64,000 bases of DNA from Gaiellales bacterium (lineage in GTDB: Bacteria > Actinomycetota > Thermoleophilia > Gaiellales > JAICJC01). The stretch spans positions 11,858 to 75,857 of the forward strand of contig DATIOK010000068.1 of NCBI GenBank assembly GCA_035473255.1. Reading direction: 5' to 3'. Below, in pieces: positions 1-64,000 of the stretch (position 1 is the stretch's first letter; the number at the start of each line of letters is the position of its first letter). Under the pieces are notes generated by a model. That model was not told where the DNA came from and searched no databases. It worked only from the letters and a program-made list of their open reading frames with translations. The position numbers and the translations under genes are program-made.

Positions 1-169
1 CCACGACCTGGATCCCCCAGATCACGGCGCGGATGCGGTCGGCCTGGCTGCTCGACGGAGCGGTCAGCCAGATGGTGACCTGCGCGATCGGCAGCCAGGA
101 GGCAACCACGAGGCAGACGCCGAATCGGATGCGAAGCGCACGGGCCCGCGGGTTCTCGATCGGTTCCAC
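1..169 (-). CDS. partial CDS (N-terminus only; continues beyond the left edge), putative membrane protein
   Basis: Own translation of the minus strand from GTG at 169..167 gives VEPIENPRARALRIRFGVCLVVASWLPIAQVTIWLTAPSSSQADRIRAVIWGIQVV, open to position 1. It has a hydrophobic TM-like stretch. It is below the ORF-track length cutoff. Confidence 0.3.
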   Translation of the reverse strand, partial: MEPIENPRARALRIRFGVCLVVASWLPIAQVTIWLTAPSSSQADRIRAVIWGIQVV

Positions 170-204
170 GGCCAGTCAGCGTACCGCATCGGGCTGCGCG
201 TCTC

Positions 205-987
205 CTAGCAGGCCTGGTGCAGGTGATAGCCGGGGAAGCGCCGGTGCGCGGCCGCCCACGTGCGGAAGTGCTTGAGGTATCTGGCGCTGAGCTCGCGCCA
301 GGCGCTGTCATCGGCGCAGTAGATGGTGCTGGCCGTGCCGAAGCTGGAGGCGTAGTAGCCGCCCGTGTTCGAGCCGCCAGCGGGCGCGGACGGGCCGCCG
401 GCGGCGGTGGGGCTGCCGCCCACGTAGCGCCGGTACGCGGCCACCCAGTCTCGCGCCTCGATGCGCTGCGCTTTGCGCAGCGCGAGCCGCCCTGAGCAGA
501 CCAGCTCATGCAGCCGGTTCTCGAGCACATCCTTGGTGTGGGCGCCCCACCGGCCGGCGTAGGGCTCGGGCCACAGGTTCGCGATCGCGTTCGACCCGCC
601 GATCTCGAGGGACACGAGGTGATCGACCTCGTGGGCATACGGGGCGTGCACGACCCCGTAGCGATCGTAGACTGCGGTCGCCTCCGCCTGCGGGACGTTT
701 CGCACCGACGCCGAGTAGCCTGACACGCAGATCCGCGCCTTGCCCACGGCGAACTCCGCCCCTGGCGTCAGATGGCGGCGTGGCACGTCCACAGCCGGCA
801 CGCCGCCCCGCCGCGTTGCGGCCGGCGGGTGCGCGTGGTGGTGCGGGTGGTGGTGGGCATGGCGCTGGCGGGCAGCGGTCGGGTTCGAGATCGCCCCGCT
901 CTGCCGGGAGGACGCCGGCTGCGCGACGCCGGTGGAGGTGCAGCCCGCGGTCACCAGCATCAACACTGCGGCCGCCCGGTACCTCAC
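205..987 (-). CDS. lipoprotein-type secreted HNH (His-Me finger) endonuclease-family protein with His-rich tract
   Basis: C-terminal 260 codons of ORF 205..1284. GTG at 987..985 gives VRYRAAAVLMLVTAGC, a lipobox-like signal. HEVDHLVSLEIGGSN...NLWPEP is an HNH-type motif. His tract HAHHHPHHHAH lies at 832..861. The upstream 99 codons are Arg/Pro-rich and judged non-coding. Confidence 0.65.
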   Translation of the reverse strand: MRYRAAAVLMLVTAGCTSTGVAQPASSRQSGAISNPTAARQRHAHHHPHHHAHPPAATRRGGVPAVDVPRRHLTPGAEFAVGKARICVSGYSASVRNVPQAEATAVYDRYGVVHAPYAHEVDHLVSLEIGGSNAIANLWPEPYAGRWGAHTKDVLENRLHELVCSGRLALRKAQRIEARDWVAAYRRYVGGSPTAAGGPSAPAGGSNTGGYYASSFGTASTIYCADDSAWRELSARYLKHFRTWAAAHRRFPGYHLHQAC

Positions 988-1058
988 GGGTGCGCCGTCC
1001 GCTGGGCGATATCGGCCATGGGCGAATCGTAGGCGTACCGGTGCTAGCCTGGCCGCCC

Positions 1059-1478
1059 ATGCGACGCGAGATCCAGCCCGGCTACGAGCTTGACGACGAC
1101 CGCGAGCGCATCGACGTGGCCGCGGTGCACCGGTTCCTCTCGGAGGAGGCGTACTGGGCGCTGGGCCGGCCCTTCGACACGGTGGCGCTGCTGGTGCGCA
1201 ACTCCTACCGCGTGCTCGGCCTGTATCACGACGATGCCCTGGTCGGCTACTGCCGGGCCGTCTCCGACGGCGCCGTCCACGCATACCTGGCCGACGTCTA
1301 CGTGCTCGAGCAGCACCGCGGCAGGGGGTTGGGCGAAGCGATGGTGCGGGAGATGGTGGATTCCGGCGAGTTGGCCAACGCCCGCTGGATGCTGCACACC
1401 GGTGACATGCAGCCGCTGTACCGGAAGCTCGGATTCGGAGCCGCCAGCGAGCGGGCCATGGAACGCCCGTCCCGCTGA
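1059..1478 (+). CDS. GNAT family N-acetyltransferase
   Basis: ATG at 1059, in frame with ORF 780..1478. The acetyl-CoA-binding motif EQHRGRGLGEAMV (Q/RxxGxG/A) is present. Size of about 139 aa is typical. The N-terminal part of the track ORF is Arg/Gly-rich junk. Confidence 0.8.
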   Translation: MRREIQPGYELDDDRERIDVAAVHRFLSEEAYWALGRPFDTVALLVRNSYRVLGLYHDDALVGYCRAVSDGAVHAYLADVYVLEQHRGRGLGEAMVREMVDSGELANARWMLHTGDMQPLYRKLGFGAASERAMERPSR

Positions 1479-1484
1479 ATCAGC

Positions 1485-2453
1485 TCAGCGCAGGAGGATC
1501 TTTCCGTGGTGGCCTTTCACGGTCTTCGAACCGCCGGCGAGTCGTGAGGCCAACCGGCCGAGGGTGTGGGTTCTGCTGCCGGTGTTGACCACGACCATCC
1601 CGTGCTTGAACGTGCGGGTGATGATCGCGCCGTTGACCCTCATCTTGGCCGTTGGCTTGCCCAGCTTGCCCGCGCGGTTGAAGAAGTTCCACCACTTGCC
1701 GGCCTGCTGATCCGTGCCGACGCTGATGCGGTCGCCCGCGCCGTACCCCGAAAGGAACAGCGTGAAGCCGTAGCGAGCGCCACTCTCGGTGCCGAGCTTG
1801 GCGAAGCAGAGGCACTTGGTATGGCGCAGCACGTCCAGGGAGCGAGACGCGGACACGCGAGCGAACATCTCGTAAGCGACCATGTAGTTGGCGCCGCGGG
1901 CGGCGATCAGGTTGTTGGCGGCCACGCCCCACTTGCTTGAGGCCTTGTCCACGTAGCTGGCGAGACCTAGCGTCTGCTGCGTCCACCCGTTCAGGCTGAC
2001 GTTCGGGTGCAGATTGGTGCGGGAGTAGCCGTCGCTGCCCATCGCGTCCAGGAAGCAGAACGAAGGGCTGCCCTGGCAGTTCTTCACGACCTGCTTGCGC
2101 CAACCGGCGCTGGCCGGATTCATCACGTAGAAGCCCCGCGCCTTGTCACGGACTCGGGCGCCACCCGCCGTGTGCATGTACCACGACTCCGGGTACGTGC
2201 CGATCCGCGAGCGGGTGCCTTTGGTATAGAGCCCGGTGTGGGCGGAGCGGTAGCCCCTCTTCAGCTGCGCTTTCTGGATCGTGATGGTCGGGAAGTGCGA
2301 CCGGACGAAGGATGGGGAAGGCGCAACCCTGGGATGGAGGTGCAGTGGTGCGTACAGCCTGTCGAGCACGTTCGCTTGGGCTGCAGCCGGAGCCGCCGCG
2401 AGAACCGATATGGCCGTGATCGCGATCAACAGGCGTGAACGCATGAGCAACAA
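1485..2453 (-). CDS. secreted protein of unknown function
   Basis: 322-aa ORF with a clear signal peptide (MLLMRSRLLIAITAISVLAAAPAAAQA). Amino-acid composition is balanced (W, Y, K, N, F present), unlike shadow ORFs. No family recognised with confidence. Confidence 0.7.
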   Translation of the reverse strand: MLLMRSRLLIAITAISVLAAAPAAAQANVLDRLYAPLHLHPRVAPSPSFVRSHFPTITIQKAQLKRGYRSAHTGLYTKGTRSRIGTYPESWYMHTAGGARVRDKARGFYVMNPASAGWRKQVVKNCQGSPSFCFLDAMGSDGYSRTNLHPNVSLNGWTQQTLGLASYVDKASSKWGVAANNLIAARGANYMVAYEMFARVSASRSLDVLRHTKCLCFAKLGTESGARYGFTLFLSGYGAGDRISVGTDQQAGKWWNFFNRAGKLGKPTAKMRVNGAIITRTFKHGMVVVNTGSRTHTLGRLASRLAGGSKTVKGHHGKILLR

Positions 2454-2516
2454 TCTCCTTGGCTTTGGTCGGGGCGCAACGCTGGTACCCGGTTGCGAAT
2501 GTGAAGCCTCGGAAGC

Positions 2517-2538
2517 TCACGGTAAATGGTCACGGTAA
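2517..2538. promoter_or_regulatory. tandem direct repeat TCACGGTAA-N4-TCACGGTAA in divergent intergenic region
   Basis: Read directly: tcacggtaa (2517..2525), atgg, tcacggtaa (2530..2538). It sits in the relatively AT-richer 238-nt gap between divergent genes 1485..2453(-) and 2692..3351(+). Function not established. Confidence 0.25.
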
Positions 2539-2691
2539 GGGGTATGAATGCCTGATGTACGCGACCCGTAAAGATTCAGCCAAGAGCGTGAGGGCGCGAT
2601 CATCAACGCGGGCGCGAGCGACGCCCGTCCAGACTCGGCTACGCTACGCGGTGGCTGGGCTCTGCTTTGTGGTGCAGATGCTCTTGTCGAC

Positions 2692-3351
2692 TTGCAAGCT
2701 GTCATGTACATCCGTGCTGGAGACGTGGGCGACTCTCGTTCCAGATCCCTGCTTTGCGCGGCGGCTGTGGTCGTCGGCCTGCTGCTATCCGGATGCGCGA
2801 GTTCCTCGAGCAGCGGTGGTAGCTCGAGCGCTGCCCCGTCACCCAGCGGCGGTCAGACCGGCACCTACACGCCGGCCAGCGGCACCACCCAGAGCGGCGT
2901 CCTGTTCCCCGTCTACACGAACACGACGGCCGGCTACTCGTTCGAGTACCCGGGCGGCTGGCGAGTCATCGAGAAGGGCAGTGGCGTTCGGATCTCACGC
3001 TTCGGTAACGCCGTCACCGTTGTGGTTCGGCCGCGCCAGCAGGCACCGTCCTCCAAGGACTACCAGAAGCAGCTCGAGGCCATGCTGCGGCGGCATGACG
3101 ACAAGATCATCTCCAAGATCGTTCGGCCTGCCGGCGTGATCAAGGTCGGCAATGACAACGTGACGATGGCGGTGATCGAGCAGGTGCGGCCGACGGGGCC
3201 CGCGGCGGATGCGCCCAAGGACACGCTGGTCGTCAACCGCTACCTGTTCTGGAAAGACGGCAAGCTCCTGCTGCTCTCGATGAGCTCGGTGAAGGGCGTC
3301 GACAACAGCGACGCCTGGAACCTGATGGCCAACTCCTTCAAGTGGAACTGA
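2692..3351 (+). CDS. lipoprotein of unknown function
   Basis: Lipobox LLSGC preceded by a hydrophobic stretch and followed by a Ser/Gly-rich linker (ASSSSSGGSSSAAPSPSGG), then a globular domain. The start could instead be ATG 2704 (MYIRAG...). Confidence 0.7.
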   Translation: MQAVMYIRAGDVGDSRSRSLLCAAAVVVGLLLSGCASSSSSGGSSSAAPSPSGGQTGTYTPASGTTQSGVLFPVYTNTTAGYSFEYPGGWRVIEKGSGVRISRFGNAVTVVVRPRQQAPSSKDYQKQLEAMLRRHDDKIISKIVRPAGVIKVGNDNVTMAVIEQVRPTGPAADAPKDTLVVNRYLFWKDGKLLLLSMSSVKGVDNSDAWNLMANSFKWN

Positions 3352-3378
3352 GCCGGCAGAGCCGCTAGGCTCGGCCGC

Positions 3379-4020
3379 GTGATCGTCACCGACGCAGTCA
3401 GTGGCTACCTGCTCGAGTCGCGTCCACAGCCCGACGCGCTGCTCCTGGAGATGGAAGAGCACGGCCGCCGGGACAACATCCCGATCGTCGTGCCTTCGAC
3501 CGGGGCGCTGCTGGGCGTGCTCGCCGCCGCCTGCGGCGCCAGGCGCGTCGTGGAGGTGGGCACCGCGATCGGCGTCTCCACGCTCTACATCGCGCGCGCG
3601 ATGGCCCCCGACGGGCTGATCGTCTCGTTCGAGATCGATCCCGAGCGCCAGCGGGCCGCGCGCACCTACCTCGACCGCGCCGGCGTCGGCGAGCGTGCCG
3701 ACCTGCGGCTTCTCGATGCCGGTGAGGGTCTGGCCGAGCTCGACCTCGAGGCCTGGGACATGGTCTTCCTGGACGGCATCAAGGGCGACTACCCAGCTCA
3801 CCTGGAGCTGGCCTTGCCGCTGCTGCGAAGCGGCGGCTTGGTAGTGGTCGATAACACCCTTTTGAGCGGCCTCGTGGCCGAGGGACGCGCGGGTGGCGGC
3901 TGGAGCGAGGAGGCGATTGCGACGATGCGACGCGTCAACTCGTCGTTGCTCGAGCGCTCGGACATGGTGGCCGCACTGCTGCCGGTCGGCGACGGCGTGC
4001 TGGTCGGGGTGCGGCGGTGA
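3379..4020 (+). CDS. class I SAM-dependent O-methyltransferase (family 3, caffeoyl-CoA OMT/YrrM-like)
   Basis: SAM-binding VVEVGTAIGVST (motif I), DMVFLDGIKGDY and LRSGGLVVVDN are typical of O-methyltransferase family 3. GTG start. Confidence 0.85.
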   Translation: MIVTDAVSGYLLESRPQPDALLLEMEEHGRRDNIPIVVPSTGALLGVLAAACGARRVVEVGTAIGVSTLYIARAMAPDGLIVSFEIDPERQRAARTYLDRAGVGERADLRLLDAGEGLAELDLEAWDMVFLDGIKGDYPAHLELALPLLRSGGLVVVDNTLLSGLVAEGRAGGGWSEEAIATMRRVNSSLLERSDMVAALLPVGDGVLVGVRR

Positions 4021-5066
4021 AGAAGCTGGCCGCCGCCGTGCTGCTGGTCGTGGCGCTGGCCGCGCCCAGCCAGGCGCACGCACTCACCCGCGGCACGCAC
4101 GTGGAGGTGTTCAAGGGCGGCCTCAACCAGGTTGTCGACATGGCGCACGTGCCGAGGTCGACGACGTTGTTCTACACGGAGAAGACGGGCGCGATCCGGG
4201 TGATCGTGGCCCACCGGCTGCTGCCGACGCCGTGCGTCACCCTGGACGTGGTCAGCGACGGCGAGCGCGGCGCGCTCGGCCTGGCGCTCGACCCCGACTA
4301 CCGCACCAACCATTACCTGTACGTGTACTTCACGAAGCGGTCGCCGCTCGAGAACCGGGTGACGCGCTTCACGGTGACCAACAACCGCTGCAGGCATGCC
4401 CATCCCCTGATCACCGGGATCCCGACGGTGGCCGGCTACCACAACGGCGGGCAGCTGTTCTTCCTGGGCAGCAAGCTGTTCGTCACCGTCGGCGAAAACC
4501 ACGATGCCGGGAACGCCCAGAACCTCCACACCCGGCTGGGAAAGGTGCTGCGCTACAACCGCGACGGGTCGATCCCGCGCACCAACCCGATCCTGGGCGG
4601 TCACCGCACCGCGATCTGGTCGTACGGGCACCGCAACGGCTTCGGGCTGACGGCCAAGCCGAACACGAACCTGCTGTACGAGACCGAAAACGGCCCCAAC
4701 TGCGACGACGAGCTGAACCACATCATGAAGGGGCGCAACTACGGCTGGGGTAACGGTTATGTGTGCGGCACCAACGGCGTGGGGCCGCGGCCGGTGGCAC
4801 CGCTGAAGCGCTGGACGCCGACGATCGCCCCGACCGACCCCTGGTGGTACCGGGGTCGCATCAAGCGCATGCGCGGATCGATCTACATGGGCGACTACAA
4901 CACCGGCACGCTGCGCCGGATCACGCTGAACCGGGCGGGCACGGCGGTGAAGTCGATCTCGCTCACCTACCACGCGCCGGCCGGGATCATCGATGTCTCG
5001 TCCGGGCCGGGCCGGTGGCTGTACTTCGCCACCCAGAGCGCGATCTACCGGATCGTCAAGAACTAG
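4017..5066 (+). CDS. PQQ-dependent sugar dehydrogenase (soluble glucose/sorbosone dehydrogenase beta-propeller family), secreted
   Basis: Signal peptide MKKLAAAVLLVVALAAPSQAHA. Family-typical strings are GLALDPDY, HNGGQLFF, GENHDAGNAQN...LGKVLRYNRDGSIP, YGHRNGFGL and ETENGPNCDDELN...GRNYGWG. GTG 4017 overlaps the upstream TGA (GTGA). Confidence 0.8.
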   Translation: MKKLAAAVLLVVALAAPSQAHALTRGTHVEVFKGGLNQVVDMAHVPRSTTLFYTEKTGAIRVIVAHRLLPTPCVTLDVVSDGERGALGLALDPDYRTNHYLYVYFTKRSPLENRVTRFTVTNNRCRHAHPLITGIPTVAGYHNGGQLFFLGSKLFVTVGENHDAGNAQNLHTRLGKVLRYNRDGSIPRTNPILGGHRTAIWSYGHRNGFGLTAKPNTNLLYETENGPNCDDELNHIMKGRNYGWGNGYVCGTNGVGPRPVAPLKRWTPTIAPTDPWWYRGRIKRMRGSIYMGDYNTGTLRRITLNRAGTAVKSISLTYHAPAGIIDVSSGPGRWLYFATQSAIYRIVKN

Positions 5067-5081
5067 GCGCGAAGCGCGCCA
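5067..5081 (+). terminator. weak GC hairpin after the dehydrogenase gene (candidate terminator)
   Basis: ggcgcg-aag-cgcgcc is a 6-bp stem directly after the TAG at 5064..5066. There is no U-tract, so this is only a candidate. Confidence 0.2.
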
Positions 5082-5103
5082 TCTGGCCGCAGGAGCGCGC
5101 CGA

Positions 5104-5176
5104 TGGGGGCGGCTGGGATCGAACCAGCGACCAACCCGTTATGAGCGGGCTGCTCTAACCGCTGAGCTACACCCCC
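5104..5176 (-). tRNA. tRNA-Met (anticodon CAT), elongator-like; CCA not encoded
   Basis: Hand-folded cloverleaf from the reverse complement: acceptor GGGGGTG/CGCCCCC, D arm GCTC-AGCGGTTA-GAGC. The anticodon arm is GCCCG-CTCATAA-CGGGT, the variable loop is TGGTC, and the T arm is GCTGG-TTCGATC-CCAGC, with discriminator A. A lysidine-modified tRNA-Ile2 cannot be excluded from sequence alone. Confidence 0.9.
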
Positions 5177-5276
5177 GAAGGGCGCGTACCATGGTAAACG
5201 GTGACGCGCTTCACATTCCCTTCCAATGGTCGAGGCCGACCGTTCAAACCATCACCGTCGGCGGAACGTAGAACAG

Positions 5277-5987
5277 ATGGACATCGAGCATGGAGAGGGC
5301 GTGGGGCACATCATCGCAGACGCCGAGCATGAGATCTTCGACGGGCTGAACGACGCCGACCTGGCCGACCTGGACGACCGTTTCGCCATGGCGACGTTCC
5401 GCAAGGGCGAGCTGATCTACTCGCCGTTCGATCGCGGCGAGGCGATGTTCCTGATCGAGAGCGGCCGGGTGCGGCTGTTCCGGAGCGCGGCGGACGGGCG
5501 CCAGGTGACGCTGTCGATGCTCGACCCGGGTGCGACCTTCGGGCAGGTGTCGGTGCTGGACGAGCCCATGCACGACGCGTACGCCGAGGCGATGACCGAC
5601 TCCGTGGTGCGAATCCTGCGCGTGGCCGACCTCGAGCGCACGATCGGCGAGCACCCGCGGATGGCGCTGAACCTGATGCGATCGCTATCGGAGCGGCTGC
5701 GGACGGCCGAGGACCAGATCGAGGCGCTGGCGTTTCGCCCGGTGCCATCACGGCTGGCCGGCAAACTGCTGGAGCTGATGGACCGGTACGGCAGGGTTAC
5801 CCCCAACGGCATCCGGATCGACGAGCGCTTCACCCACATGCAGCTGGCCGAGATGATCGGCACCAGCCGCGAGACGCTGACGAAGGTGCTGAACGAGATG
5901 CGCGACGCCGGTCTGATCGACGTCCGCGAGCGCCTCATCTGGGTGCTCGACGCCGACGGGCTCGAGCGGCTCAAGACCAGCAGCTGA
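5277..5987 (+). CDS. Crp/Fnr family transcriptional regulator
   Basis: N-terminal cNMP-binding-type beta-barrel ([28 protein letters not shown]) and C-terminal HTH ([23 protein letters not shown]). ATG 5277 preferred over the ORF-track start at 5226. Confidence 0.85.
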
Positions 5988-6043
5988 GCGGCGGCAGCGG
6001 CCCGCGACTGCACTACACTTCCGTCCAGAACTTCGGACGGAGG

Positions 6044-6934
6044 ATGTCAGTGGCTGAAACCGGAACCATGCGTGTCAAGAGCGGCCTCGCCGAGATGCTC
6101 AAGGGTGGCGTGATCATGGACGTGACCAACGCCGAGCAGGCGCGGATCGCCGAGGACGCGGGCGCGTGCGCGGTGATGGCGCTCGAGCGCGTGCCGGCCG
6201 ACATCCGCCGCGACGGCGGCGTCGCCCGGATGGCCGATCCCACCAAGATCCGTGAGATCCAGCAGACGGTCACGATCCCGGTGATGGCCAAGGCCCGCAT
6301 AGGCCACTTCGTCGAGGCCCAGATCCTTGAGGCGCTCGAGGTCGACTACATCGACGAGTCCGAAGTGCTGACGCCCGCCGATGAGGCCAACCACATCAAC
6401 AAGTGGGACTTCAAGGTGCCCTTCGTGTGCGGCGCCACCAACCTGGGCGAGGCGCTGCGCCGAATCGCCGAGGGCGCGGCCATGATTCGCAGCAAGGGCG
6501 AGGCCGGCACCGGCAACGTGGTCGAGGCCACCCGCCACATGCGGTCGATCCTGGGCGACATCCGCCGGCTGCAGTCAATGGACGAGAACGAGCTGTACTC
6601 GGCCGCCAAGGAGCACCGTGCCCCCTACGACCTGATCCGCAACGTGGCCGAGAACGGCCGGCTGCCGGTGGTCACGTTCACCGCCGGCGGGCTCGCCACC
6701 CCGGCCGATGCGGCCATGATGATGCAGCTGGGAGCCGACGGCGTGTTCGTCGGCTCCGGCATCTTCAAGAGCGGCGACCCCGCCCAGCGAGCGTCCGCCA
6801 TCGTCAAGGCCACCACCCACTTCAACGACGCGGCCGTGCTGGCCGAGGTGTCGACCGGCCTGGGCGAGCCCATGGTCGGGATCGAGATGTCGGAGCTGGG
6901 CGAGGACGGTCTGCTGCAGACGCGTGGCTGGTAA
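6044..6934 (+). CDS. pdxS: pyridoxal 5'-phosphate synthase lyase subunit PdxS
   Basis: Hallmark PdxS/SNZ strings are present: [80 protein letters not shown]. Confidence 0.95.
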
Positions 6935-7523
6935 GGTCGGAGTCCTCGCCCTGCAGGGCGCATTCCGGGAGCACTGCCGGGCGCTGGCCGACGTCGGAGT
7001 GGAGCCGGTCGAGGTGCGGCAGGCGGGCGAGCTGGCCGGGCTGGAGGGCCTGGTGATCCCGGGCGGTGAGTCGACGACCATGTCCAAGCTGATGGTCGCC
7101 TACGGGCTGGAGGCGCCGATCCGCGAACTGCGCGCCGCGGGCGCCCCCGTGTTCGGCACCTGCGCCGGCATGATCCTGGCGGCTCGCGACGCCGTCGACG
7201 GCCTGCCCGACCAGCGCTACCTGGGTCTGATCGACATCGTCGTGCGGCGCAACGCCTTCGGCCGCCAGGTGGCCAGCTTCGAGGCCGCGCTGGCGCTGGC
7301 CGGCGATCCCGAGCCGGTCACCGGCGTCTTCATCAGGGCACCCTGGATCGAGTCGGCAGGCGACGGCGTGCAGGTGCTCGCAGAGCATGGCGGCCACGCG
7401 GTGGCCGCGCAGCAGGGGTCGGTGCTGGTGACGGCGTTCCACCCCGAGCTGACCGGCGACCGGCGGCTGCACCGGCGCTTCGCCGAGATGGTGGAGCGGG
7501 CGCGGGGGGCGGTGGCGGCATGA
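6924..7523 (+). CDS. pdxT: pyridoxal 5'-phosphate synthase glutaminase subunit PdxT
   Basis: [25 protein letters not shown] (Cys nucleophile) and AFHPELT (His) are present. It lies directly after pdxS. GTG 6924 overlaps the pdxS end by 11 nt; the exact start is uncertain. Confidence 0.9.
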
Positions 7524-8272
7524 GCGGCCACTCGAAATGGTCGACCATCAAACACAAGAAGGGTGCCGAGGACAAGAAGCGCGGCAAGCTCTTCACGAAG
7601 CTGTCGCGGGCCATCATCGTGGCCGCCAAGGAGGGCGGCCCCGACCCGGCCGCGAACGCGTCGCTGGCGGCCGCGATCGCCAAGGCACGGTCGTATTCGA
7701 TGCCGAAGGACAATATCGAGCGGGCCGTGCAGCGCGGCGCCGGCAGCGGCGAGGGCACCGACGCGTACGACGCGATCACGTACGAGGGCTACGGGCCGGA
7801 GGGCGTCGCGATCATCGTCGAGGCGCTGACCGACAACCGCAACCGCACCGCCGCCGACGTGCGCGCGATCTTCAGCAAGCACAATGCCAGCCTGGGCACG
7901 CCGGGCTCGGTGGCGTGGCAGTTCGAGCGCAAGGGCGTGGTGCTGGTGTCGTCCGACCAGCTGGACGAGGACGAGATTGTGCTGCAGGCGGCCGACGCCG
8001 GTGCGCAGGACGCGCAGCTGGACGGCGATGTCTGGCAGGTGACCACCGACGCCGGAGACCTGGGGGTGGTGCGAGACGCGCTCGAGGCGTCCGGCGTGCC
8101 GATCAGCTCGGCCGAGCTGACCCTGGTGCCCAAGAACACCGTTGCGCTGGACGAGGACGCTGCCCGCAAGCTGCTGCGCCTGATCGACGCGCTCGAGGAC
8201 AACGACGACGTGCAGGATGTCTACGCCAACTTCGACATCCCCGACGCCGTGCTCGAGGCGGTGGCGGGCTAG
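7520..8272 (+). CDS. yebC: YebC/PmpR family DNA-binding transcriptional regulator
   Basis: N-terminus [28 protein letters not shown] and YEGYGPEGVAIIVEALTDNRNRT are diagnostic. ATGA overlap with pdxT. Confidence 0.9.
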   Translation: MSGHSKWSTIKHKKGAEDKKRGKLFTKLSRAIIVAAKEGGPDPAANASLAAAIAKARSYSMPKDNIERAVQRGAGSGEGTDAYDAITYEGYGPEGVAIIVEALTDNRNRTAADVRAIFSKHNASLGTPGSVAWQFERKGVVLVSSDQLDEDEIVLQAADAGAQDAQLDGDVWQVTTDAGDLGVVRDALEASGVPISSAELTLVPKNTVALDEDAARKLLRLIDALEDNDDVQDVYANFDIPDAVLEAVAG

Positions 8273-8985
8273 CCAGCCGCCGGGCGGAACCGCAGCACGT
8301 AGCGCACGCACAGGTAGAGCACCAGCGCCGCGACGGCGCCGATCGCGATCAGGCCGATCACCTTGCTGGCCGAGCCGAAGCGGTCGATCAGGGTCGACAC
8401 GGAGCTCGAGAACAGGTAGCCGAGCCCGCCGACCAGGATCGCCCACACGGCGGCGCCCAGGGCGTCCGCAAACAGGTAGCGGTGGAACGGCATGCGGGTG
8501 CTGCCCGAGACGATCGCCAGCTTGGTGCGAATGCCCGCGATCAGCCTGCCGGCGGCCACCGCACGGGAGCCGTAGCGTCTCATGAAGACGTGGACGGAGC
8601 TGTCCTCGTGCACCCCGAAGCGGCGCAGCACGCCGGGGCCGGCGGCGCGCCCGATGCCGTACGCGCAGAGGTCGCCGGCCAGCGCGAATGCCCACGCCAC
8701 CAGCACCACGAGCGGCAGGCTGAACTGGTTGGAGGTGGCCGCGGCAGCGGCGGCGGCAAGCAGCACGATCTCGCCCGAGGAGGGCAGCCCGAAGCTGTCG
8801 CCGAATGCGCCGATCGCCACTCCCAGGTACCCGTAGTCGTGCAGCAGCGAGTCGGCGCTGGGCAGATCGACGTGCGTCAGTACCTGCCAGATCACGAGAC
8901 CCGCCACGGCGACGGCCGAGAATGCCGCCGCCAACCGCAGCACGGGCGGCAGCCACCACCGCGCGGCCGGGCGGCTGATCTCCAT
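8269..8985 (-). CDS. DedA family membrane protein
   Basis: ATG at 8985..8983 (MEISRPAARWW...), in frame with ORF 8269..9597. It has multiple TM segments. GLPSSGEIVLL and AGRLIAGIRTKLAIVSG resemble the DedA/SNARE-associated motifs. The upstream 200 codons of the track ORF are Arg/Pro-rich artefact. Confidence 0.8.
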   Translation of the reverse strand: MEISRPAARWWLPPVLRLAAAFSAVAVAGLVIWQVLTHVDLPSADSLLHDYGYLGVAIGAFGDSFGLPSSGEIVLLAAAAAAATSNQFSLPLVVLVAWAFALAGDLCAYGIGRAAGPGVLRRFGVHEDSSVHVFMRRYGSRAVAAGRLIAGIRTKLAIVSGSTRMPFHRYLFADALGAAVWAILVGGLGYLFSSSVSTLIDRFGSASKVIGLIAIGAVAALVLYLCVRYVLRFRPAAG

Positions 8986-9077
8986 GCGATGGACTGTACC
9001 GGGGCACGATTCGGAGGGGCTTGGCAGCGGGAACACCCGTTCGGTCGCGTCCGCCCACGCCGGTAGACTGCGGCCAG

Positions 9078-9578
9078 ATGATCGTGCTCGGCATCGACCC
9101 CGGTACGGCCTCGACCGGCTTCGGCGTGATCTCGGCGGAGGGCTCGACGCTGCGTGCCATCGACCACGGCCTGATCTCGACACCGCCCCGCGCGCATCCG
9201 TCCCGGCGGATGGGTGAGATCCACAGCCGGGTGGCGGCGCTGATCTCCCAGCACGTGCCCGAGGCGGTGGCCATGGAGGATCTGTTCGTGGGGGTGCATC
9301 CACGGGCGGTATTGTCGGTCGGCGAGGCGCGAGGAGCTGTGCTGGCCGCCTGCGGCCAGGCCGGGCTGGACGCGGCCGCCTACCCCCCGGCCGAGGTGAA
9401 GGCAGCGGTCTGCGGCTACGGCCGCGCCGACAAGCTGCAGGTGCAGCGGATGGTTGGGGCGATGCTCGCGACCGACCTGGCCGCTGCCAGCGACCACGCC
9501 ACCGACGCGCTGGCGGTGGCCATCTGCCACGCAGTGCGAAACCGCGGGCGGCGGCTAGTCCAGGCGGCGGCGGGATGA
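9078..9578 (+). CDS. ruvC: crossover junction endodeoxyribonuclease RuvC
   Basis: MIVLGIDPGTASTGFGVI (catalytic Asp), AMEDLF and DHATDALAVAICH are present. ATG at 9078, in frame with ORF 9021..9578. Confidence 0.9.
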   Translation: MIVLGIDPGTASTGFGVISAEGSTLRAIDHGLISTPPRAHPSRRMGEIHSRVAALISQHVPEAVAMEDLFVGVHPRAVLSVGEARGAVLAACGQAGLDAAAYPPAEVKAAVCGYGRADKLQVQRMVGAMLATDLAAASDHATDALAVAICHAVRNRGRRLVQAAAG

Positions 9579-10165
9579 TCGCGACCCTGCGCGGCAAGGT
9601 GCTGGAGCGCGGCCCCGGCCGGATCGTGATCGACGTGGGCGGCGTCGGCTACCTGCTGGCGGCCACCAGCGCCGCGATCCGGATGGCGGTGCCCGACGGC
9701 GAGGAGGTGACCCTGGTCACGCACCTGCACGTGCGCGAGGACGCGCTGATCCTGTTCGGGTTCGCCAGCACCGCCGAACGCGACCTGTTCGAGCTGCTGC
9801 TGGGGGTGTCCGGCGTGGGTCCGAAGGCGGCGCTGGCGATCGTGTCGGGGTACGCACCCGACCAGATCCGCCGCGCCATCGTCACGTCCGACCATGCGCT
9901 GTTCACGAGCATCACCGGCGTCGGCCGAAAGACCGCCGAGCGGGTCGTGATCGACCTCAAGGACAAGGTCGGATCGCTGCCGGCGACCCAGGTGCAGGAT
10001 GCCGCCGACTCACCGCCGGTCGACGACCACACCGCGGCCCGTGATGGGCTGGTGGGCCTCGGCATGTCCGTGGCGGAGGCCGAGGCGGCGCTGCGAAGCA
10101 TCGATGCCGACCTGCCGGTGGGTGAGCGGATCCGCCAGGCGCTGGCCGCTGGGGCGAGCGCATGA
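9575..10165 (+). CDS. ruvA: Holliday junction branch migration protein RuvA
   Basis: MIATLRGKV... OB domain, two HhH motifs ([25 protein letters not shown]) and a C-terminal domain III. ATGA overlap with ruvC. Confidence 0.9.
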
Positions 10166-11187
10166 GCGCGCCGGCCGACCGCATCCCCGATCCGCTGCTG
10201 GCGCCCGGCGAGGAGGAGCTCGACCAGACGCTGCGGCCGCGCCGGTTGTCGGAGTTCGTCGGCCAGGAGGCGGTCAAGGAGCAGCTCTCGATCTTCCTGG
10301 AGGCGGCGCGGGCCCGCAACGAGCCCTGCGAGCACGTGCTGCTGGCGGGGCCGCCCGGCCTCGGCAAGACCTCGCTGGCCGGGATCATCGCGGCCGAGAT
10401 GAGCTCGGCGCTGCGGATCATGTCCGGCCCGGCCATCGACCGCAAGGCCGATATGGCCGCGATCATGACCGCCCTCGAGCCCAACGACGTGCTGTTCATC
10501 GACGAGATCCACCGCCTCAACCGCTCGATCGAGGAGCTGTTGTATCCCGCCATGGAGGACGGCTGCATCGACGTCGTGATCGGCCAGGGCCCGGGTGCGC
10601 ACTCGATCCGCCTCGACCTGGCGCCGTTTACGCTGGTGGGCGCGACCACGCGCACCGGCCTGCTGACGACGCCGCTGCGCGACCGCTTCGGCATCACGCA
10701 CCGGCTCGAGCACTACCTGCCCGAGGAGATCGAGCAGATCGTCCGCCGCTCTGCAGGCATCCTGGCCGTCGAGATCGACGACGGTGGCTGCGGCGAGATC
10801 GCTCGCCGATCGCGCGGCACCCCGCGGGTGGCCAACCGCATCCTGCGCCGCGTCCGCGACTTCGCCCAGGTGCGGCACGACGGCGTGATCAGCCACGAGA
10901 TCGCATCCGAGGCACTGGAGCTGTTCGAGGTGGACGACCTCGGGCTGGAACGGATCGATCGCGAGATCCTGCGCCGCGTGGCAGAGACGTTCTCCGGCGG
11001 CCCGGTGGGCCTGTCCACGCTGGCCGTCGCGATCGGCGAGGAGCCGGACACGCTCGAGGACGTGTACGAGCCCTACCTGCTGCAGATGGGGCTGCTTCAG
11101 CGGACGCCGCGCGGCCGCGTGGTCACGAACGCCGCCTACCGGCACCTCGGGCTGACCGTGCCCGACCGCGATCCGCGGCTGTTCTAG
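10162..11187 (+). CDS. ruvB: Holliday junction branch migration DNA helicase RuvB
   Basis: [12 protein letters not shown], Walker [12 protein letters not shown], Walker [10 protein letters not shown], and the [14 protein letters not shown] winged-helix region. ATGA overlap with ruvA. Confidence 0.95.
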
Positions 11188-11501
11188 ATGGTTGATCGGT
11201 ATCTCTCGCGAGCCTGGCCGCTGCGGTTGGTCAGGGTTCGCGGCGGCCAGGGTGGCTACGGTTGCGAATCGTCGTCTCCGTCCGCGATCTGCGTAATCGC
11301 AGATCGCTCCCGATCGGTGCAAGGCCGTTGGCCTTGCACCTGGTCCTCGGTCGCGCCAATACGACCCGGTATTGACGCTCCCTGCGTCCGTGCGAGACTC
11401 GGTTCTCGCCCGGAAGTGATCTGCGTGATCGCAGATCCCTCCCGACCGGCGCAAGGCGGTGCCTTGCGCCTTGGACCTCACGGAGATAGCGACCAACCAT
11501 C
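11187..11501. repeat. TIR-flanked, hairpin-rich non-coding element (MITE-like) in the ruvB-pip intergenic region
   Basis: The terminal inverted repeats (TIRs) are 19 nt: GATGGTTGATCGGTATCTC at 11187..11205 versus the reverse complement of 11483..11501, GATGGTTGGTCGCTATCTC (17/19). Inside are two direct repeat units of about 62 nt (11286..11348, 11418..11479). Each unit carries hairpins GATCTGCG-N4-CGCAGATC and GG(T/C)GCAAGGC..GCCTTGC(A/G)CC. A third hairpin pairs CCTGGCCGC (11213..11221) with GCGGCCAGG (11243..11251). Confidence 0.45.
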
Positions 11502-11527
11502 CAGCGCCCCGGAGTTATCGTCCAGGG

Positions 11528-12478
11528 ATGCGTGAGCGCTACCCGGCGATCGAGCCGCAGCAGCAGGGAATGCTCGCTGCCGGCAACGGCCACGACGTCT
11601 ACTGGGAGGTGTGCGGCAACCCCGCTGGCAAGCCGGCGCTGGTGCTGCACGGCGGGCCGGGCTCGGGCTGCAAGCCGTGGCACCGCCAGATGTTCGACCC
11701 CGAGCGCTACCGCGTCGTGCTGCTCGACCAGCGCGGCTGCGGGCGCAGCACGCCCAGCGCCGGCACGGATCTGGCGGCGCTCGAGGCCAACACCACACCG
11801 CACTTACTGGACGACATCGAGGCGGTACGTGACCTGCTCGAGATCGACCGCTGGCTGGTGTGGGGCGGGTCGTTCGGGTGTGAGCTGGCGCTGGCCTACG
11901 CCGAGCGGCACCCGGCCCAGGTCAGCGAGCTGGTGCTGTGGGGCATCACCACCGGGCGCCGCAGCGAGGCTGATTGGCTGTTCCGCGGCGGCGTGGGCGT
12001 GATGTTCCCGGAGCAGTGGTACCGGTTCGCCGAGGGGGCGGATGACGACGACCCGGTCGCCGGGTACCGGCGGCTGCTGCACGACCCCGACCCGGCGGTG
12101 CACCGCAAAGCGGCCGAGGACTGGTGCGCATGGGAGTCGGTGACCCCGGACTGGCCGCCCGCCACCGGCATCGCCGAGCGTTTCCGCGATCCGGAGTTCG
12201 CGCTCGGATTCGCACGCCTGGTCACCCACTACGTGCACCACGATCTCTGGATCGAGGACGGCAGTCTGCTGCGCGACGCCGGTCGCCTGGCCCGAGTGCC
12301 CACCACGCTGATCCACGGCCGGTTCGATCTGCAGGCGCCGCTGGCCTCGGCGTGGGATCTGCACCTGGCGCTGCCCGACGCGACGCTGGACGTCGTCGGT
12401 GAGGGCGGCCATGCCGCCGGCGGCACGGAGATGCGCGACCGTCTGATCGCCGCCACCGATCGGCTCGCCCGTGTCTGA
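11528..12478 (+). CDS. pip: prolyl aminopeptidase (proline iminopeptidase), alpha/beta hydrolase
   Basis: YWEVCGNPAGKPALVLHGGPGSG, DQRGCGRS and the nucleophile elbow GGSFGCELALAY are present, with a C-terminal GGH. ATG 11528, in frame with ORF 11459..12478. Confidence 0.85.
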   Translation: MRERYPAIEPQQQGMLAAGNGHDVYWEVCGNPAGKPALVLHGGPGSGCKPWHRQMFDPERYRVVLLDQRGCGRSTPSAGTDLAALEANTTPHLLDDIEAVRDLLEIDRWLVWGGSFGCELALAYAERHPAQVSELVLWGITTGRRSEADWLFRGGVGVMFPEQWYRFAEGADDDDPVAGYRRLLHDPDPAVHRKAAEDWCAWESVTPDWPPATGIAERFRDPEFALGFARLVTHYVHHDLWIEDGSLLRDAGRLARVPTTLIHGRFDLQAPLASAWDLHLALPDATLDVVGEGGHAAGGTEMRDRLIAATDRLARV

Positions 12479-12953
12479 ACCAGCCGGTGTCTCGGCGCCC
12501 GCCCCCCGCCGCATGGCAGACTGGGCAGCCGTGCGCATGCTCCGCCGCCATCGCCAGTGGGCGATCCTGATCACCGCCGCCGTGGGCCTGCTGGTCGCGG
12601 CCGGCGCCGTCACGTTGACCGTCGTCGAGAGCGTCTCGAAGGGGCCGGCCTACCAGAAGGCCGCCGGCTACGTGCGCTCGGGCGGCGGCAGTGGGCTGAC
12701 CCGGATGCAGCTGGGCGCCGTGCTCGGTTTCGGGCTGGCGGTGACCGGGCCGATCAGCGAGAACGGGAGCTCGGGCCGGGCCGACCTCAGCTTCGACGTG
12801 CACGGAAACTGGCGCAGCGGCCGCGTCAAGATCACGGAGGTCAAGCGCGGCTCGCGATGGTTCGTGACGGGCGGCGTTCTGACCGTGGACGGCAAACGCT
12901 TCCAGATGCCATGCGCGCCACCGATCTCGCCTACGAGCTGCCTCCTGAGCTGA
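12471..12953 (+). CDS. membrane-anchored protein of unknown function
   Basis: One TM (WAILITAAVGLLVAAGAVTLTVV) followed by a small beta-rich domain (ADLSFDVHGNWRSGRVKITEVKRGSRWFVTGGVL). It overlaps the pip stop by 8 nt and the queA start by 43 nt. The start could be ATG 12513. Confidence 0.5.
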   Translation: MSEPAGVSAPAPRRMADWAAVRMLRRHRQWAILITAAVGLLVAAGAVTLTVVESVSKGPAYQKAAGYVRSGGGSGLTRMQLGAVLGFGLAVTGPISENGSSGRADLSFDVHGNWRSGRVKITEVKRGSRWFVTGGVLTVDGKRFQMPCAPPISPTSCLLS

Positions 12954-13918
12954 TCGCACAGCACGCGGCGGAGCCGCGTGACAGCGCGCGACTGCTGGTC
13001 TACGACCGCGCCGGCGGCGCGATCCGCCACCGGCTGTTCCGGGACCTCTCCCGGGAGCTTTCGCCCGGGGACCTGCTGGTCGTGAACGACACGCGGGTGC
13101 TGCCGGTGCGCGTGCGCGCGCGGCGGGCCACGGGCGGTGCGGCCGAGGTGCTGCTGCTCGAGCCCGCCGGCGACGGAAGCTGGGAGGCGCTGGTGCGGCC
13201 CTACCGGAGGCTGCGGGAGGGGGAGGTGCTGGAGGCCGGCGACATGCGCGTCACGATCGTCGAACGGGTGGGGGAGGGGCGCGTGCGGGTGCGCGTGTCG
13301 GCGCCCGGCACGCTCGAGCAGGCGCTCGCGGCGTCGGGCGAGATGCCGCTTCCGCCCTACATCACAGAGCCGCTGGGCGATCCGGCCGACTACCAGACCG
13401 TGTACGCGCAGCACCCCGGGTCGGCGGCCGCGCCCACGGCCGGCCTGCACTTCAGCGAGCGCATGTGGGACGAGATCCGCCGCGACCACGAGGTGGCGGC
13501 GGTCACGCTGGACGTCGGCCTGGACACCTTCAGACCGCTGGCCGAGGAGGTGGTGGAGGACCATCCGATCCACTCCGAGCGCTACCGGGTGCCGGAGCCG
13601 ACCGCCGCTGCGGTCGAGCGGGCGCGATCCGAGGGACGCCGGATCGTGGCCGTGGGCACCACCAGCGTGCGCGTGCTGGAGACGGTGTTCGGCGAGCATG
13701 GGGCTGCCCTCGAGGGACGCACCCGGCTGCTGATCACGCCCGGCTACCGGTTCCGGGCGACCGGGGCGATGATCACGAACTTCCACCTGCCGCGCTCGAC
13801 CCTGCTGGCGCTGGTGATGGCGTTCGCGGGCGTTGAGCAGACGCGCGACCTGTACCGTACCGCCGTGTCCGAGCGTTACCGCTTCTACAGCTTCGGCGAC
13901 GCGAGCCTGATCCTGTGA
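12911..13918 (+). CDS. queA: tRNA preQ1(34) S-adenosylmethionine ribosyltransferase-isomerase QueA
   Basis: YELPPELIAQ..PRDSARLLV, NDTRVLPVR, LPPYI, TAGLHF, VGTTSVRVLE and TNFHLPRSTLL are present. ATG 12911, in frame with ORF 12557..13918. Confidence 0.9.
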   Translation: MRATDLAYELPPELIAQHAAEPRDSARLLVYDRAGGAIRHRLFRDLSRELSPGDLLVVNDTRVLPVRVRARRATGGAAEVLLLEPAGDGSWEALVRPYRRLREGEVLEAGDMRVTIVERVGEGRVRVRVSAPGTLEQALAASGEMPLPPYITEPLGDPADYQTVYAQHPGSAAAPTAGLHFSERMWDEIRRDHEVAAVTLDVGLDTFRPLAEEVVEDHPIHSERYRVPEPTAAAVERARSEGRRIVAVGTTSVRVLETVFGEHGAALEGRTRLLITPGYRFRATGAMITNFHLPRSTLLALVMAFAGVEQTRDLYRTAVSERYRFYSFGDASLIL

Positions 13919-15033
13919 GCATCGGCGACTTCGAGCTGGTGGCGCGCGACGGGGGCGGCCGCGCCGGGTTGCTGGAGACGGCCCACGGCGTGGTGGAGAC
14001 GCCCGTCTTCATGCCCGTCGGCACCAAGGCCAGCGTCAAGGCGCTGCTGCCCTCCGAGCTGCGCGACCTGGGGGCGCAGATCGTGCTCGGAAACACCTAC
14101 CACCTGCACTTCCGGCCCGGCGCGGACGTGATCGCCGACCTGGGCGGCCTGCACCGGTTCATGGCCTGGGACGGCCCGATCCTGACCGACTCGGGCGGGT
14201 TCCAGGTGTTCTCGCTGCGCCACACGGCCGACCGGGTCGACGACGACGGGGTCACGTTCCAGTCGGTCTACGACGGATCGCGGGCGCGCTTCACGCCGGA
14301 GCTGGCGATGGAGGTGCAGCGGCAGCTGGGTTCCGACATCGCGATGGCGTTCGACGAGTGCACGCGCGCCGACGTGACGCCCGAGCAGCTCGCGGAGGCG
14401 GTCAGGCGCACGGCGCTGTGGGCGCAGCGCAGCCGTGGGGCGGAGCGCGCGCCCGGGCAGCTGGTGTTCGGGATCGTGCAGGGAGCGACCGACCTGGCGA
14501 TGCGGGAGCGCAGCGCGGCCGACATCGTTGGGATCGGATTTGACGGCTACGCGATCGGCGGGCTGTCGGTGGGAGAGGAGCGCGGGCTGATGCTGGAGAC
14601 GGTCGCGGCGACGGCCGAGATGCTGCCGGCCGACCGGCCGCGCTACTTCATGGGCATCGGCGATCCGGACGGCCTGCTGGGGGTGATCGAGCGCGGAGTG
14701 GACATGTTCGACTGCGTGCTTCCGACCCGGCTCGGGCGCACCGGAAGCGCGCTGGTTCCAGGCGGGAGGCTGAATCTGCGCAACGCGCGGTTCGCCCGCG
14801 ACGGCTCGCCGCTGGTCGAGGGATGTGGGTGTCCGGCCTGCCGCGACTTCTCCCGGGCCTACATCCGCCACCTGATCACACAGGACGAGATCACCGGCCT
14901 GCGGCTGCTGACCGTGCACAACCTGCACCACGTGATCGAGCTGGTGACCGGCGCCCGGCGGGCGATCGTGGAGGGCCGCTTCGCACGCTTCCGGGAAGAG
15001 CTGGCGGCGGAGGCGGCCGGGGCCATCAACTAA
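13915..15033 (+). CDS. tgt: queuine tRNA-ribosyltransferase Tgt
   Basis: TPVFMPVGT, LGNTYHL, TDSGGFQVFSL, DECT, GGLSVGE and DCVLPTR are present, with the zinc site CGCPACRDFSRAYIRH. GTGA overlap with queA. Confidence 0.95.
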   Translation: MSIGDFELVARDGGGRAGLLETAHGVVETPVFMPVGTKASVKALLPSELRDLGAQIVLGNTYHLHFRPGADVIADLGGLHRFMAWDGPILTDSGGFQVFSLRHTADRVDDDGVTFQSVYDGSRARFTPELAMEVQRQLGSDIAMAFDECTRADVTPEQLAEAVRRTALWAQRSRGAERAPGQLVFGIVQGATDLAMRERSAADIVGIGFDGYAIGGLSVGEERGLMLETVAATAEMLPADRPRYFMGIGDPDGLLGVIERGVDMFDCVLPTRLGRTGSALVPGGRLNLRNARFARDGSPLVEGCGCPACRDFSRAYIRHLITQDEITGLRLLTVHNLHHVIELVTGARRAIVEGRFARFREELAAEAAGAIN

Positions 15034-15042
15034 ACTGAGCGC

Positions 15043-17733
15043 GTGTCCGAGAAGCGTAGGAACTGGCTGATCCTGGGCGTCGTCGTGGCGCTGATGATCG
15101 GCTGCGGCCTTCTCATGACACAGCGGAGCTTCCGCCTCGGCCTCGACCTGCGCGGCGGTCTCGAGGTCGTGCTGGACGCGCGCCCCCTGCCCGGCCAGAC
15201 CGTCAGCCAGCAGGATCTGAACACCTCGGTCACGATCCTTTCCAAGCGCATCGACCCGAACGGCACGCTCAACCCGGAGATCCGCAGCTCGACGAACCCC
15301 AACCAGATCACGATCGCCATCCCCGGCGTGCGCGACCCGGCGGCGGTCGCCTCGCTGCTCGTGTCCAGCGGCCAGCTGCAGAGCTTCGACATGTTCAAGT
15401 ACCTGAACAACGTCTCCAAGGGCACACAGCCCTTCAGCGCGCTGCCGGCCGACTCGCTGTACAGCCTGCTGACCAAGCCTGAGGTCAAGGCTCAGGCCAA
15501 GTCCGACGGCGTCGGCTCGTGGGCGCTGTTCGACGCGAATCACAAGCAGCTGGGCAAGGTCGAGCCGCAGCAGACCCAGGTGCTCCAGGACTTCAACCCG
15601 CAGAACCCGGTGAAGCCGCCCGGGGCGCAGTTCCTGGGGATCCCCAAGGGCACCGAGGTGGTGTCGTGCGACGCGTCGACCGGCTGCCCGGGTGCCACGG
15701 CGACCACCGGCACCTTCTACTACCTGTTCAACCTGAACCAGAACGAGAAGGGCAACCCGAATGTGATCACGGGCGATCAGGTGTCGGCGTCGTCGGACAC
15801 CGACCCCAACACCGGCCAGCCGATCGTGACGCTGAGCTACAAGAACGGCGGCGGCGCCGAGTTTACGAACATCTCACGGTCGCTGGCACAGCAGGCGCGG
15901 GCGGCAGGCATGGCCGACGGCCAGATCAATCCGCCGAAAGGCCTGCCCAACGCGATCGTGGTCGACGGCCAGCTGGTGGCGACGCCGGTGGTCGATCCCG
16001 ACGAGAACCCGAACGGCATCAACGCCACCTACAGCGGCAGCAGCGTGATCAGCGGCCTGACCAAGGCCGACGCCGACCGGATCGCCCTCGAGGTGCAGTC
16101 AGGCTCGCTGCCGATCAAGTTCACGGCCACCTCCTTCAATAACGTCTCGGCCACGCTCGGCAAGGACTCGCTGCGAAACGGCCTGATCGCAGGCGCGGCC
16201 GGCCTGCTGTTCGTGATGATCTTCCTGATCGTCCTGTACGGCTTCCTGGGAGTGATCGCCGACATCGCGCTGATCATCTACGGCGTGCTGCTGGCGGGGA
16301 TCGTGCTGCTGTGGCCGATCACGATGACCCTGCCCGGCATCGCGGGCACCATCCTCACAATCGGTGTTGCCGCCGATGCAAACATCGTCATCTTCGAACG
16401 TATCAAGGAGGAGGTGCGGTCCGGGAAGAGCATCCGCACCTCGATCGCCACCGGCTATCGGCGTGGCTTCCATACGATCATCGACGCCAACGTGGTGACG
16501 CTGATCACGGCCGCGGTGCTGATCCTGGTGGCCACCTCGAGCGTCAAGGGCTTCGCCGTGATGCTCGCCCTGGGCGTGCTCGTGTCGATCTTCACGGCGG
16601 TGGTCGCGACCCGGGCGATGCTGAGCCTGCTGGCCGGCTTCTCGTTCATGTCCAGCCCGCGGGTGCTGGGCCAGGTCGGCTCCGGCGACCGCTGGAAGAA
16701 GTACGACTTCATCGGCCGCACCAAGGTCTGGTTCGCGATCTCCGGGGTGTTCCTGGTGGTATGCGCGATCAGCCTGGGCGTGCAGGGGCTGAACAGGGGC
16801 ATCGACTTCACCGGCGGCAGCCAGTTCAACTTCACCGTGCCGACGGCGACCAGCACCACCGCTGTCACGAACACGTTCAACCAGGCCGGCATCTCGGATC
16901 CGGTGGTGCAGGGTGTCGGCAAGTCCCAGAACGGTGACTACACGCAGTTCCAGGTCAAGTCGCACGCGCTGGCAGGCCCGCAGCAAAACGCGTTGCTGCG
17001 GTCGATCCAGTCGACATACCACATCGCGCCCAACTCGATCGACAGCAAGAACGTGAGCTCGTCGTTCGGCCAGTCGGTGCTCGACCAAGCCTACCTGGCG
17101 ATCGGGTTCTCGCTGCTGATCATCTTCTTGTACGTGTCCTTCCGCTTCGAGTGGCGCTACTCGGTGCCGATGATGGTGGCGCTCGGGCACGATATCCTGA
17201 TCACGCTTGGCATCTACTCGCTGTCGCAGCGAGAGGTCACGGCCGACACGGTGGCGGCGGTGCTGACGGTGCTGGGCTACTCGCTCTACGACACGGTGAT
17301 CGTCTTTGACAGGGTGCGTGAGAACATCCCGATCCTGCGGCGGATGACGGCCAGCCAGGTCGTCAACGAGTCGCTGGCCGAGACGATCACACGGTCGCTG
17401 AACACGTCCGCGGTGACGCTGATCCCGGTCACGCTGCTGTTCATCTTCGGCACCGGATCGCTGAAGGACTTCGCGTTCGCGCTGATGATCGGCATCGCAT
17501 CCGGCGCCTACTCGTCGATCTTCATCGCATCGCCGCTGCTGGCGATCCTGCTCGAGCGCGAGGACCAGTTCAAGGGCCGGCGCAGCGACGCGCGTGTAGC
17601 GGCCGCGAAGCTGGCGCCGGAGCCGGTGCCGGTGGGAGCGGCGGTCTCCGCTGACAGGCCCGAGCCGGCCGCGCGGACATCGGGCCCAGCGCCGCGCAGA
17701 AGGCGTCGCAAACCGCACGGCCGCGCCAGGTAG
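15043..17733 (+). CDS. secDF: protein translocase subunit SecDF (fused SecD-SecF)
   Basis: 896 aa. It begins with an N-terminal TM, GLDLRGG and a large periplasmic domain. A 5-TM block follows (TLPGIAGTILTIGVAADANIVIFERIKEE), then a second periplasmic loop and a second TM block (LGYSLYDTVIVFDRVREN). No separate yajC sits between tgt and this gene (9-nt gap). Confidence 0.9.
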   Translation: MSEKRRNWLILGVVVALMIGCGLLMTQRSFRLGLDLRGGLEVVLDARPLPGQTVSQQDLNTSVTILSKRIDPNGTLNPEIRSSTNPNQITIAIPGVRDPAAVASLLVSSGQLQSFDMFKYLNNVSKGTQPFSALPADSLYSLLTKPEVKAQAKSDGVGSWALFDANHKQLGKVEPQQTQVLQDFNPQNPVKPPGAQFLGIPKGTEVVSCDASTGCPGATATTGTFYYLFNLNQNEKGNPNVITGDQVSASSDTDPNTGQPIVTLSYKNGGGAEFTNISRSLAQQARAAGMADGQINPPKGLPNAIVVDGQLVATPVVDPDENPNGINATYSGSSVISGLTKADADRIALEVQSGSLPIKFTATSFNNVSATLGKDSLRNGLIAGAAGLLFVMIFLIVLYGFLGVIADIALIIYGVLLAGIVLLWPITMTLPGIAGTILTIGVAADANIVIFERIKEEVRSGKSIRTSIATGYRRGFHTIIDANVVTLITAAVLILVATSSVKGFAVMLALGVLVSIFTAVVATRAMLSLLAGFSFMSSPRVLGQVGSGDRWKKYDFIGRTKVWFAISGVFLVVCAISLGVQGLNRGIDFTGGSQFNFTVPTATSTTAVTNTFNQAGISDPVVQGVGKSQNGDYTQFQVKSHALAGPQQNALLRSIQSTYHIAPNSIDSKNVSSSFGQSVLDQAYLAIGFSLLIIFLYVSFRFEWRYSVPMMVALGHDILITLGIYSLSQREVTADTVAAVLTVLGYSLYDTVIVFDRVRENIPILRRMTASQVVNESLAETITRSLNTSAVTLIPVTLLFIFGTGSLKDFAFALMIGIASGAYSSIFIASPLLAILLEREDQFKGRRSDARVAAAKLAPEPVPVGAAVSADRPEPAARTSGPAPRRRRRKPHGRAR

Positions 17734-17786
17734 TCACCCTATCGGGGGTATGCCTGACACCCCTCGAAGTCGATATCTCGGGAAGA

Positions 17787-18908
17787 ATGCGCCCGCGCTC
17801 CGAAAGCTCGCGCCGGTTCGACGATCTCATCGCCGTGATCGAGTCGACCCGTGCGCTTTCATCTGCTGCCGACATCCCTGAGGCGATGTCGATGTTCGCG
17901 CGCGAGCTGACGCTGCTGTTCGACGCGTCGGCCTGCCTGATCTCGTCGTACGACCCGGAGACGCAGGCGGTCACCGACTGGGCGGCGCACGTGATCCCGC
18001 CCGCAAAGCTGAACCTGGTCGCGGAGGACTACTCGCTGTCGGAGTACCCGGCCACGCTCGAGGTGCTGACGTCGCTGAAGTCGTCGACCACGTCGGCCGG
18101 CAGCGGCGGCGATCCGGCCGAGCTGGCGTTCCTGGCCGAGATGGGATTCAAGGCCAGCATGATGACGCCGCTTGTGATGAACGGGAAGCCGGTCGGGCTG
18201 ATCGAGCTGTTCGACTCGCGGGCCCGGACGTTCACGCCCGACGACATCGAGTTCTGCCGGCTGCTGTCGGATCACGCCGGGATCGTGCTGGGCACGGCCA
18301 CGCTGGCCGAGCGGTTGGACGAGCAGCACCTGGCCACGGTCGGTGCGCTGGCGGCCGCGCTCGAGGCGAAGGACGCCTACACCGGCAACCACGCGCAGGC
18401 GATCGCGGAGTTCGCGGTGGCGGTGGGCGAGGAGCTGGGCCTGTCGGGACGGGAGTTGCGGGCGACGCGCATGGGCGCGCTGCTGCACGACGTCGGCAAG
18501 ATCGGGATCCCGGAGTCGATTCTGAACAAGCCGGGGCCGTTGACCGACGACGAGTTCACGGTGATGAAGCGCCATACGGTGATCGGCGCCGACATCATCT
18601 CCGGCATCCCCGGCATGGAGGAGGTCGTCGCCCTGGTTCGCTCGTCGCACGAGCGCTGGGACGGCCGCGGCTATCCGGATGGGCTGCAGGGCAACGAGGT
18701 GCCGCGCGGGGCGTACGTGATCGCGGTCTGCGACGCGTACCACGCGATGACCGAAGATCGGGTGTACCGCAAGGCGATGTCGGTCGAGGGCGCTGTCGAG
18801 GAGCTGCGGCGCTGCTGCGGATCGCAGTTCATGCCGGCCGCGATCGAGGCGCTGATCGCCGTCGTCGAACGGCCCCAGCGCCGCGTGCGCTACAGCCAGG
18901 CTGCCTGA
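17787..18908 (+). CDS. GAF domain-containing HD-GYP phosphohydrolase (probable c-di-GMP phosphodiesterase)
   Basis: N-terminal GAF-like region. The HD-GYP core shows HAQAIAEFAV, LHDVGKIGIP, TVMKRHTVIG and HERWDGRGYPDGL. Confidence 0.85.
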   Translation: MRPRSESSRRFDDLIAVIESTRALSSAADIPEAMSMFARELTLLFDASACLISSYDPETQAVTDWAAHVIPPAKLNLVAEDYSLSEYPATLEVLTSLKSSTTSAGSGGDPAELAFLAEMGFKASMMTPLVMNGKPVGLIELFDSRARTFTPDDIEFCRLLSDHAGIVLGTATLAERLDEQHLATVGALAAALEAKDAYTGNHAQAIAEFAVAVGEELGLSGRELRATRMGALLHDVGKIGIPESILNKPGPLTDDEFTVMKRHTVIGADIISGIPGMEEVVALVRSSHERWDGRGYPDGLQGNEVPRGAYVIAVCDAYHAMTEDRVYRKAMSVEGAVEELRRCCGSQFMPAAIEALIAVVERPQRRVRYSQAA

Positions 18909-19014
18909 CGCTTTCGCGCGCTGCGCGTGACGCCTGGGCGGGATGCCGCTGCACTCATCACGTCACGACCTTCGCAGGCACCTCGTCACAACCGTGCGAC
19001 TTCGTAACCGCCGC

Positions 19015-19178
19015 GTTGGTAACACCCGTGCCAGGCGCCGGCGTTGCGCCCCGGATCGAGGATCTGGGCGTCGTCCGGGCCGAGTTCGCGGCGAGGCGCG
19101 AAACGCCCCGGCGTGAGCCGCGTGACGGCTTGGAACGCTGCCGTTGGCAACGCCGGTGCCAGGCGTGGCTGTTGCGCC
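19015..19178. repeat. pair of 36-nt direct repeats in convergent intergenic region
   Basis: GTTGGTAACACCCGTGCCAGGCGCCGGCGTTGCGCC (19015..19050) versus GTTGGCAACGCCGGTGCCAGGCGTGGCTGTTGCGCC (19143..19178); 29/36 identical by my count. The ORFs covering this 282-nt gap are Arg-rich shadow ORFs. Confidence 0.4.
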
Positions 19179-19190
19179 GACCGCCGCGTG

Positions 19191-20462
19191 TCAGGCAGGT
19201 GACGGGCTGCCCAGCACGTCCTCGCAGGCGCAGAGGTCGCCGCCGCGTGCGACGACCCAGTCCAGCAGGCGCTCGTAGCAGCGATCCCAGCCGCGGGCGT
19301 AGGGGCCTGCGAAGCGGTCGTTGTGCCAGAGGATGGCGACCGTGCCGCCCGCCTCGGCGACCCGTTCGAGCACGGCGATCGACCGCAGATACCCTGCTTC
19401 GGCGTCCAACCCTAGATAGCGCCGGTCGGAGAGGGTCGCGTCCATCACCGCCAGCGGCAGTTCGACCAGGCCCAGCGGCCGCTCGGAGGCCAGGTCGTAG
19501 GGGTGGTAGGGGAACGAGAAGCCGGCCCGCAGCCCGGGACGGTCGGCGTAGCCCTGGCTCGAGTCGAGCGCGAAGCCGAGCCCGTCCAGCTCGGCCAGCG
19601 AGCGGTGCGGGTCGTGCCGCAGGAAGTGGAAGCGGGCGCTGCGAAGCGGCGCCGGCGCCAGCGCCGCCAGCCGCTCCTGCTCGCCGCGCAGCCGTTCGGG
19701 GTGGTCGCTGGTCGTGTAGCTGGGGTGCAGCCCCACCTCGTCTCCGTTGGCGGTGATCCGGTCGACCATCCGGGCACGCACCTCGTCGTAGGCGGCCGCG
19801 TCGCCGTCGGCCGGATGATGGTGCCCAGCCATCAGGAAGTGCGTCGATCGCCCGCCGCGCACTTCCTCGATCTCGTGGATCCGCTGGAACGCCCAGTTCG
19901 GGTCGCGCTCGCGCGCCAGATCGATCGGCAGCCATGCCAGCCCCCGTGCCTCCGCCACCAGCTCACCGCGGTTTCGCTCGAGCGCCGCCGTCCGCATGCG
20001 CCCGCCGGCCGCGACCACGCTGCGCTTGCTCGTCCACCGCCGCGGCGTGTCGATGTCGTGCGTCAACACCACCCTGAACCCTTGACGCCGTTCCAGCCCG
20101 GTCGCATCCCGGAACCGTTCGAGCAGCGCATCCACGGCCGGCTGCTCTGGATCGGCCAGCGCGTTCGCCGCCGTGAACCGTCCGTGCCTGTCCCGCGGCG
20201 ACCCCGCCCGCTCCTCCCAGCGGGACAGGTGCCAGAACGCGCTCGCAACCACGTCCTCGACCCCGTCCCCGAAGTCCAGCAGGCCACCCTCCTGCAGCAC
20301 CGGCGGCGCCGCCTCGCCGCGGTCGAAGTACTCCCACGCCGCCTCCGAGCCGGGCAGCCCCGACGACGGGTACGCGATCTCGGCTGCGCCCTGCTTCGGC
20401 GCGGCGCAGGCCGTCGCCAGCGTCTCGACCACCCACTCGGCCCGCGCGTTCACCGGCCGCAT
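19191..20462 (-). CDS. polysaccharide deacetylase-like protein (N-terminal unknown domain + deacetylase-type fold)
   Basis: ATG at 20462..20460 (MRPVNARAEW...), in frame with ORF 19191..20729. VVLTHDIDTPRRW, GLHPSY and ILWHND resemble NodB-superfamily/DUF-type deacetylases. The family call is moderate only. 13-nt overlap with the upstream ATP-grasp gene. Confidence 0.65.
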   Translation of the reverse strand: MRPVNARAEWVVETLATACAAPKQGAAEIAYPSSGLPGSEAAWEYFDRGEAAPPVLQEGGLLDFGDGVEDVVASAFWHLSRWEERAGSPRDRHGRFTAANALADPEQPAVDALLERFRDATGLERRQGFRVVLTHDIDTPRRWTSKRSVVAAGGRMRTAALERNRGELVAEARGLAWLPIDLARERDPNWAFQRIHEIEEVRGGRSTHFLMAGHHHPADGDAAAYDEVRARMVDRITANGDEVGLHPSYTTSDHPERLRGEQERLAALAPAPLRSARFHFLRHDPHRSLAELDGLGFALDSSQGYADRPGLRAGFSFPYHPYDLASERPLGLVELPLAVMDATLSDRRYLGLDAEAGYLRSIAVLERVAEAGGTVAILWHNDRFAGPYARGWDRCYERLLDWVVARGGDLCACEDVLGSPSPA

Positions 20463-21637
20463 CCGCGCAGCGCGCCGTAGACCTGGTGCACCCCCGGCAT
20501 CGGATCGCGCAGCGACAGCACCGGCTCCGAGAACGGCGGTCGCAGCGGCGCCAGCGTCTTGCGCAGCCCCAGCCGGTCGCGCCGGCTCTCCCGCAGATGC
20601 CGCACCAGCGCCACCCAGCGCCTGTGGCCGGCTCGCTCGCTGGTCGCCTCCCGCACCGGCAGTCCCAGTACGTCCCGGTAGGCGATCTCCACCAGGTCGA
20701 CGCCGCAGTCGGACGCCAGCGAGTGCCACTGCCAGAGCCGCGCGTTCACCTCCATCAGCCGCAGCTCCCCGTCCCGTGGATCGAGCTTGTACTCGACCTG
20801 CGAGATGCCGTGGAAGCCCAGCTCGCGGAGCAGGCGCAGTGCCCCGTCAACGGCGTCCGGGCTCCATATCGCTTCGCCAACACGGCAGGTTCCGACGCCG
20901 GCCGGCGCCTGCAGCAGCTTCCTGCCGCAGAACACGCCCAGCGCCCGCCCCTCGCCGTCCAGATAGCTGCCCACCGTCCACAGCGAGTCGTCTCCGCCCG
21001 GTATCAGCTCCTGGAACATCGGCTGGAACGGCTCTCCCAGCCGGTAGGCGGCCACCAGCGCCGCGGCGTCCGCGGCCTCGATCAGCGGCTTCCCGTAGCG
21101 CGCCTTGAACCCGTTGCCCAGCGACGGCTTCATCACCGCCGGGTAGGGGATGGCGGCCGCCGCCTCCTGTGCTTCCTCGACGGACGCCGGGTGAAACGTC
21201 TCCGGAAGCCGCACCCCGACCCGCTCGGCTGCCGCGTACTGGAAACGCTTCGCCTGCACCCGATCAATCAGCTCGCTCGGGCCGAACGGCAGCCGCAGGC
21301 CCGCCGGCGCCGCGTCGTTCACCGCCACCAGGTAATCGTCGTGGGTGGGAAAGGCCACGGCCTCGCGCCCGAGCGCATCGCACACCCCAGAGAGGTGCTC
21401 TGCGAACCGCTCCCGCTCGCCCGGCGGCGGGCCGACGACGCCCAGCGCCAACCGCGAGCGCATCCCCAGTCCGTCGCGCCTGTGGTCGAGCGCCACAACC
21501 GGCACCCCGATCCGCGAAAGGCTCCGAATCGCCGACAGCCCGTTCACATACGAGCACTCGAACACCAGCGCCGGCGCCTTCTCGGAGCCGTCGGCAAGCC
21601 GTGCCAGCCGCTCCCGCAGCGCCGGGCCGAGTCCCAC
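20450..21637 (-). CDS. ATP-grasp domain protein (carboxylate-amine ligase type)
   Basis: PAVMKPS (ATP-binding Lys), QELIPGG, ISQVEYK and LMEVNARLWQWH (E-x-N Mg-ATP site) are present. N-terminal pre-ATP-grasp Rossmann-like region. Confidence 0.75.
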   Translation of the reverse strand: MGLGPALRERLARLADGSEKAPALVFECSYVNGLSAIRSLSRIGVPVVALDHRRDGLGMRSRLALGVVGPPPGERERFAEHLSGVCDALGREAVAFPTHDDYLVAVNDAAPAGLRLPFGPSELIDRVQAKRFQYAAAERVGVRLPETFHPASVEEAQEAAAAIPYPAVMKPSLGNGFKARYGKPLIEAADAAALVAAYRLGEPFQPMFQELIPGGDDSLWTVGSYLDGEGRALGVFCGRKLLQAPAGVGTCRVGEAIWSPDAVDGALRLLRELGFHGISQVEYKLDPRDGELRLMEVNARLWQWHSLASDCGVDLVEIAYRDVLGLPVREATSERAGHRRWVALVRHLRESRRDRLGLRKTLAPLRPPFSEPVLSLRDPMPGVHQVYGALRGCGR

Positions 21638-21639
21638 CC

Positions 21640-22437
21640 TCAGGCCCCCTGCCAGCCCATGCTGCGGCCCAGCCGCTGCTCAAGCCTGCTGTTCGGCTCC
21701 GCGTAGAACGCGGCCAGCTCCGCCCGCGTCTCCGGCAGCATGGAGCTGTAGACGACCTGGTTTCGCGCCGCGAATGTCGTGCGTGCGGTGTCCGGCCGCA
21801 GACCCAGGAACGCCACCGTCTGCGCGTACACCTCGCCCGGCCGCTCGAACATGTCCTCGCTTCGCAGCACCAGCAGCCGCTCCGGCGGAAACCTCGCCCA
21901 CCAGCGCTCCAGCTGCTCCAGGTAGAGCCCGCGGGTGCGGTAGGACTGCACCCCGTACGCCTCGCCGCGGTAGGCGGGATCGCTCAGCAGCCGGGCCTCC
22001 TCGCCGGCCAGCCGCTCCGGTTCGGCCGCGAGCGCCTGCTCGAAGCTGAGCGGCTCCCGCCCGTTCCGCTGAGCCAGCTGGTAGTGCGAGTAGGCGCGCT
22101 CCACCGGGTCGCGCAGGATCGCGATCAGCCGCGCGTCCGGCAGCATCGCGGCCACCCGCCCTGGCACCGCGGGGTGCGACAGGTAGTGGGTGGTCGCCTC
22201 GCCGGTGATCGCGCGGCGCGCCCGCAGGTGCGCCCGCAGCGGGAACAGCCGGCGGTAGAAGTCCTCTCCGCGAAGGTGATTGTTGTCGAAGAAGTGCGGC
22301 TCCTTGTGCGCGCCGGCCAGCACCTGCGGATGCCCGCAGAGGGTCGTGTACAGCGACGTCGACCCGCACCGCTGACCGCCGATAAGCAGGAAGTCGGGCA
22401 GCGCCCGCGCATTTCGGGTGATGGTGCGAAATCGCAT
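21640..22437 (-). CDS. sulfotransferase family protein
   Basis: ATG at 22437..22435 (MRFRTITRN...), in frame with ORF 21640..22758. The 5'-PSB loop is LLIGGQRCGSTSL. The 3'-PB region is LIAILRDPVERAYSHY. 2-nt gap to the ATP-grasp gene. Confidence 0.75.
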   Translation of the reverse strand: MRFRTITRNARALPDFLLIGGQRCGSTSLYTTLCGHPQVLAGAHKEPHFFDNNHLRGEDFYRRLFPLRAHLRARRAITGEATTHYLSHPAVPGRVAAMLPDARLIAILRDPVERAYSHYQLAQRNGREPLSFEQALAAEPERLAGEEARLLSDPAYRGEAYGVQSYRTRGLYLEQLERWWARFPPERLLVLRSEDMFERPGEVYAQTVAFLGLRPDTARTTFAARNQVVYSSMLPETRAELAAFYAEPNSRLEQRLGRSMGWQGA

Positions 22438-22623
22438 GTGCGCGCGCTCGCCGGCGCCGCGCGCGCGCTCCGGCGCGGGCGGTGGTGGTGCGGTCGTGTG
22501 GGGTCCGGCGGCCATCTGCGAACGGTATTCTGCCCGACCGCGGTCGGCGCGCAGCGCCGCTACCTCGGTTAGCATTTCCAGCGCCTTGGAGACCCGCACC
22601 GACGTCCCCGGCGACCCGAGACC

Positions 22624-23475
22624 GTGACCGGCCACCGGATGGTGTTCCTGGGCGGCCTGCACCGCAGTGGCACCACCATGCTCGCGCGGCTGTTGGCGGA
22701 GCATCCGCAGGTCAGCGGCTTCGACGGCACCGGCGTACCTGCTGACGAGGGCCAGCACATACAGGACGTCTACCCGGTCGTCTCACAGGGCCACCAGGCC
22801 GGGCGGTTCGCGCTGCTGCCCGAGGCGCATCTCACCGAGCGCTCAGCTCTGGTCACCGATGCGAACCGGCGGGCGCTGTGGGAGAGCTGGCGCCCTCACT
22901 GGGACGAGAGCCGGCAGGTGCTGATCGAAAAGTCGCCGCCCAACCTGCTGATGACCCGGTTCCTGCAGGCCATGTTCCCCGACGCATCGTTCGTGCTGGT
23001 CGTCCGCCACCCGATCGCCGTCTCGGCCGCCACTCAGAAGTGGAGCGCCACCCGGCCGCACGCGCTGCTCGCCCACTGGGCGGCGGCGCACCGCACCCTG
23101 CGCGGCGACCTGCCCTCGCTGCAGCGCGCCATGATCGTCCGCTACGAGCAGCTGGTGGCCGACCCCGACCGCGAGCTGGCGCGGGTGTTCCGGTTCACCG
23201 GGCTGGATGACCACGCGCCCGGCCGCTCGGTCGCCGAGGGCATCAACCCCGACAACTTCGCCGGCGACCGCACCCCGCGCGGCGGCAGCAACCAGCGCTA
23301 CTTCGAAAGCTGGAACGCCCGCCGCCGCTCCCTGGCACGGCGCGTATACCTCGACCTGGCCGAGCGCCGCTGCCGACCCGAGGCGGCGCGGTTCGGCTAC
23401 GCGATGCGGCCGCCTGCCGAGCGGCCGGCGTCCGACCCGCTGGTGGCCCGGCTGCTCGAGCAAGGCGGCGCGTGA
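22624..23475 (+). CDS. sulfotransferase family protein (second, divergent)
   Basis: The 5'-PSB loop is FLGGLHRSGTTMLARLL. VLVVRHPIAVS is a 3'-PB-like region. GTG 22624, or ATG 22639 as an alternative start. Confidence 0.75.
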   Translation: MTGHRMVFLGGLHRSGTTMLARLLAEHPQVSGFDGTGVPADEGQHIQDVYPVVSQGHQAGRFALLPEAHLTERSALVTDANRRALWESWRPHWDESRQVLIEKSPPNLLMTRFLQAMFPDASFVLVVRHPIAVSAATQKWSATRPHALLAHWAAAHRTLRGDLPSLQRAMIVRYEQLVADPDRELARVFRFTGLDDHAPGRSVAEGINPDNFAGDRTPRGGSNQRYFESWNARRRSLARRVYLDLAERRCRPEAARFGYAMRPPAERPASDPLVARLLEQGGA

Positions 23476-24983
23476 GCACCCCGGGCCAGCAGGGCATGCT
23501 CGCCGAGGGCCGCCGCATGCGGTCGCTGGCCGGCCAGTCCCTGATCTACGGCATGAGCGGGGTGATCGGGCGCTTCGCCGGGTTCTTCCTGATCCCGGTC
23601 TACCTGCACGCGGCCGGCGCCAAGGCCTACGGCACCGTCGACCTGATGCTATCGGCCGTGCTGCTGGCCTCGATCCTGCTGCGGGTGGGCATCGTCACCA
23701 CCATGTCGCGGTTCACCCTGGGCGAGGGCGAGACCGACTGGGCGCCCGTCATCCACACCATCTTCGTGTTCGTGATGACGGCCGCTACGCTGGGCGTGCT
23801 GGTCGGATGGGTGTTCCGGGGCTTCATCGGCCACGTGTTGCAGGTGGACACCGACATCGTGCTGGCCGGCCTGTTCGGGCTCTGGATCAGCATGAACTAC
23901 GACGTGATGGCGCGGGTCTACCGGATCGAGCGGCGGGCCAAGGCATGGGTGCGCTTCACGCTCCTGAACATCCTGCTGACCACGATCCTGACGCTGCTCT
24001 TGGTGGTCGTCTTCGACCAGGGGGCCCTCGGCCTGCTGGTCGGAAACTTCACCGGCACCGCGCTGGTCTACCTGATCGTCGTGGTCGCCCGCCGCCACAC
24101 GATCGGCATTCGCCGCTTCGACCGGCCGGTGCTGCGCGACCTGCTCACCTATTCGCTGCCGCTGATGCCGGCCAACATCGCGCTGTGGGCGTTGAACCTG
24201 GCCGACCGCATCCAGGTGCAGCGGCTGGCCGGCCACCAGGAGCTGGGCACCTACTCGGTGGCGGCGCGTCTGGGGGTGCCGGTGTTGGTGCTGATGGGCG
24301 CCTTCCAGACGGCGTGGGCGCCGTTCGCCCACGACGTCCGCGGCCAGGAGGGCGACGACCAGGCCAAGCGCACGTACGCATCGGTGCTGACGTACTGGTC
24401 GGTCGTGATGGGCTGGGGGCTGGTGGCGATCAGCCTGACGGCGCCGCCCTACATCGGCTACTTCCTGCCCAAGAACACCCAGGGGGCGATGCCGGTGGTG
24501 ACACTGCTGGCCGCGGGCACGGTGCTCTACGGCGGCTACCTGATCGTGAACATCGGCGTCACCATCAGCCTCCGCACCCGCATGACGCCGCTGATCGCCT
24601 CCGCCGCGGCCGCCGTCAATCTGGGCCTGAACTTCTGGGCGATCCCGCACTGGGGCATCGTCGGCGCCGGCCTGACCACCGTGCTCGGGTATGCGCTGCT
24701 GTTGTGGATGGGCTGGGCCAACTCGCAGCGCAGCTACCCGGTCCCCTACGAGTGGCTGCGTGTGGGGAAGGTGGCGGGGATGGCGGTGCTGCTGCTGGCG
24801 CTTTCGCAGTGGGTGATCCCGGCTACGGGGCTGATCGCCGTGGTCGTGCGGCTGCTGCTGGCGGCGCTGTTCCCGCTGATGCTGGTTCCGGTGGGGGCGC
24901 TCAGCAAGGGCGACGTGCGGAAGGGCTGGCGGATCATCGCCAGCCGCCTGCGCCGGCGCCCGCCTGCCGAGGCGGCCACGTGA
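23472..24983 (+). CDS. polysaccharide/oligosaccharide flippase (Wzx-like, MOP superfamily)
   Basis: 503 aa, hydrophobic throughout, with about 12-14 TM segments by eye. The N-terminal SLIYGMSGVIGRFAGFFLIPVY is typical of 'polysaccharide biosynthesis protein' flippases. GTGA overlap with the sulfotransferase. Confidence 0.8.
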   Translation: MSTPGQQGMLAEGRRMRSLAGQSLIYGMSGVIGRFAGFFLIPVYLHAAGAKAYGTVDLMLSAVLLASILLRVGIVTTMSRFTLGEGETDWAPVIHTIFVFVMTAATLGVLVGWVFRGFIGHVLQVDTDIVLAGLFGLWISMNYDVMARVYRIERRAKAWVRFTLLNILLTTILTLLLVVVFDQGALGLLVGNFTGTALVYLIVVVARRHTIGIRRFDRPVLRDLLTYSLPLMPANIALWALNLADRIQVQRLAGHQELGTYSVAARLGVPVLVLMGAFQTAWAPFAHDVRGQEGDDQAKRTYASVLTYWSVVMGWGLVAISLTAPPYIGYFLPKNTQGAMPVVTLLAAGTVLYGGYLIVNIGVTISLRTRMTPLIASAAAAVNLGLNFWAIPHWGIVGAGLTTVLGYALLLWMGWANSQRSYPVPYEWLRVGKVAGMAVLLLALSQWVIPATGLIAVVVRLLLAALFPLMLVPVGALSKGDVRKGWRIIASRLRRRPPAEAAT

Positions 24984-26131
24984 GCTCGGCGCCGCGACCG
25001 CTCCGGATCCTGGCCGTGGCCGACGCGCGGTCGATCCACACGCTGCGTTGGGCGCGGCGGCTGGCCGGCCGCGGGCACGACGTGCACGTCGTCTCCAACC
25101 GGGTGGGCGCGGATCCCCGCGAGACCGAGGGCATCACCGTCCACGACCTGCTGGCGCTGGAGCCGCTGATGCGCGTCCCCAGGCTGCGCCGCCTCCGCTT
25201 CGGCCCGGCCATCCGCCGGCTGGCGGCGTCCCTCGATGCCGACGTCGTGCACGGCCATGGGATCACGCCCTATGCCTACTGGGGCGCGCTGGCCGAGGTG
25301 CACCCCTACGTGGTGAGCCCCTGGGGCCGCGACGTGTTGCTGGACGCGCTCACGGAGCCGGGCCGCACCCGCGCGCTTCGCACGTGGCGGTCGGCCGACT
25401 ACCTGGTCGTCAACTCAGGGGCGATCGAGGCGGCGGCGGTGGCGGCCGGCGCCGACCCGACCCGGATCGCCCACATCATCTGGCACACCCAGCTTTCCGG
25501 ATTCGGTCCCGAGCAGGCCGACCGGGACGGTCTGCGTGACGAGCTGGGCTGGCCGCACGACGCCCTGATCGTGCTGTCGCTGCGCAACTTCCAGGAGCGA
25601 ACCAACATCGACGTGCTGGTGCGCGCGTTCGCCCGCGTTGCGCCATCGCATCCGTGCGCGCGGCTGCTGCTGGCAGCGCGGGGCGGCGAGACGCGAGCCC
25701 AGGTGGAGCAGGCGGTCGCCGATGCGGGGCTGGCCGACCGGATCCGGCTGCACCGGGTTGACCCCGACGGGCTGCCGCGGCTGGCGGCCTCGGGCGACAT
25801 CGTGGTGTCGATCGCCAGCACCGACTCGTCGCCGTCATCGCTGCTCGAGGCGATGGCCAGCGGGAACCCCCTGGTCGGCGGCTGGTGCCCGTCCATCGAC
25901 GAGTGGATCGGGCCGGGGGAGGGGGCGGAGATGGTGCAGCCCCGCGACGAGCAGGCGCTGGCGGCGGCGCTTGACCGGCTGCTGGCCGACGGCGCCCTCC
26001 GTGATCGCTATGCCGAGCGCAACCTCCGCATCGTGCGGGAACGGGTGGCGGAGTCGGCGCCGGCGATGGAGGCGCTGTACCGGCGGCTGATCGCAGAGCA
26101 TGCGGAGCGCTCGGCCGGACCGGTTTCCTAG
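24980..26131 (+). CDS. glycosyltransferase family 4 (GT-B fold)
   Basis: GTG 24980, in frame with ORF 23207..26131, overlapping the flippase TGA. LRILAVADARSIHTLRWARRLAGRGHDVHVV is the N-terminal Rossmann domain. SSLLEAMASGNPLVGG is the EX7E-type donor-binding motif. Confidence 0.8.
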   Translation: MSSAPRPLRILAVADARSIHTLRWARRLAGRGHDVHVVSNRVGADPRETEGITVHDLLALEPLMRVPRLRRLRFGPAIRRLAASLDADVVHGHGITPYAYWGALAEVHPYVVSPWGRDVLLDALTEPGRTRALRTWRSADYLVVNSGAIEAAAVAAGADPTRIAHIIWHTQLSGFGPEQADRDGLRDELGWPHDALIVLSLRNFQERTNIDVLVRAFARVAPSHPCARLLLAARGGETRAQVEQAVADAGLADRIRLHRVDPDGLPRLAASGDIVVSIASTDSSPSSLLEAMASGNPLVGGWCPSIDEWIGPGEGAEMVQPRDEQALAAALDRLLADGALRDRYAERNLRIVRERVAESAPAMEALYRRLIAEHAERSAGPVS

Positions 26132-26140
26132 ACTGCGGCG

Positions 26141-27523
26141 ATGAGCAAGCCAAGGCGCGTGATGGTGATCGGGCTGGACTGCGCGGCCCCCCAGATCCTG
26201 TTCGACGACATGAAGAGCGAGCTTCCGGTGCTGGGGGGACTGATGGACCGCGGCGTGTACGGCCCGCTGGAATCGTGCGATCCGCCGATCACCGTGCCGG
26301 CCTGGTCGTGCATGACCAGCTCCAAGGATCCGGGCACGCTCGGCTTCTATGGGTTCCGCAACCGCAAGGACCACTCCTACGACGGGCTCACCTTCGCCAC
26401 CGCCGAGAAGATGAAGGAAGACCGCGTCTGGGACATCCTGTCCCGCGTTGGCAAGCACGTGGTGGTGCTGGGCGTTCCCCAGACCTTTCCGCCGCGCCGC
26501 GTGAACGGCGAGATGATCAGCTGTTTTCTGGCGCCCTCGACCGACTCGAAGTACACCTACCCCGAGGAGTTGCGCGACGAGATCAAGCAGGTGGTCGGCG
26601 AGTACATGGTGGACGTGCCCAACTTCCGCACCGACCAGAAGGACCGGATCCTGCGAGACATCAATGAGATGACGAAGCGCCGGTTCCAGCTGGCCCGCCA
26701 CCTTCGCGACTCGCGCCCCTGGGACTTCTTCATGATGGTCGAGATGGGTACCGACCGCCTGCACCACGGGTTCTGGCGCTACTACGACCACGGCCACCCC
26801 GACTACGTGCCCGGCACCGCCTACGAGCAGGCGTTCCGCGACTACTACCGCTACCTCGACTCCGAGATCGGCTCGCTGATCGAGGGGCTGGGATCAGACA
26901 CCGCGCTGATGGTGGTCTCCGACCACGGCGCCCAGTCGATGGTCGGCGGCATCCGCGTGAACGAGTGGCTGATCCGCGAGGGCTACCTGACCCTGCGCGA
27001 GGGGGCGCCGACCGGGCCGGTCAAGCCGGACATGATCGACTGGGCACGGACGCGGGTGTGGGGCGACGGCGGCTACTACTCGCGCATCTTCCTGAACGTG
27101 CGCGGCCGTGAGCCAGAGGGCGTCATCGAGCCGTCGCAGGTGGAGCCGCTGCGCGACGAGCTGATCGCCAAGCTCGAGGCGCTGGGCGACGAGCAGGGCA
27201 ACTCGATCGGCACGAAGGCGTTTCGCCCTGAGCAGCTCTACCACACCGTCAACGGGGTGCCGCCCGACCTGATCGTCTACTTCGGCAACCTCACCTGGCG
27301 CTCGATCGGCAGCGTCGGTGACGGCGCCATCCACACCCGTGAGAACGACACCGGCCCCGACGACGCCAACCACGCGAAGTACGGCATCTACATCTTCGAA
27401 GGCCCGGGCATGCCGGCGGCGCCGCCGCAGGGCGCTCGCCTGTTCGACATCGCGCCCACGCTGCTGGAGCTGATGGGCCAGCCGGTGCCCGACGACATGC
27501 AGGGCCGGAGCCTCGCTGGATGA
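26141..27523 (+). CDS. alkaline phosphatase superfamily protein (type I phosphodiesterase/nucleotide pyrophosphatase-like), no signal peptide
   Basis: VMVIGLDCA (metal Asp), PPITVPAWSCMTS (Thr nucleophile region) and MVVSDHGAQ (DHG metal site) are present. No N-terminal hydrophobic signal, so it is probably cytoplasmic. Confidence 0.8.
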   Translation: MSKPRRVMVIGLDCAAPQILFDDMKSELPVLGGLMDRGVYGPLESCDPPITVPAWSCMTSSKDPGTLGFYGFRNRKDHSYDGLTFATAEKMKEDRVWDILSRVGKHVVVLGVPQTFPPRRVNGEMISCFLAPSTDSKYTYPEELRDEIKQVVGEYMVDVPNFRTDQKDRILRDINEMTKRRFQLARHLRDSRPWDFFMMVEMGTDRLHHGFWRYYDHGHPDYVPGTAYEQAFRDYYRYLDSEIGSLIEGLGSDTALMVVSDHGAQSMVGGIRVNEWLIREGYLTLREGAPTGPVKPDMIDWARTRVWGDGGYYSRIFLNVRGREPEGVIEPSQVEPLRDELIAKLEALGDEQGNSIGTKAFRPEQLYHTVNGVPPDLIVYFGNLTWRSIGSVGDGAIHTRENDTGPDDANHAKYGIYIFEGPGMPAAPPQGARLFDIAPTLLELMGQPVPDDMQGRSLAG

Positions 27524-28023
27524 TTGACCTCCGCGCCGTCCAGGAGCCGCTCAAGCAGTCATACCGGGAGCACCCCGAGAGCGGCCTGATCACGCTGACC
27601 GCGCGGGGAGCCAGCGCAGACACGCCGATCGCCTGCTCGGTCGACCTCGGCCGCGCCGTCTACGAGACGCAGGCACACACCGGCGTCGGCGGCGAGGGCA
27701 CCGGTGCCTGCTCCGGCGACCTGCTGCTGGGCGCGCTGGCCGCCTGTGCGCAGATCACGTGCCAGATGGTGGCCGAGGCGATGGGCCTCGAGGTGAGCGA
27801 CATCGCGGTCACCGTCGAGGGCGACCTCGACCTGCGCGGCACGCTTGGCATCGACCGCGAGGCGCCGGTCGGGTTCACCGACATCCGCGTGTCGTTTGCG
27901 ATCGACGCTCCCGGCGCGACCAACGAGCAGCTGGGCGCGCTGCGGCGCAAGACCGAGCGCTACTGCGTGGTCATGCAGACGCTCACGACGGCGCCGCCGA
28001 TGACGGTGGGCTGGCGGCCGTGA
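27520..28023 (+). CDS. OsmC family peroxiredoxin
   Basis: Paired cysteines in typical context (GACSGDLLLGALAACAQIT ... ERYCVV). 167 aa. ATGA overlap with the upstream gene. Confidence 0.85.
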   Translation: MIDLRAVQEPLKQSYREHPESGLITLTARGASADTPIACSVDLGRAVYETQAHTGVGGEGTGACSGDLLLGALAACAQITCQMVAEAMGLEVSDIAVTVEGDLDLRGTLGIDREAPVGFTDIRVSFAIDAPGATNEQLGALRRKTERYCVVMQTLTTAPPMTVGWRP

Positions 28024-28520
28024 CACCGAACTTCGACCGGGCCTTCGACCAGCGGCCAGAGGTGCAGGCGGCATGGCTGGCGCTGAACACGTCCATCAAG
28101 GAGTCGATGGACCTGCGCCGCTACGAGTTGGCCACGCTCGCCGCCGCCCAGCGGCTGCGCTCGAGCTACTGCTGCCTGGCCCACGGCAAGGTGCTGATCG
28201 ACAGCTTCGGTGAGCCGGTGCGCGAGATCGCGCTCGACCGCCGCGGGGCCGGTCTGGACGAGGTGGACGTCGCCGTCATGGACCTGGCCGAGCAGGTGGT
28301 GGACGACGCGACCTCGATCGGCGACAAACAGCTGACACGGCTGCGCGAGCTGGGCCTGCCGGAGCAGGAGATCAGGGGCGTCGTCCTGGCCGCGGCCGCT
28401 CGCTGCTTCTTCTCGAAGACGCTTGACGCGCTCAACATCCGGGCCGATGCGAGCTACCGCGAGCTCGACCCGGCACTGCTCGAGGCCCTGGTGGTGGGCC
28501 GGCCGATCTCCGAAGCCTGA
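28020..28520 (+). CDS. carboxymuconolactone decarboxylase/AhpD-like family protein
   Basis: GTG 28020 (GTGA overlap with osmC-like), in frame with ORF 27759..28520. LRRYELATLAAAQRLRSSYCCLAHG resembles the AhpD-like CxxC/CxxH helix. Confidence 0.7.
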   Translation: MTPNFDRAFDQRPEVQAAWLALNTSIKESMDLRRYELATLAAAQRLRSSYCCLAHGKVLIDSFGEPVREIALDRRGAGLDEVDVAVMDLAEQVVDDATSIGDKQLTRLRELGLPEQEIRGVVLAAAARCFFSKTLDALNIRADASYRELDPALLEALVVGRPISEA

Positions 28521-28561
28521 CCGCCGCTGGTCGCGGCCACACAGGGCGGTACCATTGCCCC

Positions 28562-30208
28562 ATGGAGACGCAGCCTTCGCGGCGCACGCAGATCGCCCGC
28601 GTTCGTGAGATCGCGCAGGTGGCCGCCCGGCACGGCTTCGGGTATGCGTTCGAGCGGCGGCCGCGGGGCGCGCAGGAGCCCGAGATGTCGCTGGAGGCGC
28701 GTGGCCGGCACCTGCGCGAGATGCTCGACGAGCTAGGCCCGACCTTCGTCAAGTTCGGCCAGCTGCTCTCGATCCGCCCGGACCTGATGCCGCCCGAGAT
28801 CATCAGCGAGCTGCGCCTGCTGCAGGACTCGGTCTCGCCCTTCTCCTACGAGGAGGTGCAGCAGGTGATCCGCCAGGAGCTGAACGGCGAGATCGGCGAC
28901 CTGTTCGCCTCCTTCGACCCGGTGCCGGTGGCCGCCGCCTCGATCGGGCAGGTGCACCTGGCCGAGCTGCACACCGGCCGCTCGGTGGCGGTGAAGGTGC
29001 AGCGTCCCAACGCGCGGCGCCAGATCGAGGCCGACATCGCGCTGCTGCGCCAGGTCGGCAAGATCGTGAAGAGCCGCGTCGAGCGTCTCGAATTCGTGGA
29101 CACGGTGGAGCTGGTGGACGAGTTCGCGCGGTCGATCACGCGCGAGCTCGACTACCGGATCGAGGCCCGGAACGCCGAGGTGTTCCGGCGCATGTTCGCC
29201 GAGTCGACCACCGTTCTGATCCCCAAGGTGTACTGGACATTCTCCAGCGAGCGGGTACTGACGCTTGAGCGGATCGAGGGCACGACGCTCAGCGACACCG
29301 ACCTATCGGCGCTCGATCCGGCCGAGCGCCGCCGGCTGGCCTACCTGATGGCGGAGGTGTGGCTGGAGATGGTGTTCCGCTACGGCACCTTCCACGCCGA
29401 CCCGCATCCGGCAAACCTGTTCGTGATGGAGGACGGCAGGCTGGGGATCGTCGACTTCGGCATCACCGGCGCGCTCTCGCCCACCGACATGCGCCGCCTC
29501 ACGCGGCTGCTGGTGGACGCCGTCAACGAGAACATCGACCAGCTGCCGCGGCGGCTGCGCGACCTCGGGGTGCGGTTCAACACTGCGCAGGAGGAGGAGT
29601 TCCGGCTGGAGCTGCGCGAGGTCTATTACCGCTATCACGGCGCCGCGCTTGGCGAGATCGACCCGATCGAGGTCGTGCGCGAGGCCTTCTCGCTGATCGC
29701 CCGCATGCACCTGCGCCTGCCCACCCGCTTCGCGCTGCTGGACAAGACGCTGGCCACGCTGGGCTCGGTGGGCGCCGAGCTGTACCCGGAGTTCAACGTG
29801 TTCGAGGTGGCCGAGCCCTATGCCGACGAGCTGATGGCGCAGCAGCTGTCACCCTCAGCCCTGCTCGATCGCGGCCGGGAGGAGCTGATGAGCTACGGCG
29901 GCCTGCTGATGGAGCTGCCCTACCAGGTGCACGACACGCTCGAGCAGTTCCGCGACGGCGAGGTGGAGGTGCAGTTCCGCCACCGCGGGCTCGACCAGCT
30001 CACGTCCAAGGCCGACGTCGTTGCCAACCGGCTGGTGATCGCGATCGTGATGGCCGGGACGATGGTGGGCTCCGCGCTGCTCGGAATCGCGGCCGACGGC
30101 GGCCCGCACGTCTGGGGCGTGCACATCCTGACCTGGTTCGGCTACCTGGTCGCGAGCGGCCTGGGGCTGGTGCTGGTGTGGTCGATCCTGCGCAGCGGCA
30201 GGATCTGA
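28562..30208 (+). CDS. ABC1/UbiB-family atypical protein kinase with two C-terminal TM helices
   Basis: GPTFVKFGQLLSIRPDL, AAASIGQVH, VAVKVQRP, FHADPHPANLF and IVDFGITG are present. The C-terminal hydrophobic segments are LVIAIVMAGTMVGSALLGI and LVASGLGLVLVWSIL. Confidence 0.85.
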   Translation: METQPSRRTQIARVREIAQVAARHGFGYAFERRPRGAQEPEMSLEARGRHLREMLDELGPTFVKFGQLLSIRPDLMPPEIISELRLLQDSVSPFSYEEVQQVIRQELNGEIGDLFASFDPVPVAAASIGQVHLAELHTGRSVAVKVQRPNARRQIEADIALLRQVGKIVKSRVERLEFVDTVELVDEFARSITRELDYRIEARNAEVFRRMFAESTTVLIPKVYWTFSSERVLTLERIEGTTLSDTDLSALDPAERRRLAYLMAEVWLEMVFRYGTFHADPHPANLFVMEDGRLGIVDFGITGALSPTDMRRLTRLLVDAVNENIDQLPRRLRDLGVRFNTAQEEEFRLELREVYYRYHGAALGEIDPIEVVREAFSLIARMHLRLPTRFALLDKTLATLGSVGAELYPEFNVFEVAEPYADELMAQQLSPSALLDRGREELMSYGGLLMELPYQVHDTLEQFRDGEVEVQFRHRGLDQLTSKADVVANRLVIAIVMAGTMVGSALLGIAADGGPHVWGVHILTWFGYLVASGLGLVLVWSILRSGRI

Positions 30209-30219
30209 CCGGCGATTCC

Positions 30220-31848
30220 TCAGGTCGGGTCGAGCCCGCCCTCGCGCACGCCGCCGTCGCGCACCTCCCAGACCCGATCGCACCCGATCGAGTGGATGAA
30301 CTCGCGGTCGTGGGAGACGGTCAGGATGGTGCCGCGGAAACCCTTCAAGGCCCGCTCGACGACGTCGATCGAGTCGAAGTCGAGGTGGTTGGTGGGCTCG
30401 TCCAGCAGCAGCAGCTCTGCGCCGCCCATCACCAGCATCGCGATCAGGAGGCGTGACCGCTCGCCGGCGCTGAGCCCGGCCATGGGGCGGAACAGCTGCT
30501 CCTGCGTGAACAGGAACCAGCCCAGCACCGCCCGCGCCTCGTGCTCGTGACCTGGGACGCCCCGGCGGTAGTGGTCGAGCACCGTGCGCCCGAGCGGCAG
30601 ATGGTCGTGGGTCTGGGGAAGCACGCCCACGCGCGCCTGGCGCAGCACCGAGCCGGACAGCGGCTCCAGGTCTCCCGCGATCACCCGGAACAGCGTGGAC
30701 TTGCCCGAGCCGTTTCGGCCTGTCAGCGCGATCCGGTCGCGGCCCTTGACGACGAGGTCGAGCCCTGAGAGCACAGCCACCCCGTCGTATCCCGCGGTGA
30801 CCTCCTCCAGCGCCGCCAGCCGGCGGCCGGGCTGGGACGTGCCGGCCAGGGTGAAGGAGAACGAGGCCGCCTGCTCGGGCCGCTCGATCCAGTCGGTGGC
30901 GGCTATCTGACGCTCCAGCATGCCCTCGCGGGCCTTGGCCTTCTTCGCCACCTTCTTGGCGTAGCGCTTGAGCTGGTCGCTGCCCATGCCGCGTGCGGTC
31001 GATTCGGTGGCGGCCGCCTGGCTGCGGGTGCGGGCGATGTCTGACTCCAGCCGCTTGCGGTAGCGCTCCTGGGCGCGGTGCTCCTCCTGGCGCCGTTCGA
31101 ACAGCCGCTGCTTCTCGGCGCGGAACGCCGTATAGCCGCCCTCGTAGACGGCCAGTGCGCGTGTCACCGGATCCAGCTCGAGGATGCGCGAGACGGTCTC
31201 GTCGAGGAAGCGGCGGTCGTGGGTCACCACCAGCACGGCGCCGGGGAAGCTCGACAGGTACCGCTCCAGCCAGCGGATACCATCCAGGTCGAGGTGGTTG
31301 GTGGGCTCGTCCAGCAGCAGGACGGTGGGGCGGGACAACAGCACCCCGGCCAGCATCACGCGGGCGGCCTGCCCGCCCGACAGCTCGCGGAAGCGCGCAT
31401 TGTCTGACAGGCCGGTGATGCCGATGTGGCGGCGCACCTGGTCGATCGTGTCGCGGAAGCGCCATCCGTCCAGCACCTCGTAGCGGTGCTGGAGCGCTCC
31501 GTACGCGGCCACCACAGCCTCGTCGCCCGTCGCCATCGCGGCCTCCAGCGCCCGCATCTCGCGGTCGACGGCGTAGACCTCGCCGGCCGACCGGCGCAGG
31601 TGCTCGCCCAGCGTCAGATCCGGATCGGGAGGCTGCTGTTCGAGGTAGGAGACGCGGTCTGAGTCGCCGACGCTGACGATGCCGGCGTCGGGCTTGGCCC
31701 GGCCCGCGAGCAGGCGCAGCAGCGTCGACTTGCCGACGCCGTTGGGTCCGACCAGACCTACCCGGTCGCCGTCAGCGAGGACGAAGGAGACGTCGTCGAA
31801 GAGAGGTTCGGCGTCGTGCGCCGCCCGCAGAGCGTCTGCTTTCAACAC
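30220..31848 (-). CDS. ABC-F family ATPase (two ABC cassettes, no TM domain)
   Basis: Two Walker A sites (GPNGVGKST, GRNGSGKST), two signature motifs (LSGGQAARV, LSAGERSRL), two Walker B sites (LLLDEPTNHLD twice), and a charged linker between the cassettes. Confidence 0.9.
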   Translation of the reverse strand: MLKADALRAAHDAEPLFDDVSFVLADGDRVGLVGPNGVGKSTLLRLLAGRAKPDAGIVSVGDSDRVSYLEQQPPDPDLTLGEHLRRSAGEVYAVDREMRALEAAMATGDEAVVAAYGALQHRYEVLDGWRFRDTIDQVRRHIGITGLSDNARFRELSGGQAARVMLAGVLLSRPTVLLLDEPTNHLDLDGIRWLERYLSSFPGAVLVVTHDRRFLDETVSRILELDPVTRALAVYEGGYTAFRAEKQRLFERRQEEHRAQERYRKRLESDIARTRSQAAATESTARGMGSDQLKRYAKKVAKKAKAREGMLERQIAATDWIERPEQAASFSFTLAGTSQPGRRLAALEEVTAGYDGVAVLSGLDLVVKGRDRIALTGRNGSGKSTLFRVIAGDLEPLSGSVLRQARVGVLPQTHDHLPLGRTVLDHYRRGVPGHEHEARAVLGWFLFTQEQLFRPMAGLSAGERSRLLIAMLVMGGAELLLLDEPTNHLDFDSIDVVERALKGFRGTILTVSHDREFIHSIGCDRVWEVRDGGVREGGLDPT

Positions 31849-31921
31849 GGACCGTCATACCTCTCTGTGCCCAGCATAGCGGGTGCCGGAGGCCGCGTCG
31901 CTGTCCGACCCGCTTCCTAGC

Positions 31922-34300
31922 ATGAGAGCTGTGGATGAACGCGCTCCCCGATGGTTGATCGATCCCTGCTCGGAGCCGGCCGCCCTGGATCTGGCCGGGC
32001 AGCTGGGCGTCAGCCGCACCATGGCCGAGGTGCTGCTGCGCCGCGGCCACGGCGATGCCGCCTCCGCCCGCGCCTTCCTCGAGGCGGACGGCCCGCGTCA
32101 CGACCCGCTGCTGCTGGGTGACATGAGCGCTGGCTGCGACCGCATCCTGGCCGCGATCGAGGGCGGCGAGCGGATCTGCGTGCACGGCGACTACGACGCC
32201 GACGGCATCTGCGCGACGGCGCTGGCCGTCCTGGTGCTGCGATCGCTGGGCGCCGAGGTCGGCTGGCACCTGCCCAGCCGCTTCGAAGAGGGCTACGGCG
32301 TCGGCGCCCAGGCGCTGGAGCGGTTGGCCGGCGAGGGCGTGAAGCTGGTCGTCACGGTCGACTGCGGCATCACGGCCACCGCCGAGGTGGCGAGAGCCCG
32401 CGAGCTCGGCATGGACGTGATCGTGACCGACCACCATCGCCCGGCCGAGCAGCTGCCCGACTGCCTGCGGGTCTGCACCCGGCCGTCGGACTATCCGTTC
32501 CCGGAGCTGTGCGGCACCGGCGTGGTGCTGAAGCTGGCCGAGGCGCTGTACGCGCGCAGCGGACGGGAGCGCGACCAGCTCGACCAGCACCTCGACCTGG
32601 TGGCGCTGGCCACCGTCGCCGACGTGGTGCCGCTGCTCGACGAGAATCGTGGGCTGGTCAGGGCCGGCCTGCGCCGCATGGCGCGCACGGCCAAGCCGGG
32701 GCTGCGTGCGCTGATGGCGGCCGCCCGCATCGACCGGACACGCGTCGCGGCCGGTGATCTCGGCTTCCGGCTCGGCCCTCGCATCAACGCGGCCGGGCGG
32801 CTGGGACACCCCGGCGTCGCGCTTGACCTGCTGCTGACCGATGACGACGATCGTGCCCGCGAGCTGGCCGCGAAGCTCGAGAGCCTGAACCGCCGCCGCC
32901 AGTCGGTCGAGGAGGAGATCCTGGAGCTGGCCGCAGAGCAGGTGGAGGCCCGCGACGCCGCATGGCGCGAGCGGCGTGCCTACGTGCTGGCGTCGCCCGA
33001 TTGGCACGAGGGCGTGATCGGGATCGTGGCGTCGCGCCTGGTCGAGCGCTACGGCCGGCCGGTGGTGCTGATCGCGATCGGCGAGGAGGGCGCCAAGGGG
33101 TCGGGGCGCAGCATCCCCGCCTACGACCTGCACGCCGGGCTGAGCGCCTGTGCCGGGGAGCTGGAGAAGTTCGGCGGCCATCGCGCCGCCGCCGGCCTGT
33201 CGATCGACCCGCTCCGCATCGAACGGTTCGCCGAGCTGCTGGCGGAGCATGCCGCTGCGGCTCTGGACGGGCAGGACCTGGGCCGGGCCGTGCACGTCGA
33301 CGCCGTGGTGGCTCCTTCCGAGCTGTCACTGGAGCTGGCCGATGAGTTGGCCCGCCTCGAACCCTGCGGGCTGGGAAACCCGGGCGTGATGCTGCTGGCA
33401 CCGGCCACGACGCTGACCTCGGTAGAGACGATGAGCGAGGGCAAGCATGTCCGCATGGCGGTCGAGCTGGGCGGCTTCCACTGCCGCGCGGTCGGGTTCG
33501 GGATGGGACGTGACGCGCCCGTGCTGCGCCAGTCGGGACGCCACGACGTGGCCTTCCGGCTCCAGCGCAACCAGTGGAACGGCACCGTCACCCCGCAGAT
33601 GCTCGTGCGTGCGGTGCGCACGCTGGACGCGCAGGCGCCCGCGGCCGACCCCAGGCCGTCGCTCGCCGGCCGCTCAGGCTGCCTGGTCGACGCGCGCGGC
33701 CAGGGCACGCAGATCGCGACCATCGCGCGCCTGCTGGCCGGCGGCGACGACGTGCTGGTGGTGGTCGCCGAGCGCGCCCGCCGCCAGGCGATGCTGACCG
33801 GCGTGCTGCACCCGGCGCGATTCGGCGCGGCCGGCATCGCGCTGGCCGAGTGGGACGAGCTGCCCGGAGCAGCGGACGGGTTCGGCGCGCTGGTGCTGCT
33901 CGATCCGCCCCAGGACGAGCGGCTGCTGCCGCTGGTCGGCGAGCTGGCCGAGCGCGCGGCGGTGCACGTCGTCTGGGGCGGGGCCGAGATCGCCTTTGCA
34001 CGGTCGGTGGCCGCGGAGCGCGAGCCGCTGCGGCCGGCCCTGGCCGCGGTCTGGCGAGCGGCCCGCGACGGCGTCACCCCGCTGCTGCCGGCCCGCACCG
34101 TCGCCGCCTGCCTGCGGGTGCTGGAGGAGCTGGGTCTCGATCCGTCCGCACCCCCGGCGGACCGGGTCGACCTCGAAGCCTCCGCCAGCTTCCGGGCGGC
34201 GCAGGCGCGCCTGCGCGAGTCGCTGGAGTTCCTCGGCCGGCTGGAAAGCGGCGGGCTGACGCTGGACGTTGTGCCGGAGCCGGTGGCCGCCGCTGTCTGA
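31922..34300 (+). CDS. recJ: single-stranded-DNA-specific exonuclease RecJ with a C-terminal extension of about 230 aa
   Basis: DHH motifs are ICVHGDYDADGICA, VTVDCG and VIVTDHH; DHHA1 is GGHRAAAGL. ATG 31922 is preferred, but GTG 31883 is possible. The sequence after about 33608 is Ala/Leu/Arg-rich with no motif I recognise. Confidence 0.8.
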   Translation: MRAVDERAPRWLIDPCSEPAALDLAGQLGVSRTMAEVLLRRGHGDAASARAFLEADGPRHDPLLLGDMSAGCDRILAAIEGGERICVHGDYDADGICATALAVLVLRSLGAEVGWHLPSRFEEGYGVGAQALERLAGEGVKLVVTVDCGITATAEVARARELGMDVIVTDHHRPAEQLPDCLRVCTRPSDYPFPELCGTGVVLKLAEALYARSGRERDQLDQHLDLVALATVADVVPLLDENRGLVRAGLRRMARTAKPGLRALMAAARIDRTRVAAGDLGFRLGPRINAAGRLGHPGVALDLLLTDDDDRARELAAKLESLNRRRQSVEEEILELAAEQVEARDAAWRERRAYVLASPDWHEGVIGIVASRLVERYGRPVVLIAIGEEGAKGSGRSIPAYDLHAGLSACAGELEKFGGHRAAAGLSIDPLRIERFAELLAEHAAAALDGQDLGRAVHVDAVVAPSELSLELADELARLEPCGLGNPGVMLLAPATTLTSVETMSEGKHVRMAVELGGFHCRAVGFGMGRDAPVLRQSGRHDVAFRLQRNQWNGTVTPQMLVRAVRTLDAQAPAADPRPSLAGRSGCLVDARGQGTQIATIARLLAGGDDVLVVVAERARRQAMLTGVLHPARFGAAGIALAEWDELPGAADGFGALVLLDPPQDERLLPLVGELAERAAVHVVWGGAEIAFARSVAAEREPLRPALAAVWRAARDGVTPLLPARTVAACLRVLEELGLDPSAPPADRVDLEASASFRAAQARLRESLEFLGRLESGGLTLDVVPEPVAAAV

Positions 34301-34355
34301 TCCGCAGATTGGTCCTGCCATGGGCGCCGGGGGGTCCGTTCACTACACTGTGTAC

Positions 34356-36575
34356 ATGGCAACGGTGCAGCGCAGCCCGGAGGCCGTTCGGCACGATCAC
34401 CTGCTCCAGGAGTTGCTCGGCCAGGTCTCCTCGTACAACCCAAAGCTCGACGTCGACCTGATCCGCAGGGCGTTCGACTTCGCCTGCGACCAGCACGCGG
34501 GCCAGCTGCGCAAGAGCGGGGAGGACTTCATCCACCATCCCTGGAGCACCGCCCAGGTGTGCGCGGGGATGAAGCTCGACTCCTCCACCATCGCGGCGGC
34601 GCTGATGCACGACGTGATCGAAGACACCGACGCCGACCTCGAACAGGTGCGCGAGCTGTTCCGCGACGAGGTGGCGCTGCTGGTCGAGGGCGTGACGAAG
34701 CTGTCCAAGATCAGCTTCGCCAGCCGTGAGCAGGCCCAGGCCGAGAACTACCGCAAGATGGTCATGGCGATGGCCCAGGACGTGCGCGTGGTGCTGATCA
34801 AGCTGGCCGACCGGCTCCACAACATGCGCACGATCGAGGCCCTGCCGAAGCAGAAGCAGACCAACAAGGCCCGCGAGACGCTGGAGATCTACGCGCCGCT
34901 GGCCCACCGGCTGGGCATCCACTCCATCAAGTGGGAGCTCGAGGATCGCGCGTTCCAGACGCTGCACCCGCGCCGGTACACCGAGATCGAGTCGATGGTC
35001 AACCAGCGCCGCGCCGACCGCGAGCGCTACGTCGAGGAGGCATCGACCATCCTCTCGCGCGAGCTCGACGAGACCGGCGTCGAGGCCGACATCTCCGGTC
35101 GCGCCAAGCACTACTACTCGATCTACTCGAAGATGGCGCAGGGCGGCAAGGAGTTCAACGAGATCTACGACCTCACCGCGATGCGGGTGCTGGTCGACTC
35201 GGTGAAGGACTGCTACGGCGCGATCGGCGTGATCCACTCGCTGTGGAAGCCGATGCCGGGCCGCTTCAAGGACTACGTGGCCATGCCCAAGTTCAACATG
35301 TACCAGTCACTGCACACGACGGTGATCGGGCCCGAGGGCAAGCCGCTGGAGATCCAGGTGCGGACGCAGCTGATGCACCAGACCGCCGAGTACGGCATCG
35401 CCGCGCACTGGCTCTACAAGGACAAGCACGGCGCCGCGAAGGACGGCTCGCTGACGCCGTGGCTGACGCAGCTGATGGACTGGCAGAACGATGCCTCCGA
35501 CCCCAAGGAGTTCATGGAGACGCTGCGCGTCGACCTGTTCTCGGACGAGGTCTACGTGTTCACGCCCAAGGGCGAGGTGAAGAGCCTGCCGGCCGGGTCG
35601 ACGCCGCTCGACTTCGCCTACGCGGTGCACACCGACGTCGGGCACCGCTGTGTCGGCGCCAAGGTCAACGGCCGCATCGTGCCGCTGCACTACGCCCTGC
35701 ACTCAGGCGACTTCGTCGAGGTGCTGACCTCCAAGCAGGAGCGGGGGCCGTCCCGCGACTGGCTGAACCTGGTGCAGAGCTCGCGGGCGCGCAACAAGAT
35801 CCGCCAGTGGTTCAGCCAGCAGGCGCGCGAGGATCTCGAGCACAAGGGCCGCGAGTCGCTGCACCAGGCGCTGAAGTCGAACGGGCTGCCGCACCAGAAG
35901 GTGTCGGCGTCGCCGCTTCTGGCCGGGATCATCCGCGACATGGGCTTCAAGAAGGCCGACGACTTCTACGTCGCGATCGGCGCCGGCAAGGTTCCGGTGG
36001 GGCAGATCGTGTCGAAGGTGCTGGGCAAGCTGAAGACCTCCGAGGTGGTGGTGCCCGAGGCCGATCTCACGATCACGCGGCGCGCCCAGAAGCGGCCGGC
36101 CGTCTCGTCCAGCTTCGGCATCACGGTCGAGGGCGCGGTCGACAGCGATGTGCTGGTGCGGATGGCCAAGTGCTGCACCCCGGTGCCCGGAGACTCCGTG
36201 GTCGGCTACATCTCGCTGGGCCGCGGCATCACCGTGCACCGCGACGACTGCCCCAACGTGCGGGCTCTGCGACGCAACCCGGAGCGCTTCACGGCGGTCA
36301 GCTGGGACGACAGCGAAAACGCCACCCGGTCGTTCCGGGTGACGCTGGCCCTGCAGTCCTGGGACCGGCCGCGCCTGCTCGAGGACGTGGCCCGCACGTT
36401 CGCCGAGTTCGGCTGCAACATCGTCGAATACGGCGGCCACGTGTCCGATCAGATGGCCCGCAACTGGTACACCGTCGAGGTCGGCGACGTGAAGACGCTG
36501 CGCAGCCTGATCTCGGCGCTGAAGAACCTGGAGGCCGTGTTCGACGCCTACCGGGTCACCCCCGGCAGTAGCTGA
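34356..36575 (+). CDS. rel: bifunctional (p)ppGpp synthetase/hydrolase (RelA/SpoT homolog)
   Basis: The HD hydrolase shows HPWSTAQV and LMHDVIEDT. The synthetase shows GRAKHYYSIYSKM, YQSLHTTV and EIQVRT. TGS (VFTPKGEVKSLPAGSTPLDFAYAVH) and a C-terminal ACT-like region follow. ATG 34356, in frame with ORF 34269..36575. Confidence 0.9.
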   Translation: MATVQRSPEAVRHDHLLQELLGQVSSYNPKLDVDLIRRAFDFACDQHAGQLRKSGEDFIHHPWSTAQVCAGMKLDSSTIAAALMHDVIEDTDADLEQVRELFRDEVALLVEGVTKLSKISFASREQAQAENYRKMVMAMAQDVRVVLIKLADRLHNMRTIEALPKQKQTNKARETLEIYAPLAHRLGIHSIKWELEDRAFQTLHPRRYTEIESMVNQRRADRERYVEEASTILSRELDETGVEADISGRAKHYYSIYSKMAQGGKEFNEIYDLTAMRVLVDSVKDCYGAIGVIHSLWKPMPGRFKDYVAMPKFNMYQSLHTTVIGPEGKPLEIQVRTQLMHQTAEYGIAAHWLYKDKHGAAKDGSLTPWLTQLMDWQNDASDPKEFMETLRVDLFSDEVYVFTPKGEVKSLPAGSTPLDFAYAVHTDVGHRCVGAKVNGRIVPLHYALHSGDFVEVLTSKQERGPSRDWLNLVQSSRARNKIRQWFSQQAREDLEHKGRESLHQALKSNGLPHQKVSASPLLAGIIRDMGFKKADDFYVAIGAGKVPVGQIVSKVLGKLKTSEVVVPEADLTITRRAQKRPAVSSSFGITVEGAVDSDVLVRMAKCCTPVPGDSVVGYISLGRGITVHRDDCPNVRALRRNPERFTAVSWDDSENATRSFRVTLALQSWDRPRLLEDVARTFAEFGCNIVEYGGHVSDQMARNWYTVEVGDVKTLRSLISALKNLEAVFDAYRVTPGSS

Positions 36576-36600
36576 CCGGACCCTGAGATACACTCGCCGC

Positions 36601-37092
36601 GTGGACGTGCTGCAGGGCGAAGAGCTGATCTGGACCGGGCATCCCAGCTGGCGAATGCTGATGATCTACTACGTCAAGTACACGATCGTCTCGCTGATCC
36701 CGGCGGCGATCTGGGTGTTCCTGAACGCCGTCATGAACAACCCGCCCAGCTCGGCGATCTTCTTCGGCGCGACGGTGGTGGCGCTGATCTGCACCTACGT
36801 GATCGGGTGGCTGCGGCTGCGCACTACCGCGTACACCCTGACCAGCACGCGCATCCACGTACGCACGGGCATCGTCTCGCGGCAGGAGCACTCCGCGCAG
36901 CTCACCCGCGTGCAGAACGTGAACGTCTCGCAGACGATGTTCCAGCGCCTGCTCGGCATCGGCGACGTGGACTGGGACACGGCCGGCACCGAGGAGGCCA
37001 GCTCCGAGTTCCGGTTCCGCGGCGTCGACGACCCCAGCCGGCTGTCGCGGATCGTGGACGAGCGGCTGCACGACGCCGAGACCCGGGCCTGA
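36601..37092 (+). CDS. bacterial PH domain (YdbS/DUF304-like) membrane protein
   Basis: Two N-terminal TMs, then LTSTRIHVRTGIVSRQEHSAQLTRVQNVNVSQTMFQRLLGIGDV, typical of bPH_2 proteins. GTG start. Confidence 0.7.
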   Translation: MDVLQGEELIWTGHPSWRMLMIYYVKYTIVSLIPAAIWVFLNAVMNNPPSSAIFFGATVVALICTYVIGWLRLRTTAYTLTSTRIHVRTGIVSRQEHSAQLTRVQNVNVSQTMFQRLLGIGDVDWDTAGTEEASSEFRFRGVDDPSRLSRIVDERLHDAETRA

Positions 37093-37130
37093 CCGCCCAC
37101 CGGCGGCGAGGCCGCCGATAGACTGGGGCG

Positions 37131-37493
37131 ATGAGCGCCGCCCGGCATGCAGCAGCCATCCGAGCGCTGGCGCTGTCGTTTCCCACAGCCCGTGAGGATC
37201 ATCCGTGGGGGCCGGAGGCGCACGTCTTCAAGGTCGGCGGAGGCAGCACCATGTTCGCGATCATGGGCGATGGGCCGCCGGTGACGGTGACCATGAAGCT
37301 GACCAGGGAGGAGCGCGAGGTCGCCCTGACGCTGCCGTACGTGTCGCACGCCAAGTACGTGGGACGCTACGGCTGGGTGACGGCCAGGGTGGAGGACGCC
37401 GACTGCCTCAGCGCGACGCTGGAGTGGATCCGGGAGAGTTACTGGCTGAAGGCGCCGGCCAACGTGCGCGAGGCCGCCTGGGCAGAGTCGTAG
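37131..37493 (+). CDS. MmcQ/YjbR family DNA-binding protein
   Basis: 120 aa. HPWGPEAHVFKVGGGSTMFAIM....YVGRYGWVTARVED matches the YjbR-fold family pattern. Confidence 0.75.
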   Translation: MSAARHAAAIRALALSFPTAREDHPWGPEAHVFKVGGGSTMFAIMGDGPPVTVTMKLTREEREVALTLPYVSHAKYVGRYGWVTARVEDADCLSATLEWIRESYWLKAPANVREAAWAES

Positions 37494-37497
37494 CTGC

Positions 37498-37513
37498 CCG
37501 ATCAACCATCTAG
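37498..37513. repeat. 16-nt exact copy of the left terminus of the 11.2-kb element
   Basis: CCGATCAACCATCTAG at 37498..37513 is the exact reverse complement of CTAGATGGTTGATCGG at 11184..11199. It fills the 16-nt gap between two convergent stop codons. Confidence 0.6.
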
Positions 37514-38007
37514 GGCTCCCAGGGCTCGCCGCCGGTGTCCCAGCCCACCAGGCAGTAGGGGCTGAGCAGCTCGGCGACGCGCTCCAGGAAGCGGCGGTCG
37601 CCGTCGCCGAACGCGGCCGGCCGGTCGGAGTCGATGTCGATCTCGGCCACCACCAGCCCGTCGTAGCTGATCGGCACCACGATCTCCGACCTGGTCGATG
37701 CGAAGCAGGCCAGGTAGCGGGAGTCGGCGTTGACGTCGTCCACGATCTCGGTCTGGCCGCTGGCGGCCGCCGACCCGCAGACGCCCTGGCCGATCGGGAT
37801 GCGCACGTGCTCCGTCGCCTCCGGGCCGTTCCACGGCCCCAGCGCCAGCTCCTCGCCCTCGACGAAGTACACGCCCACCCACGAGTAGCTGTCGAAGCCG
37901 TCGTGCAACAGGTCGACCGCGCGGCGCAGGATCTCGTCCGACTCCGTCTCGTCGGCGATCACCTGCTCGATCGCGCGCAGCGACTGCTCGTACGCCTCCC
38001 CGCTCAC
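37510..38007 (-). CDS. GAF domain protein (free methionine-R-sulfoxide reductase-like)
   Basis: GTG at 38007..38005 (VSGEAYEQSL...), a GTGA overlap with the upstream thioesterase. SYSWVGVYFVEG..L.LGPWNG and GQGVCGSAA...IVDDV....YLAC...SEIVVPI match a single-domain GAF/MsrC-like pattern. Confidence 0.75.
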   Translation of the reverse strand: MSGEAYEQSLRAIEQVIADETESDEILRRAVDLLHDGFDSYSWVGVYFVEGEELALGPWNGPEATEHVRIPIGQGVCGSAAASGQTEIVDDVNADSRYLACFASTRSEIVVPISYDGLVVAEIDIDSDRPAAFGDGDRRFLERVAELLSPYCLVGWDTGGEPWEP

Positions 38008-38444
38008 AGCTCCAGCTCCGCCTCGAATCCGGCGATCGCGTCGCGCAGACGCCACTCGACCGGCACCGGCTGGCGTTCGGCCAGATCGACCGAAACCAGC
38101 GTCTGGTTGGCGGCCACCAGCCGGTCGCCGCCGGACACCTTGTAGGCCTCGAACTCCCACGACAGGCTGGTGGTGCCGATCCGCCGCACGCGCACGAACA
38201 CCTCCAGCTCGTCGTCGAAGCTGGCCGGCGCGAGGTACTCGACGTGCTGGGCCCGCATCACGAACTCCGGGTCGCTGGGCTCGCGCACCAGCACCCCCAG
38301 CTCCCGCAGGTACTCGACCCGCGCCCGGTCGAAGTAGGGCATGTAGCGCCCGTAGTAGACGATCCCCTGGGCGTCGGTCTCGTCGAAGCCGACACGCGTG
38401 CGGTACGAGAAACGGAACGGCGGTCGGCGGTCGGTGGCCGGCAT
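38004..38444 (-). CDS. acyl-CoA thioesterase (4HBT/YbgC hot-dog fold)
   Basis: ATG at 38444..38442. RVGFDETDAQGIVYYGRYMPYFDRARVEYLRELG contains the catalytic Asp context of 4HBT thioesterases. 1-nt overlap (TGATG) with the upstream gene. Confidence 0.8.
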   Translation of the reverse strand: MPATDRRPPFRFSYRTRVGFDETDAQGIVYYGRYMPYFDRARVEYLRELGVLVREPSDPEFVMRAQHVEYLAPASFDDELEVFVRVRRIGTTSLSWEFEAYKVSGGDRLVAANQTLVSVDLAERQPVPVEWRLRDAIAGFEAELEL

Positions 38445-39790
38445 CAGGAGGTGATCAGCGCGAGCACCTCGTCCCGCCGCCGCTCCATCGTCTCGGCCGA
38501 CAACGCCTCCAGGTTCAGCCGCAGCAGCGGCTCCGTGTTCGACGGCCGTACGTTGAAGTGCCAGTCGGGGTACTCGAACGAGATGCCGTCCAGGTGCGAC
38601 ACTCGCTCCGCCGACGGGCCGAACCGGTCCTTCAGCTCCTGCAGCTTCAACGGCACGTCGGCCACCGTCGAGTTGATCTCGCCGGAGATGTGGTACCGCT
38701 GCCGGAACGGCGCCAGCAGCTGCGACAGCTTCTGCCCGCTGCGCGAGATCAGCTCCAGCATCACCAGCGCCGGCACGATACCGGTGTCGCAGTAGTAGAA
38801 GTCCTTGAAGTAGTAATGACCCGACACCTCGCCGGCGAACACCGCCTCCTCCTTGCGCAGGCGGGCTTTCATGAAGGCGTGGCCGACGCGGTTCTCGAGC
38901 GCCGTTCCGCCCGCGGCCGCGACCGTGTCGCGCACCGCCCACGATGCGCGCAGGTCATAGATAATCGTCGCACCGGGGTGCCGTTCCAGCATCGAGCGCG
39001 CGATCAGGGCGGTGATCAGGTCGCCGGGCACGAACTCGCCGGTGTCGTCGATGAAGAAGCACCGGTCGGCGTCGCCGTCCCAGGCGATGCCCAGGTCGGC
39101 ACCCTCAGCGACCACCTGCTCCACGATGAAGTGGCGGTTCTCCTCGAGCAGTGGGTTGGGCTCCCCGTTGGGAAAGCTGCCGTCCGGGTCGAGATGGTGG
39201 GGGAACGCCGTGATCGGCAGGCGCTCGAGCAGCGGCCCGATCATGGGGCCGGCCATCCCGTTGGTGCCGTCCAGCACCACGCGCAGCGGTTGGATCGCTG
39301 CGGGATCGATGAAGCGCAGCACCCGCTCGTGGAAGCCCTCGTAGATGTCGCGCTGAGTGATCGTGCCGGGCTGGTCGGGGCCGTCGGGAGTGCCCTGCTC
39401 GGCGAAGCGCTTGATCTTGTCGAGCCCGGTGTCGCCGCCAACCGGCCGGGCGCCGCGCCGCACGATCTTCATGCCGTTGTAGGCGCGCGGGTTGTGCGAG
39501 GCGGTGACCTGGATGCCGCCCTCGTAGCCGTGCTCGCCGACCGCGTAGTAGAGCATCTCTGTGCCGATCTCGCCCAGCGCCACGACGTCGGCGCCCTGCT
39601 CGGAGGCGCCGCGCGCGGCCGCCTCGGACAGCTCCGGCGAGGTCAGGCGCATGTCGTGGCCGATCGCCATCGTGGCCGGCTCGAAGGCCGCCACGTAGGC
39701 GCGACCGAGCCGATAGGCTCCCTCGGCGTCGAGTTCGTCGGGCACGATGCCCCGGACGTCGTAGGCCTTGAACACTGAGGAGTCGAGCAT
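38444..39790 (-). CDS. phosphomannomutase/phosphoglucomutase
   Basis: FKAYDVRG, the active-site TASHNPRAYNGMK, the metal loop AWDGDADR, and GEVSGHYYF are present. 448 aa. Confidence 0.9.
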   Translation of the reverse strand: MLDSSVFKAYDVRGIVPDELDAEGAYRLGRAYVAAFEPATMAIGHDMRLTSPELSEAAARGASEQGADVVALGEIGTEMLYYAVGEHGYEGGIQVTASHNPRAYNGMKIVRRGARPVGGDTGLDKIKRFAEQGTPDGPDQPGTITQRDIYEGFHERVLRFIDPAAIQPLRVVLDGTNGMAGPMIGPLLERLPITAFPHHLDPDGSFPNGEPNPLLEENRHFIVEQVVAEGADLGIAWDGDADRCFFIDDTGEFVPGDLITALIARSMLERHPGATIIYDLRASWAVRDTVAAAGGTALENRVGHAFMKARLRKEEAVFAGEVSGHYYFKDFYYCDTGIVPALVMLELISRSGQKLSQLLAPFRQRYHISGEINSTVADVPLKLQELKDRFGPSAERVSHLDGISFEYPDWHFNVRPSNTEPLLRLNLEALSAETMERRRDEVLALITS

Positions 39791-39797
39791 CGGGGCG

Positions 39798-40319
39798 ATG
39801 ATAGAGCAGGTCGAGTTGCGGCCGGTGCGGCTGGCCGACGTCGACGCGCTGGCGGAGCTGTACGCGTCAGAGCGGGCGTTCCTGGCGCCGTTCGACCCGA
39901 TCCGCCCCGACGAGTTCTACACGGCCGAGGGGCAGCGGATCGAGGTCGAGCACGCGCTGGCACAGCGGGCGGCCGGCTCGCGCTACAGGTTCGTGATCGA
40001 GGCCGACGGGAGGCTGGTGGGGACGCTCGGGATCGGGAACGTGGTGGGCTCCGTATTCCAGTCGGGCAACCTCGGCTACTTCGTCGCCCAGGCGGCCAAC
40101 GGCCGCGGGGTCGCCACGCGTGCGGTCGGCCTGGCCGCCGAGCAGGCGTTCGGGCCGCTGGGCATGCACCGGCTGGAGGCCGGCACGCTGGTGGACAACG
40201 TGGCCTCGCAGCGGGTGCTCGAGAAGAACGGGTTCGAGCGTATCGGCCTGGCCCGCGCGTACCTGCGGATCGCAGGCACATGGCGTGACCACATCCTGTT
40301 CCAGCGGGTTGCGGAATGA
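39798..40319 (+). CDS. GNAT N-acetyltransferase (RimJ/RimL-like)
   Basis: VELRPVRLADVDALAELY, GYFVAQAANGRGVATRAV and HRLEAGTLVDNVASQRVLEKNGFERIG are present. ATG 39798 is preferred because it avoids overlap with the divergent PMM start. Confidence 0.8.
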   Translation: MIEQVELRPVRLADVDALAELYASERAFLAPFDPIRPDEFYTAEGQRIEVEHALAQRAAGSRYRFVIEADGRLVGTLGIGNVVGSVFQSGNLGYFVAQAANGRGVATRAVGLAAEQAFGPLGMHRLEAGTLVDNVASQRVLEKNGFERIGLARAYLRIAGTWRDHILFQRVAE

Positions 40320-40789
40320 GCGTGACGCTGCGGCCGATGCGGCCGGACGAGTACCCAGCATGGGCGGAGGAGGGGGAACGGGGCTACGTCTACCAGATGG
40401 TCGAGTTCGGCGGCATGGAGCGTGAGCACGCGACGGCGAAGGCCGTGCGTGACTTCGCAGCGGTGCTGCCAGAGGGCCTCCAGACCGAGAACCACTGGGT
40501 GAACGTGATCGAGGCGGATGGCCAGCCGGTCGGCTCCCTGTGGTTCGCGGAGCGCGACATGGATGGCCGCCCGTCGGCGTTCCTCTACGACATCCACATC
40601 CACGAGCACGCCCGCGGCCACGGGTACGGCAGGGCGGCGATGCTGGAGTTCGAGCGGGAGGCGGCCCGCCGGGGCCTGCATCACCTGTCGCTGAACGTGT
40701 TTGGCGGAAACGCGCCCGCGCGCGGGCTCTACAGCTCGCTGGGCTGGGCCGAGATGGCGATCACGATGACGAAGCAGCTGGAGGCGTAG
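40316..40789 (+). CDS. GNAT family N-acetyltransferase
   Basis: HEHARGHGYGRAAMLEFEREAARRGLHHLSLNVFGGNAPARGLYSSLGW. ATGA overlap with the preceding GNAT. Confidence 0.8.
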   Translation: MSVTLRPMRPDEYPAWAEEGERGYVYQMVEFGGMEREHATAKAVRDFAAVLPEGLQTENHWVNVIEADGQPVGSLWFAERDMDGRPSAFLYDIHIHEHARGHGYGRAAMLEFEREAARRGLHHLSLNVFGGNAPARGLYSSLGWAEMAITMTKQLEA

Positions 40790-41278
40790 TTAGCCCGGCC
40801 AGGCGGCCCGCAGCTTCTCCAGGGTGCGCGACAGGTGCTCCGGCATGACACGCGTGTCGGCCAGCACCGGCATGAAGTTGGTGTCGCCGCTCCAGCGCGG
40901 CACCACGTGGAGGTGCAGGTGGCCCTCGACGCCGGCGCCCGCCACCCGGCCCAGGTTCATGCCGCAGTTGAAGCCGTGCGGCGCCATCGCCGCTGTCAGC
41001 GCGGTGATGCCGTCGTCGGCGAGCTGCCAGAGCTCGGCTCGCTCATCGTCGTTCAGGTCGCCGGGCATGGGCAGGTGGCGGTAGGGGGCGACCATCAGGT
41101 GGCCGTTCGCGTAGGGGTAGAGGTTCAGCACCGCGAACGCGTGGGTACCGCGGTGCAGGATCAGCGCATCTTCGTCGGAGAGCGCCGGCTTGTCGCAGAA
41201 GATGCAGCCGCCGGCGTCATCGGCGCCGGCCACGTACTCCAGGCGCCAGGGCGCCCAGAGCCGCTCGCTCATAGCCAC
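40790..41278 (-). CDS. HIT family protein (nucleotide hydrolase/transferase)
   Basis: The histidine triad is GHLHLHVVPR. The N-terminus WAPWRLEYV..CIFC is like the Ap4A phosphorylase/GalT-type HIT branch. 10-nt overlap with corA. Confidence 0.85.
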   Translation of the reverse strand: MAMSERLWAPWRLEYVAGADDAGGCIFCDKPALSDEDALILHRGTHAFAVLNLYPYANGHLMVAPYRHLPMPGDLNDDERAELWQLADDGITALTAAMAPHGFNCGMNLGRVAGAGVEGHLHLHVVPRWSGDTNFMPVLADTRVMPEHLSRTLEKLRAAWPG

Positions 41279-42264
41279 CGCTGGCGACGGAAGAACGAGA
41301 GCATCGCGATCGCGAGCAGCAGCGTGCCGCCCTCGATGATCCAGAACGCGTGGTGTGACTGCTGGAATGGCAGTGGCACGTTCATGCCGTAGATGCCGGC
41401 GATCAGGGTCGGCGGCAGCAGGATCACGGTAAAGATCGTGAGCAGCCGCAGGATGTCGTTCTGCTTGTGGGCGATCACCGTCTCGTTGGTCTGCTCCAGC
41501 GCCTCGACAACCTCCTTGTAGTTGTCGAGCTGGTCCCAGATCCGCTCCGCCGAGTCGACGATGTCGTCGAAGTACACCTCCAGGTCCTCCGACAGGTAGC
41601 GGGTGCGGGCGCGCTCCAGCAGTCGCAGCGTCGAGCGCTCCGGCTTGATGATCTTGCGGTACGCGATCACCTCCTGCTTGACGTTGGAGATGTCGCGGGC
41701 CACGTCCTCGCTGCGCTCGTCCCAGATCGCGTTCTGCAGGCGGTCGAGCTTGAACCCGATCTTGTCCAGGATCGGGAAGCAGTAGTCGAACGACTCCGAC
41801 AGGATCTCGTACAGCAGGTAGCCCGATCCCTTCGAGAAGTACTCCTCGCGCAGCTCCGTGTTGTTCGACAGGCGCGTGAACAGCCGGCCCACGGGCTTCA
41901 GCGGGTGGTTGGGCAGGGTGATCACGTAGTCCGGGCCCACGAACACGTTCAGCTCGGCGGCGTTCAGCCGGCCGATCGACTTGTCGAAGCGCGGCAGGTG
42001 CAGCACCATGAACAGGTACTCGTCGTACTCGTCGATCTTGGGCCGCTGGCGGGTGGACAGCACGTCCTCGAGATCCAGCTCATGGAAGTCGAAGTGCTCC
42101 GCCAGGTACGCGGTCTCGACCGCCGTGGGGGCCTCGATGTTCAGCCAGCGGACGCCGCCGAGCTCGAGCTCAGCAACCTGTGGTTCGGTCCGCGCGACGT
42201 CCTGCCGCTGCGAAACTCGCGGCCGCCTGCGGACTGTCCTCGGGATCCGGCGCAGGTTCGGCAT
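41269..42264 (-). CDS. corA: magnesium/cobalt transporter CorA
   Basis: Two C-terminal TMs with the signature GIYGMNV. Acidic cytoplasmic N-domain. The start codon is uncertain. Confidence 0.85.
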   Translation of the reverse strand: MPNLRRIPRTVRRRPRVSQRQDVARTEPQVAELELGGVRWLNIEAPTAVETAYLAEHFDFHELDLEDVLSTRQRPKIDEYDEYLFMVLHLPRFDKSIGRLNAAELNVFVGPDYVITLPNHPLKPVGRLFTRLSNNTELREEYFSKGSGYLLYEILSESFDYCFPILDKIGFKLDRLQNAIWDERSEDVARDISNVKQEVIAYRKIIKPERSTLRLLERARTRYLSEDLEVYFDDIVDSAERIWDQLDNYKEVVEALEQTNETVIAHKQNDILRLLTIFTVILLPPTLIAGIYGMNVPLPFQQSHHAFWIIEGGTLLLAIAMLSFFRRQRWL

Positions 42265-42402
42265 CAGCAGTCATGGTCGTCAACACGGGCATACGGCAAG
42301 TGTACCTGTCAGCTGGTATTCCGCGCGGGAGGCGCGGCCCCTTGTGGGGCTTTCACCATGCGTATCGGCAGAACACCGTCCCCGCCTGTAATCTGAGCCG
42401 CG

Positions 42403-43149
42403 ATGACGGACTCCCCCCGCGTCGGCGGCACGGCCGACGAGCACCTGCTGCAGCGCCACGACGCGACCTTTCTGCACACCGACCCGTGGCGGATCCTGCG
42501 CATCACCGGGGAGTTCGTGGAGGGCTTCGACCAGCTCGCCGACGTCGGCGCGGCCGTTGCCGTGTTCGGATCAGCCCGCACGCCCGCGGACGATCCCGCA
42601 TACGTCGCCGCCCGCGAGACCGCCCGGCTGCTGGTGGCCGACGGCTTCGGTGTCATCACCGGCGGCGGCCCCGGCATCATGGAGGCCGCCAACATGGGTG
42701 CGGCGGAAGCCGGCGGCGTGTCGATCGGCTGCAACATCGAGCTGCCCCACGAACAGCACGGCAACAGCTACGCGAACCTGTCGATGGAGTTCCGCTACTT
42801 CTTCGTGCGAAAGACCATGTTCGTGAAGTACTCCGAGGCGTTCGTGGTATTCCCGGGCGGCTTCGGGACGCTCGACGAGCTGTTCGAGGCGGTCACACTC
42901 GTGCAGACCGGCAAGATCCACCGCTTCCCGGTGGTGCTGTACGACAGCGCGTATTGGAATGGCCTGCTGGAGTGGCTGCGCGAGCGGGTCGTCGGGGAGG
43001 CCAAGTTGAGAGAGGCCGAGCTGGAGCTGCTGCAGGTAGTGGACACCCCCGCCGAGGCGGCTGGGATCGTGCGCGACTGCACGTCCGGGGCGTGCGGCCA
43101 CGAGCATCACCCGCCGGCTGAGACGCCCACGCGCACCGCCCCCACGTAG
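42403..43149 (+). CDS. LOG family protein (TIGR00730-type nucleotide 5'-monophosphate nucleosidase)
   Basis: VITGGGPGIMEAAN and PGGFGTLDELFE (PGGxGTxxE) are present. The C-terminus overlaps the convergent NlpC/P60 gene by 43 nt. Confidence 0.85.
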   Translation: MTDSPRVGGTADEHLLQRHDATFLHTDPWRILRITGEFVEGFDQLADVGAAVAVFGSARTPADDPAYVAARETARLLVADGFGVITGGGPGIMEAANMGAAEAGGVSIGCNIELPHEQHGNSYANLSMEFRYFFVRKTMFVKYSEAFVVFPGGFGTLDELFEAVTLVQTGKIHRFPVVLYDSAYWNGLLEWLRERVVGEAKLREAELELLQVVDTPAEAAGIVRDCTSGACGHEHHPPAETPTRTAPT

Positions 43150-44060
43150 TTGTCGGCGTACCAGCCGTCCAGCTCCGCGATCTGCACCACCGTCCCGGTG
43201 TGAGGCGCGTGCACGAAGCGTCCGCGGCCGAGGTAGATGCCGACATGGCCGAGGTTCTCGAAGAACACCAGATCCCCCGGCTCGAGCTGGGAGAACGGCA
43301 CGTGCACGCCGGCGTGATACTGGTCGCGGGCGACCCGGGGCAGGGCGAGGCCGAGGCGCCCGTACACGTACTGGACCAGCCCTGAGCAGTCGAAGCCGCT
43401 CGGATCCTCACCGCCCCAGACGTAGGGACGGCCGAGAAACTGCAGGCTGAGTGCGGCGGCGCGCCGGCCCAGGTCGGCGGTCGTGGTGTCGACGGGAAGC
43501 GAGTGCTCGACCGCGGCGTCGGGGTGCGGGCGCCGGCGCCTGGGATGACCGAAGCTGCCCTCCGGCAGGATCCCCTCGTCGACCAGCGCCTGCTGGGTGC
43601 GAGGGCCGGCCTCGCCGTCGACCACCAGCCCGTGGCTGCGCTGGAAGCGGCGTACCGCCGCCCGCGTGGCCAGTCCGTAGCGGCCGGTGGCAGGGAGGCC
43701 CAGCGCCCACTGCAGCGACGAGATCACGTGACCGCGGTCGCCGTGGCGGAACACCCGGGCTCCTGGTGTGCCCGCGTACTCCGCGTCAAGCGCCGCCCAG
43801 GTCAGCGGGCCCGGGACGCCGTCCACCTCGAGGCCGTGAGCCGACTGAAAGGCGCGCACGGCCCGCACGGTGCGCCGGTCGAGGAGGCCGCTGGGCGGCA
43901 GGCCGAGCAGCGTCTGCAGCCGCTGGAGCGAGCCGGCCGCCGTCGGCTGATCGGCGGTCGCGGGCGGCGTGCCGGCCGCCCGTGCCGCCGTGCCGCCGGC
44001 CACCGAGGGGGCCGTTACCACGACCCAGGCCAGGGCTGCGCGCGCAAGCAGCCGCTTCAT
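43107..44060 (-). CDS. secreted NlpC/P60 peptidoglycan hydrolase with two PG-binding (PG_binding_1-like) repeats
   Basis: ATG 44060..44058 gives the signal peptide MKRLLARAALAWVVVTAPSVAGG. There are two RAVRAFQSAHGLEVDGVPGP-type repeats. The catalytic region shows GFDCSGLVQYVY, GHVGIYLG and HAPHTG. ATGA overlap with the S8 protease stop. Confidence 0.85.
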   Translation of the reverse strand: MKRLLARAALAWVVVTAPSVAGGTAARAAGTPPATADQPTAAGSLQRLQTLLGLPPSGLLDRRTVRAVRAFQSAHGLEVDGVPGPLTWAALDAEYAGTPGARVFRHGDRGHVISSLQWALGLPATGRYGLATRAAVRRFQRSHGLVVDGEAGPRTQQALVDEGILPEGSFGHPRRRRPHPDAAVEHSLPVDTTTADLGRRAAALSLQFLGRPYVWGGEDPSGFDCSGLVQYVYGRLGLALPRVARDQYHAGVHVPFSQLEPGDLVFFENLGHVGIYLGRGRFVHAPHTGTVVQIAELDGWYADNYVGAVRVGVSAGG

Positions 44061-46261
44061 CCCACACCCCTGTCTGACTCGAACGCGTCGAACAGGAGCA
44101 CGCCTCTGGCGCCGGGCTGCAGGCCGCCCGACGGTCCCAGCATCACCCGCTCCAGGCGCCGCTCCCCGTTTCCGAGGTCGCCGACCGAGCCGGCAGGAGT
44201 GCCGTCGACCGCCAGCGTCACCGAACCGGGGCTGCCCGCCTGCCAGGTCAGATCGAGCACGTGGACGTCGTCGCTGACCCGCGTCCAGCGCGTCGACTCC
44301 CACCCCGATATCCCAATAGCGGAGGCGCGCAGGAAGACCCTGTGCACGACCGTCCGGTAGCGCAGCAGGAACACCCGGCCGCCACCGTCCCATCCGGCGA
44401 ACACGACCCAGGCCCGGCCGCCGGTCGATGTGCCGGACGGATCGAAGCTGAACCGGGCGTGGTAGCCGGACTCTGCGGCCGGCGACTGGTCGACGACGCC
44501 CGTGACAGCGCTGCCGGTCACCTTGGCGCGCAATCCATAGCCGTCACCGTCGAGCGCGGCCCACGGAGTGACCGCGAGCATGCCCGCGCCGCGGCGACCG
44601 GACCAGGCGCTGAGGTCGCCGCTGGCGAAGCTGTCCGTGAACAGGCCGGGGGAGTCCACGGTGACGGTGACCGTCTGCACCGCCCCCCAGTTGCCGGCGG
44701 AGTCGCGGGCGCGCACCGAGATCGTGTGCGTGCCGGGTGAGAGCGTGCCGACGTCCGCCGTCACGTCCTCGACCGGGGAGTCGAAGGCGCCGTCGGCCGG
44801 CAGAGCGGCGGTGGCCAGTCCCTGGCCGGGGTCGGCGCCGTCGAACCACTCAGCCCCGGTCACCGCCGACAGCCCATCGGTGGCGGTCGCGCCCAGCGTG
44901 GTTCCGGTAACCGACAACCCGCTCACGACCGGGCCGGCGACATCTCCGCCCAGGGACGCGATTGCCGCCGGCACGTCGATGCGCCCATCTCCGAACACGT
45001 TGTCGGGGCCGGGATCGCCCAGATCGGCTGCGCTCCGGCGCAGCGCAGTCTCCTGCTCGGCGGCGGTCAGACTCGGGTCGGCGCTCAGCAGCAGCGCCAG
45101 TGCGCCGGCGGCATGCGGGGCTGCCAGTGAGGTGCCTGTGGCGGTGGTGGTGCCGACCGGATCCAGCACGGGGACGTCCACGCCGGGAGCGGTCACGGCC
45201 GGATACGTGACCGCGGTGCCGCCGCAGGTGGTCGGCCCGCGGCTCGAGTCGGCTGCGATCTGATCGCCGGCGGTGGTGGCACCTACGGCCAGGGCTCCCG
45301 GATTGTTGGCCGGGCTGTAGTCGCTGGGCGATCCCGGGCCGGAGTTGCCGGCGGCGAACACGGGCAGGATCCGTGCCGCGCGCAGGGCGGTGATGTCGGG
45401 TTCGAACTCGAGGTTGCACCCCGCGGTCATCGACCAGGAGTTGTTCACGACCTGCGGGGCGTCAGTGGTGGCGGGGTCGTGGTCGGGGTCGAGCAGCCAC
45501 TGGAAGGCGAGGTGGATGGCGCTGGTGGTGGCCTGGCCGCGGTCGTCGAAGATGCGGGCCGCGATCCAGCGGCTGGCCGGCGCCACCCCCAGCGCCGTCC
45601 CGGTGGCACCGCCGGCCACCATGACGCTCATCGTATGGGTGCCGTGACCGGAAAGGTCGACCGGGGCTGCCGTGTGCTGCCCGTAGGGGTCAAACCAGCT
45701 GTTGGACCCGCCCCGCCATGCGGCCGCCAGCTCGGGGATGGTCATGTCCACGCCCGTGTCGAGCGAGGCAACCACCACGCCCTGCCCGCGGTCACCGAGC
45801 GCCCAGGCCCCGGGCGCCCCGATCGCGGTCAGGTTCGAGGCGGCGGCGCCGCCGCCCGCGTCTCCGGCGGCGTGCACGGTGATCGCGTCGTCATGCACCG
45901 AGGCGACGTCGGGACGGGCGGCCAGCTTCGCGATGACGTCGTCGCTGGCGGTCACAGCGATCGCGTTCACGATCCACAGTGGCCGCACGGCCGATACCGT
46001 GCCGGCTCGGCGGCCGGCCGCCAGCTGGTCGAGGATCGGCTGCTGCGACGCGTCGGCGGTGCTCTGCAGTGCCTGCTCCAACGCGCGCAGGCGCGCGCCT
46101 CGGGCGCGAGGCAGCCCACCGAAGTCGGCACGCTCGGTGAGCGTCACGATCACGCGGCGCATTGGCACCGGGCCGGCGGCGGCATTCCGGGCGGTGCCGG
46201 CGCCGGCCGCAGCGGTTCCCAGCAATGCCGCGGTCACCGCGAGCACGACCACGCGTCTCAC
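44057..46261 (-). CDS. secreted S8 (subtilisin-family) serine protease with one Ig-like repeat and a C-terminal jelly-roll/LamG-like module
   Basis: GTG 46261..46259 gives VRRVVVLAVTAALLGTAAAGAG. The catalytic triad is VASLDTGVD, HGTHTMSVMVAG and GTSLAAPHAAG. The Ig-like repeat is at 44657..44857 and the C-terminal module at 44060..44656; both are paralogous to parts of 48581..51973. Confidence 0.85.
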   Translation of the reverse strand: MRRVVVLAVTAALLGTAAAGAGTARNAAAGPVPMRRVIVTLTERADFGGLPRARGARLRALEQALQSTADASQQPILDQLAAGRRAGTVSAVRPLWIVNAIAVTASDDVIAKLAARPDVASVHDDAITVHAAGDAGGGAAASNLTAIGAPGAWALGDRGQGVVVASLDTGVDMTIPELAAAWRGGSNSWFDPYGQHTAAPVDLSGHGTHTMSVMVAGGATGTALGVAPASRWIAARIFDDRGQATTSAIHLAFQWLLDPDHDPATTDAPQVVNNSWSMTAGCNLEFEPDITALRAARILPVFAAGNSGPGSPSDYSPANNPGALAVGATTAGDQIAADSSRGPTTCGGTAVTYPAVTAPGVDVPVLDPVGTTTATGTSLAAPHAAGALALLLSADPSLTAAEQETALRRSAADLGDPGPDNVFGDGRIDVPAAIASLGGDVAGPVVSGLSVTGTTLGATATDGLSAVTGAEWFDGADPGQGLATAALPADGAFDSPVEDVTADVGTLSPGTHTISVRARDSAGNWGAVQTVTVTVDSPGLFTDSFASGDLSAWSGRRGAGMLAVTPWAALDGDGYGLRAKVTGSAVTGVVDQSPAAESGYHARFSFDPSGTSTGGRAWVVFAGWDGGGRVFLLRYRTVVHRVFLRASAIGISGWESTRWTRVSDDVHVLDLTWQAGSPGSVTLAVDGTPAGSVGDLGNGERRLERVMLGPSGGLQPGARGVLLFDAFESDRGVG

Positions 46262-46266
46262 GGCAG

Positions 46267-48081
46267 TCACTCCGAGGCGGGCAGTTCGGCCGGCGCCAGG
46301 GCCGGCGGCTGCCCGAGCATCGGCCTCAGCGCCCGCCACAGCAACGCGGCTGCGGCCAGCGCGAGCAGCACCTCGGCCAGCAGCGTCAGCAGCGGTGCCA
46401 GTGGCCGGTCGGACACCCAGGGCCGCCGCGGCGCCGGCCCGCCGGGGTGGTCCACGGGCCAGCGCAGCAAGGCGGTGGCGTCGGGCACACCCGCCCGGTG
46501 AACGACCACCTGCAGCGGCATCACGCCGGAGCGCGACAGGCGATGCGCCGGCACTCGCCAGATGCCGCCTGTCCGGACGGCGTCGACGATGTCACCCGCT
46601 GCCCGCCCGTCGGGCCAGCGGATGCCGACCCCGGTGACCGGGCCGGGCGCCGGCAGCCGCGTCTCGAGCACCTTCACCGATGCGAAGTTCGCACCCGGCC
46701 GGTTCGGCTTTACGGACACGCCCAGGATCAGGTCGTCGACCGCTGCGTAGCGGAGCGCCGGCGACCGGGCGACCTTCGCGGCGGGAGCGTACTGCGGCTC
46801 CCGCGCGGGGGCCGAGGCGGTCAGCATCGCCGCCGGCACCAGCACGGCCAACGCGATCGTTGTCTCCAGCGTCACCGCCAGCCGCAGCCTGCGGCCGCCG
46901 GCGCGGCGGCGCAGCAGCAGCAGGTTGGTCAGTCCCAGGACACCGACCGCCAGGAACAGCGCCGACTTCACCACCAGCGTGCGGCCGTAGACGCTCTGCA
47001 GCAGGGCGTCGGCGGAAGCGACCTGCACGCCGGCGCTGTACAGCCCGGTGATGGCGATCAGCGCCACGCAGCCCGCGGCGAGGTTCCCGAAGCAGCGCAG
47101 GACGATGCGCCCCGACCGGGTGTCACGGACGAGCAGCGGCGCCAGGCAGATCGCCGCCGCGGCCAGGCCTCCTGTCCAGACCGCGGCGGTCAGCAGGTGC
47201 GCGGTCATTGCCAGCACGGCCACGCTGAGGTCGCCGCGTGCCGCCGGAGCATGGCCGGTCAGCGCCAGCGTGCCGCACAGCGCCACCGCCATCGCAATCC
47301 CCGGCCATCGCAACCACGATCGCCGCCCGGCCCGCGGCAGCGCCACCAGCGTCGCCAGCAGGCCGATCAGCAGCAGCTCGCGCAGCGCCCAGCGCGGGCC
47401 ATAGGTCGTGCCGGTGAGCAGCGTCCAGCCGGCCGGCGCAAGCGCCCGGGGGAATGACGATGCCTGCACCAGCAGCAGCGCAATCCCGGTCACGAGTGCG
47501 GCCGCAGCCGCCAGCAGCGCCATCATCCGCAGCCGCCGCTCCAGCCCATCCAGGCCGCGGGCGCCGCGACCGGCGGCGGCCGGCAGCACCAGCAGCATCA
47601 TCGCCAGCGGGCCCAGCAGCGCGGCCACGGCGGCGAAGTCCAGCCAGCGCACCAGCACGCTGCCGGTGGCGGGCGTCGGGTCCGGAGGCAGCCCGGCTGA
47701 GGGCGCCACGTGGACGTTCCCGACGCCGAAGACCGTCTCCCCGCGGGTCGCGTGCAGGTCGTCGGTGGAGACGGTCTGCCAGACGATCCGGTAGACCCCG
47801 CTGGGCAGTTTCGGCAGGGCCAGGGTGAGGACGGCACTGTCGTGCCCGGGCACCACCCGGGCCGGGATCACACGACCCGATGCGCCGACCAGCTCGACCC
47901 GGCTGAGACCGGGGCTGACCTGTTCGCTGAACAGCAGTCGCATGGTGGGCGGCGAATGGGCGAGCGAGCTGCCGTCGGCCGGGTCAGAGCGCACCAGGTA
48001 GGCATGGGCGGACGCGGCTGCGGGCAGCGCCAGTGCGACCGCCGCGGCCACGGCCGCGACCGCTGCGCCGCGACGGATCAT
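46267..48081 (-). CDS. copper resistance protein CopC-CopD fusion (YcnJ-like) with extra C-terminal domain and TM
   Basis: ATG 48081..48079. The signal ends ...ASA|HAYLVRSDPADGSSL, giving the CopC N-terminal His. LPSGVYRIVWQTVSTDDLHATRGE is the CopC fold. Eight or more TMs follow (CopD), then a beta-rich segment and a final TM. ATGA overlap with the upstream gene. Confidence 0.8.
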   Translation of the reverse strand: MIRRGAAVAAVAAAVALALPAAASAHAYLVRSDPADGSSLAHSPPTMRLLFSEQVSPGLSRVELVGASGRVIPARVVPGHDSAVLTLALPKLPSGVYRIVWQTVSTDDLHATRGETVFGVGNVHVAPSAGLPPDPTPATGSVLVRWLDFAAVAALLGPLAMMLLVLPAAAGRGARGLDGLERRLRMMALLAAAAALVTGIALLLVQASSFPRALAPAGWTLLTGTTYGPRWALRELLLIGLLATLVALPRAGRRSWLRWPGIAMAVALCGTLALTGHAPAARGDLSVAVLAMTAHLLTAAVWTGGLAAAAICLAPLLVRDTRSGRIVLRCFGNLAAGCVALIAITGLYSAGVQVASADALLQSVYGRTLVVKSALFLAVGVLGLTNLLLLRRRAGGRRLRLAVTLETTIALAVLVPAAMLTASAPAREPQYAPAAKVARSPALRYAAVDDLILGVSVKPNRPGANFASVKVLETRLPAPGPVTGVGIRWPDGRAAGDIVDAVRTGGIWRVPAHRLSRSGVMPLQVVVHRAGVPDATALLRWPVDHPGGPAPRRPWVSDRPLAPLLTLLAEVLLALAAAALLWRALRPMLGQPPALAPAELPASE

Positions 48082-48584
48082 CGCACGACGACGTGGCGCA
48101 GCCACAGCGAGCCCATCTTCACCGACACCTTGTCCCCGGTGCGCACGGTGCCACCGTCGTTGCGGTACAGCAGGTAGTACTGGCGTCCCGCCTGCATGTG
48201 GTGCGGGAACATGGACATCGCCAGGCCGCCCAGCGTGCGCCCGGTGCGCTCGTCCACCAGCACCGGGAACGTCGACCGTGTGTGGCCGAAGGCGACGGCG
48301 CGGTCGGGATCGAGCGCGATGTAGCGCACGTCGACCATGCCGCCTGCGGCGGTCACGGCGATCTGCGAGACGCGGATGCCGTATCGGAGCTCAACCGTCG
48401 GGTTGTGCGGAACCGGCGGGTAGACGGTGGGGGCCTCTGCGCCGCGGCTGTCGTGGGCAACCAGAAACCCACCCACGACAACCGCGGTCAGGAGGGGCGC
48501 CAGCAACTGCCGGCGCATGAGGCCGCGCACCCCCGGGCGAGGGGTGCGCGGTGCGACCGGGGCGGGAGCGGTTTCAGCCGTCAT
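48078..48584 (-). CDS. small membrane-anchored protein of unknown function with Met/His motif
   Basis: 168 aa with one TM (LLAPLLTAVVVGGFLV), then a beta-rich domain containing AMSMFPHHMQ (48195..48218). ATGA overlaps at both ends support translation. No family recognised. Confidence 0.55.
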   Translation of the reverse strand: MTAETAPAPVAPRTPRPGVRGLMRRQLLAPLLTAVVVGGFLVAHDSRGAEAPTVYPPVPHNPTVELRYGIRVSQIAVTAAGGMVDVRYIALDPDRAVAFGHTRSTFPVLVDERTGRTLGGLAMSMFPHHMQAGRQYYLLYRNDGGTVRTGDKVSVKMGSLWLRHVVVR

Positions 48585-51500
48585 GGCCCGATCGTGCCTC
48601 CTCTGGTGGAGACGAAGTCGTCGAAGTAGAGGACGCCCGAGATCTTGGCGGCCAGCGTGTCCGACGGGCCCAGCTTCACCTTGTCGATTCGCTGAGAGCC
48701 GTTCACGAGCGAGCCCAGCGTCTGCTTCAGCGCTCCGTCCACCAGCAGCTTCAGAGATCCGCTGCCGGCTCCTGCCTTCCAGTCGACCTCGACCGCATGG
48801 GCGGCGTTCGAGATCGTGTACCAGGAGGTGTTTTTCCAGCTGCCGCCCGAGAGGGCGCCCGCGCGGATCCGGTAGACACCGGCACCGGTGCGGCTGTACT
48901 GGACGCGCGTGACCGTGCCGCCGCCGCCCTTGATGGCTGCGAGGATGGTGGGCGACGAGCTGCCGGGCAGCGCGCCGTGCGGATTGAAGTAGAACCGTGC
49001 GCTGTACTGCGACTCCAGCGCCGGCGAGTTGTCAAGTACGAACCGCGACGCGGTTCCCGACTGGGACGCCTGCAGGCCGTACTGGTCAGCCCCGTGCAGC
49101 TTGGCGGCAGCGGTCGCCGAGATCGCCGATCCACCCGTCGCCGACGACCAGGCACTCAGGTTGCCGGCCGCGAACGAGTTGGCGAACACGACCGGGTTGG
49201 AGATGGTGACCGTCACCTGTGCGACCGGTCCCCAGTTTCCCGCGGCATCGAGCGCGCGCACCGACAGTGTGTGGGTTCCGTTGGACAGGGTCGGCAGCGT
49301 CGCCCGGATGGCCTCGCTGTTCGAGTTGAAGCTGCCGTCCGTGGCGGTCATCGGCGTTGCCAGTCCCTGACCGGGGTCGGCTCCGTCGTACCATTCAGCG
49401 CCCACGATGACGCTGCCCGGGGTCGGTCCGGGCAAGCCCGGATCCGTGGCGGTGGCGGTCAGCGTGCCGGCCGCGACCGCCGGGCCGGCCGTGATGGCCG
49501 GGCCTGTCTTGTCCACGATCAGCGTGGCCGTGACCATCGCGCCCCAGTTACCGGCCGCATCCCTGGCGTGTGACGAAAACACGTGCGGGCCCTGGCTGAG
49601 CGCATTGATCTGGGCCAGCGGGAAGCGCATGTAGGCCGTCTCGGTGGGCGAGTCGAACGCGCCGTCGGTGGGCAGCAGCACCAGCCCGCTGCCGTTAGCG
49701 CCGACGGTATCGAGGAAGCCCTCGGCCCGCGTGATCGGCGAGTTGACGCCGCCCACCACCGGGTCGGCGAAGTCCGCCTCGACCTGCAGCTCGAACGAGT
49801 TGGGATCGATCGAGATGGTGCCGTTGTTGGGCGACGGGCCGATGCTCGCATTGCTGCCCGTCGGGCCGTTCTTGTCGACGACCAGCGGTGTCGAGGCAAA
49901 CGCACCCCAGTTGTTGAAGGCGTCGCGGGAGCGCACGTAGATCGTGTGTGCACCCACACCCAGCCCGGAGACGGTGGCCTGCGGGATCGTGCCCGTGATC
50001 TCGGAGATCGCGTTGGTGGGCGTCGTCACGGTCATGGCGGTGGGGGCGGCGCCGGTGCTGTCGATCCGGAACTCGGCGGCGCTGATGTTCTGGTCGCCGT
50101 TCAGCAGATCGGTGGCCGTGCCTGTGACGGCCACGCCGCTGGTGCCGTTGGTGTACGCGGGCGTCAGGGCCAGCGCGATGCTGTCCGGGCCGATCTCGTC
50201 GACGAAGAACGTCTCAGCGTCGAACCCGCCCCACGTGCCCGCGCTGTCGCGGGCGTGGATGAACACCGTGTGCGGGCCGGCGGCAAGCGGCGGTGAGCTG
50301 GGATCGATGGTGGCGCCGGTGACGACCGTCGAGGCCGGCGAACCGATCGTGATCGCCGTCCCGGAACCGTCGGCGCCCAGCGTGTCGACGAAGTACTCGG
50401 CGTCGGTCACGGTCTTGGGCGAGCCGGCGCTGGCCGGCGTGCAGGCGGAGAAGGTGGCCGAGATGGCGACCGGGGTGGTGCCGTCCGTCACGTCCGGCGT
50501 GGCGCTGCCGGAGACCGGCGATGGCCCGGCGCAGGTGTCGAGCGTGTCGGGGGTCTGGATGAACGTCATCATGCCGCCCGCGGTGACCGGTGCAGAGGCG
50601 GAGCTGGACCAGCCAGCTCCGGCCAGGTCGAGGTGCTGCCCCTGGTCGCTGACCGGGTAGGAGACAGCGCTGCCGGTGCCGCTCGGCATCGTCACCAGCG
50701 TGTCCATGGTGGCACCCGCGCCGACGGTTTCTGCGACCGCCTGATACGAGTACGTCAGTGGCAGCGCATCGTTGGCGATCACGCGCTGGTGCAGGCCGAG
50801 CGTGCTCATGGAGTGCTCGTCCAGCCCGGCGTTGACGTAGCGCAGCAGCACCGTGTCGCCACGCGCGGCGTTGATCACGTCGGTGGACGGGATGCTGCCG
50901 CCGTCGTGGTAGGTGCGCCCGTTGATCAGCCAGTAGCTGGCCTTGTAGCCCTTCATGTCGAAGCCGGACGGGTCGGCGGCGTTGTTGAGGGCGGGATCGA
51001 TCTCGCCCAGCACCAGCAGCGCCTCGGCGTCGAACGCCGTCGACGTGCCGTAGGCGCCGCTCTGCCCGCCGGCCAGGTTGGCCGGGCCCAGCGGGCTGAC
51101 CACGCCGCTGCCGTCGGAGCCGCCGGCCAGCGTCACCGTCACCAGCGCCGAAGCGGCCGGGTCGGCATTGATCGCAGCCATCACCTCGCTCGCCGTCGAC
51201 ACCGGCGCGCCGGTGCCGTCGGTGGCAAGGCTGACGGAGATGTCGGTTCCCGTCACCGACACGCTCAGCGGCGAGTTGGAGGCGGCGGGATCGACGTAGG
51301 TGATGCTGATCGCGTTGCCATCGACGCCGGAGTCGCCGGCCGTGAAGACGAGGTCGGCGTTGGGGCCGATGGCCGTGGTCAGCGTTGCGGCCGACAGGCC
51401 GGGCGGGCGCACGACCAGCGCGCCGTAGAGACCCATCGCCACCTGGTGGCGGGCGTTCTCGGTCGGCCCGGCCTCGTAGATGGTGGTGCCGGGGGTGGTT

Positions 51501-51973
51501 GCGGTGAACGTGTAGGTGCTTGAGTTGCCCTGCGTGACACCGGTGGTGTCGGGCACCAGAGGCGCCTCGGGAAGCATCAGCGACAACGCCTCGTTACCGC
51601 CGTTGACGGCGTTGGGGAGGGCGTTGTGCATGGTGATCGTGACCTGGTCGCCCTGGTCGACGACCAGCGTCGGGCCGCCCGGCTTGACCACGGAGTCGCC
51701 GGAGCTGGGCACGAAGCCCCACGTGGGCAGGGTGACGCCGCCGGGCAGGTCGGTGGTACCGGCCTTTGCCCACAGATCACAGGCCGGGTGTCCCGGGTTG
51801 GAGACGTCGCACGTGGTCGCGGGCAGCGCCGAAGCGATCGCCGCATCCGCGTGTACGACCTGCCGGTTGACGGGCGATCCCGCCGGAGCGGCAGCGGCCG
51901 CTGCCGGCAGCGTCACGGCTGCCAGCAGCGCGAGCGCCAGCGCTCGCTGAGTTCGCGTGAACCTGCGCGTCAC
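48581..51973 (-). CDS. two-domain multicopper-oxidase-like protein lacking copper ligands ('MCO-C'), fused to four Ig-like repeats and a C-terminal LamG-like module
   Basis: GTG 51973..51971. The signal is MTRRFTRTQRALALALLAAVTLPAAAAAA. The cupredoxin strings are paralogous to the two genes upstream (GTTIYEAGP...AMGLYGALVVRP; YKASYWLINGRTY) but contain no HxH or HCH. Repeats with ...H.....RA.D..GNWG lie at 49199..50407. The tail at 48584..49198 is paralogous to the S8 tail. Confidence 0.85.
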   Translation of the reverse strand: MTRRFTRTQRALALALLAAVTLPAAAAAAPAGSPVNRQVVHADAAIASALPATTCDVSNPGHPACDLWAKAGTTDLPGGVTLPTWGFVPSSGDSVVKPGGPTLVVDQGDQVTITMHNALPNAVNGGNEALSLMLPEAPLVPDTTGVTQGNSSTYTFTATTPGTTIYEAGPTENARHQVAMGLYGALVVRPPGLSAATLTTAIGPNADLVFTAGDSGVDGNAISITYVDPAASNSPLSVSVTGTDISVSLATDGTGAPVSTASEVMAAINADPAASALVTVTLAGGSDGSGVVSPLGPANLAGGQSGAYGTSTAFDAEALLVLGEIDPALNNAADPSGFDMKGYKASYWLINGRTYHDGGSIPSTDVINAARGDTVLLRYVNAGLDEHSMSTLGLHQRVIANDALPLTYSYQAVAETVGAGATMDTLVTMPSGTGSAVSYPVSDQGQHLDLAGAGWSSSASAPVTAGGMMTFIQTPDTLDTCAGPSPVSGSATPDVTDGTTPVAISATFSACTPASAGSPKTVTDAEYFVDTLGADGSGTAITIGSPASTVVTGATIDPSSPPLAAGPHTVFIHARDSAGTWGGFDAETFFVDEIGPDSIALALTPAYTNGTSGVAVTGTATDLLNGDQNISAAEFRIDSTGAAPTAMTVTTPTNAISEITGTIPQATVSGLGVGAHTIYVRSRDAFNNWGAFASTPLVVDKNGPTGSNASIGPSPNNGTISIDPNSFELQVEADFADPVVGGVNSPITRAEGFLDTVGANGSGLVLLPTDGAFDSPTETAYMRFPLAQINALSQGPHVFSSHARDAAGNWGAMVTATLIVDKTGPAITAGPAVAAGTLTATATDPGLPGPTPGSVIVGAEWYDGADPGQGLATPMTATDGSFNSNSEAIRATLPTLSNGTHTLSVRALDAAGNWGPVAQVTVTISNPVVFANSFAAGNLSAWSSATGGSAISATAAAKLHGADQYGLQASQSGTASRFVLDNSPALESQYSARFYFNPHGALPGSSSPTILAAIKGGGGTVTRVQYSRTGAGVYRIRAGALSGGSWKNTSWYTISNAAHAVEVDWKAGAGSGSLKLLVDGALKQTLGSLVNGSQRIDKVKLGPSDTLAAKISGVLYFDDFVSTRGGTIGP

Positions 51974-51974
51974 C

Positions 51975-53291
51975 TCAGCACCCCCCTGGTGGATCGACCC
52001 GCATCAAGGTCAGCATGCCGCCACCTGCGATCCCGAAGTTCGTGATCTGGTAAAGGGCGTGGCTATGCATCATGAAGTAGTACTCACCGCATTCGTTGTA
52101 ACTGGTCACGCCGACGGGCAGCGGGCCCTTGTAGCCGAGGTAGGGGCTGCCGCTGTACCAGGTCGCGTTGTCCTTGAACAGCAGGTTGGCGAGCGGCGGG
52201 ATGGCCACCGGGATCGGCTTGGTGTCCGGGTTCCATCCGTCCACGTCCGTCCACGTGTAGGTGGCGTCGGCGGTCTGCCCGGGGCCCACGGCCACCGTGT
52301 ACTTCTCGTAGCTCAGGTCCTGCCCAGCCGGCCCCTGCAGCGCCTGGCCGTCGCGTGCGATCACGCGGCCGTGGTTGCCGTGGGGATGGAACGGGTAGGT
52401 GACCGGCCCGGTGCTCAGGTAACGCACCAGCGAGGGCTTGTTGAACGGGTTGCCGGGATCGCTCGAGTGCGGCTGGAACTCGACCAGCGAGCTGTAGGGC
52501 TGGGTCGGCAGCCAGGCCGCGTTGTTCGGCGCGATCGTGTCGGGGAAGCTGCGACCGTTCACGAACCAGTAGTGCGGGTGGTAGGCCTTCATGTCGAAGG
52601 GCTGGTTCCGCTCGACGGCGCGGTGCAGGGCCGGATCCGACTGCGACAGCAGCATCACGTACTCGGTGTCGGGGTTGAAGGCCGAGTCGGAGCGGTTGTA
52701 GGCGAATGCCGCTCCCATCGAGGGCCGCACCACCATCGCGCCCACCAGTCCCATGTCCAGCTGCTTGTCCTGGTCGGTGCCGCTCTCGTAGATGTAGGTG
52801 CCGGGCTGGCCGGCGGTGAACGTGTAGCTGACGCTGCCGCCGTTGGCCTTGGCGGTCTGGGCCAGCGAGACGAGGTTCCCGCCCTGGTATACCGGGGAGA
52901 CCGGCACCCCGCTGGAGGTGACATTGTCTTGCCCCGGAAACACGATCGAGGTGTCCTCGGGGAGGGTGTTCTTGAGCACGATCGTGACGGTCTGCCCCTG
53001 GTTCAGGCACAGCACCGGGCCCGGGTACTGGAAGCCGCCGCCAGTCGGCGCGAAGCTCCACATGTAGACCAGGTTGTCGTCGGGGGTGGAGATCTGGCCG
53101 TCCCGTGCCGTCAGCTTGAAAACGTTGTTCGAGTCCGGATGGCTGCAGACGATGCCGGTCGCGGGCACGCTCACCCCGGACGCCTTGGGCGCACCGGTGG
53201 TCTCGATCCCGGCGATCAGGGCCAGCCCCAGCAGCGGCGCGATCCACCAGCGGAGCAGTCTCTTGCGTGCGTGTGTGAGAGTCTTCGTCAC
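51975..53291 (-). CDS. two-domain multicopper oxidase paralog ('MCO-B') with trinuclear-cluster-type His motifs only in domain 2
   Basis: GTG 53291..53289 is preceded by GAGG. The N-terminal hydrophobic segment is WWIAPLLGLALIAGI. Domain 1 has no HxH. Domain 2 has FHPHGNHG (52371..52388) and MMHSH (52059..52067). The family-typical GTYIYESG...DMGLVGAMVVRP is present. Confidence 0.8.
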   Translation of the reverse strand: MTKTLTHARKRLLRWWIAPLLGLALIAGIETTGAPKASGVSVPATGIVCSHPDSNNVFKLTARDGQISTPDDNLVYMWSFAPTGGGFQYPGPVLCLNQGQTVTIVLKNTLPEDTSIVFPGQDNVTSSGVPVSPVYQGGNLVSLAQTAKANGGSVSYTFTAGQPGTYIYESGTDQDKQLDMGLVGAMVVRPSMGAAFAYNRSDSAFNPDTEYVMLLSQSDPALHRAVERNQPFDMKAYHPHYWFVNGRSFPDTIAPNNAAWLPTQPYSSLVEFQPHSSDPGNPFNKPSLVRYLSTGPVTYPFHPHGNHGRVIARDGQALQGPAGQDLSYEKYTVAVGPGQTADATYTWTDVDGWNPDTKPIPVAIPPLANLLFKDNATWYSGSPYLGYKGPLPVGVTSYNECGEYYFMMHSHALYQITNFGIAGGGMLTLMRVDPPGGC

Positions 53292-53298
53292 GTCTGCC

Positions 53299-54636
53299 TC
53301 ACGCGTTCGGGGTGGTTTGGGCCGGGAGCGTTCCGGCCGGGTACGCGCGCAGCTCTGTGCGCAGCCCGGCATGGGCGCCTGATTTCGTCAGATAGCCGTC
53401 GGCGTAGTTGCGGTCGAACAGCGGGTATACGTCGTACGGCGAGCCGCTCGGCTCGGGCATGGTGATGATCACGTCGGTCGCCTCCCCGGGGCCGATGTCG
53501 AGCGTCTCGGCCAGGTAGCTGGTGTCGGTCCCGTCGCGGCCGCGCATCAGCGTGGCGTCCTTGCCGACCACCTTCATGGGCAGTCCCGGCAGGGTGATCG
53601 AGTGCTGCTGGTAGCCGATGTTGACGACCCGCACCAGCACGCGCTCGCCGGCGTTGCCCTTGATCAGGGCCGAGATCGGCTGGTATGCCAGCCGCGGATC
53701 GGCGAACCCGATCGGGTTGCCGTTGGCGTCGTAGCCGCTGCTGGCCTGGAGCGTGTCCGGGTAGGAGCGACCGTTGAAGAACCAGGCGTCGGCCTTGAAC
53801 TCCGACCAGTCCGGCTGCTGGATGTGCGCGTCCTCCCAGTGCGACTGCAGGTACCACTCGGTGATCAGCAGCGCGTACTCGCGGTCGTAGGCGGTCGAGC
53901 CGTCGCCGTCGTTGTAGGCGTAGGGGCCGGGGTGGCCGGCGATCGGCGCCTTGTTCTGGGCCGGCCGCACGAACACCACGCCGGTCATTCCCATCTGCAC
54001 GTGCTCGACGTCCTCGAAGTGGCAGTGGTAGATGTAGGTGCCGGGGTTGTGCGGCTTGTAGAAGTAGGGGAAGGTGCGGCCGATCGGAACCGAGATCGAC
54101 ATCTCCGGTATGCCGTCGAACAGCGACAGCGCGTTGCGGAAGCCATGCCAGTGGATGGTGTGGCCGTCGGTCAGGTCGGGGCGCTGCTGGAACCCGAGGT
54201 TGCTGAGCGAGATCGTGACGTCGTCGTTCTCGTCGACGTAGATCAGCGGCGCGCTCGCCTGGATCTTGCCCTTCTGGGCGCGGATCGCCGCCACGTCGGT
54301 GGCGATCAGCTGCGGGTTGCCGGTGGCGGTGCGGGCCGCCTGCACCATACTGGTCACGTCCCGGAAGCCGAACAGGTAGGTGGTGCGGTTGTTCGGGGCG
54401 TAGCCGTCGGGGAAGTACTTGGTCGGGTTCCTGGGATCGGGCAGCGAAATCCAGCCGTCGGTCGCGATCAGGTTGATCTCACCCTTGACGCCGGTGTAGC
54501 CGTTGCCGGCGGCGCGGGCGCTACCGCCCGTGCGGAGGATGCCCATGCCCCCGGCCGCCAGCACGGCGCCGGCTCCGGCTCCGGCCTTGAGCGCTGCGCG
54601 CCGCGTGAATCGGCGGTCGTTCCAGTTGCCTGTCAT
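53299..54636 (-). CDS. two-domain multicopper oxidase paralog ('MCO-A') with Tat signal, type-1 Cu site and half of the trinuclear ligands in domain 1
   Basis: Tat-like NDRRFTRRAALKAGAGAGAVLAAG. Domain 1 has HTIHWHG (54145..54162) and YHCHFEDVEHVQMGM (53986..54027). Domain 2 has no HxH motif. ATGA overlap with the upstream giant gene. Confidence 0.85.
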   Translation of the reverse strand: MTGNWNDRRFTRRAALKAGAGAGAVLAAGGMGILRTGGSARAAGNGYTGVKGEINLIATDGWISLPDPRNPTKYFPDGYAPNNRTTYLFGFRDVTSMVQAARTATGNPQLIATDVAAIRAQKGKIQASAPLIYVDENDDVTISLSNLGFQQRPDLTDGHTIHWHGFRNALSLFDGIPEMSISVPIGRTFPYFYKPHNPGTYIYHCHFEDVEHVQMGMTGVVFVRPAQNKAPIAGHPGPYAYNDGDGSTAYDREYALLITEWYLQSHWEDAHIQQPDWSEFKADAWFFNGRSYPDTLQASSGYDANGNPIGFADPRLAYQPISALIKGNAGERVLVRVVNIGYQQHSITLPGLPMKVVGKDATLMRGRDGTDTSYLAETLDIGPGEATDVIITMPEPSGSPYDVYPLFDRNYADGYLTKSGAHAGLRTELRAYPAGTLPAQTTPNA

Positions 54637-57600
54637 CGCTCGTCAGCCCCCAGGTCCTTCCCGGACGACGGCCGGGTTTGGTTGTCGATGTCGAAGGTCG
54701 GCGCGTTCACGCCCGACTGCGAGTTGACCGCCAGGTTCAGCGCCTGGGATCCGGCCGCGAGGTGGTAGTTGCCCGCCAGCAGCTCGGCCACCGACTGGGC
54801 GATCGTGATGGCGGCGATGAAGTGCGGGTCGCCGCGCCACGGGAACGGCGAGATCAGCGTGTCGTACGGATTCACAACGATGCTGCCGGGAGCTCCCGCC
54901 ACCAGCGTGTTGGTGCCGTCGTTTGCGGCCGGCACCGCGCCCGCCACCGGCTGGCTGGGGCCGTAGCCCTGCAGCAGCGTGTGGTGCGGGTGCAACGGGC
55001 CGAGGCCGTCGGCGACGCCCATGTCCCAGTAGCGGATCGGTGCCGGGTCGCCGGTCTGGCCGATGCCGGACACGGTGCCCGAGCTGAGATCCCAGGCGCC
55101 GGCGCGGTTGTCGTCGAACACGTTGTTGAACATCAGCGGGTCGCTGTAGTGGGCGTGGGAGGCGGGCAGCTTGGCCTGCAGCAGCGTGCTGTTGCCGGTG
55201 TCCGATAGGCCCGCCGGAGCCGGTTGGCCGTTGCTGGTGGCTGCCGTCGCCGTGGTGATGTTCTTCATCACCGTGTTGTTGTAGAAGCGCGTGTTGGTGG
55301 CGTCGTCGAGGGCCACGCCGCCGCCCTCGTGGGTCGACACGTTGTTCACGATCATGTTGTTGAAGATCGAGATCTGCGAGTCGTTGAGGGTGCCGTTGGC
55401 GTTCGCGCCGCTGGTCATCAGCAGCCGCAGCCCGCCGCCGTCGTCGTTGGCCACGTTCTCCTGGATCAGGTTGTTGAAGACGCTGACCGAGCCGGAGCCG
55501 CGCGTCAGCGTGGTCTTGGGATTGGCGGGCAGCTCGCCGGCGATCATCACGCCGGCGCCCTCGTCGTACGAGCCGTTCAGGTAGATCTGGTTGTCGTGGA
55601 TCTGCCCGCCGGGGCTGAGGCCGAAGTGGCTGATGCCGCCGCCGTACTCCGACGAGAAGTTGCCGCAGACGTCGTTGAAGCTGAGGTCGTAGTTGTTGGC
55701 ACCGGTGAACAGCGCCACCGCGCCGGCCAGGTTGGAGCCGCCGTTGTGGAGGATCCGGTTGTGCGAGATCAGCAGGTTGTTGTTGTTGTTCGAGCCGATG
55801 TTGGGAGTGCCGACGCGGATCGCGCCGCCGTAGGAACCGCCGTTACCGTCGATCACGTTGTTGGTGACGTGCATGAAGTGGGCCTGCGCGTTCACGTACA
55901 CGCCGCCGCCCTGCGTCACCGCGGCCTCCTGGGTGGGATCGCCGACCGGGTTGGGCACCGGGCCGCCGCCGTTGTCGAACAGGCTGCCGGGGAAGTCGAT
56001 CTGGTCGCCGCCCATCAGCGTGAACCCGTCGATCGATCCGGGGAAGGCGCTCGTGAACTGGCCGGTCGTGCGCGGGTACACCGACACCACCGGGCCCTCG
56101 TAGATGTTCTGGTTGCCGGTCCGGGTGAGGCCGCTGACCAGCGTCGTCCAGTCGGTGGCGTAGTTGTTGTCACCGTCGGCAGCGAAGCCGCCCTGGGTGT
56201 AGAAGTACCGGCCGTTCAGGATCGAGCCGGGCACTGCGTGCTGCGTGCCGCCGGCGGTGTAGATGCCGCCCGGGCCGACGCCCTGGAGCTTGATCGGCTT
56301 GTTCATGACCACGTTTTCGAAGTAGCTGCCGAGCGGGTTGCCGTTGCTCGGCGTATCCGGGTACACGACCACCAGTCGCCTGCCGGTGCCGGGGTTGGCG
56401 GCGTTGATCGCGTCCTGCACCGTGGCCGGTGTGGTGGCCTGGGTGTCGAACTGCTTGCCGGGACCGACCTCGATCACGGTCGGGGTGTAGTTCCCGCCCA
56501 GGATGTGGTACGTGATTCCGTCGATGGTCGACTGTGCGCCGGCTCCCGCTGTCCTGATGATGAGCTGATGCGGCGCGCCGATCCGCGAGGCCGCGGACGA
56601 GGCCGTCGACGACGACCGGGACGGCATCTGCGCCACGATCTGGTTGTCCGTCCAGGAGGTGATCGAGCCGGAGGTGCTGCCGGTAACCGCGGAGGTGATC
56701 GACACGCCGTCCAGCAGCACGTTTCCGGTCGCGTTGCCGAAGTTCTTGCCGGTGATCGTGATCGTGCGCTGAGCAGTGGTGGCGTTGTTCACCTGGTACG
56801 GGCGGCTGACCGAGAACATCTGCGGTATGGCCGTGGGCAACGTGCAGTCGGCCGGGTGCAGCGTCTGCGTGCCCGGGCCTTCGACCAGCTGTGCGATCGG
56901 CACCGGCGCCAGGTCGGCAGGCAGCGTCAGGTTCGGCCACAGCTGGAAGTTGGTGGCAGCCGTCCGGTAGTTCGGGTTGAAGTCGGCGTTGGGATGCTCG
57001 GGCGTGCCGGGGTCGTTTGCCACGAACCGATACACGTTCGGGCAGGGCCCGGCCGGCAGCGGGCAGTTGTACGAGCTGACCGACGGCAGGATGTCCTCGA
57101 ACACGCCGTTGGCGTCGGTGTGCATGGTGTCGACCAGGCGGCCGGTGTAGTCGTACAGGCCGACCGGCATGTTCGGGATGCCCAGCTTCTCGCCGTAGAA
57201 CAGCTCCTTGGGATTGCTGGAGAGCGTCAGGTCGTCGGTCACCAGGCCGTGGAAGCGCCCGGGCACCGGCACGTCGGTGAAGAAGTGGAAGTTGGGCGTC
57301 GCCGAGTACTGATCCTTGAGGGTGACCAGCTGGGTGTCGCAGATCGGCTTCTGCTCGCCCTCGTACGGGCTGCCGCCGATGTCCGCGAACCCGGGGTTCG
57401 CAGTCGGCGTCGAGGCCGGCACCGTGACGGTGCCGCCGTCGAGGCTGACCGGGCCGTAGCTGTCCTGCCCAGAGCCGGCCACGTCCACCGTGTGCAGGGC
57501 GCCGGCGCACGGATAGGGAGGCTCCTGTGGCGTGTAGGAGTCACCGGTGGCGATGTTGATGTCCTCCTCGCGCACCGGCTTGTAGACGGGCTGGTGCGTG

Positions 57601-59900
57601 ATCGGGTCGTTCGGCACCTCGACCCGCACCAGGTAGTCGCCCGGCCCCAGGGGGTCCTGGCAGTCGTCCGGGTTCCCGCTGAAGGTGCTGTTGCCGTTGG
57701 CATCGGGTGTGCACTGGGTGCCGAACCCGTAGTTGCCGTTGACGAGTGAGAACTGATCGCTCTGGTTGCCCCAGAATCCGACCTGGTTCTGCATGGCGAA
57801 GCCCTCGAGGCAGTCCTTGTTGGTGGCGTTCACGGACGGGAAGTCGGGCATGAAGTCCCAGGACACGGGGTCGCCGTTGACGTCGCGGGACGTGCAGCCG
57901 GTGGGCCGCTGCCACTGCTCCGTGGTGTACTGGTTCAGCTTGGGGCCGAGCTGGTAGGAGCCGTCGGCCGCCTTCAGGTACTGCCCCGGGTTGTTCGGGT
58001 CGGGGACGGGGGCGTAGAGGTCGACTTTGAGGCCGGAGATGCCGCCCTCGTAGTCCTCGGTGGCCATGAAGCGCGGGTCGAGCTCGTTGCGGGTCGTTTC
58101 GTACACGACCTCGCCCACGATGCCGCCGTTGGTGCCGCGGTCATAGGGCCTGATGCCCCAGTCGATGCGGTTGGACAGGCCGACCAGGTGGAAGGTGTTG
58201 AGATCGACGCCGGCGCCCAGGATGGTGGTGGGGCTGGGCTGGTTGTCGGTCTGATAGGTGACGCCCGTCGTGTAGTACCGCGGGTCGTACATCTCCTCGA
58301 CCACCCACTGGCCCAGCGGATAGGCCTCGCGGAAGATGTAGTGGCCGTTCGAGTCGGTCGTGTAGGAGGCGGTGCCCTGATCCTGCAGCGAGTTGTCGCG
58401 CGACTTCAGGGTGACCGTCAGGTTGGGGACGCCCGGCTCGCCGGGATCTTGCTTGCCGTTGCTGTTGTAGTCGTTGAAGACCGTGCCCTTGACGATGCCG
58501 AACCAGTGCGCCAGATACAGCGTTTTCATCTTGGTCAGCTGGCCGTTTCGCACCGTCGCCTGGTTGGTCTCCACCAGGTAGTCCTGGTTCTCGTCCCAGG
58601 TCACGAGCTCGTAGTCGCCGTTCGGCACGTGCTTGATGTCGAAGCGGCCCTGCGTGTCGGCGCGCTTCACGTAGACGGCCGTGTCGCCGGCGTCGATCGA
58701 GACCAGCGACACCCAGCCGTCGCTGACCGGCGGGTCGATGGCGTTGCCGGCCTCGCCGCCGAACACCAGGCCCTTGGCGGGCGGGGTGTAGGCGCGGATG
58801 CCGTTCAGCTGGCCGGTGATCTCACCCGTGACGTTGGTGTTGGTGAGCGTGTTCTGCTCGGCCACGAAGCCCGCGATCGTCTCGGGCACGCCCTCGCCGC
58901 CGCGGATCAGCTCGCCGTCGAACCCGTTCGACCCCTCCTGGTGCCAGGTGTCCCAGTCGTGCCCGCCTTCGAGGGTCGTCGTCTGCAGCCAGTGGCTCGA
59001 TGCATTGGGACCCGAGGTGGGCGGGGTGACGGTGACCGTGTAGCGGTTGGAGCCGAGGTTGCCGATCTCGATCAGGCCAGTCGAGTCGGACAGGCACTTG
59101 CCGCCGATCGTGTCGATCACCGGCTTGCCGTTGGCATCCATCTCGTAGGGGCCGACGAAGGGGTCGCTGCTCGGGTTCGGATCGCTGGGATCCTTCTTGT
59201 AGATCGTGCACAGCGGGTTGCCGTACCAGTCGGTCGTGACCTCGGCCAGCACGTCGTTGATGTGTCCGACGAAGTTGCTGAGGCCGGGTTCTGCGGGAAT
59301 GTCCCACTGGCCGTTGGTAGCGGTGTCGTTGAAGACCTGCACGCGCATCGTGGCCAGCGGCAGGTCGTACGCGTCGACCTGCACCGTCACGTTCAGGTCG
59401 CCGCTCGCGGGGACCGTGAAGTGGGTGCCGTCGATCTTCGCGGTCTGGGCGCCGGTGGCGTCGTAGGCCTGCACCGAGATCACGTACTTGCCCGGGTCGA
59501 GCGCGATGCCGTTGCTCGGGCCCATCACGGTCTCGTCGCCCTGCGTGACGATCTGGTTGACCCCAGCCGTGCCGCCCGGCGTGGAGTGGATCGAGGGCCA
59601 GTTGCACCCGTCCGGGTAGCTCGGGTTGCTGCCGCCCGCGCCGCTTGGCAGGCAGGCGGACTGCGGCTGTGAAGGATCGCCGGCGTCGTCGCGGACGATC
59701 AGATACTTGTAGTGGTCGACGGCCTGGGGTGCCGGGCCTGCGGTGACGACGTTGAGCGTGACGCCTCCGGCGGCAGCGGCGCTGGGTGCGCCGGACAGCA
59801 GCAGGCAGAGCGCGACGGCGGCAGCGCAGACGGCCGCACCGGTGGCGAACCTCCCGCGGGTGACGCGGGTCGTGCGCTGATGCCGCAATGCTGTTCTCAC
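54633..59900 (-). CDS. 1755-aa secreted protein: multiple SdrD-B/Cna-B-like (carboxypeptidase-regulatory-like) domains, IPT/TIG-like domain, C-terminal right-handed parallel beta-helix
   Basis: GTG 59900..59898 is preceded by GAGGAGGAG at a 4-nt spacing. The signal is ...GAAVCAAAVALCLLLSGAPSAAAA. An SdrD-B-like unit is VKGTVFNDYNSNGKQDPGEPGVPNLTVTL...TDSNGHYIF. The IPT-like segment is ITITGKNFGNATGNVLLDG. The PbH1-type repeats are ISHNRILHNGG, FNNLIQENVANDDGGG and FNNMIVNNVSTHEGGG. Confidence 0.85.
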   Translation of the reverse strand: MRTALRHQRTTRVTRGRFATGAAVCAAAVALCLLLSGAPSAAAAGGVTLNVVTAGPAPQAVDHYKYLIVRDDAGDPSQPQSACLPSGAGGSNPSYPDGCNWPSIHSTPGGTAGVNQIVTQGDETVMGPSNGIALDPGKYVISVQAYDATGAQTAKIDGTHFTVPASGDLNVTVQVDAYDLPLATMRVQVFNDTATNGQWDIPAEPGLSNFVGHINDVLAEVTTDWYGNPLCTIYKKDPSDPNPSSDPFVGPYEMDANGKPVIDTIGGKCLSDSTGLIEIGNLGSNRYTVTVTPPTSGPNASSHWLQTTTLEGGHDWDTWHQEGSNGFDGELIRGGEGVPETIAGFVAEQNTLTNTNVTGEITGQLNGIRAYTPPAKGLVFGGEAGNAIDPPVSDGWVSLVSIDAGDTAVYVKRADTQGRFDIKHVPNGDYELVTWDENQDYLVETNQATVRNGQLTKMKTLYLAHWFGIVKGTVFNDYNSNGKQDPGEPGVPNLTVTLKSRDNSLQDQGTASYTTDSNGHYIFREAYPLGQWVVEEMYDPRYYTTGVTYQTDNQPSPTTILGAGVDLNTFHLVGLSNRIDWGIRPYDRGTNGGIVGEVVYETTRNELDPRFMATEDYEGGISGLKVDLYAPVPDPNNPGQYLKAADGSYQLGPKLNQYTTEQWQRPTGCTSRDVNGDPVSWDFMPDFPSVNATNKDCLEGFAMQNQVGFWGNQSDQFSLVNGNYGFGTQCTPDANGNSTFSGNPDDCQDPLGPGDYLVRVEVPNDPITHQPVYKPVREEDINIATGDSYTPQEPPYPCAGALHTVDVAGSGQDSYGPVSLDGGTVTVPASTPTANPGFADIGGSPYEGEQKPICDTQLVTLKDQYSATPNFHFFTDVPVPGRFHGLVTDDLTLSSNPKELFYGEKLGIPNMPVGLYDYTGRLVDTMHTDANGVFEDILPSVSSYNCPLPAGPCPNVYRFVANDPGTPEHPNADFNPNYRTAATNFQLWPNLTLPADLAPVPIAQLVEGPGTQTLHPADCTLPTAIPQMFSVSRPYQVNNATTAQRTITITGKNFGNATGNVLLDGVSITSAVTGSTSGSITSWTDNQIVAQMPSRSSSTASSAASRIGAPHQLIIRTAGAGAQSTIDGITYHILGGNYTPTVIEVGPGKQFDTQATTPATVQDAINAANPGTGRRLVVVYPDTPSNGNPLGSYFENVVMNKPIKLQGVGPGGIYTAGGTQHAVPGSILNGRYFYTQGGFAADGDNNYATDWTTLVSGLTRTGNQNIYEGPVVSVYPRTTGQFTSAFPGSIDGFTLMGGDQIDFPGSLFDNGGGPVPNPVGDPTQEAAVTQGGGVYVNAQAHFMHVTNNVIDGNGGSYGGAIRVGTPNIGSNNNNNLLISHNRILHNGGSNLAGAVALFTGANNYDLSFNDVCGNFSSEYGGGISHFGLSPGGQIHDNQIYLNGSYDEGAGVMIAGELPANPKTTLTRGSGSVSVFNNLIQENVANDDGGGLRLLMTSGANANGTLNDSQISIFNNMIVNNVSTHEGGGVALDDATNTRFYNNTVMKNITTATAATSNGQPAPAGLSDTGNSTLLQAKLPASHAHYSDPLMFNNVFDDNRAGAWDLSSGTVSGIGQTGDPAPIRYWDMGVADGLGPLHPHHTLLQGYGPSQPVAGAVPAANDGTNTLVAGAPGSIVVNPYDTLISPFPWRGDPHFIAAITIAQSVAELLAGNYHLAAGSQALNLAVNSQSGVNAPTFDIDNQTRPSSGKDLGADER

Positions 59901-59936
59901 CGAGCTCCTCCTCGTCACAGGCAATCGAGCCTGGTG

Positions 59937-59966
59937 ACCGTAAGGTCGGAGGAGAAGCGCAAGCAA
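59937..59966 (-). promoter_or_regulatory. candidate promoter for the giant gene/copper operon
   Basis: On the minus strand: TTGCTT (59966..59961), an 18-nt spacer, then TACGGT (59942..59937; fits TAnnnT). It lies about 37 nt upstream of the GTG at 59900. Sequence match only. Confidence 0.25.
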
Positions 59967-59970
59967 GGAT

Positions 59971-59987
59971 TGTTACAACCGTGTCAC
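59971..59987 (-). promoter_or_regulatory. direct repeat GTGACA-N5-GTAACA (11-bp period) abutting the candidate -35; possible OmpR-family regulator site
   Basis: The minus strand reads GTGACACGGTTGTAACA (59987..59971). The half-sites are 11 bp apart and end 4 nt upstream of TTGCTT. This geometry is typical of winged-helix response-regulator sites. Binding is untested. Confidence 0.2.
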
Positions 59988-59994
59988 GCTTTCG

Positions 59995-61089
59995 TCATGC
60001 GACTGTTTTCTGCCGGGACGAGCGGCGGTCCTCGCGGATCGCGCCCAGCAGAGAGTCGGATGCACCCGGTTCGAACCCCGGCAGCGTGATCCGGAACAGC
60101 GCCCCACCCATCGGCGAATCGCCGACCTCGGCGGTTCCGCCGTGGGCCTCGGCGATCGCCTTCACCAGCGGCAGGCCGAGGCCCGCGCCACCCCCGCCGG
60201 CTGCGCGGCCGGCGCGGGTGAAGCGCTCGAACACCTCCGGGCGGCGGTCGGGATCGATGCCGCAGCCCGAGTCGGCAACCTCGATCACGGCTCGCGTACC
60301 CTCGGCGCGCGCCGTGATCGAGATCGCGTCGCCCTCCGCGGTGAACCGCAGGGCGTTCTCGACCAGCGCATCCAGCGCCTGGCCGATCTGCTCGACGTCG
60401 ACCGTGACCGTCCCTTCGGCCTCGATGTCGACGCGCCAGCGCCGGTCGGCCGTGGCGCCCCAGCGGCGGGCGCTGTCGACCACCAGCTCCTCGAGCTCGA
60501 TCTGCTCGGGGCGCAGGAACCCGGTATGGCCGGCCGCGGCGAGCACCAGCAGGCGATGCGAAATCCGTGACAGCTGCTCCAGCTCGTGCAGCACGATGGC
60601 GGCGTCATCACCGGTCTCGGTGCCGATGTGCGACTCGCGGATCAGATCGGCGTGGCCGCGTGCGACGGCGATCGGCGTCCGCAGCAGGTGCGACGCGTCA
60701 CGCGCGAAGCTGCGCTCGGTCTCGGCAGCTCGTCGCACCTCGACCAGCGCCGCCTCGCGGCGGCGCGCGTGCCACACCATCGCAAGGAACATCGCCGACA
60801 TCAACGGGATCTCCGTCAGCTCGTCGATGCCGGGGCCGCCGGTGGCCTCCGCCGCGTGCACCAGCCCGACGCCCGTAATCAGACAGACGACCGACAGCAC
60901 CACGGCGGTCAGCCGCAGCCCCCACACGCGGAACCCGTAGAACAGCGTCAGGCTCACCCAGATGAAGTGGAACGGGACGGTCGTCCAGCTGGTCAGGTGC
61001 CAGAGTACGAGGACGTTGGCTGCCCAGAATGCCCCCAGGCCGACGTCCTGCCAGTACCTACGAACCAATGAAGCTGTATCCGACACCAC
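59995..61089 (-). CDS. sensor histidine kinase (membrane-embedded sensor, no obvious periplasmic domain)
   Basis: About four N-terminal TMs with very short loops. The HisKA motif is RDASHLLRTPIAVARGHADLI. The HATPase_c motifs are ENALRFT, VADSGCGIDP and GGGAGLGLPLVKAIAEAHGG. The GTG start overlaps the regulator gene by 32 nt. Confidence 0.85.
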   Translation of the reverse strand: MVSDTASLVRRYWQDVGLGAFWAANVLVLWHLTSWTTVPFHFIWVSLTLFYGFRVWGLRLTAVVLSVVCLITGVGLVHAAEATGGPGIDELTEIPLMSAMFLAMVWHARRREAALVEVRRAAETERSFARDASHLLRTPIAVARGHADLIRESHIGTETGDDAAIVLHELEQLSRISHRLLVLAAAGHTGFLRPEQIELEELVVDSARRWGATADRRWRVDIEAEGTVTVDVEQIGQALDALVENALRFTAEGDAISITARAEGTRAVIEVADSGCGIDPDRRPEVFERFTRAGRAAGGGGAGLGLPLVKAIAEAHGGTAEVGDSPMGGALFRITLPGFEPGASDSLLGAIREDRRSSRQKTVA

Positions 61090-61726
61090 GCACCGTTTCG
61101 ATCGCTCGTGTTCCCACCTTGGCCCGCAACCGGGCCACGTACACGTCGACCACGTTCGTGCCGGGGTCGAACGTGTAGCCCCAGACCCGCTCCAGCAGCT
61201 CGTCGCGCGTGCACACCTCGGTCGGGTGTCGCATCAGATGCTCCAGCAACACGAACTCCCGGGTCGAGAGGCTGCATCGGCCGAGGCCGGTGTCGACCAC
61301 GCGCCGGGCGAGGTCGAGCTCGACCGAGCCGACCCGAAGCGTCCGCTCCGGCTGGAGCGCGGAGGTGGCCTGACGCAGACGGGAGCGGATCCGCGCCACC
61401 AGCTCGCCCAGCTGAATCGGCTTGACCAGGTAGTCGAGCGCGCCCATCTCGAGGCAGCGCACCTTGGTATCGACGTCGGCGATCGCCGACATCACGATCA
61501 TCCGCTGGTTGGGCTCGCGACGCAGCGTCTCGCGCATCAGCGTGACGCCGTCCACCGTCGGCAGCAGCAGGTCCACCAGCATCAGGTCGTAGTTGCCCTG
61601 CTCCGCCATCTGCAGCCCGCGCAGACCGTCGCCGGCGGTGTCAACGCCGAACCCATGCCGCGTCAGTGCGCGTGAGACGAACCTGACCATGTTTGGTTCG
61701 TCGTCGATCACCAATATACGAGCCAC
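61058..61726 (-). CDS. OmpR/PhoB-family response regulator
   Basis: The receiver domain shows RILVIDDEP and DLMLVDLLLPTVDG (phospho-Asp). The winged-helix shows LSTREFVLLEHLMRHPTEVCTRDELLERVWGY and VDVYVARLRAKV. GTG 61726 (VARILVIDD) is preferred over the ORF-track TTG at 61756, because a G-run SD and the promoter below fit it. Confidence 0.85.
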   Translation of the reverse strand: MARILVIDDEPNMVRFVSRALTRHGFGVDTAGDGLRGLQMAEQGNYDLMLVDLLLPTVDGVTLMRETLRREPNQRMIVMSAIADVDTKVRCLEMGALDYLVKPIQLGELVARIRSRLRQATSALQPERTLRVGSVELDLARRVVDTGLGRCSLSTREFVLLEHLMRHPTEVCTRDELLERVWGYTFDPGTNVVDVYVARLRAKVGTRAIETVRGVGYSFIGS

Positions 61727-61755
61727 TTGCGGAGCCCCCCCAACGTTCTGGCGCA

Positions 61756-61784
61756 ACGGTACGTGACCGATTGTTTGATGTCAA
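61756..61784 (-). promoter_or_regulatory. near-consensus sigma-70-type promoter upstream of the two-component system
   Basis: On the minus strand: TTGACA (61784..61779), a 17-nt spacer, then TACCGT (61761..61756). The predicted start of transcription would leave a leader of about 25 nt containing GGGGGGG before GTG 61726. Confidence 0.4.
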
Positions 61785-61848
61785 CGTTGCGTCCGGTCGC
61801 GTCGACCAGCCTGACTTGGCGCATGTTGACCTGAAAGAGAACTGTTTG

Positions 61849-62733
61849 CTAGCGGAGGGATGCGACGGCTGTGCGAAGCGCCGTCGTCAGCGGCTGCACG
61901 GAGGCCACCCGGCCCTCGATCTCCTCGAGGTCTTCGACGTCGTACTGGTCCTCCCACACGTATGCCAGCGAGCCGCGCTCGTACTGGAACGTGGTCTGGG
62001 GGAACTCGTTGTTGATCAGGCGCACCAGCAGCGCCGGCGTGAAGATGCGCAGCACCGCCGCCTGGTCGGCACCGTCGTTGACCATCAGCGAGAACCGCTT
62101 GTTGAACTCGACGCTCTCGGTCTCGACCTGGCGGCTCGGCCCGAAGGCGGCCGCCAGCTTGTTCAGGAACCCGATCCCGCGGTCGGCCAGCTGCACGGTG
62201 TCAACGCCGGCAACGGCGCCGACCTCCAGGCGCAGTACCGTGTGGCGGTGCTTCACCTCCTCCGTGTACGTCTCCGTGGTCATGTGACCCTGAGCGTCGG
62301 TCGCGGTGCGCGTGCGAGTCTCGAACGTGGAGTAGGTGAAGTTGAAGATCAGCCCGGGCACGTCGCACATCGGGCCCGAGAAGCCGTCGGACGCTTCCAT
62401 CCGCTGCTTGTCCCGGCAGAAGGCGACGTCGGTCGGCAGCGGCGGTGAGGGCTGGTACTCCCAGCCGTGCTCCTTCGCCCATTGGTGCATGACCTGGTCC
62501 TTGGCGGCGCTCGACGCCTGCGACCGCAGCACCAAGTGGTAGATGACCGGCCCGGCCAGCGCCCCGACCAGGCCGACCACGATCAGCAACGGCACGGTGA
62601 AGATCCCGATCATGGCCACGACAACGCCGGGCACGGTGCAGAGGCCGAGCGTGCGATGGTAGGTGGGCCGCCCCGTCAGCTCAGCCATGCGGGCATCGCG
62701 CGCGGCCCGGTATCGCTCGCGGCTGGTCGCCAT
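61849..62733 (-). CDS. membrane protein of unknown function
   Basis: ATG 62733..62731 (MATSRERYRAARD...). There are two adjacent TMs (VVVAMIGIFTVPLLIVVGLVGALAGPVIY), then a mixed-composition soluble domain of about 210 aa. 1-nt overlap with the upstream gene. The upstream 69 codons of the track ORF are Arg/Gly-rich. Confidence 0.6.
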   Translation of the reverse strand: MATSRERYRAARDARMAELTGRPTYHRTLGLCTVPGVVVAMIGIFTVPLLIVVGLVGALAGPVIYHLVLRSQASSAAKDQVMHQWAKEHGWEYQPSPPLPTDVAFCRDKQRMEASDGFSGPMCDVPGLIFNFTYSTFETRTRTATDAQGHMTTETYTEEVKHRHTVLRLEVGAVAGVDTVQLADRGIGFLNKLAAAFGPSRQVETESVEFNKRFSLMVNDGADQAAVLRIFTPALLVRLINNEFPQTTFQYERGSLAYVWEDQYDVEDLEEIEGRVASVQPLTTALRTAVASLR

Positions 62734-63407
62734 CAGCCGGCTCCCGCAATGGCCGGCTGCAGGTGCAGCTGCTCGTGTGCGCCCAGGTAGCGTCGGGAGG
62801 GGATGGTCACATCGGCTTCCCACACCGCCTTCGCGTCGGCCAGCACCTCGCGGGCCTGGTAGCGCACCATCTTTGCCGCCGGCACGCGGCCCCAGTCGGG
62901 CACGGTCAACGCGTCTGCGTCGACGCCCACCGACCGGCACAGGTAGACGGCGCGCGGGGCGTGGTAGCTCTGCGTCACCACGACGGCGCTCTGCACTCCG
63001 AAGATGTGGCGTGCCCGGTGGCAGGAGTCGTACGTGTCGAAGCCGGCGTAGTCGAGGGTGATGGCGGCCGCCGGCACGCCGTGGGCGATGGCGTAGGCCC
63101 GCATGGCGGTGGGCTCATCGTGGCCGGCGACGTGGTTGTCCCCGGACATCAGCAGGCCGTCGACCCTGCCCATGCGGTACAGGCGAATGGCCGCGTCCAG
63201 GCGATCGGCGAGAAACCAGCTGGGCGTCCCTTTGGCGGTGAGGCCGGCGCCCAGCACCAGCGCGACCTGGTGGTGTGAGACGTCGGCCGCGTCGGACGTG
63301 AGGCCCGCGCCGGTGCCGACCCGGATCAGGAGCACCGGCACGAACAGCAGGGCGACGGCCGCCACCAGCAGTCCAGCTGCTATCAGCATCCGACGGCGTC
63401 GTAACAT
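62733..63407 (-). CDS. SanA/YdcF (DUF218) family membrane-anchored protein
   Basis: ATG 63407..63405 (MLRRRRMLIAAGLLVAAVALLFVPVLL). ALVLGAGL....PSWFLADRLDAAIRLY......LLMSGDN......EPTAMRAY and VVTQSYHAPRAVYL fit the DUF218/SanA pattern. Confidence 0.75.
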   Translation of the reverse strand: MLRRRRMLIAAGLLVAAVALLFVPVLLIRVGTGAGLTSDAADVSHHQVALVLGAGLTAKGTPSWFLADRLDAAIRLYRMGRVDGLLMSGDNHVAGHDEPTAMRAYAIAHGVPAAAITLDYAGFDTYDSCHRARHIFGVQSAVVVTQSYHAPRAVYLCRSVGVDADALTVPDWGRVPAAKMVRYQAREVLADAKAVWEADVTIPSRRYLGAHEQLHLQPAIAGAG

Positions 63408-63463
63408 TGGCGGAGACCCTACCGGTGCGGCAGGCTGACGTCCGCGGTTTCGACGCCGTTTCG

Positions 63464-64000
63464 TTACGTTGCGACGCGGCCGCGCCGCGACAGCGCGTCG
63501 ATGATGACCGCGGCCAGCAGCACCAGGGCGGTCACCATGTACTGGGCCGAGGCGGTGAAGCCAACCAGCCCCATGCCGTTGTCGATGGCGGCGATCACGA
63601 TGCCGCCCAGCACCCCGTGCACAGCCTTGCCGCGTCCGCCGAACAGGCTGGTGCCGCCGATCACAGCAGCAGCCACGGCGTACAGCACCAGCGTGCCGCC
63701 GTTCACCGCGGTGGAGATCGACTGCAGCCGTGACGCGTAGACGATGCCGGCGATGCCGGCCGTGAACGAGCACAGCACGAACGCGAGCGTGCGGACCCAC
63801 ATCACGTCGACGCCGGCGCGGCGGGCGGCCTCGGCGTTGCCGCCGATGGCATAGATGTAGCGGCCCAGCTTGGTGCGCCCGAGCAGGAACGTCCAGATCA
63901 CGAGCACTCCCAGCACCAGCAGCACCACCCACGGGACGCCCCTGATCGGTACGAGTATGCCGCGATTGGTATTGCAGAGCAGCACCAGCGCGACGCCTGC
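63464..64000 (-). CDS. sugar ABC transporter permease (RbsC/XylH-type), C-terminal part; gene continues beyond the right edge
   Basis: LGRTKLGRYIYAIGGNAEAARRAGVDV and TSLFGGRGKAVHGVLGGIVIAAIDNGM are typical of the binding-protein-dependent monosaccharide permease family. The reading frame is open to the window end. Confidence 0.75.
   Translation of the reverse strand, partial: AGVALVLLCNTNRGILVPIRGVPWVVLLVLGVLVIWTFLLGRTKLGRYIYAIGGNAEAARRAGVDVMWVRTLAFVLCSFTAGIAGIVYASRLQSISTAVNGGTLVLYAVAAAVIGGTSLFGGRGKAVHGVLGGIVIAAIDNGMGLVGFTASAQYMVTALVLLAAVIIDALSRRGRVAT

Follow-up and report, generated by a model that had tools for sequence, protein, structure and literature searches.

A copper-free two-domain multicopper oxidase paralogue as the probable third protomer of a secreted heterotrimeric oxidase in Actinomycetota and Chloroflexota

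The textbook account of multicopper oxidase (MCO) evolution begins with two-domain homotrimers, which gave rise to fused six- and three-domain enzymes, with copper sites being lost after fusion. The homotrimeric two-domain oxidases carry three sites per ring, and among them the type-C enzymes, such as the N. europaea blue copper oxidase (3g5w) and the metagenomic mgLAC (2zwn), have two cupredoxin domains per chain, the assembled homotrimer having the type-1 site in three identical copies alongside three clusters. FtsP (SufI) of E. coli has a copper-free MCO fold and is structural rather than catalytic. The oxidase of the cop/pco operons, CopA or PcoA, is a single three-domain protein, encoded together with CopC and CopD under the control of CopRS. 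In the two-domain homotrimers the trinuclear cluster sits between domain 1 of one subunit and domain 2 of its neighbour (PMC13151041). The six-domain proteins (ceruloplasmin, hephaestin, the bacterial MnxG-type enzymes and factors V and VIII) are single polypeptides that arose by triplication and fusion, in which six cupredoxin domains form a pseudo-threefold ring that holds no more than one trinuclear cluster. Numerous copper sites in these proteins are dead, and factor V has none (PMC3600357).

The locus considered here lies in a window of 64,000 nucleotides from a Gaiellales bacterium, by which we mean the whole stretch of DNA that was analysed, and all of its features are on the reverse strand. 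Three two-domain MCO paralogues, A (53299..54636), B (51975..53291) and C (48581..51973), form the core of a tightly coupled operon with the order BIG-A-B-C-SMALL-CopCD-S8. The first gene, BIG (54633..59966, start codon uncertain), encodes a secreted protein of ~1777 aa that contains SdrD_B/TIG beta-sandwiches and, at its C terminus, a region of beta-helix-like repeats, and C is the third gene after it. SMALL (48078..48584) encodes a conserved protein of 168 aa that could be assigned to no family and has a hydrophobic stretch at its N terminus; the gene overlaps the stop codon of C through an ATGA. A CopC-CopD fusion protein (46267..48081) and a secreted S8 subtilase with an Ig-like domain (44057..46261), often the operon's last gene, complete the set. 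Neighbouring genes overlap by ATGA or are separated by 1-7 nt, and the operon genes are translationally coupled. Upstream on the same strand lies a two-component system (59995..61756; response regulator 61058..61756, histidine kinase 59995..61089), and the response regulator finds its best match in a heavy-metal regulator family, but below the family cut-off. The order BIG-A-B-C-SMALL followed by CopCD and/or S8 is found in nearly all of 80 loci, which belong to Chloroflexota and Actinomycetota along with one MAG labelled Acidobacteriota and which include the cultured carriers Amycolatopsis, Terrabacter, Kribbella and Cryobacterium; a two-component system also adjoins the operon in Amycolatopsis. 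Conserved adjacency of this kind would also be expected of a co-expressed partner that stands outside an oxidase ring. At least 574 matching stretches occur in species-representative genomes. As in the cop/pco operons, an oxidase is found here with CopC/CopD and a neighbouring two-component system, but CopB is missing and BIG, SMALL and the S8 protease are added. As to the substrate, only the CopCD gene and the regulator give a hint, suggesting a cop-like role in copper handling.

Gene C is an unbroken open reading frame of 1130 codons plus stop with a GTG start, and its AlphaFold2 (AF2) model has an overall pLDDT of 87.2. The N-terminal signal peptide region (approximately aa 1-30; 51884..51973) falls within a stretch of low pLDDT (aa 1-48) and contains RRFTR, although the twin-arginine motif is not conserved among orthologues; an RR motif occurs in the first 260 aa of 15 of 82 orthologue ORFs, and several of these lie inside domain 2. 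A first-pass annotation of the window had proposed two cupredoxin domains at residues 60-190 and 306-475, and the model agrees, placing them at aa 56-189 (51407..51808) and aa 316-473 (50555..51028). Pfam Cu-oxidase_3 matches aa 100-191 (E 1.9e-9), and the top Foldseek match is the N. europaea type-C two-domain oxidase 3g5w (E 1.3e-14, TM 0.70), followed by 2zwn, 4kns (TM 0.77) and trimeric NirKs, with factors V and VIII also present. PDB sequence matches comprise the same set (3g5w, 2zwn, 4kns and NirKs), so that type-C two-domain MCOs are the best matches of C in both structure and sequence, and model, structural and Pfam matches alike identify a tandem cupredoxin pair of the 2dMCO/NirK fold. 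Homologues of C carry the JGI label 'FtsP/CotA-like multicopper oxidase'. Compared with the type-C enzymes, C has ~650 extra residues, made up of an inter-domain insertion, four Ig-like domains and a jelly-roll tail.

The copper ligands are absent from C, as had been proposed. A scan of the whole ORF returned zero H-x-H motifs and no HCH, and cysteines occur only at positions 55, 65, 481 and 511. Alignment with A and B shows that the loss is real rather than a misalignment: HTIHWH of A lies opposite a deletion in C, YHCHxxxxxH of A aligns to YEAGxxxxxxxQ, and where B has HPH and HSH in domain 2, C has non-His residues or a deletion. In domain 1 the HxH is thus deleted and E-A-G stands in place of HCH, with Q substituting for the type-1 His and L for the axial Met; H159, C205, H212 and M217 of A correspond to a deletion, A168, Q177 and L182, a pattern conserved across the family. 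C therefore has neither the type-1 ligands (two His, one Cys and usually a Met) nor any of the eight trinuclear-cluster His (two HxH per domain), none of which is conserved across 90 homologues. Since the ~90 homologues of C likewise have no conserved copper ligands, the loss is ancient and not a product of decay. The replacements at the dead sites are themselves conserved, and B and C share the same series, E followed by S or A and then G, and both have Q in place of the type-1 His.

C might be supposed to coordinate copper, or some other metal, by ligands outside the canonical set and to serve the A/B enzyme as chaperone, store or sensor, and the presence of CopC-CopD in the operon, together with the sub-threshold heavy-metal match of the regulator, would fit such a role. 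However, the moderately conserved His of the oxidase domains amount to one in each (H116, 81%; H387, 87%), the only conserved Cys are the N-terminal pair 55/65, the conserved Met are M180, M389 and M468, and HxH motifs in the family are sporadic and never at equivalent positions. With one His per domain and this single Cys pair, neither a type-1 nor a trinuclear site is possible, and we consider a metal-binding function highly improbable. The loss of every copper ligand could also be taken as a sign that C is a pseudogene, an oxidase copy in decay. This is refuted by the intact 1130-codon ORF, by orthologues at 98, 71 and 65% identity that are equally intact, and by an overall dN/dS of 0.30-0.38, which reveals purifying selection. 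The two copper-free cupredoxin domains have the lowest ratio (0.25-0.28), and the insertion has 0.33-0.41. We found 553 homologues, the top 120 of which are similar in length, and matches extend over several hundred species-representative genomes. The first-pass annotation had listed copper ligands at non-canonical positions and decay among orthologues as findings that would refute its idea, and neither of them was observed.

C is, then, an intact, conserved and copper-free version of a two-domain copper oxidase, and belongs with the copper-free pseudo-oxidases in which the fold is kept, the ligands are lost and the gene remains under selection, a functional class and not a clade. FtsP/SufI resembles C in fold and class as another bacterial relative of the oxidases whose copper ligands were lost; unlike C, it is a monomeric, periplasmic, three-domain member of the divisome without paired active paralogues. 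With the six-domain proteins C shares the retention of dead cupredoxin domains as structure.

What is missing from C is divided between its two neighbours. Domain 1 of A, a two-domain paralogue with a Tat signal, holds a type-1 site (H159, C205, H212, M217) and four trinuclear His (H162, H164, H204, H206), and aligns with the HTIHWHG and YHCH....EH..M motifs of 3g5w, the domain-1 motifs of type-C enzymes. Among 73 orthologues of A there is little or no variation at H159, H162, H164 and M217, and 97-99% retain H204, C205, H206 and H212. B has only four trinuclear-cluster His, all in domain 2 (H329, H331, H436 and H438 in the numbering of a 465-aa ORF); in 76 orthologues the first two are invariant and the other two are present in 75. 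The ligand sets of A and B are complementary. In contrast to the three identical type-1 sites and three clusters of the type-C homotrimers, ligands here are spread over two genes, and C has none. With just half of a single cluster in each of A and B, a ring assembled from two-domain units requires a copper-free third partner. We propose that C fills this place, as the protomer without catalytic function in a secreted heterotrimeric two-domain MCO, and would put the probability of this at roughly 0.6.

In such an A-B-C ring, the copper sites would be split among three paralogues, with A contributing the type-1 site and half a cluster from domain 1, B the other half from domain 2, and C nothing. 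The only type-1 site and the only trinuclear cluster of the ring would lie at the A/B interface, while the B/C and C/A interfaces would be copper-free and the cupredoxin pair of C would serve ring closure only. A physical assembly of this kind, its 1:1:1 stoichiometry and its ring order are inferred from fold, synteny, the complementary A/B ligands and homology to the homotrimers. The first-pass suggestion of a structural third subunit gains strong indirect support from the conserved A-B-C order, the translational coupling and the invariant half-clusters in A and B. The Tat signal, found in 67 of 73 orthologues of A and mostly absent from B and C, is consistent with assembly outside the cytoplasm. 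As a point against the model, a Tat-exported A with B and C of Sec type would require the interface cluster to acquire its metal after export, a plausible step.

Membership of the ring is not the only way in which C could serve A and B. It may be a peripheral tether or substrate-recruiting partner of an A/B core, using its cupredoxin domains as a docking module. Gene order and coupling would be the same in this case, and accessory subunits exist in other MCOs, as in the Bacillus Mnx complex, where MnxG is found with MnxE and MnxF. The closest folds to C are nevertheless the ring-forming trimeric two-domain oxidases and NirKs, and C is 32-34% identical to A and B across both domains, so that an equivalent position in the ring is the simpler reading; we regard a peripheral placement as unlikely.

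Between the two cupredoxin domains C carries an insertion. That ~115 residues (aa 191-305; 51059..51403) sit here without counterpart in A or B had been noted previously, and the alignment bears this out, with the insertion directly following the VVRP that ends domain 1. Within it, a beta/alpha domain of 111 aa (aa 193-303; 51065..51397) occupies the linker. It is missing from 86 of 90 homologues of C and is restricted to the lineage of the window, the relatives of Gaiellales. The insertion represents one captured instance of a mobile domain that flagellins, hook proteins (FlgE) and phage tail proteins also contain. With 40-60% identity over ~105 aa, it has homologues in 2473 representative proteins (E <= 1e-3), of which 878 reach E <= 1e-10; the domain matches the phage family phrog_8757 (E 2.3e-5) and predicted phage protein structures in BFVD (TM 0.65-0.79), and its similarity to otherwise unrelated host proteins spans the whole domain, placing it in the family of flagellin variable-region and phage virion decoration domains (phrog_8757, phrog_279). 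In those flagellar and phage tail proteins the domains follow one another in tandem, whereas C has a single copy inside a protein of enzyme fold. A Pfam scan at E <= 10 returned only DUF7556 and Phytoreo_P8, both at E ~0.07, leaving the family without a Pfam model, and neither sequence-profile nor Foldseek searches found a solved structure. Flagellin_IN, a possible relative, gave no match in the same scan. In this lineage, then, a mobile surface-decoration domain entered C once, in an inter-domain linker that is presumably exposed on the exterior of the ring.

The C-terminal part of C had been described as four repeats of ~70 aa (49199..50407) followed by a LamG-like module. Four repeats are indeed present, and the AF2 model resolves them as beta-sandwiches, but the unit is an Ig-like domain of ~100-120 aa: domain 1 at aa 481-594 (50192..50533), domain 2 at aa 595-702 (49868..50191), domain 3 at aa 703-823 (49505..49867) and domain 4 at aa 824-926 (49196..49504). 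The region thus starts at aa 481 (window position 50533), upstream of the proposed 50407. The second half of the proposed repeat motif, H..x.(R/H)..D..(G/N).WG, occurs exactly four times (aa 568, 676, 797 and 901), while the first half, AE(Y/F/W).D..G, matches nowhere in C as written because its spacing varies. The repeats are 28-36% identical to one another (BLASTP E 2e-14 to 7e-6), and Pfam Big_13 recognises three stretches of the repeat region when searched alone (E 2.8e-8, 34.6 bits where the cut-off is 27), compared with only 20.8 bits in full-length C; domain 4 gives the best Big_13/OmpL47-type match. The tail (aa 927-1130; 48584..49195, proposed as 48584..49198) is all-beta and jelly-roll-like in the model and conserved across the family, with the motif FxDGFESG..W ... 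YFD.F.S.R..IGP. The LamG label itself could not be established: the tail of C has no Pfam match even at E 10, and among 28 homologous tails Laminin_G_3 matches one (E 9e-4) and CBM_4_9 six (best E 3.9e-4). A tail profile also matches the xylanase CBM22 4xup (E 6e-4) over its first 45 residues only. These weak signals favour CBM4/9/22 rather than LamG.

Since more than half of C consists of Ig-like and jelly-roll modules typical of surface binders, it could be a stand-alone secreted binder or adhesin, a monomer or a copper-free homotrimer that is co-expressed with A and B outside any ring and that might bind, for example, a wall polymer, the BIG protein or a substrate. Synteny alone is no proof of a complex. 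However, any ring of two-domain units closed by just A and B would be left with a half-built copper site, no part of C is under stronger constraint than its copper-free cupredoxin domains, and their sharing of the same conserved replacement residues with domain 1 of B is hard to explain for a mere spacer. We consider a stand-alone role the less probable, at perhaps one chance in five. If C is instead the third protomer of the ring, the remainder of the chain would form an arm, four Ig-like domains ending in a lectin- or CBM-like jelly-roll, serving to position the enzyme outside the cell or to anchor it there. No sortase signal or other recognisable anchor was found in C.

We found no description in the open-access literature of a three-protein ring in which one active site of three survives, and novelty is to this extent provisional. 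The chances seem to us evenly balanced that A, B and C represent the first recognised natural heterotrimeric two-domain MCO, an unfused counterpart of the six-domain oxidases of the ceruloplasmin and MnxG types, in which, after duplication, three identical active sites gave way to one shared by two subunits and the third subunit became a pure scaffold, free to gain display and anchoring modules, among them a decoration domain that flagellins and phage tails also have. Whereas the six-domain proteins are single polypeptides, these would be three separate two-domain genes, coupled in translation. The captured insertion meanwhile reveals a large domain family common to flagellins, hook proteins and phage tails, and the system as a whole is widespread in soil Chloroflexota and Actinomycetota, with BIG and SMALL still uncharacterised. 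Hundreds of genes annotated simply as 'multicopper oxidase' cannot encode an enzyme that is active by itself, which matters for enzyme mining and for the reading of metagenomes. If the proposed ring is correct, copper sites were lost and roles divided among subunits while the genes stayed separate, and the operon, present in cultured Amycolatopsis, Terrabacter and Kribbella, would offer a living and experimentally tractable model of this evolutionary step.

Gene C (48581..51973, minus strand), the third of three two-domain multicopper oxidase (MCO) paralogues, A, B and C, is an intact ORF of 1130 codons with a GTG start. Pfam recognises its oxidase part through a Cu-oxidase_3 match at residues 100-191 (E 1.9e-9), with a weaker Cu-oxidase match when domain 2 is scanned alone, and none of the three paralogues has a specific model in NCBIfam. 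An AlphaFold2 model of C, with 90 homologues as input and a mean pLDDT of 87.2, divides the minus-strand product into cupredoxin domain 1 (residues 56-189), a separate beta/alpha domain (193-303), cupredoxin domain 2 (316-473), four beta-sandwich domains (about 481-594, 595-702, 703-823 and 824-926) and an all-beta tail module (927-1123). The top PDB neighbour found by Foldseek is 3g5w, the two-domain blue copper oxidase of Nitrosomonas europaea (E 1.3e-14, TM 0.70), followed by the two-domain laccase 2zwn, 4kns (TM 0.77) and trimeric copper nitrite reductases; coagulation factors V and VIII are also among the matches, and searching the PDB with the sequence of C returned the same set. By the AlphaFold2 model and Pfam, the coordinates that a first-pass annotation had assigned to C are right, apart from its account of the repeats. 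It had described four repeats of about 70 residues, and the second half of its repeat motif does match exactly four times, but the first half as written matches nowhere and the unit is instead an Ig-like domain of about 100-120 residues, the first beginning at residue 481. These four domains share 28-36% identity with one another (BLASTP E 2e-14 to 7e-6), and a Pfam scan restricted to this region takes them to the Big_13 threshold.

A direct scan found no H-x-H tripeptide anywhere in C, and its cysteines lie at positions 55, 65, 481 and 511 only. C had been described as free of copper ligands, and a three-way alignment with A and B shows that this loss is real rather than a misalignment: HTIHWH of A aligns to a deletion in C, YHCH.....H of A faces YEAG.......Q, and HPH and HSH of B face a deletion or non-His residues. 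The best 120 homologues of C are mostly proteins of 830-1400 residues from Chloroflexota, many Actinomycetota and one Anaeromyxobacter MAG; HxH almost never occurs in them and, when found, its positions are scattered. Across 90 aligned homologues, the only moderately conserved histidines of the oxidase part are H116 (81%) and H387 (87%), one in each domain, and the only conserved cysteines are the N-terminal pair, so that neither a type-1 nor a trinuclear copper site is possible in C. That C is a cryptic metal-binding protein we consider very improbable. The substitutions at the former ligand positions are conserved in their own right and shared between domain 1 of B and domain 1 of C: at the positions of A H204, C205, H206 and H212 (the type-1 His), C has E (90%), A (98%), G (95%) and Q (98%), and B has E (62%), S (96%), G (100%) and Q (100%). 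The ligand loss in C is ancient and, failing on its ligands, C falls outside the catalytic two-domain oxidases.

Loss of ligands could also be the mark of a pseudogene, a reading that is excluded by the orthologues and their substitution pattern. Orthologues of C at 98%, 71% and 65% identity, recovered with their DNA, are all intact, and the dN/dS ratios, a check proposed in the first-pass annotation, are of a purifying type, so the gene is not decaying. Whole-gene dN/dS is 0.30-0.38 by the Nei-Gojobori method, which also gave 0.32-0.44 for the tail and 0.33-0.41 for the insertion (the beta/alpha domain). In comparisons of the window with two diverged orthologues, the Ig-like region gave 0.27-0.31 and the copper-free cupredoxin domains gave the lowest values of all, 0.25-0.28.

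Genes A (53299..54636) and B (51975..53291) lie upstream of C on the same minus strand. A can be aligned with 3g5w, a type-C oxidase, at the motifs of domain 1. In 73 orthologues its type-1 ligands (H159, C205, H212 and M217) and the cluster histidines of its domain 1 (H162, H164, H204 and H206) show no variation or almost none; domain 2 of A is without the complementary cluster histidines. In B, domain 1 is dead, and domain 2 carries H329 and H331, invariant in 76 orthologues, together with H436 and H438, retained in 75 of the 76. On these ligand patterns A and B would each provide half of one trinuclear cluster, and neither could complete a site as a homotrimer. In homotrimeric two-domain oxidases each cluster is shared by two neighbouring protomers, one contributing its domain 1 and the other its domain 2 (PMC13151041), and if this geometry is applied here then the interface of A domain 1 with B domain 2 is the only one able to bind a cluster. 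Among the three proteins, A alone has a type-1 site. Since A domain 2 and B domain 1 are dead, a ring of two-domain units would need a third member facing both, and C fits that profile. A ring of A, B and C would thus hold one type-1 site and one cluster over six cupredoxin domains, with the cupredoxin domains of C probably kept for ring closure. We place the probability of this assembly, which is drawn from homology and the ligand pattern, at roughly 0.6. A rival arrangement, a core of A and B with C as a peripheral partner, we regard as quite unlikely.

The members of the proposed ring would not all leave the cell in the same way. A canonical Tat signal is present in 67 of 73 A orthologues, and for B and C the signals are mostly of the Sec type; as predicted from these signals, A is the Tat substrate. 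C was considered for the same role on the strength of 'RRFTR' in the window, but an RR motif occurs in no more than 15 of the 82 orthologue ORFs of C, in several of them inside domain 2, and the role is not supported. As the export routes of A and of B and C would differ, the interface cluster could acquire its copper only outside the cytoplasm.

The tail module is conserved across the C family. The window tail has no Pfam match; 6 of 28 homologous tails match CBM_4_9 and one of the 28 matches Laminin_G_3, and a tail profile matched a xylanase CBM22 at E 6e-4, in a match confined to the first 45 residues. On the basis of secondary structure and these weak profile matches, 'jelly-roll lectin/CBM-like' is a defensible label for the tail, but the earlier and more specific 'LamG-like' is not established. 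Together with the four Ig-like domains, this terminal module may form an arm for positioning or binding. The rival reading of C as an independent binder is one that we think unlikely.

The species-representative genomes scanned gave at least 574 matching stretches; 80 loci were kept, and the window proteins were set against their ORFs. In nearly all of the 80 the gene order is BIG-A-B-C-SMALL with CopC-CopD, an S8 protease or both after it, and an Amycolatopsis chromosome has the same order as the window operon. Cultured carriers include Amycolatopsis sp. NBC_01480 (CP109442.1, about 7.92 Mb), Terrabacter tumescens JCM 1365 and Kribbella koreensis JCM 10977. BIG (54633..59966, minus strand), which always heads the operon, is secreted and about 1777 residues long (1700-2500 in other genomes), with SdrD_B, CarboxypepD_reg and TIG beta-sandwiches and C-terminal beta-helix-like repeats. 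SMALL (48078..48584, minus strand) encodes 168 residues with a hydrophobic N-terminal segment, has no match in Pfam or NCBIfam, and directly follows C in 71 loci; a role as a His/Met copper chaperone is not supported, the window motif MFPHHM not being conserved across the 71 orthologues. Within 44057..54660 (minus strand), ATGA start/stop overlaps at BIG/A, C/SMALL and SMALL/CopCD and gaps of 1-7 nt at A/B, B/C and CopCD/S8 indicate translational coupling from BIG to S8. For B, CopCD and S8 the longest ORF begins too far upstream, and translation probably starts at 53291, 48081 and 46261, respectively. Upstream on the same strand lies a two-component system (59995..61756, minus), likewise beside the operon in Amycolatopsis, whose response regulator has the heavy-metal family cztR_silR_copR as its best NCBIfam match (192 bits, short of the 279-bit cut-off). 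An NlpC/P60 peptidoglycan hydrolase with PG_binding_1 domains (43107..44393, minus strand) comes after S8, as it does in the three closest relatives. Elsewhere in the window, which has a G+C content of about 70%, a phosphomannomutase-family gene (38444..39790, minus strand) is 77-80% identical to 'Gaiellales bacterium' MAG proteins and 96% to metagenome proteins, pointing to an uncultured lineage within the Actinomycetota, and the GC skew dips to -0.16 at 20001..22000 against a slightly positive background.

The insertion of C (51065..51397, minus strand; residues 193-303) directly follows the last strand of domain 1 and, as first annotated, the alignment gives it no counterpart in A or B. It is missing from 86 of 90 C homologues; besides the window, only the four closest relatives have it. 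A word-indexed protein search returned 7 matches only, and HMMER had to be run exhaustively over 1.84 billion representative proteins. This gave 2473 proteins at E <= 1e-3, of which 878 reached E <= 1e-10; most of the proteins have 2-11 tandem copies of a unit of about 108 residues, 40-60% identical to the query. The hosts include flagellins (between Flagellin_N and Flagellin_C), a FlgE hook protein, phage tail fibre J-like and tail-sheath-like proteins and a PKD/Bmp protein, and in PHROGs the insertion matches phrog_8757, 'virion structural protein' (E 2.3e-5). Modelled alone it has a confident fold (pLDDT 94.9, pTM 0.87), with no match in Pfam, none in the PDB by sequence profile and no PDB neighbour by Foldseek (best E 1.9); predicted structures of uncharacterised phage proteins resemble it at TM 0.65-0.79. 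The window holds no second copy of the domain, and there is no compositional trace of recent transfer, the GC3 of 0.93 equalling that of the rest of C. Its flagellin, FlgE and phage relatives, together with its restriction to the window and four relatives, mark it as a lineage-specific capture of a mobile surface-decoration domain, and the linker that holds it would presumably lie on the outside of the ring. The domain family, common to flagellin variable regions, FlgE and phage tail/virion proteins, looks undescribed, and we found no description of it in the open-access literature.

Nor did we find there any description of heteromeric two-domain oxidases. The iodide oxidase IoxA/IoxC was considered as a precedent for pairing an oxidase with a ligand-poor partner and set aside, as a review calls the function of IoxC unclear and does not treat it as an oxidase paralogue (PMC9415286). 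For bacterial six-domain oxidases a single type-1 site and a single cluster are reported (PMC3600357); the proposed ring would have the same copper complement, here spread over three genes. C may be likened to the dead cupredoxin domains of factor V or ceruloplasmin, and to FtsP/SufI, as a protein in which the oxidase fold would have been retained for structure.
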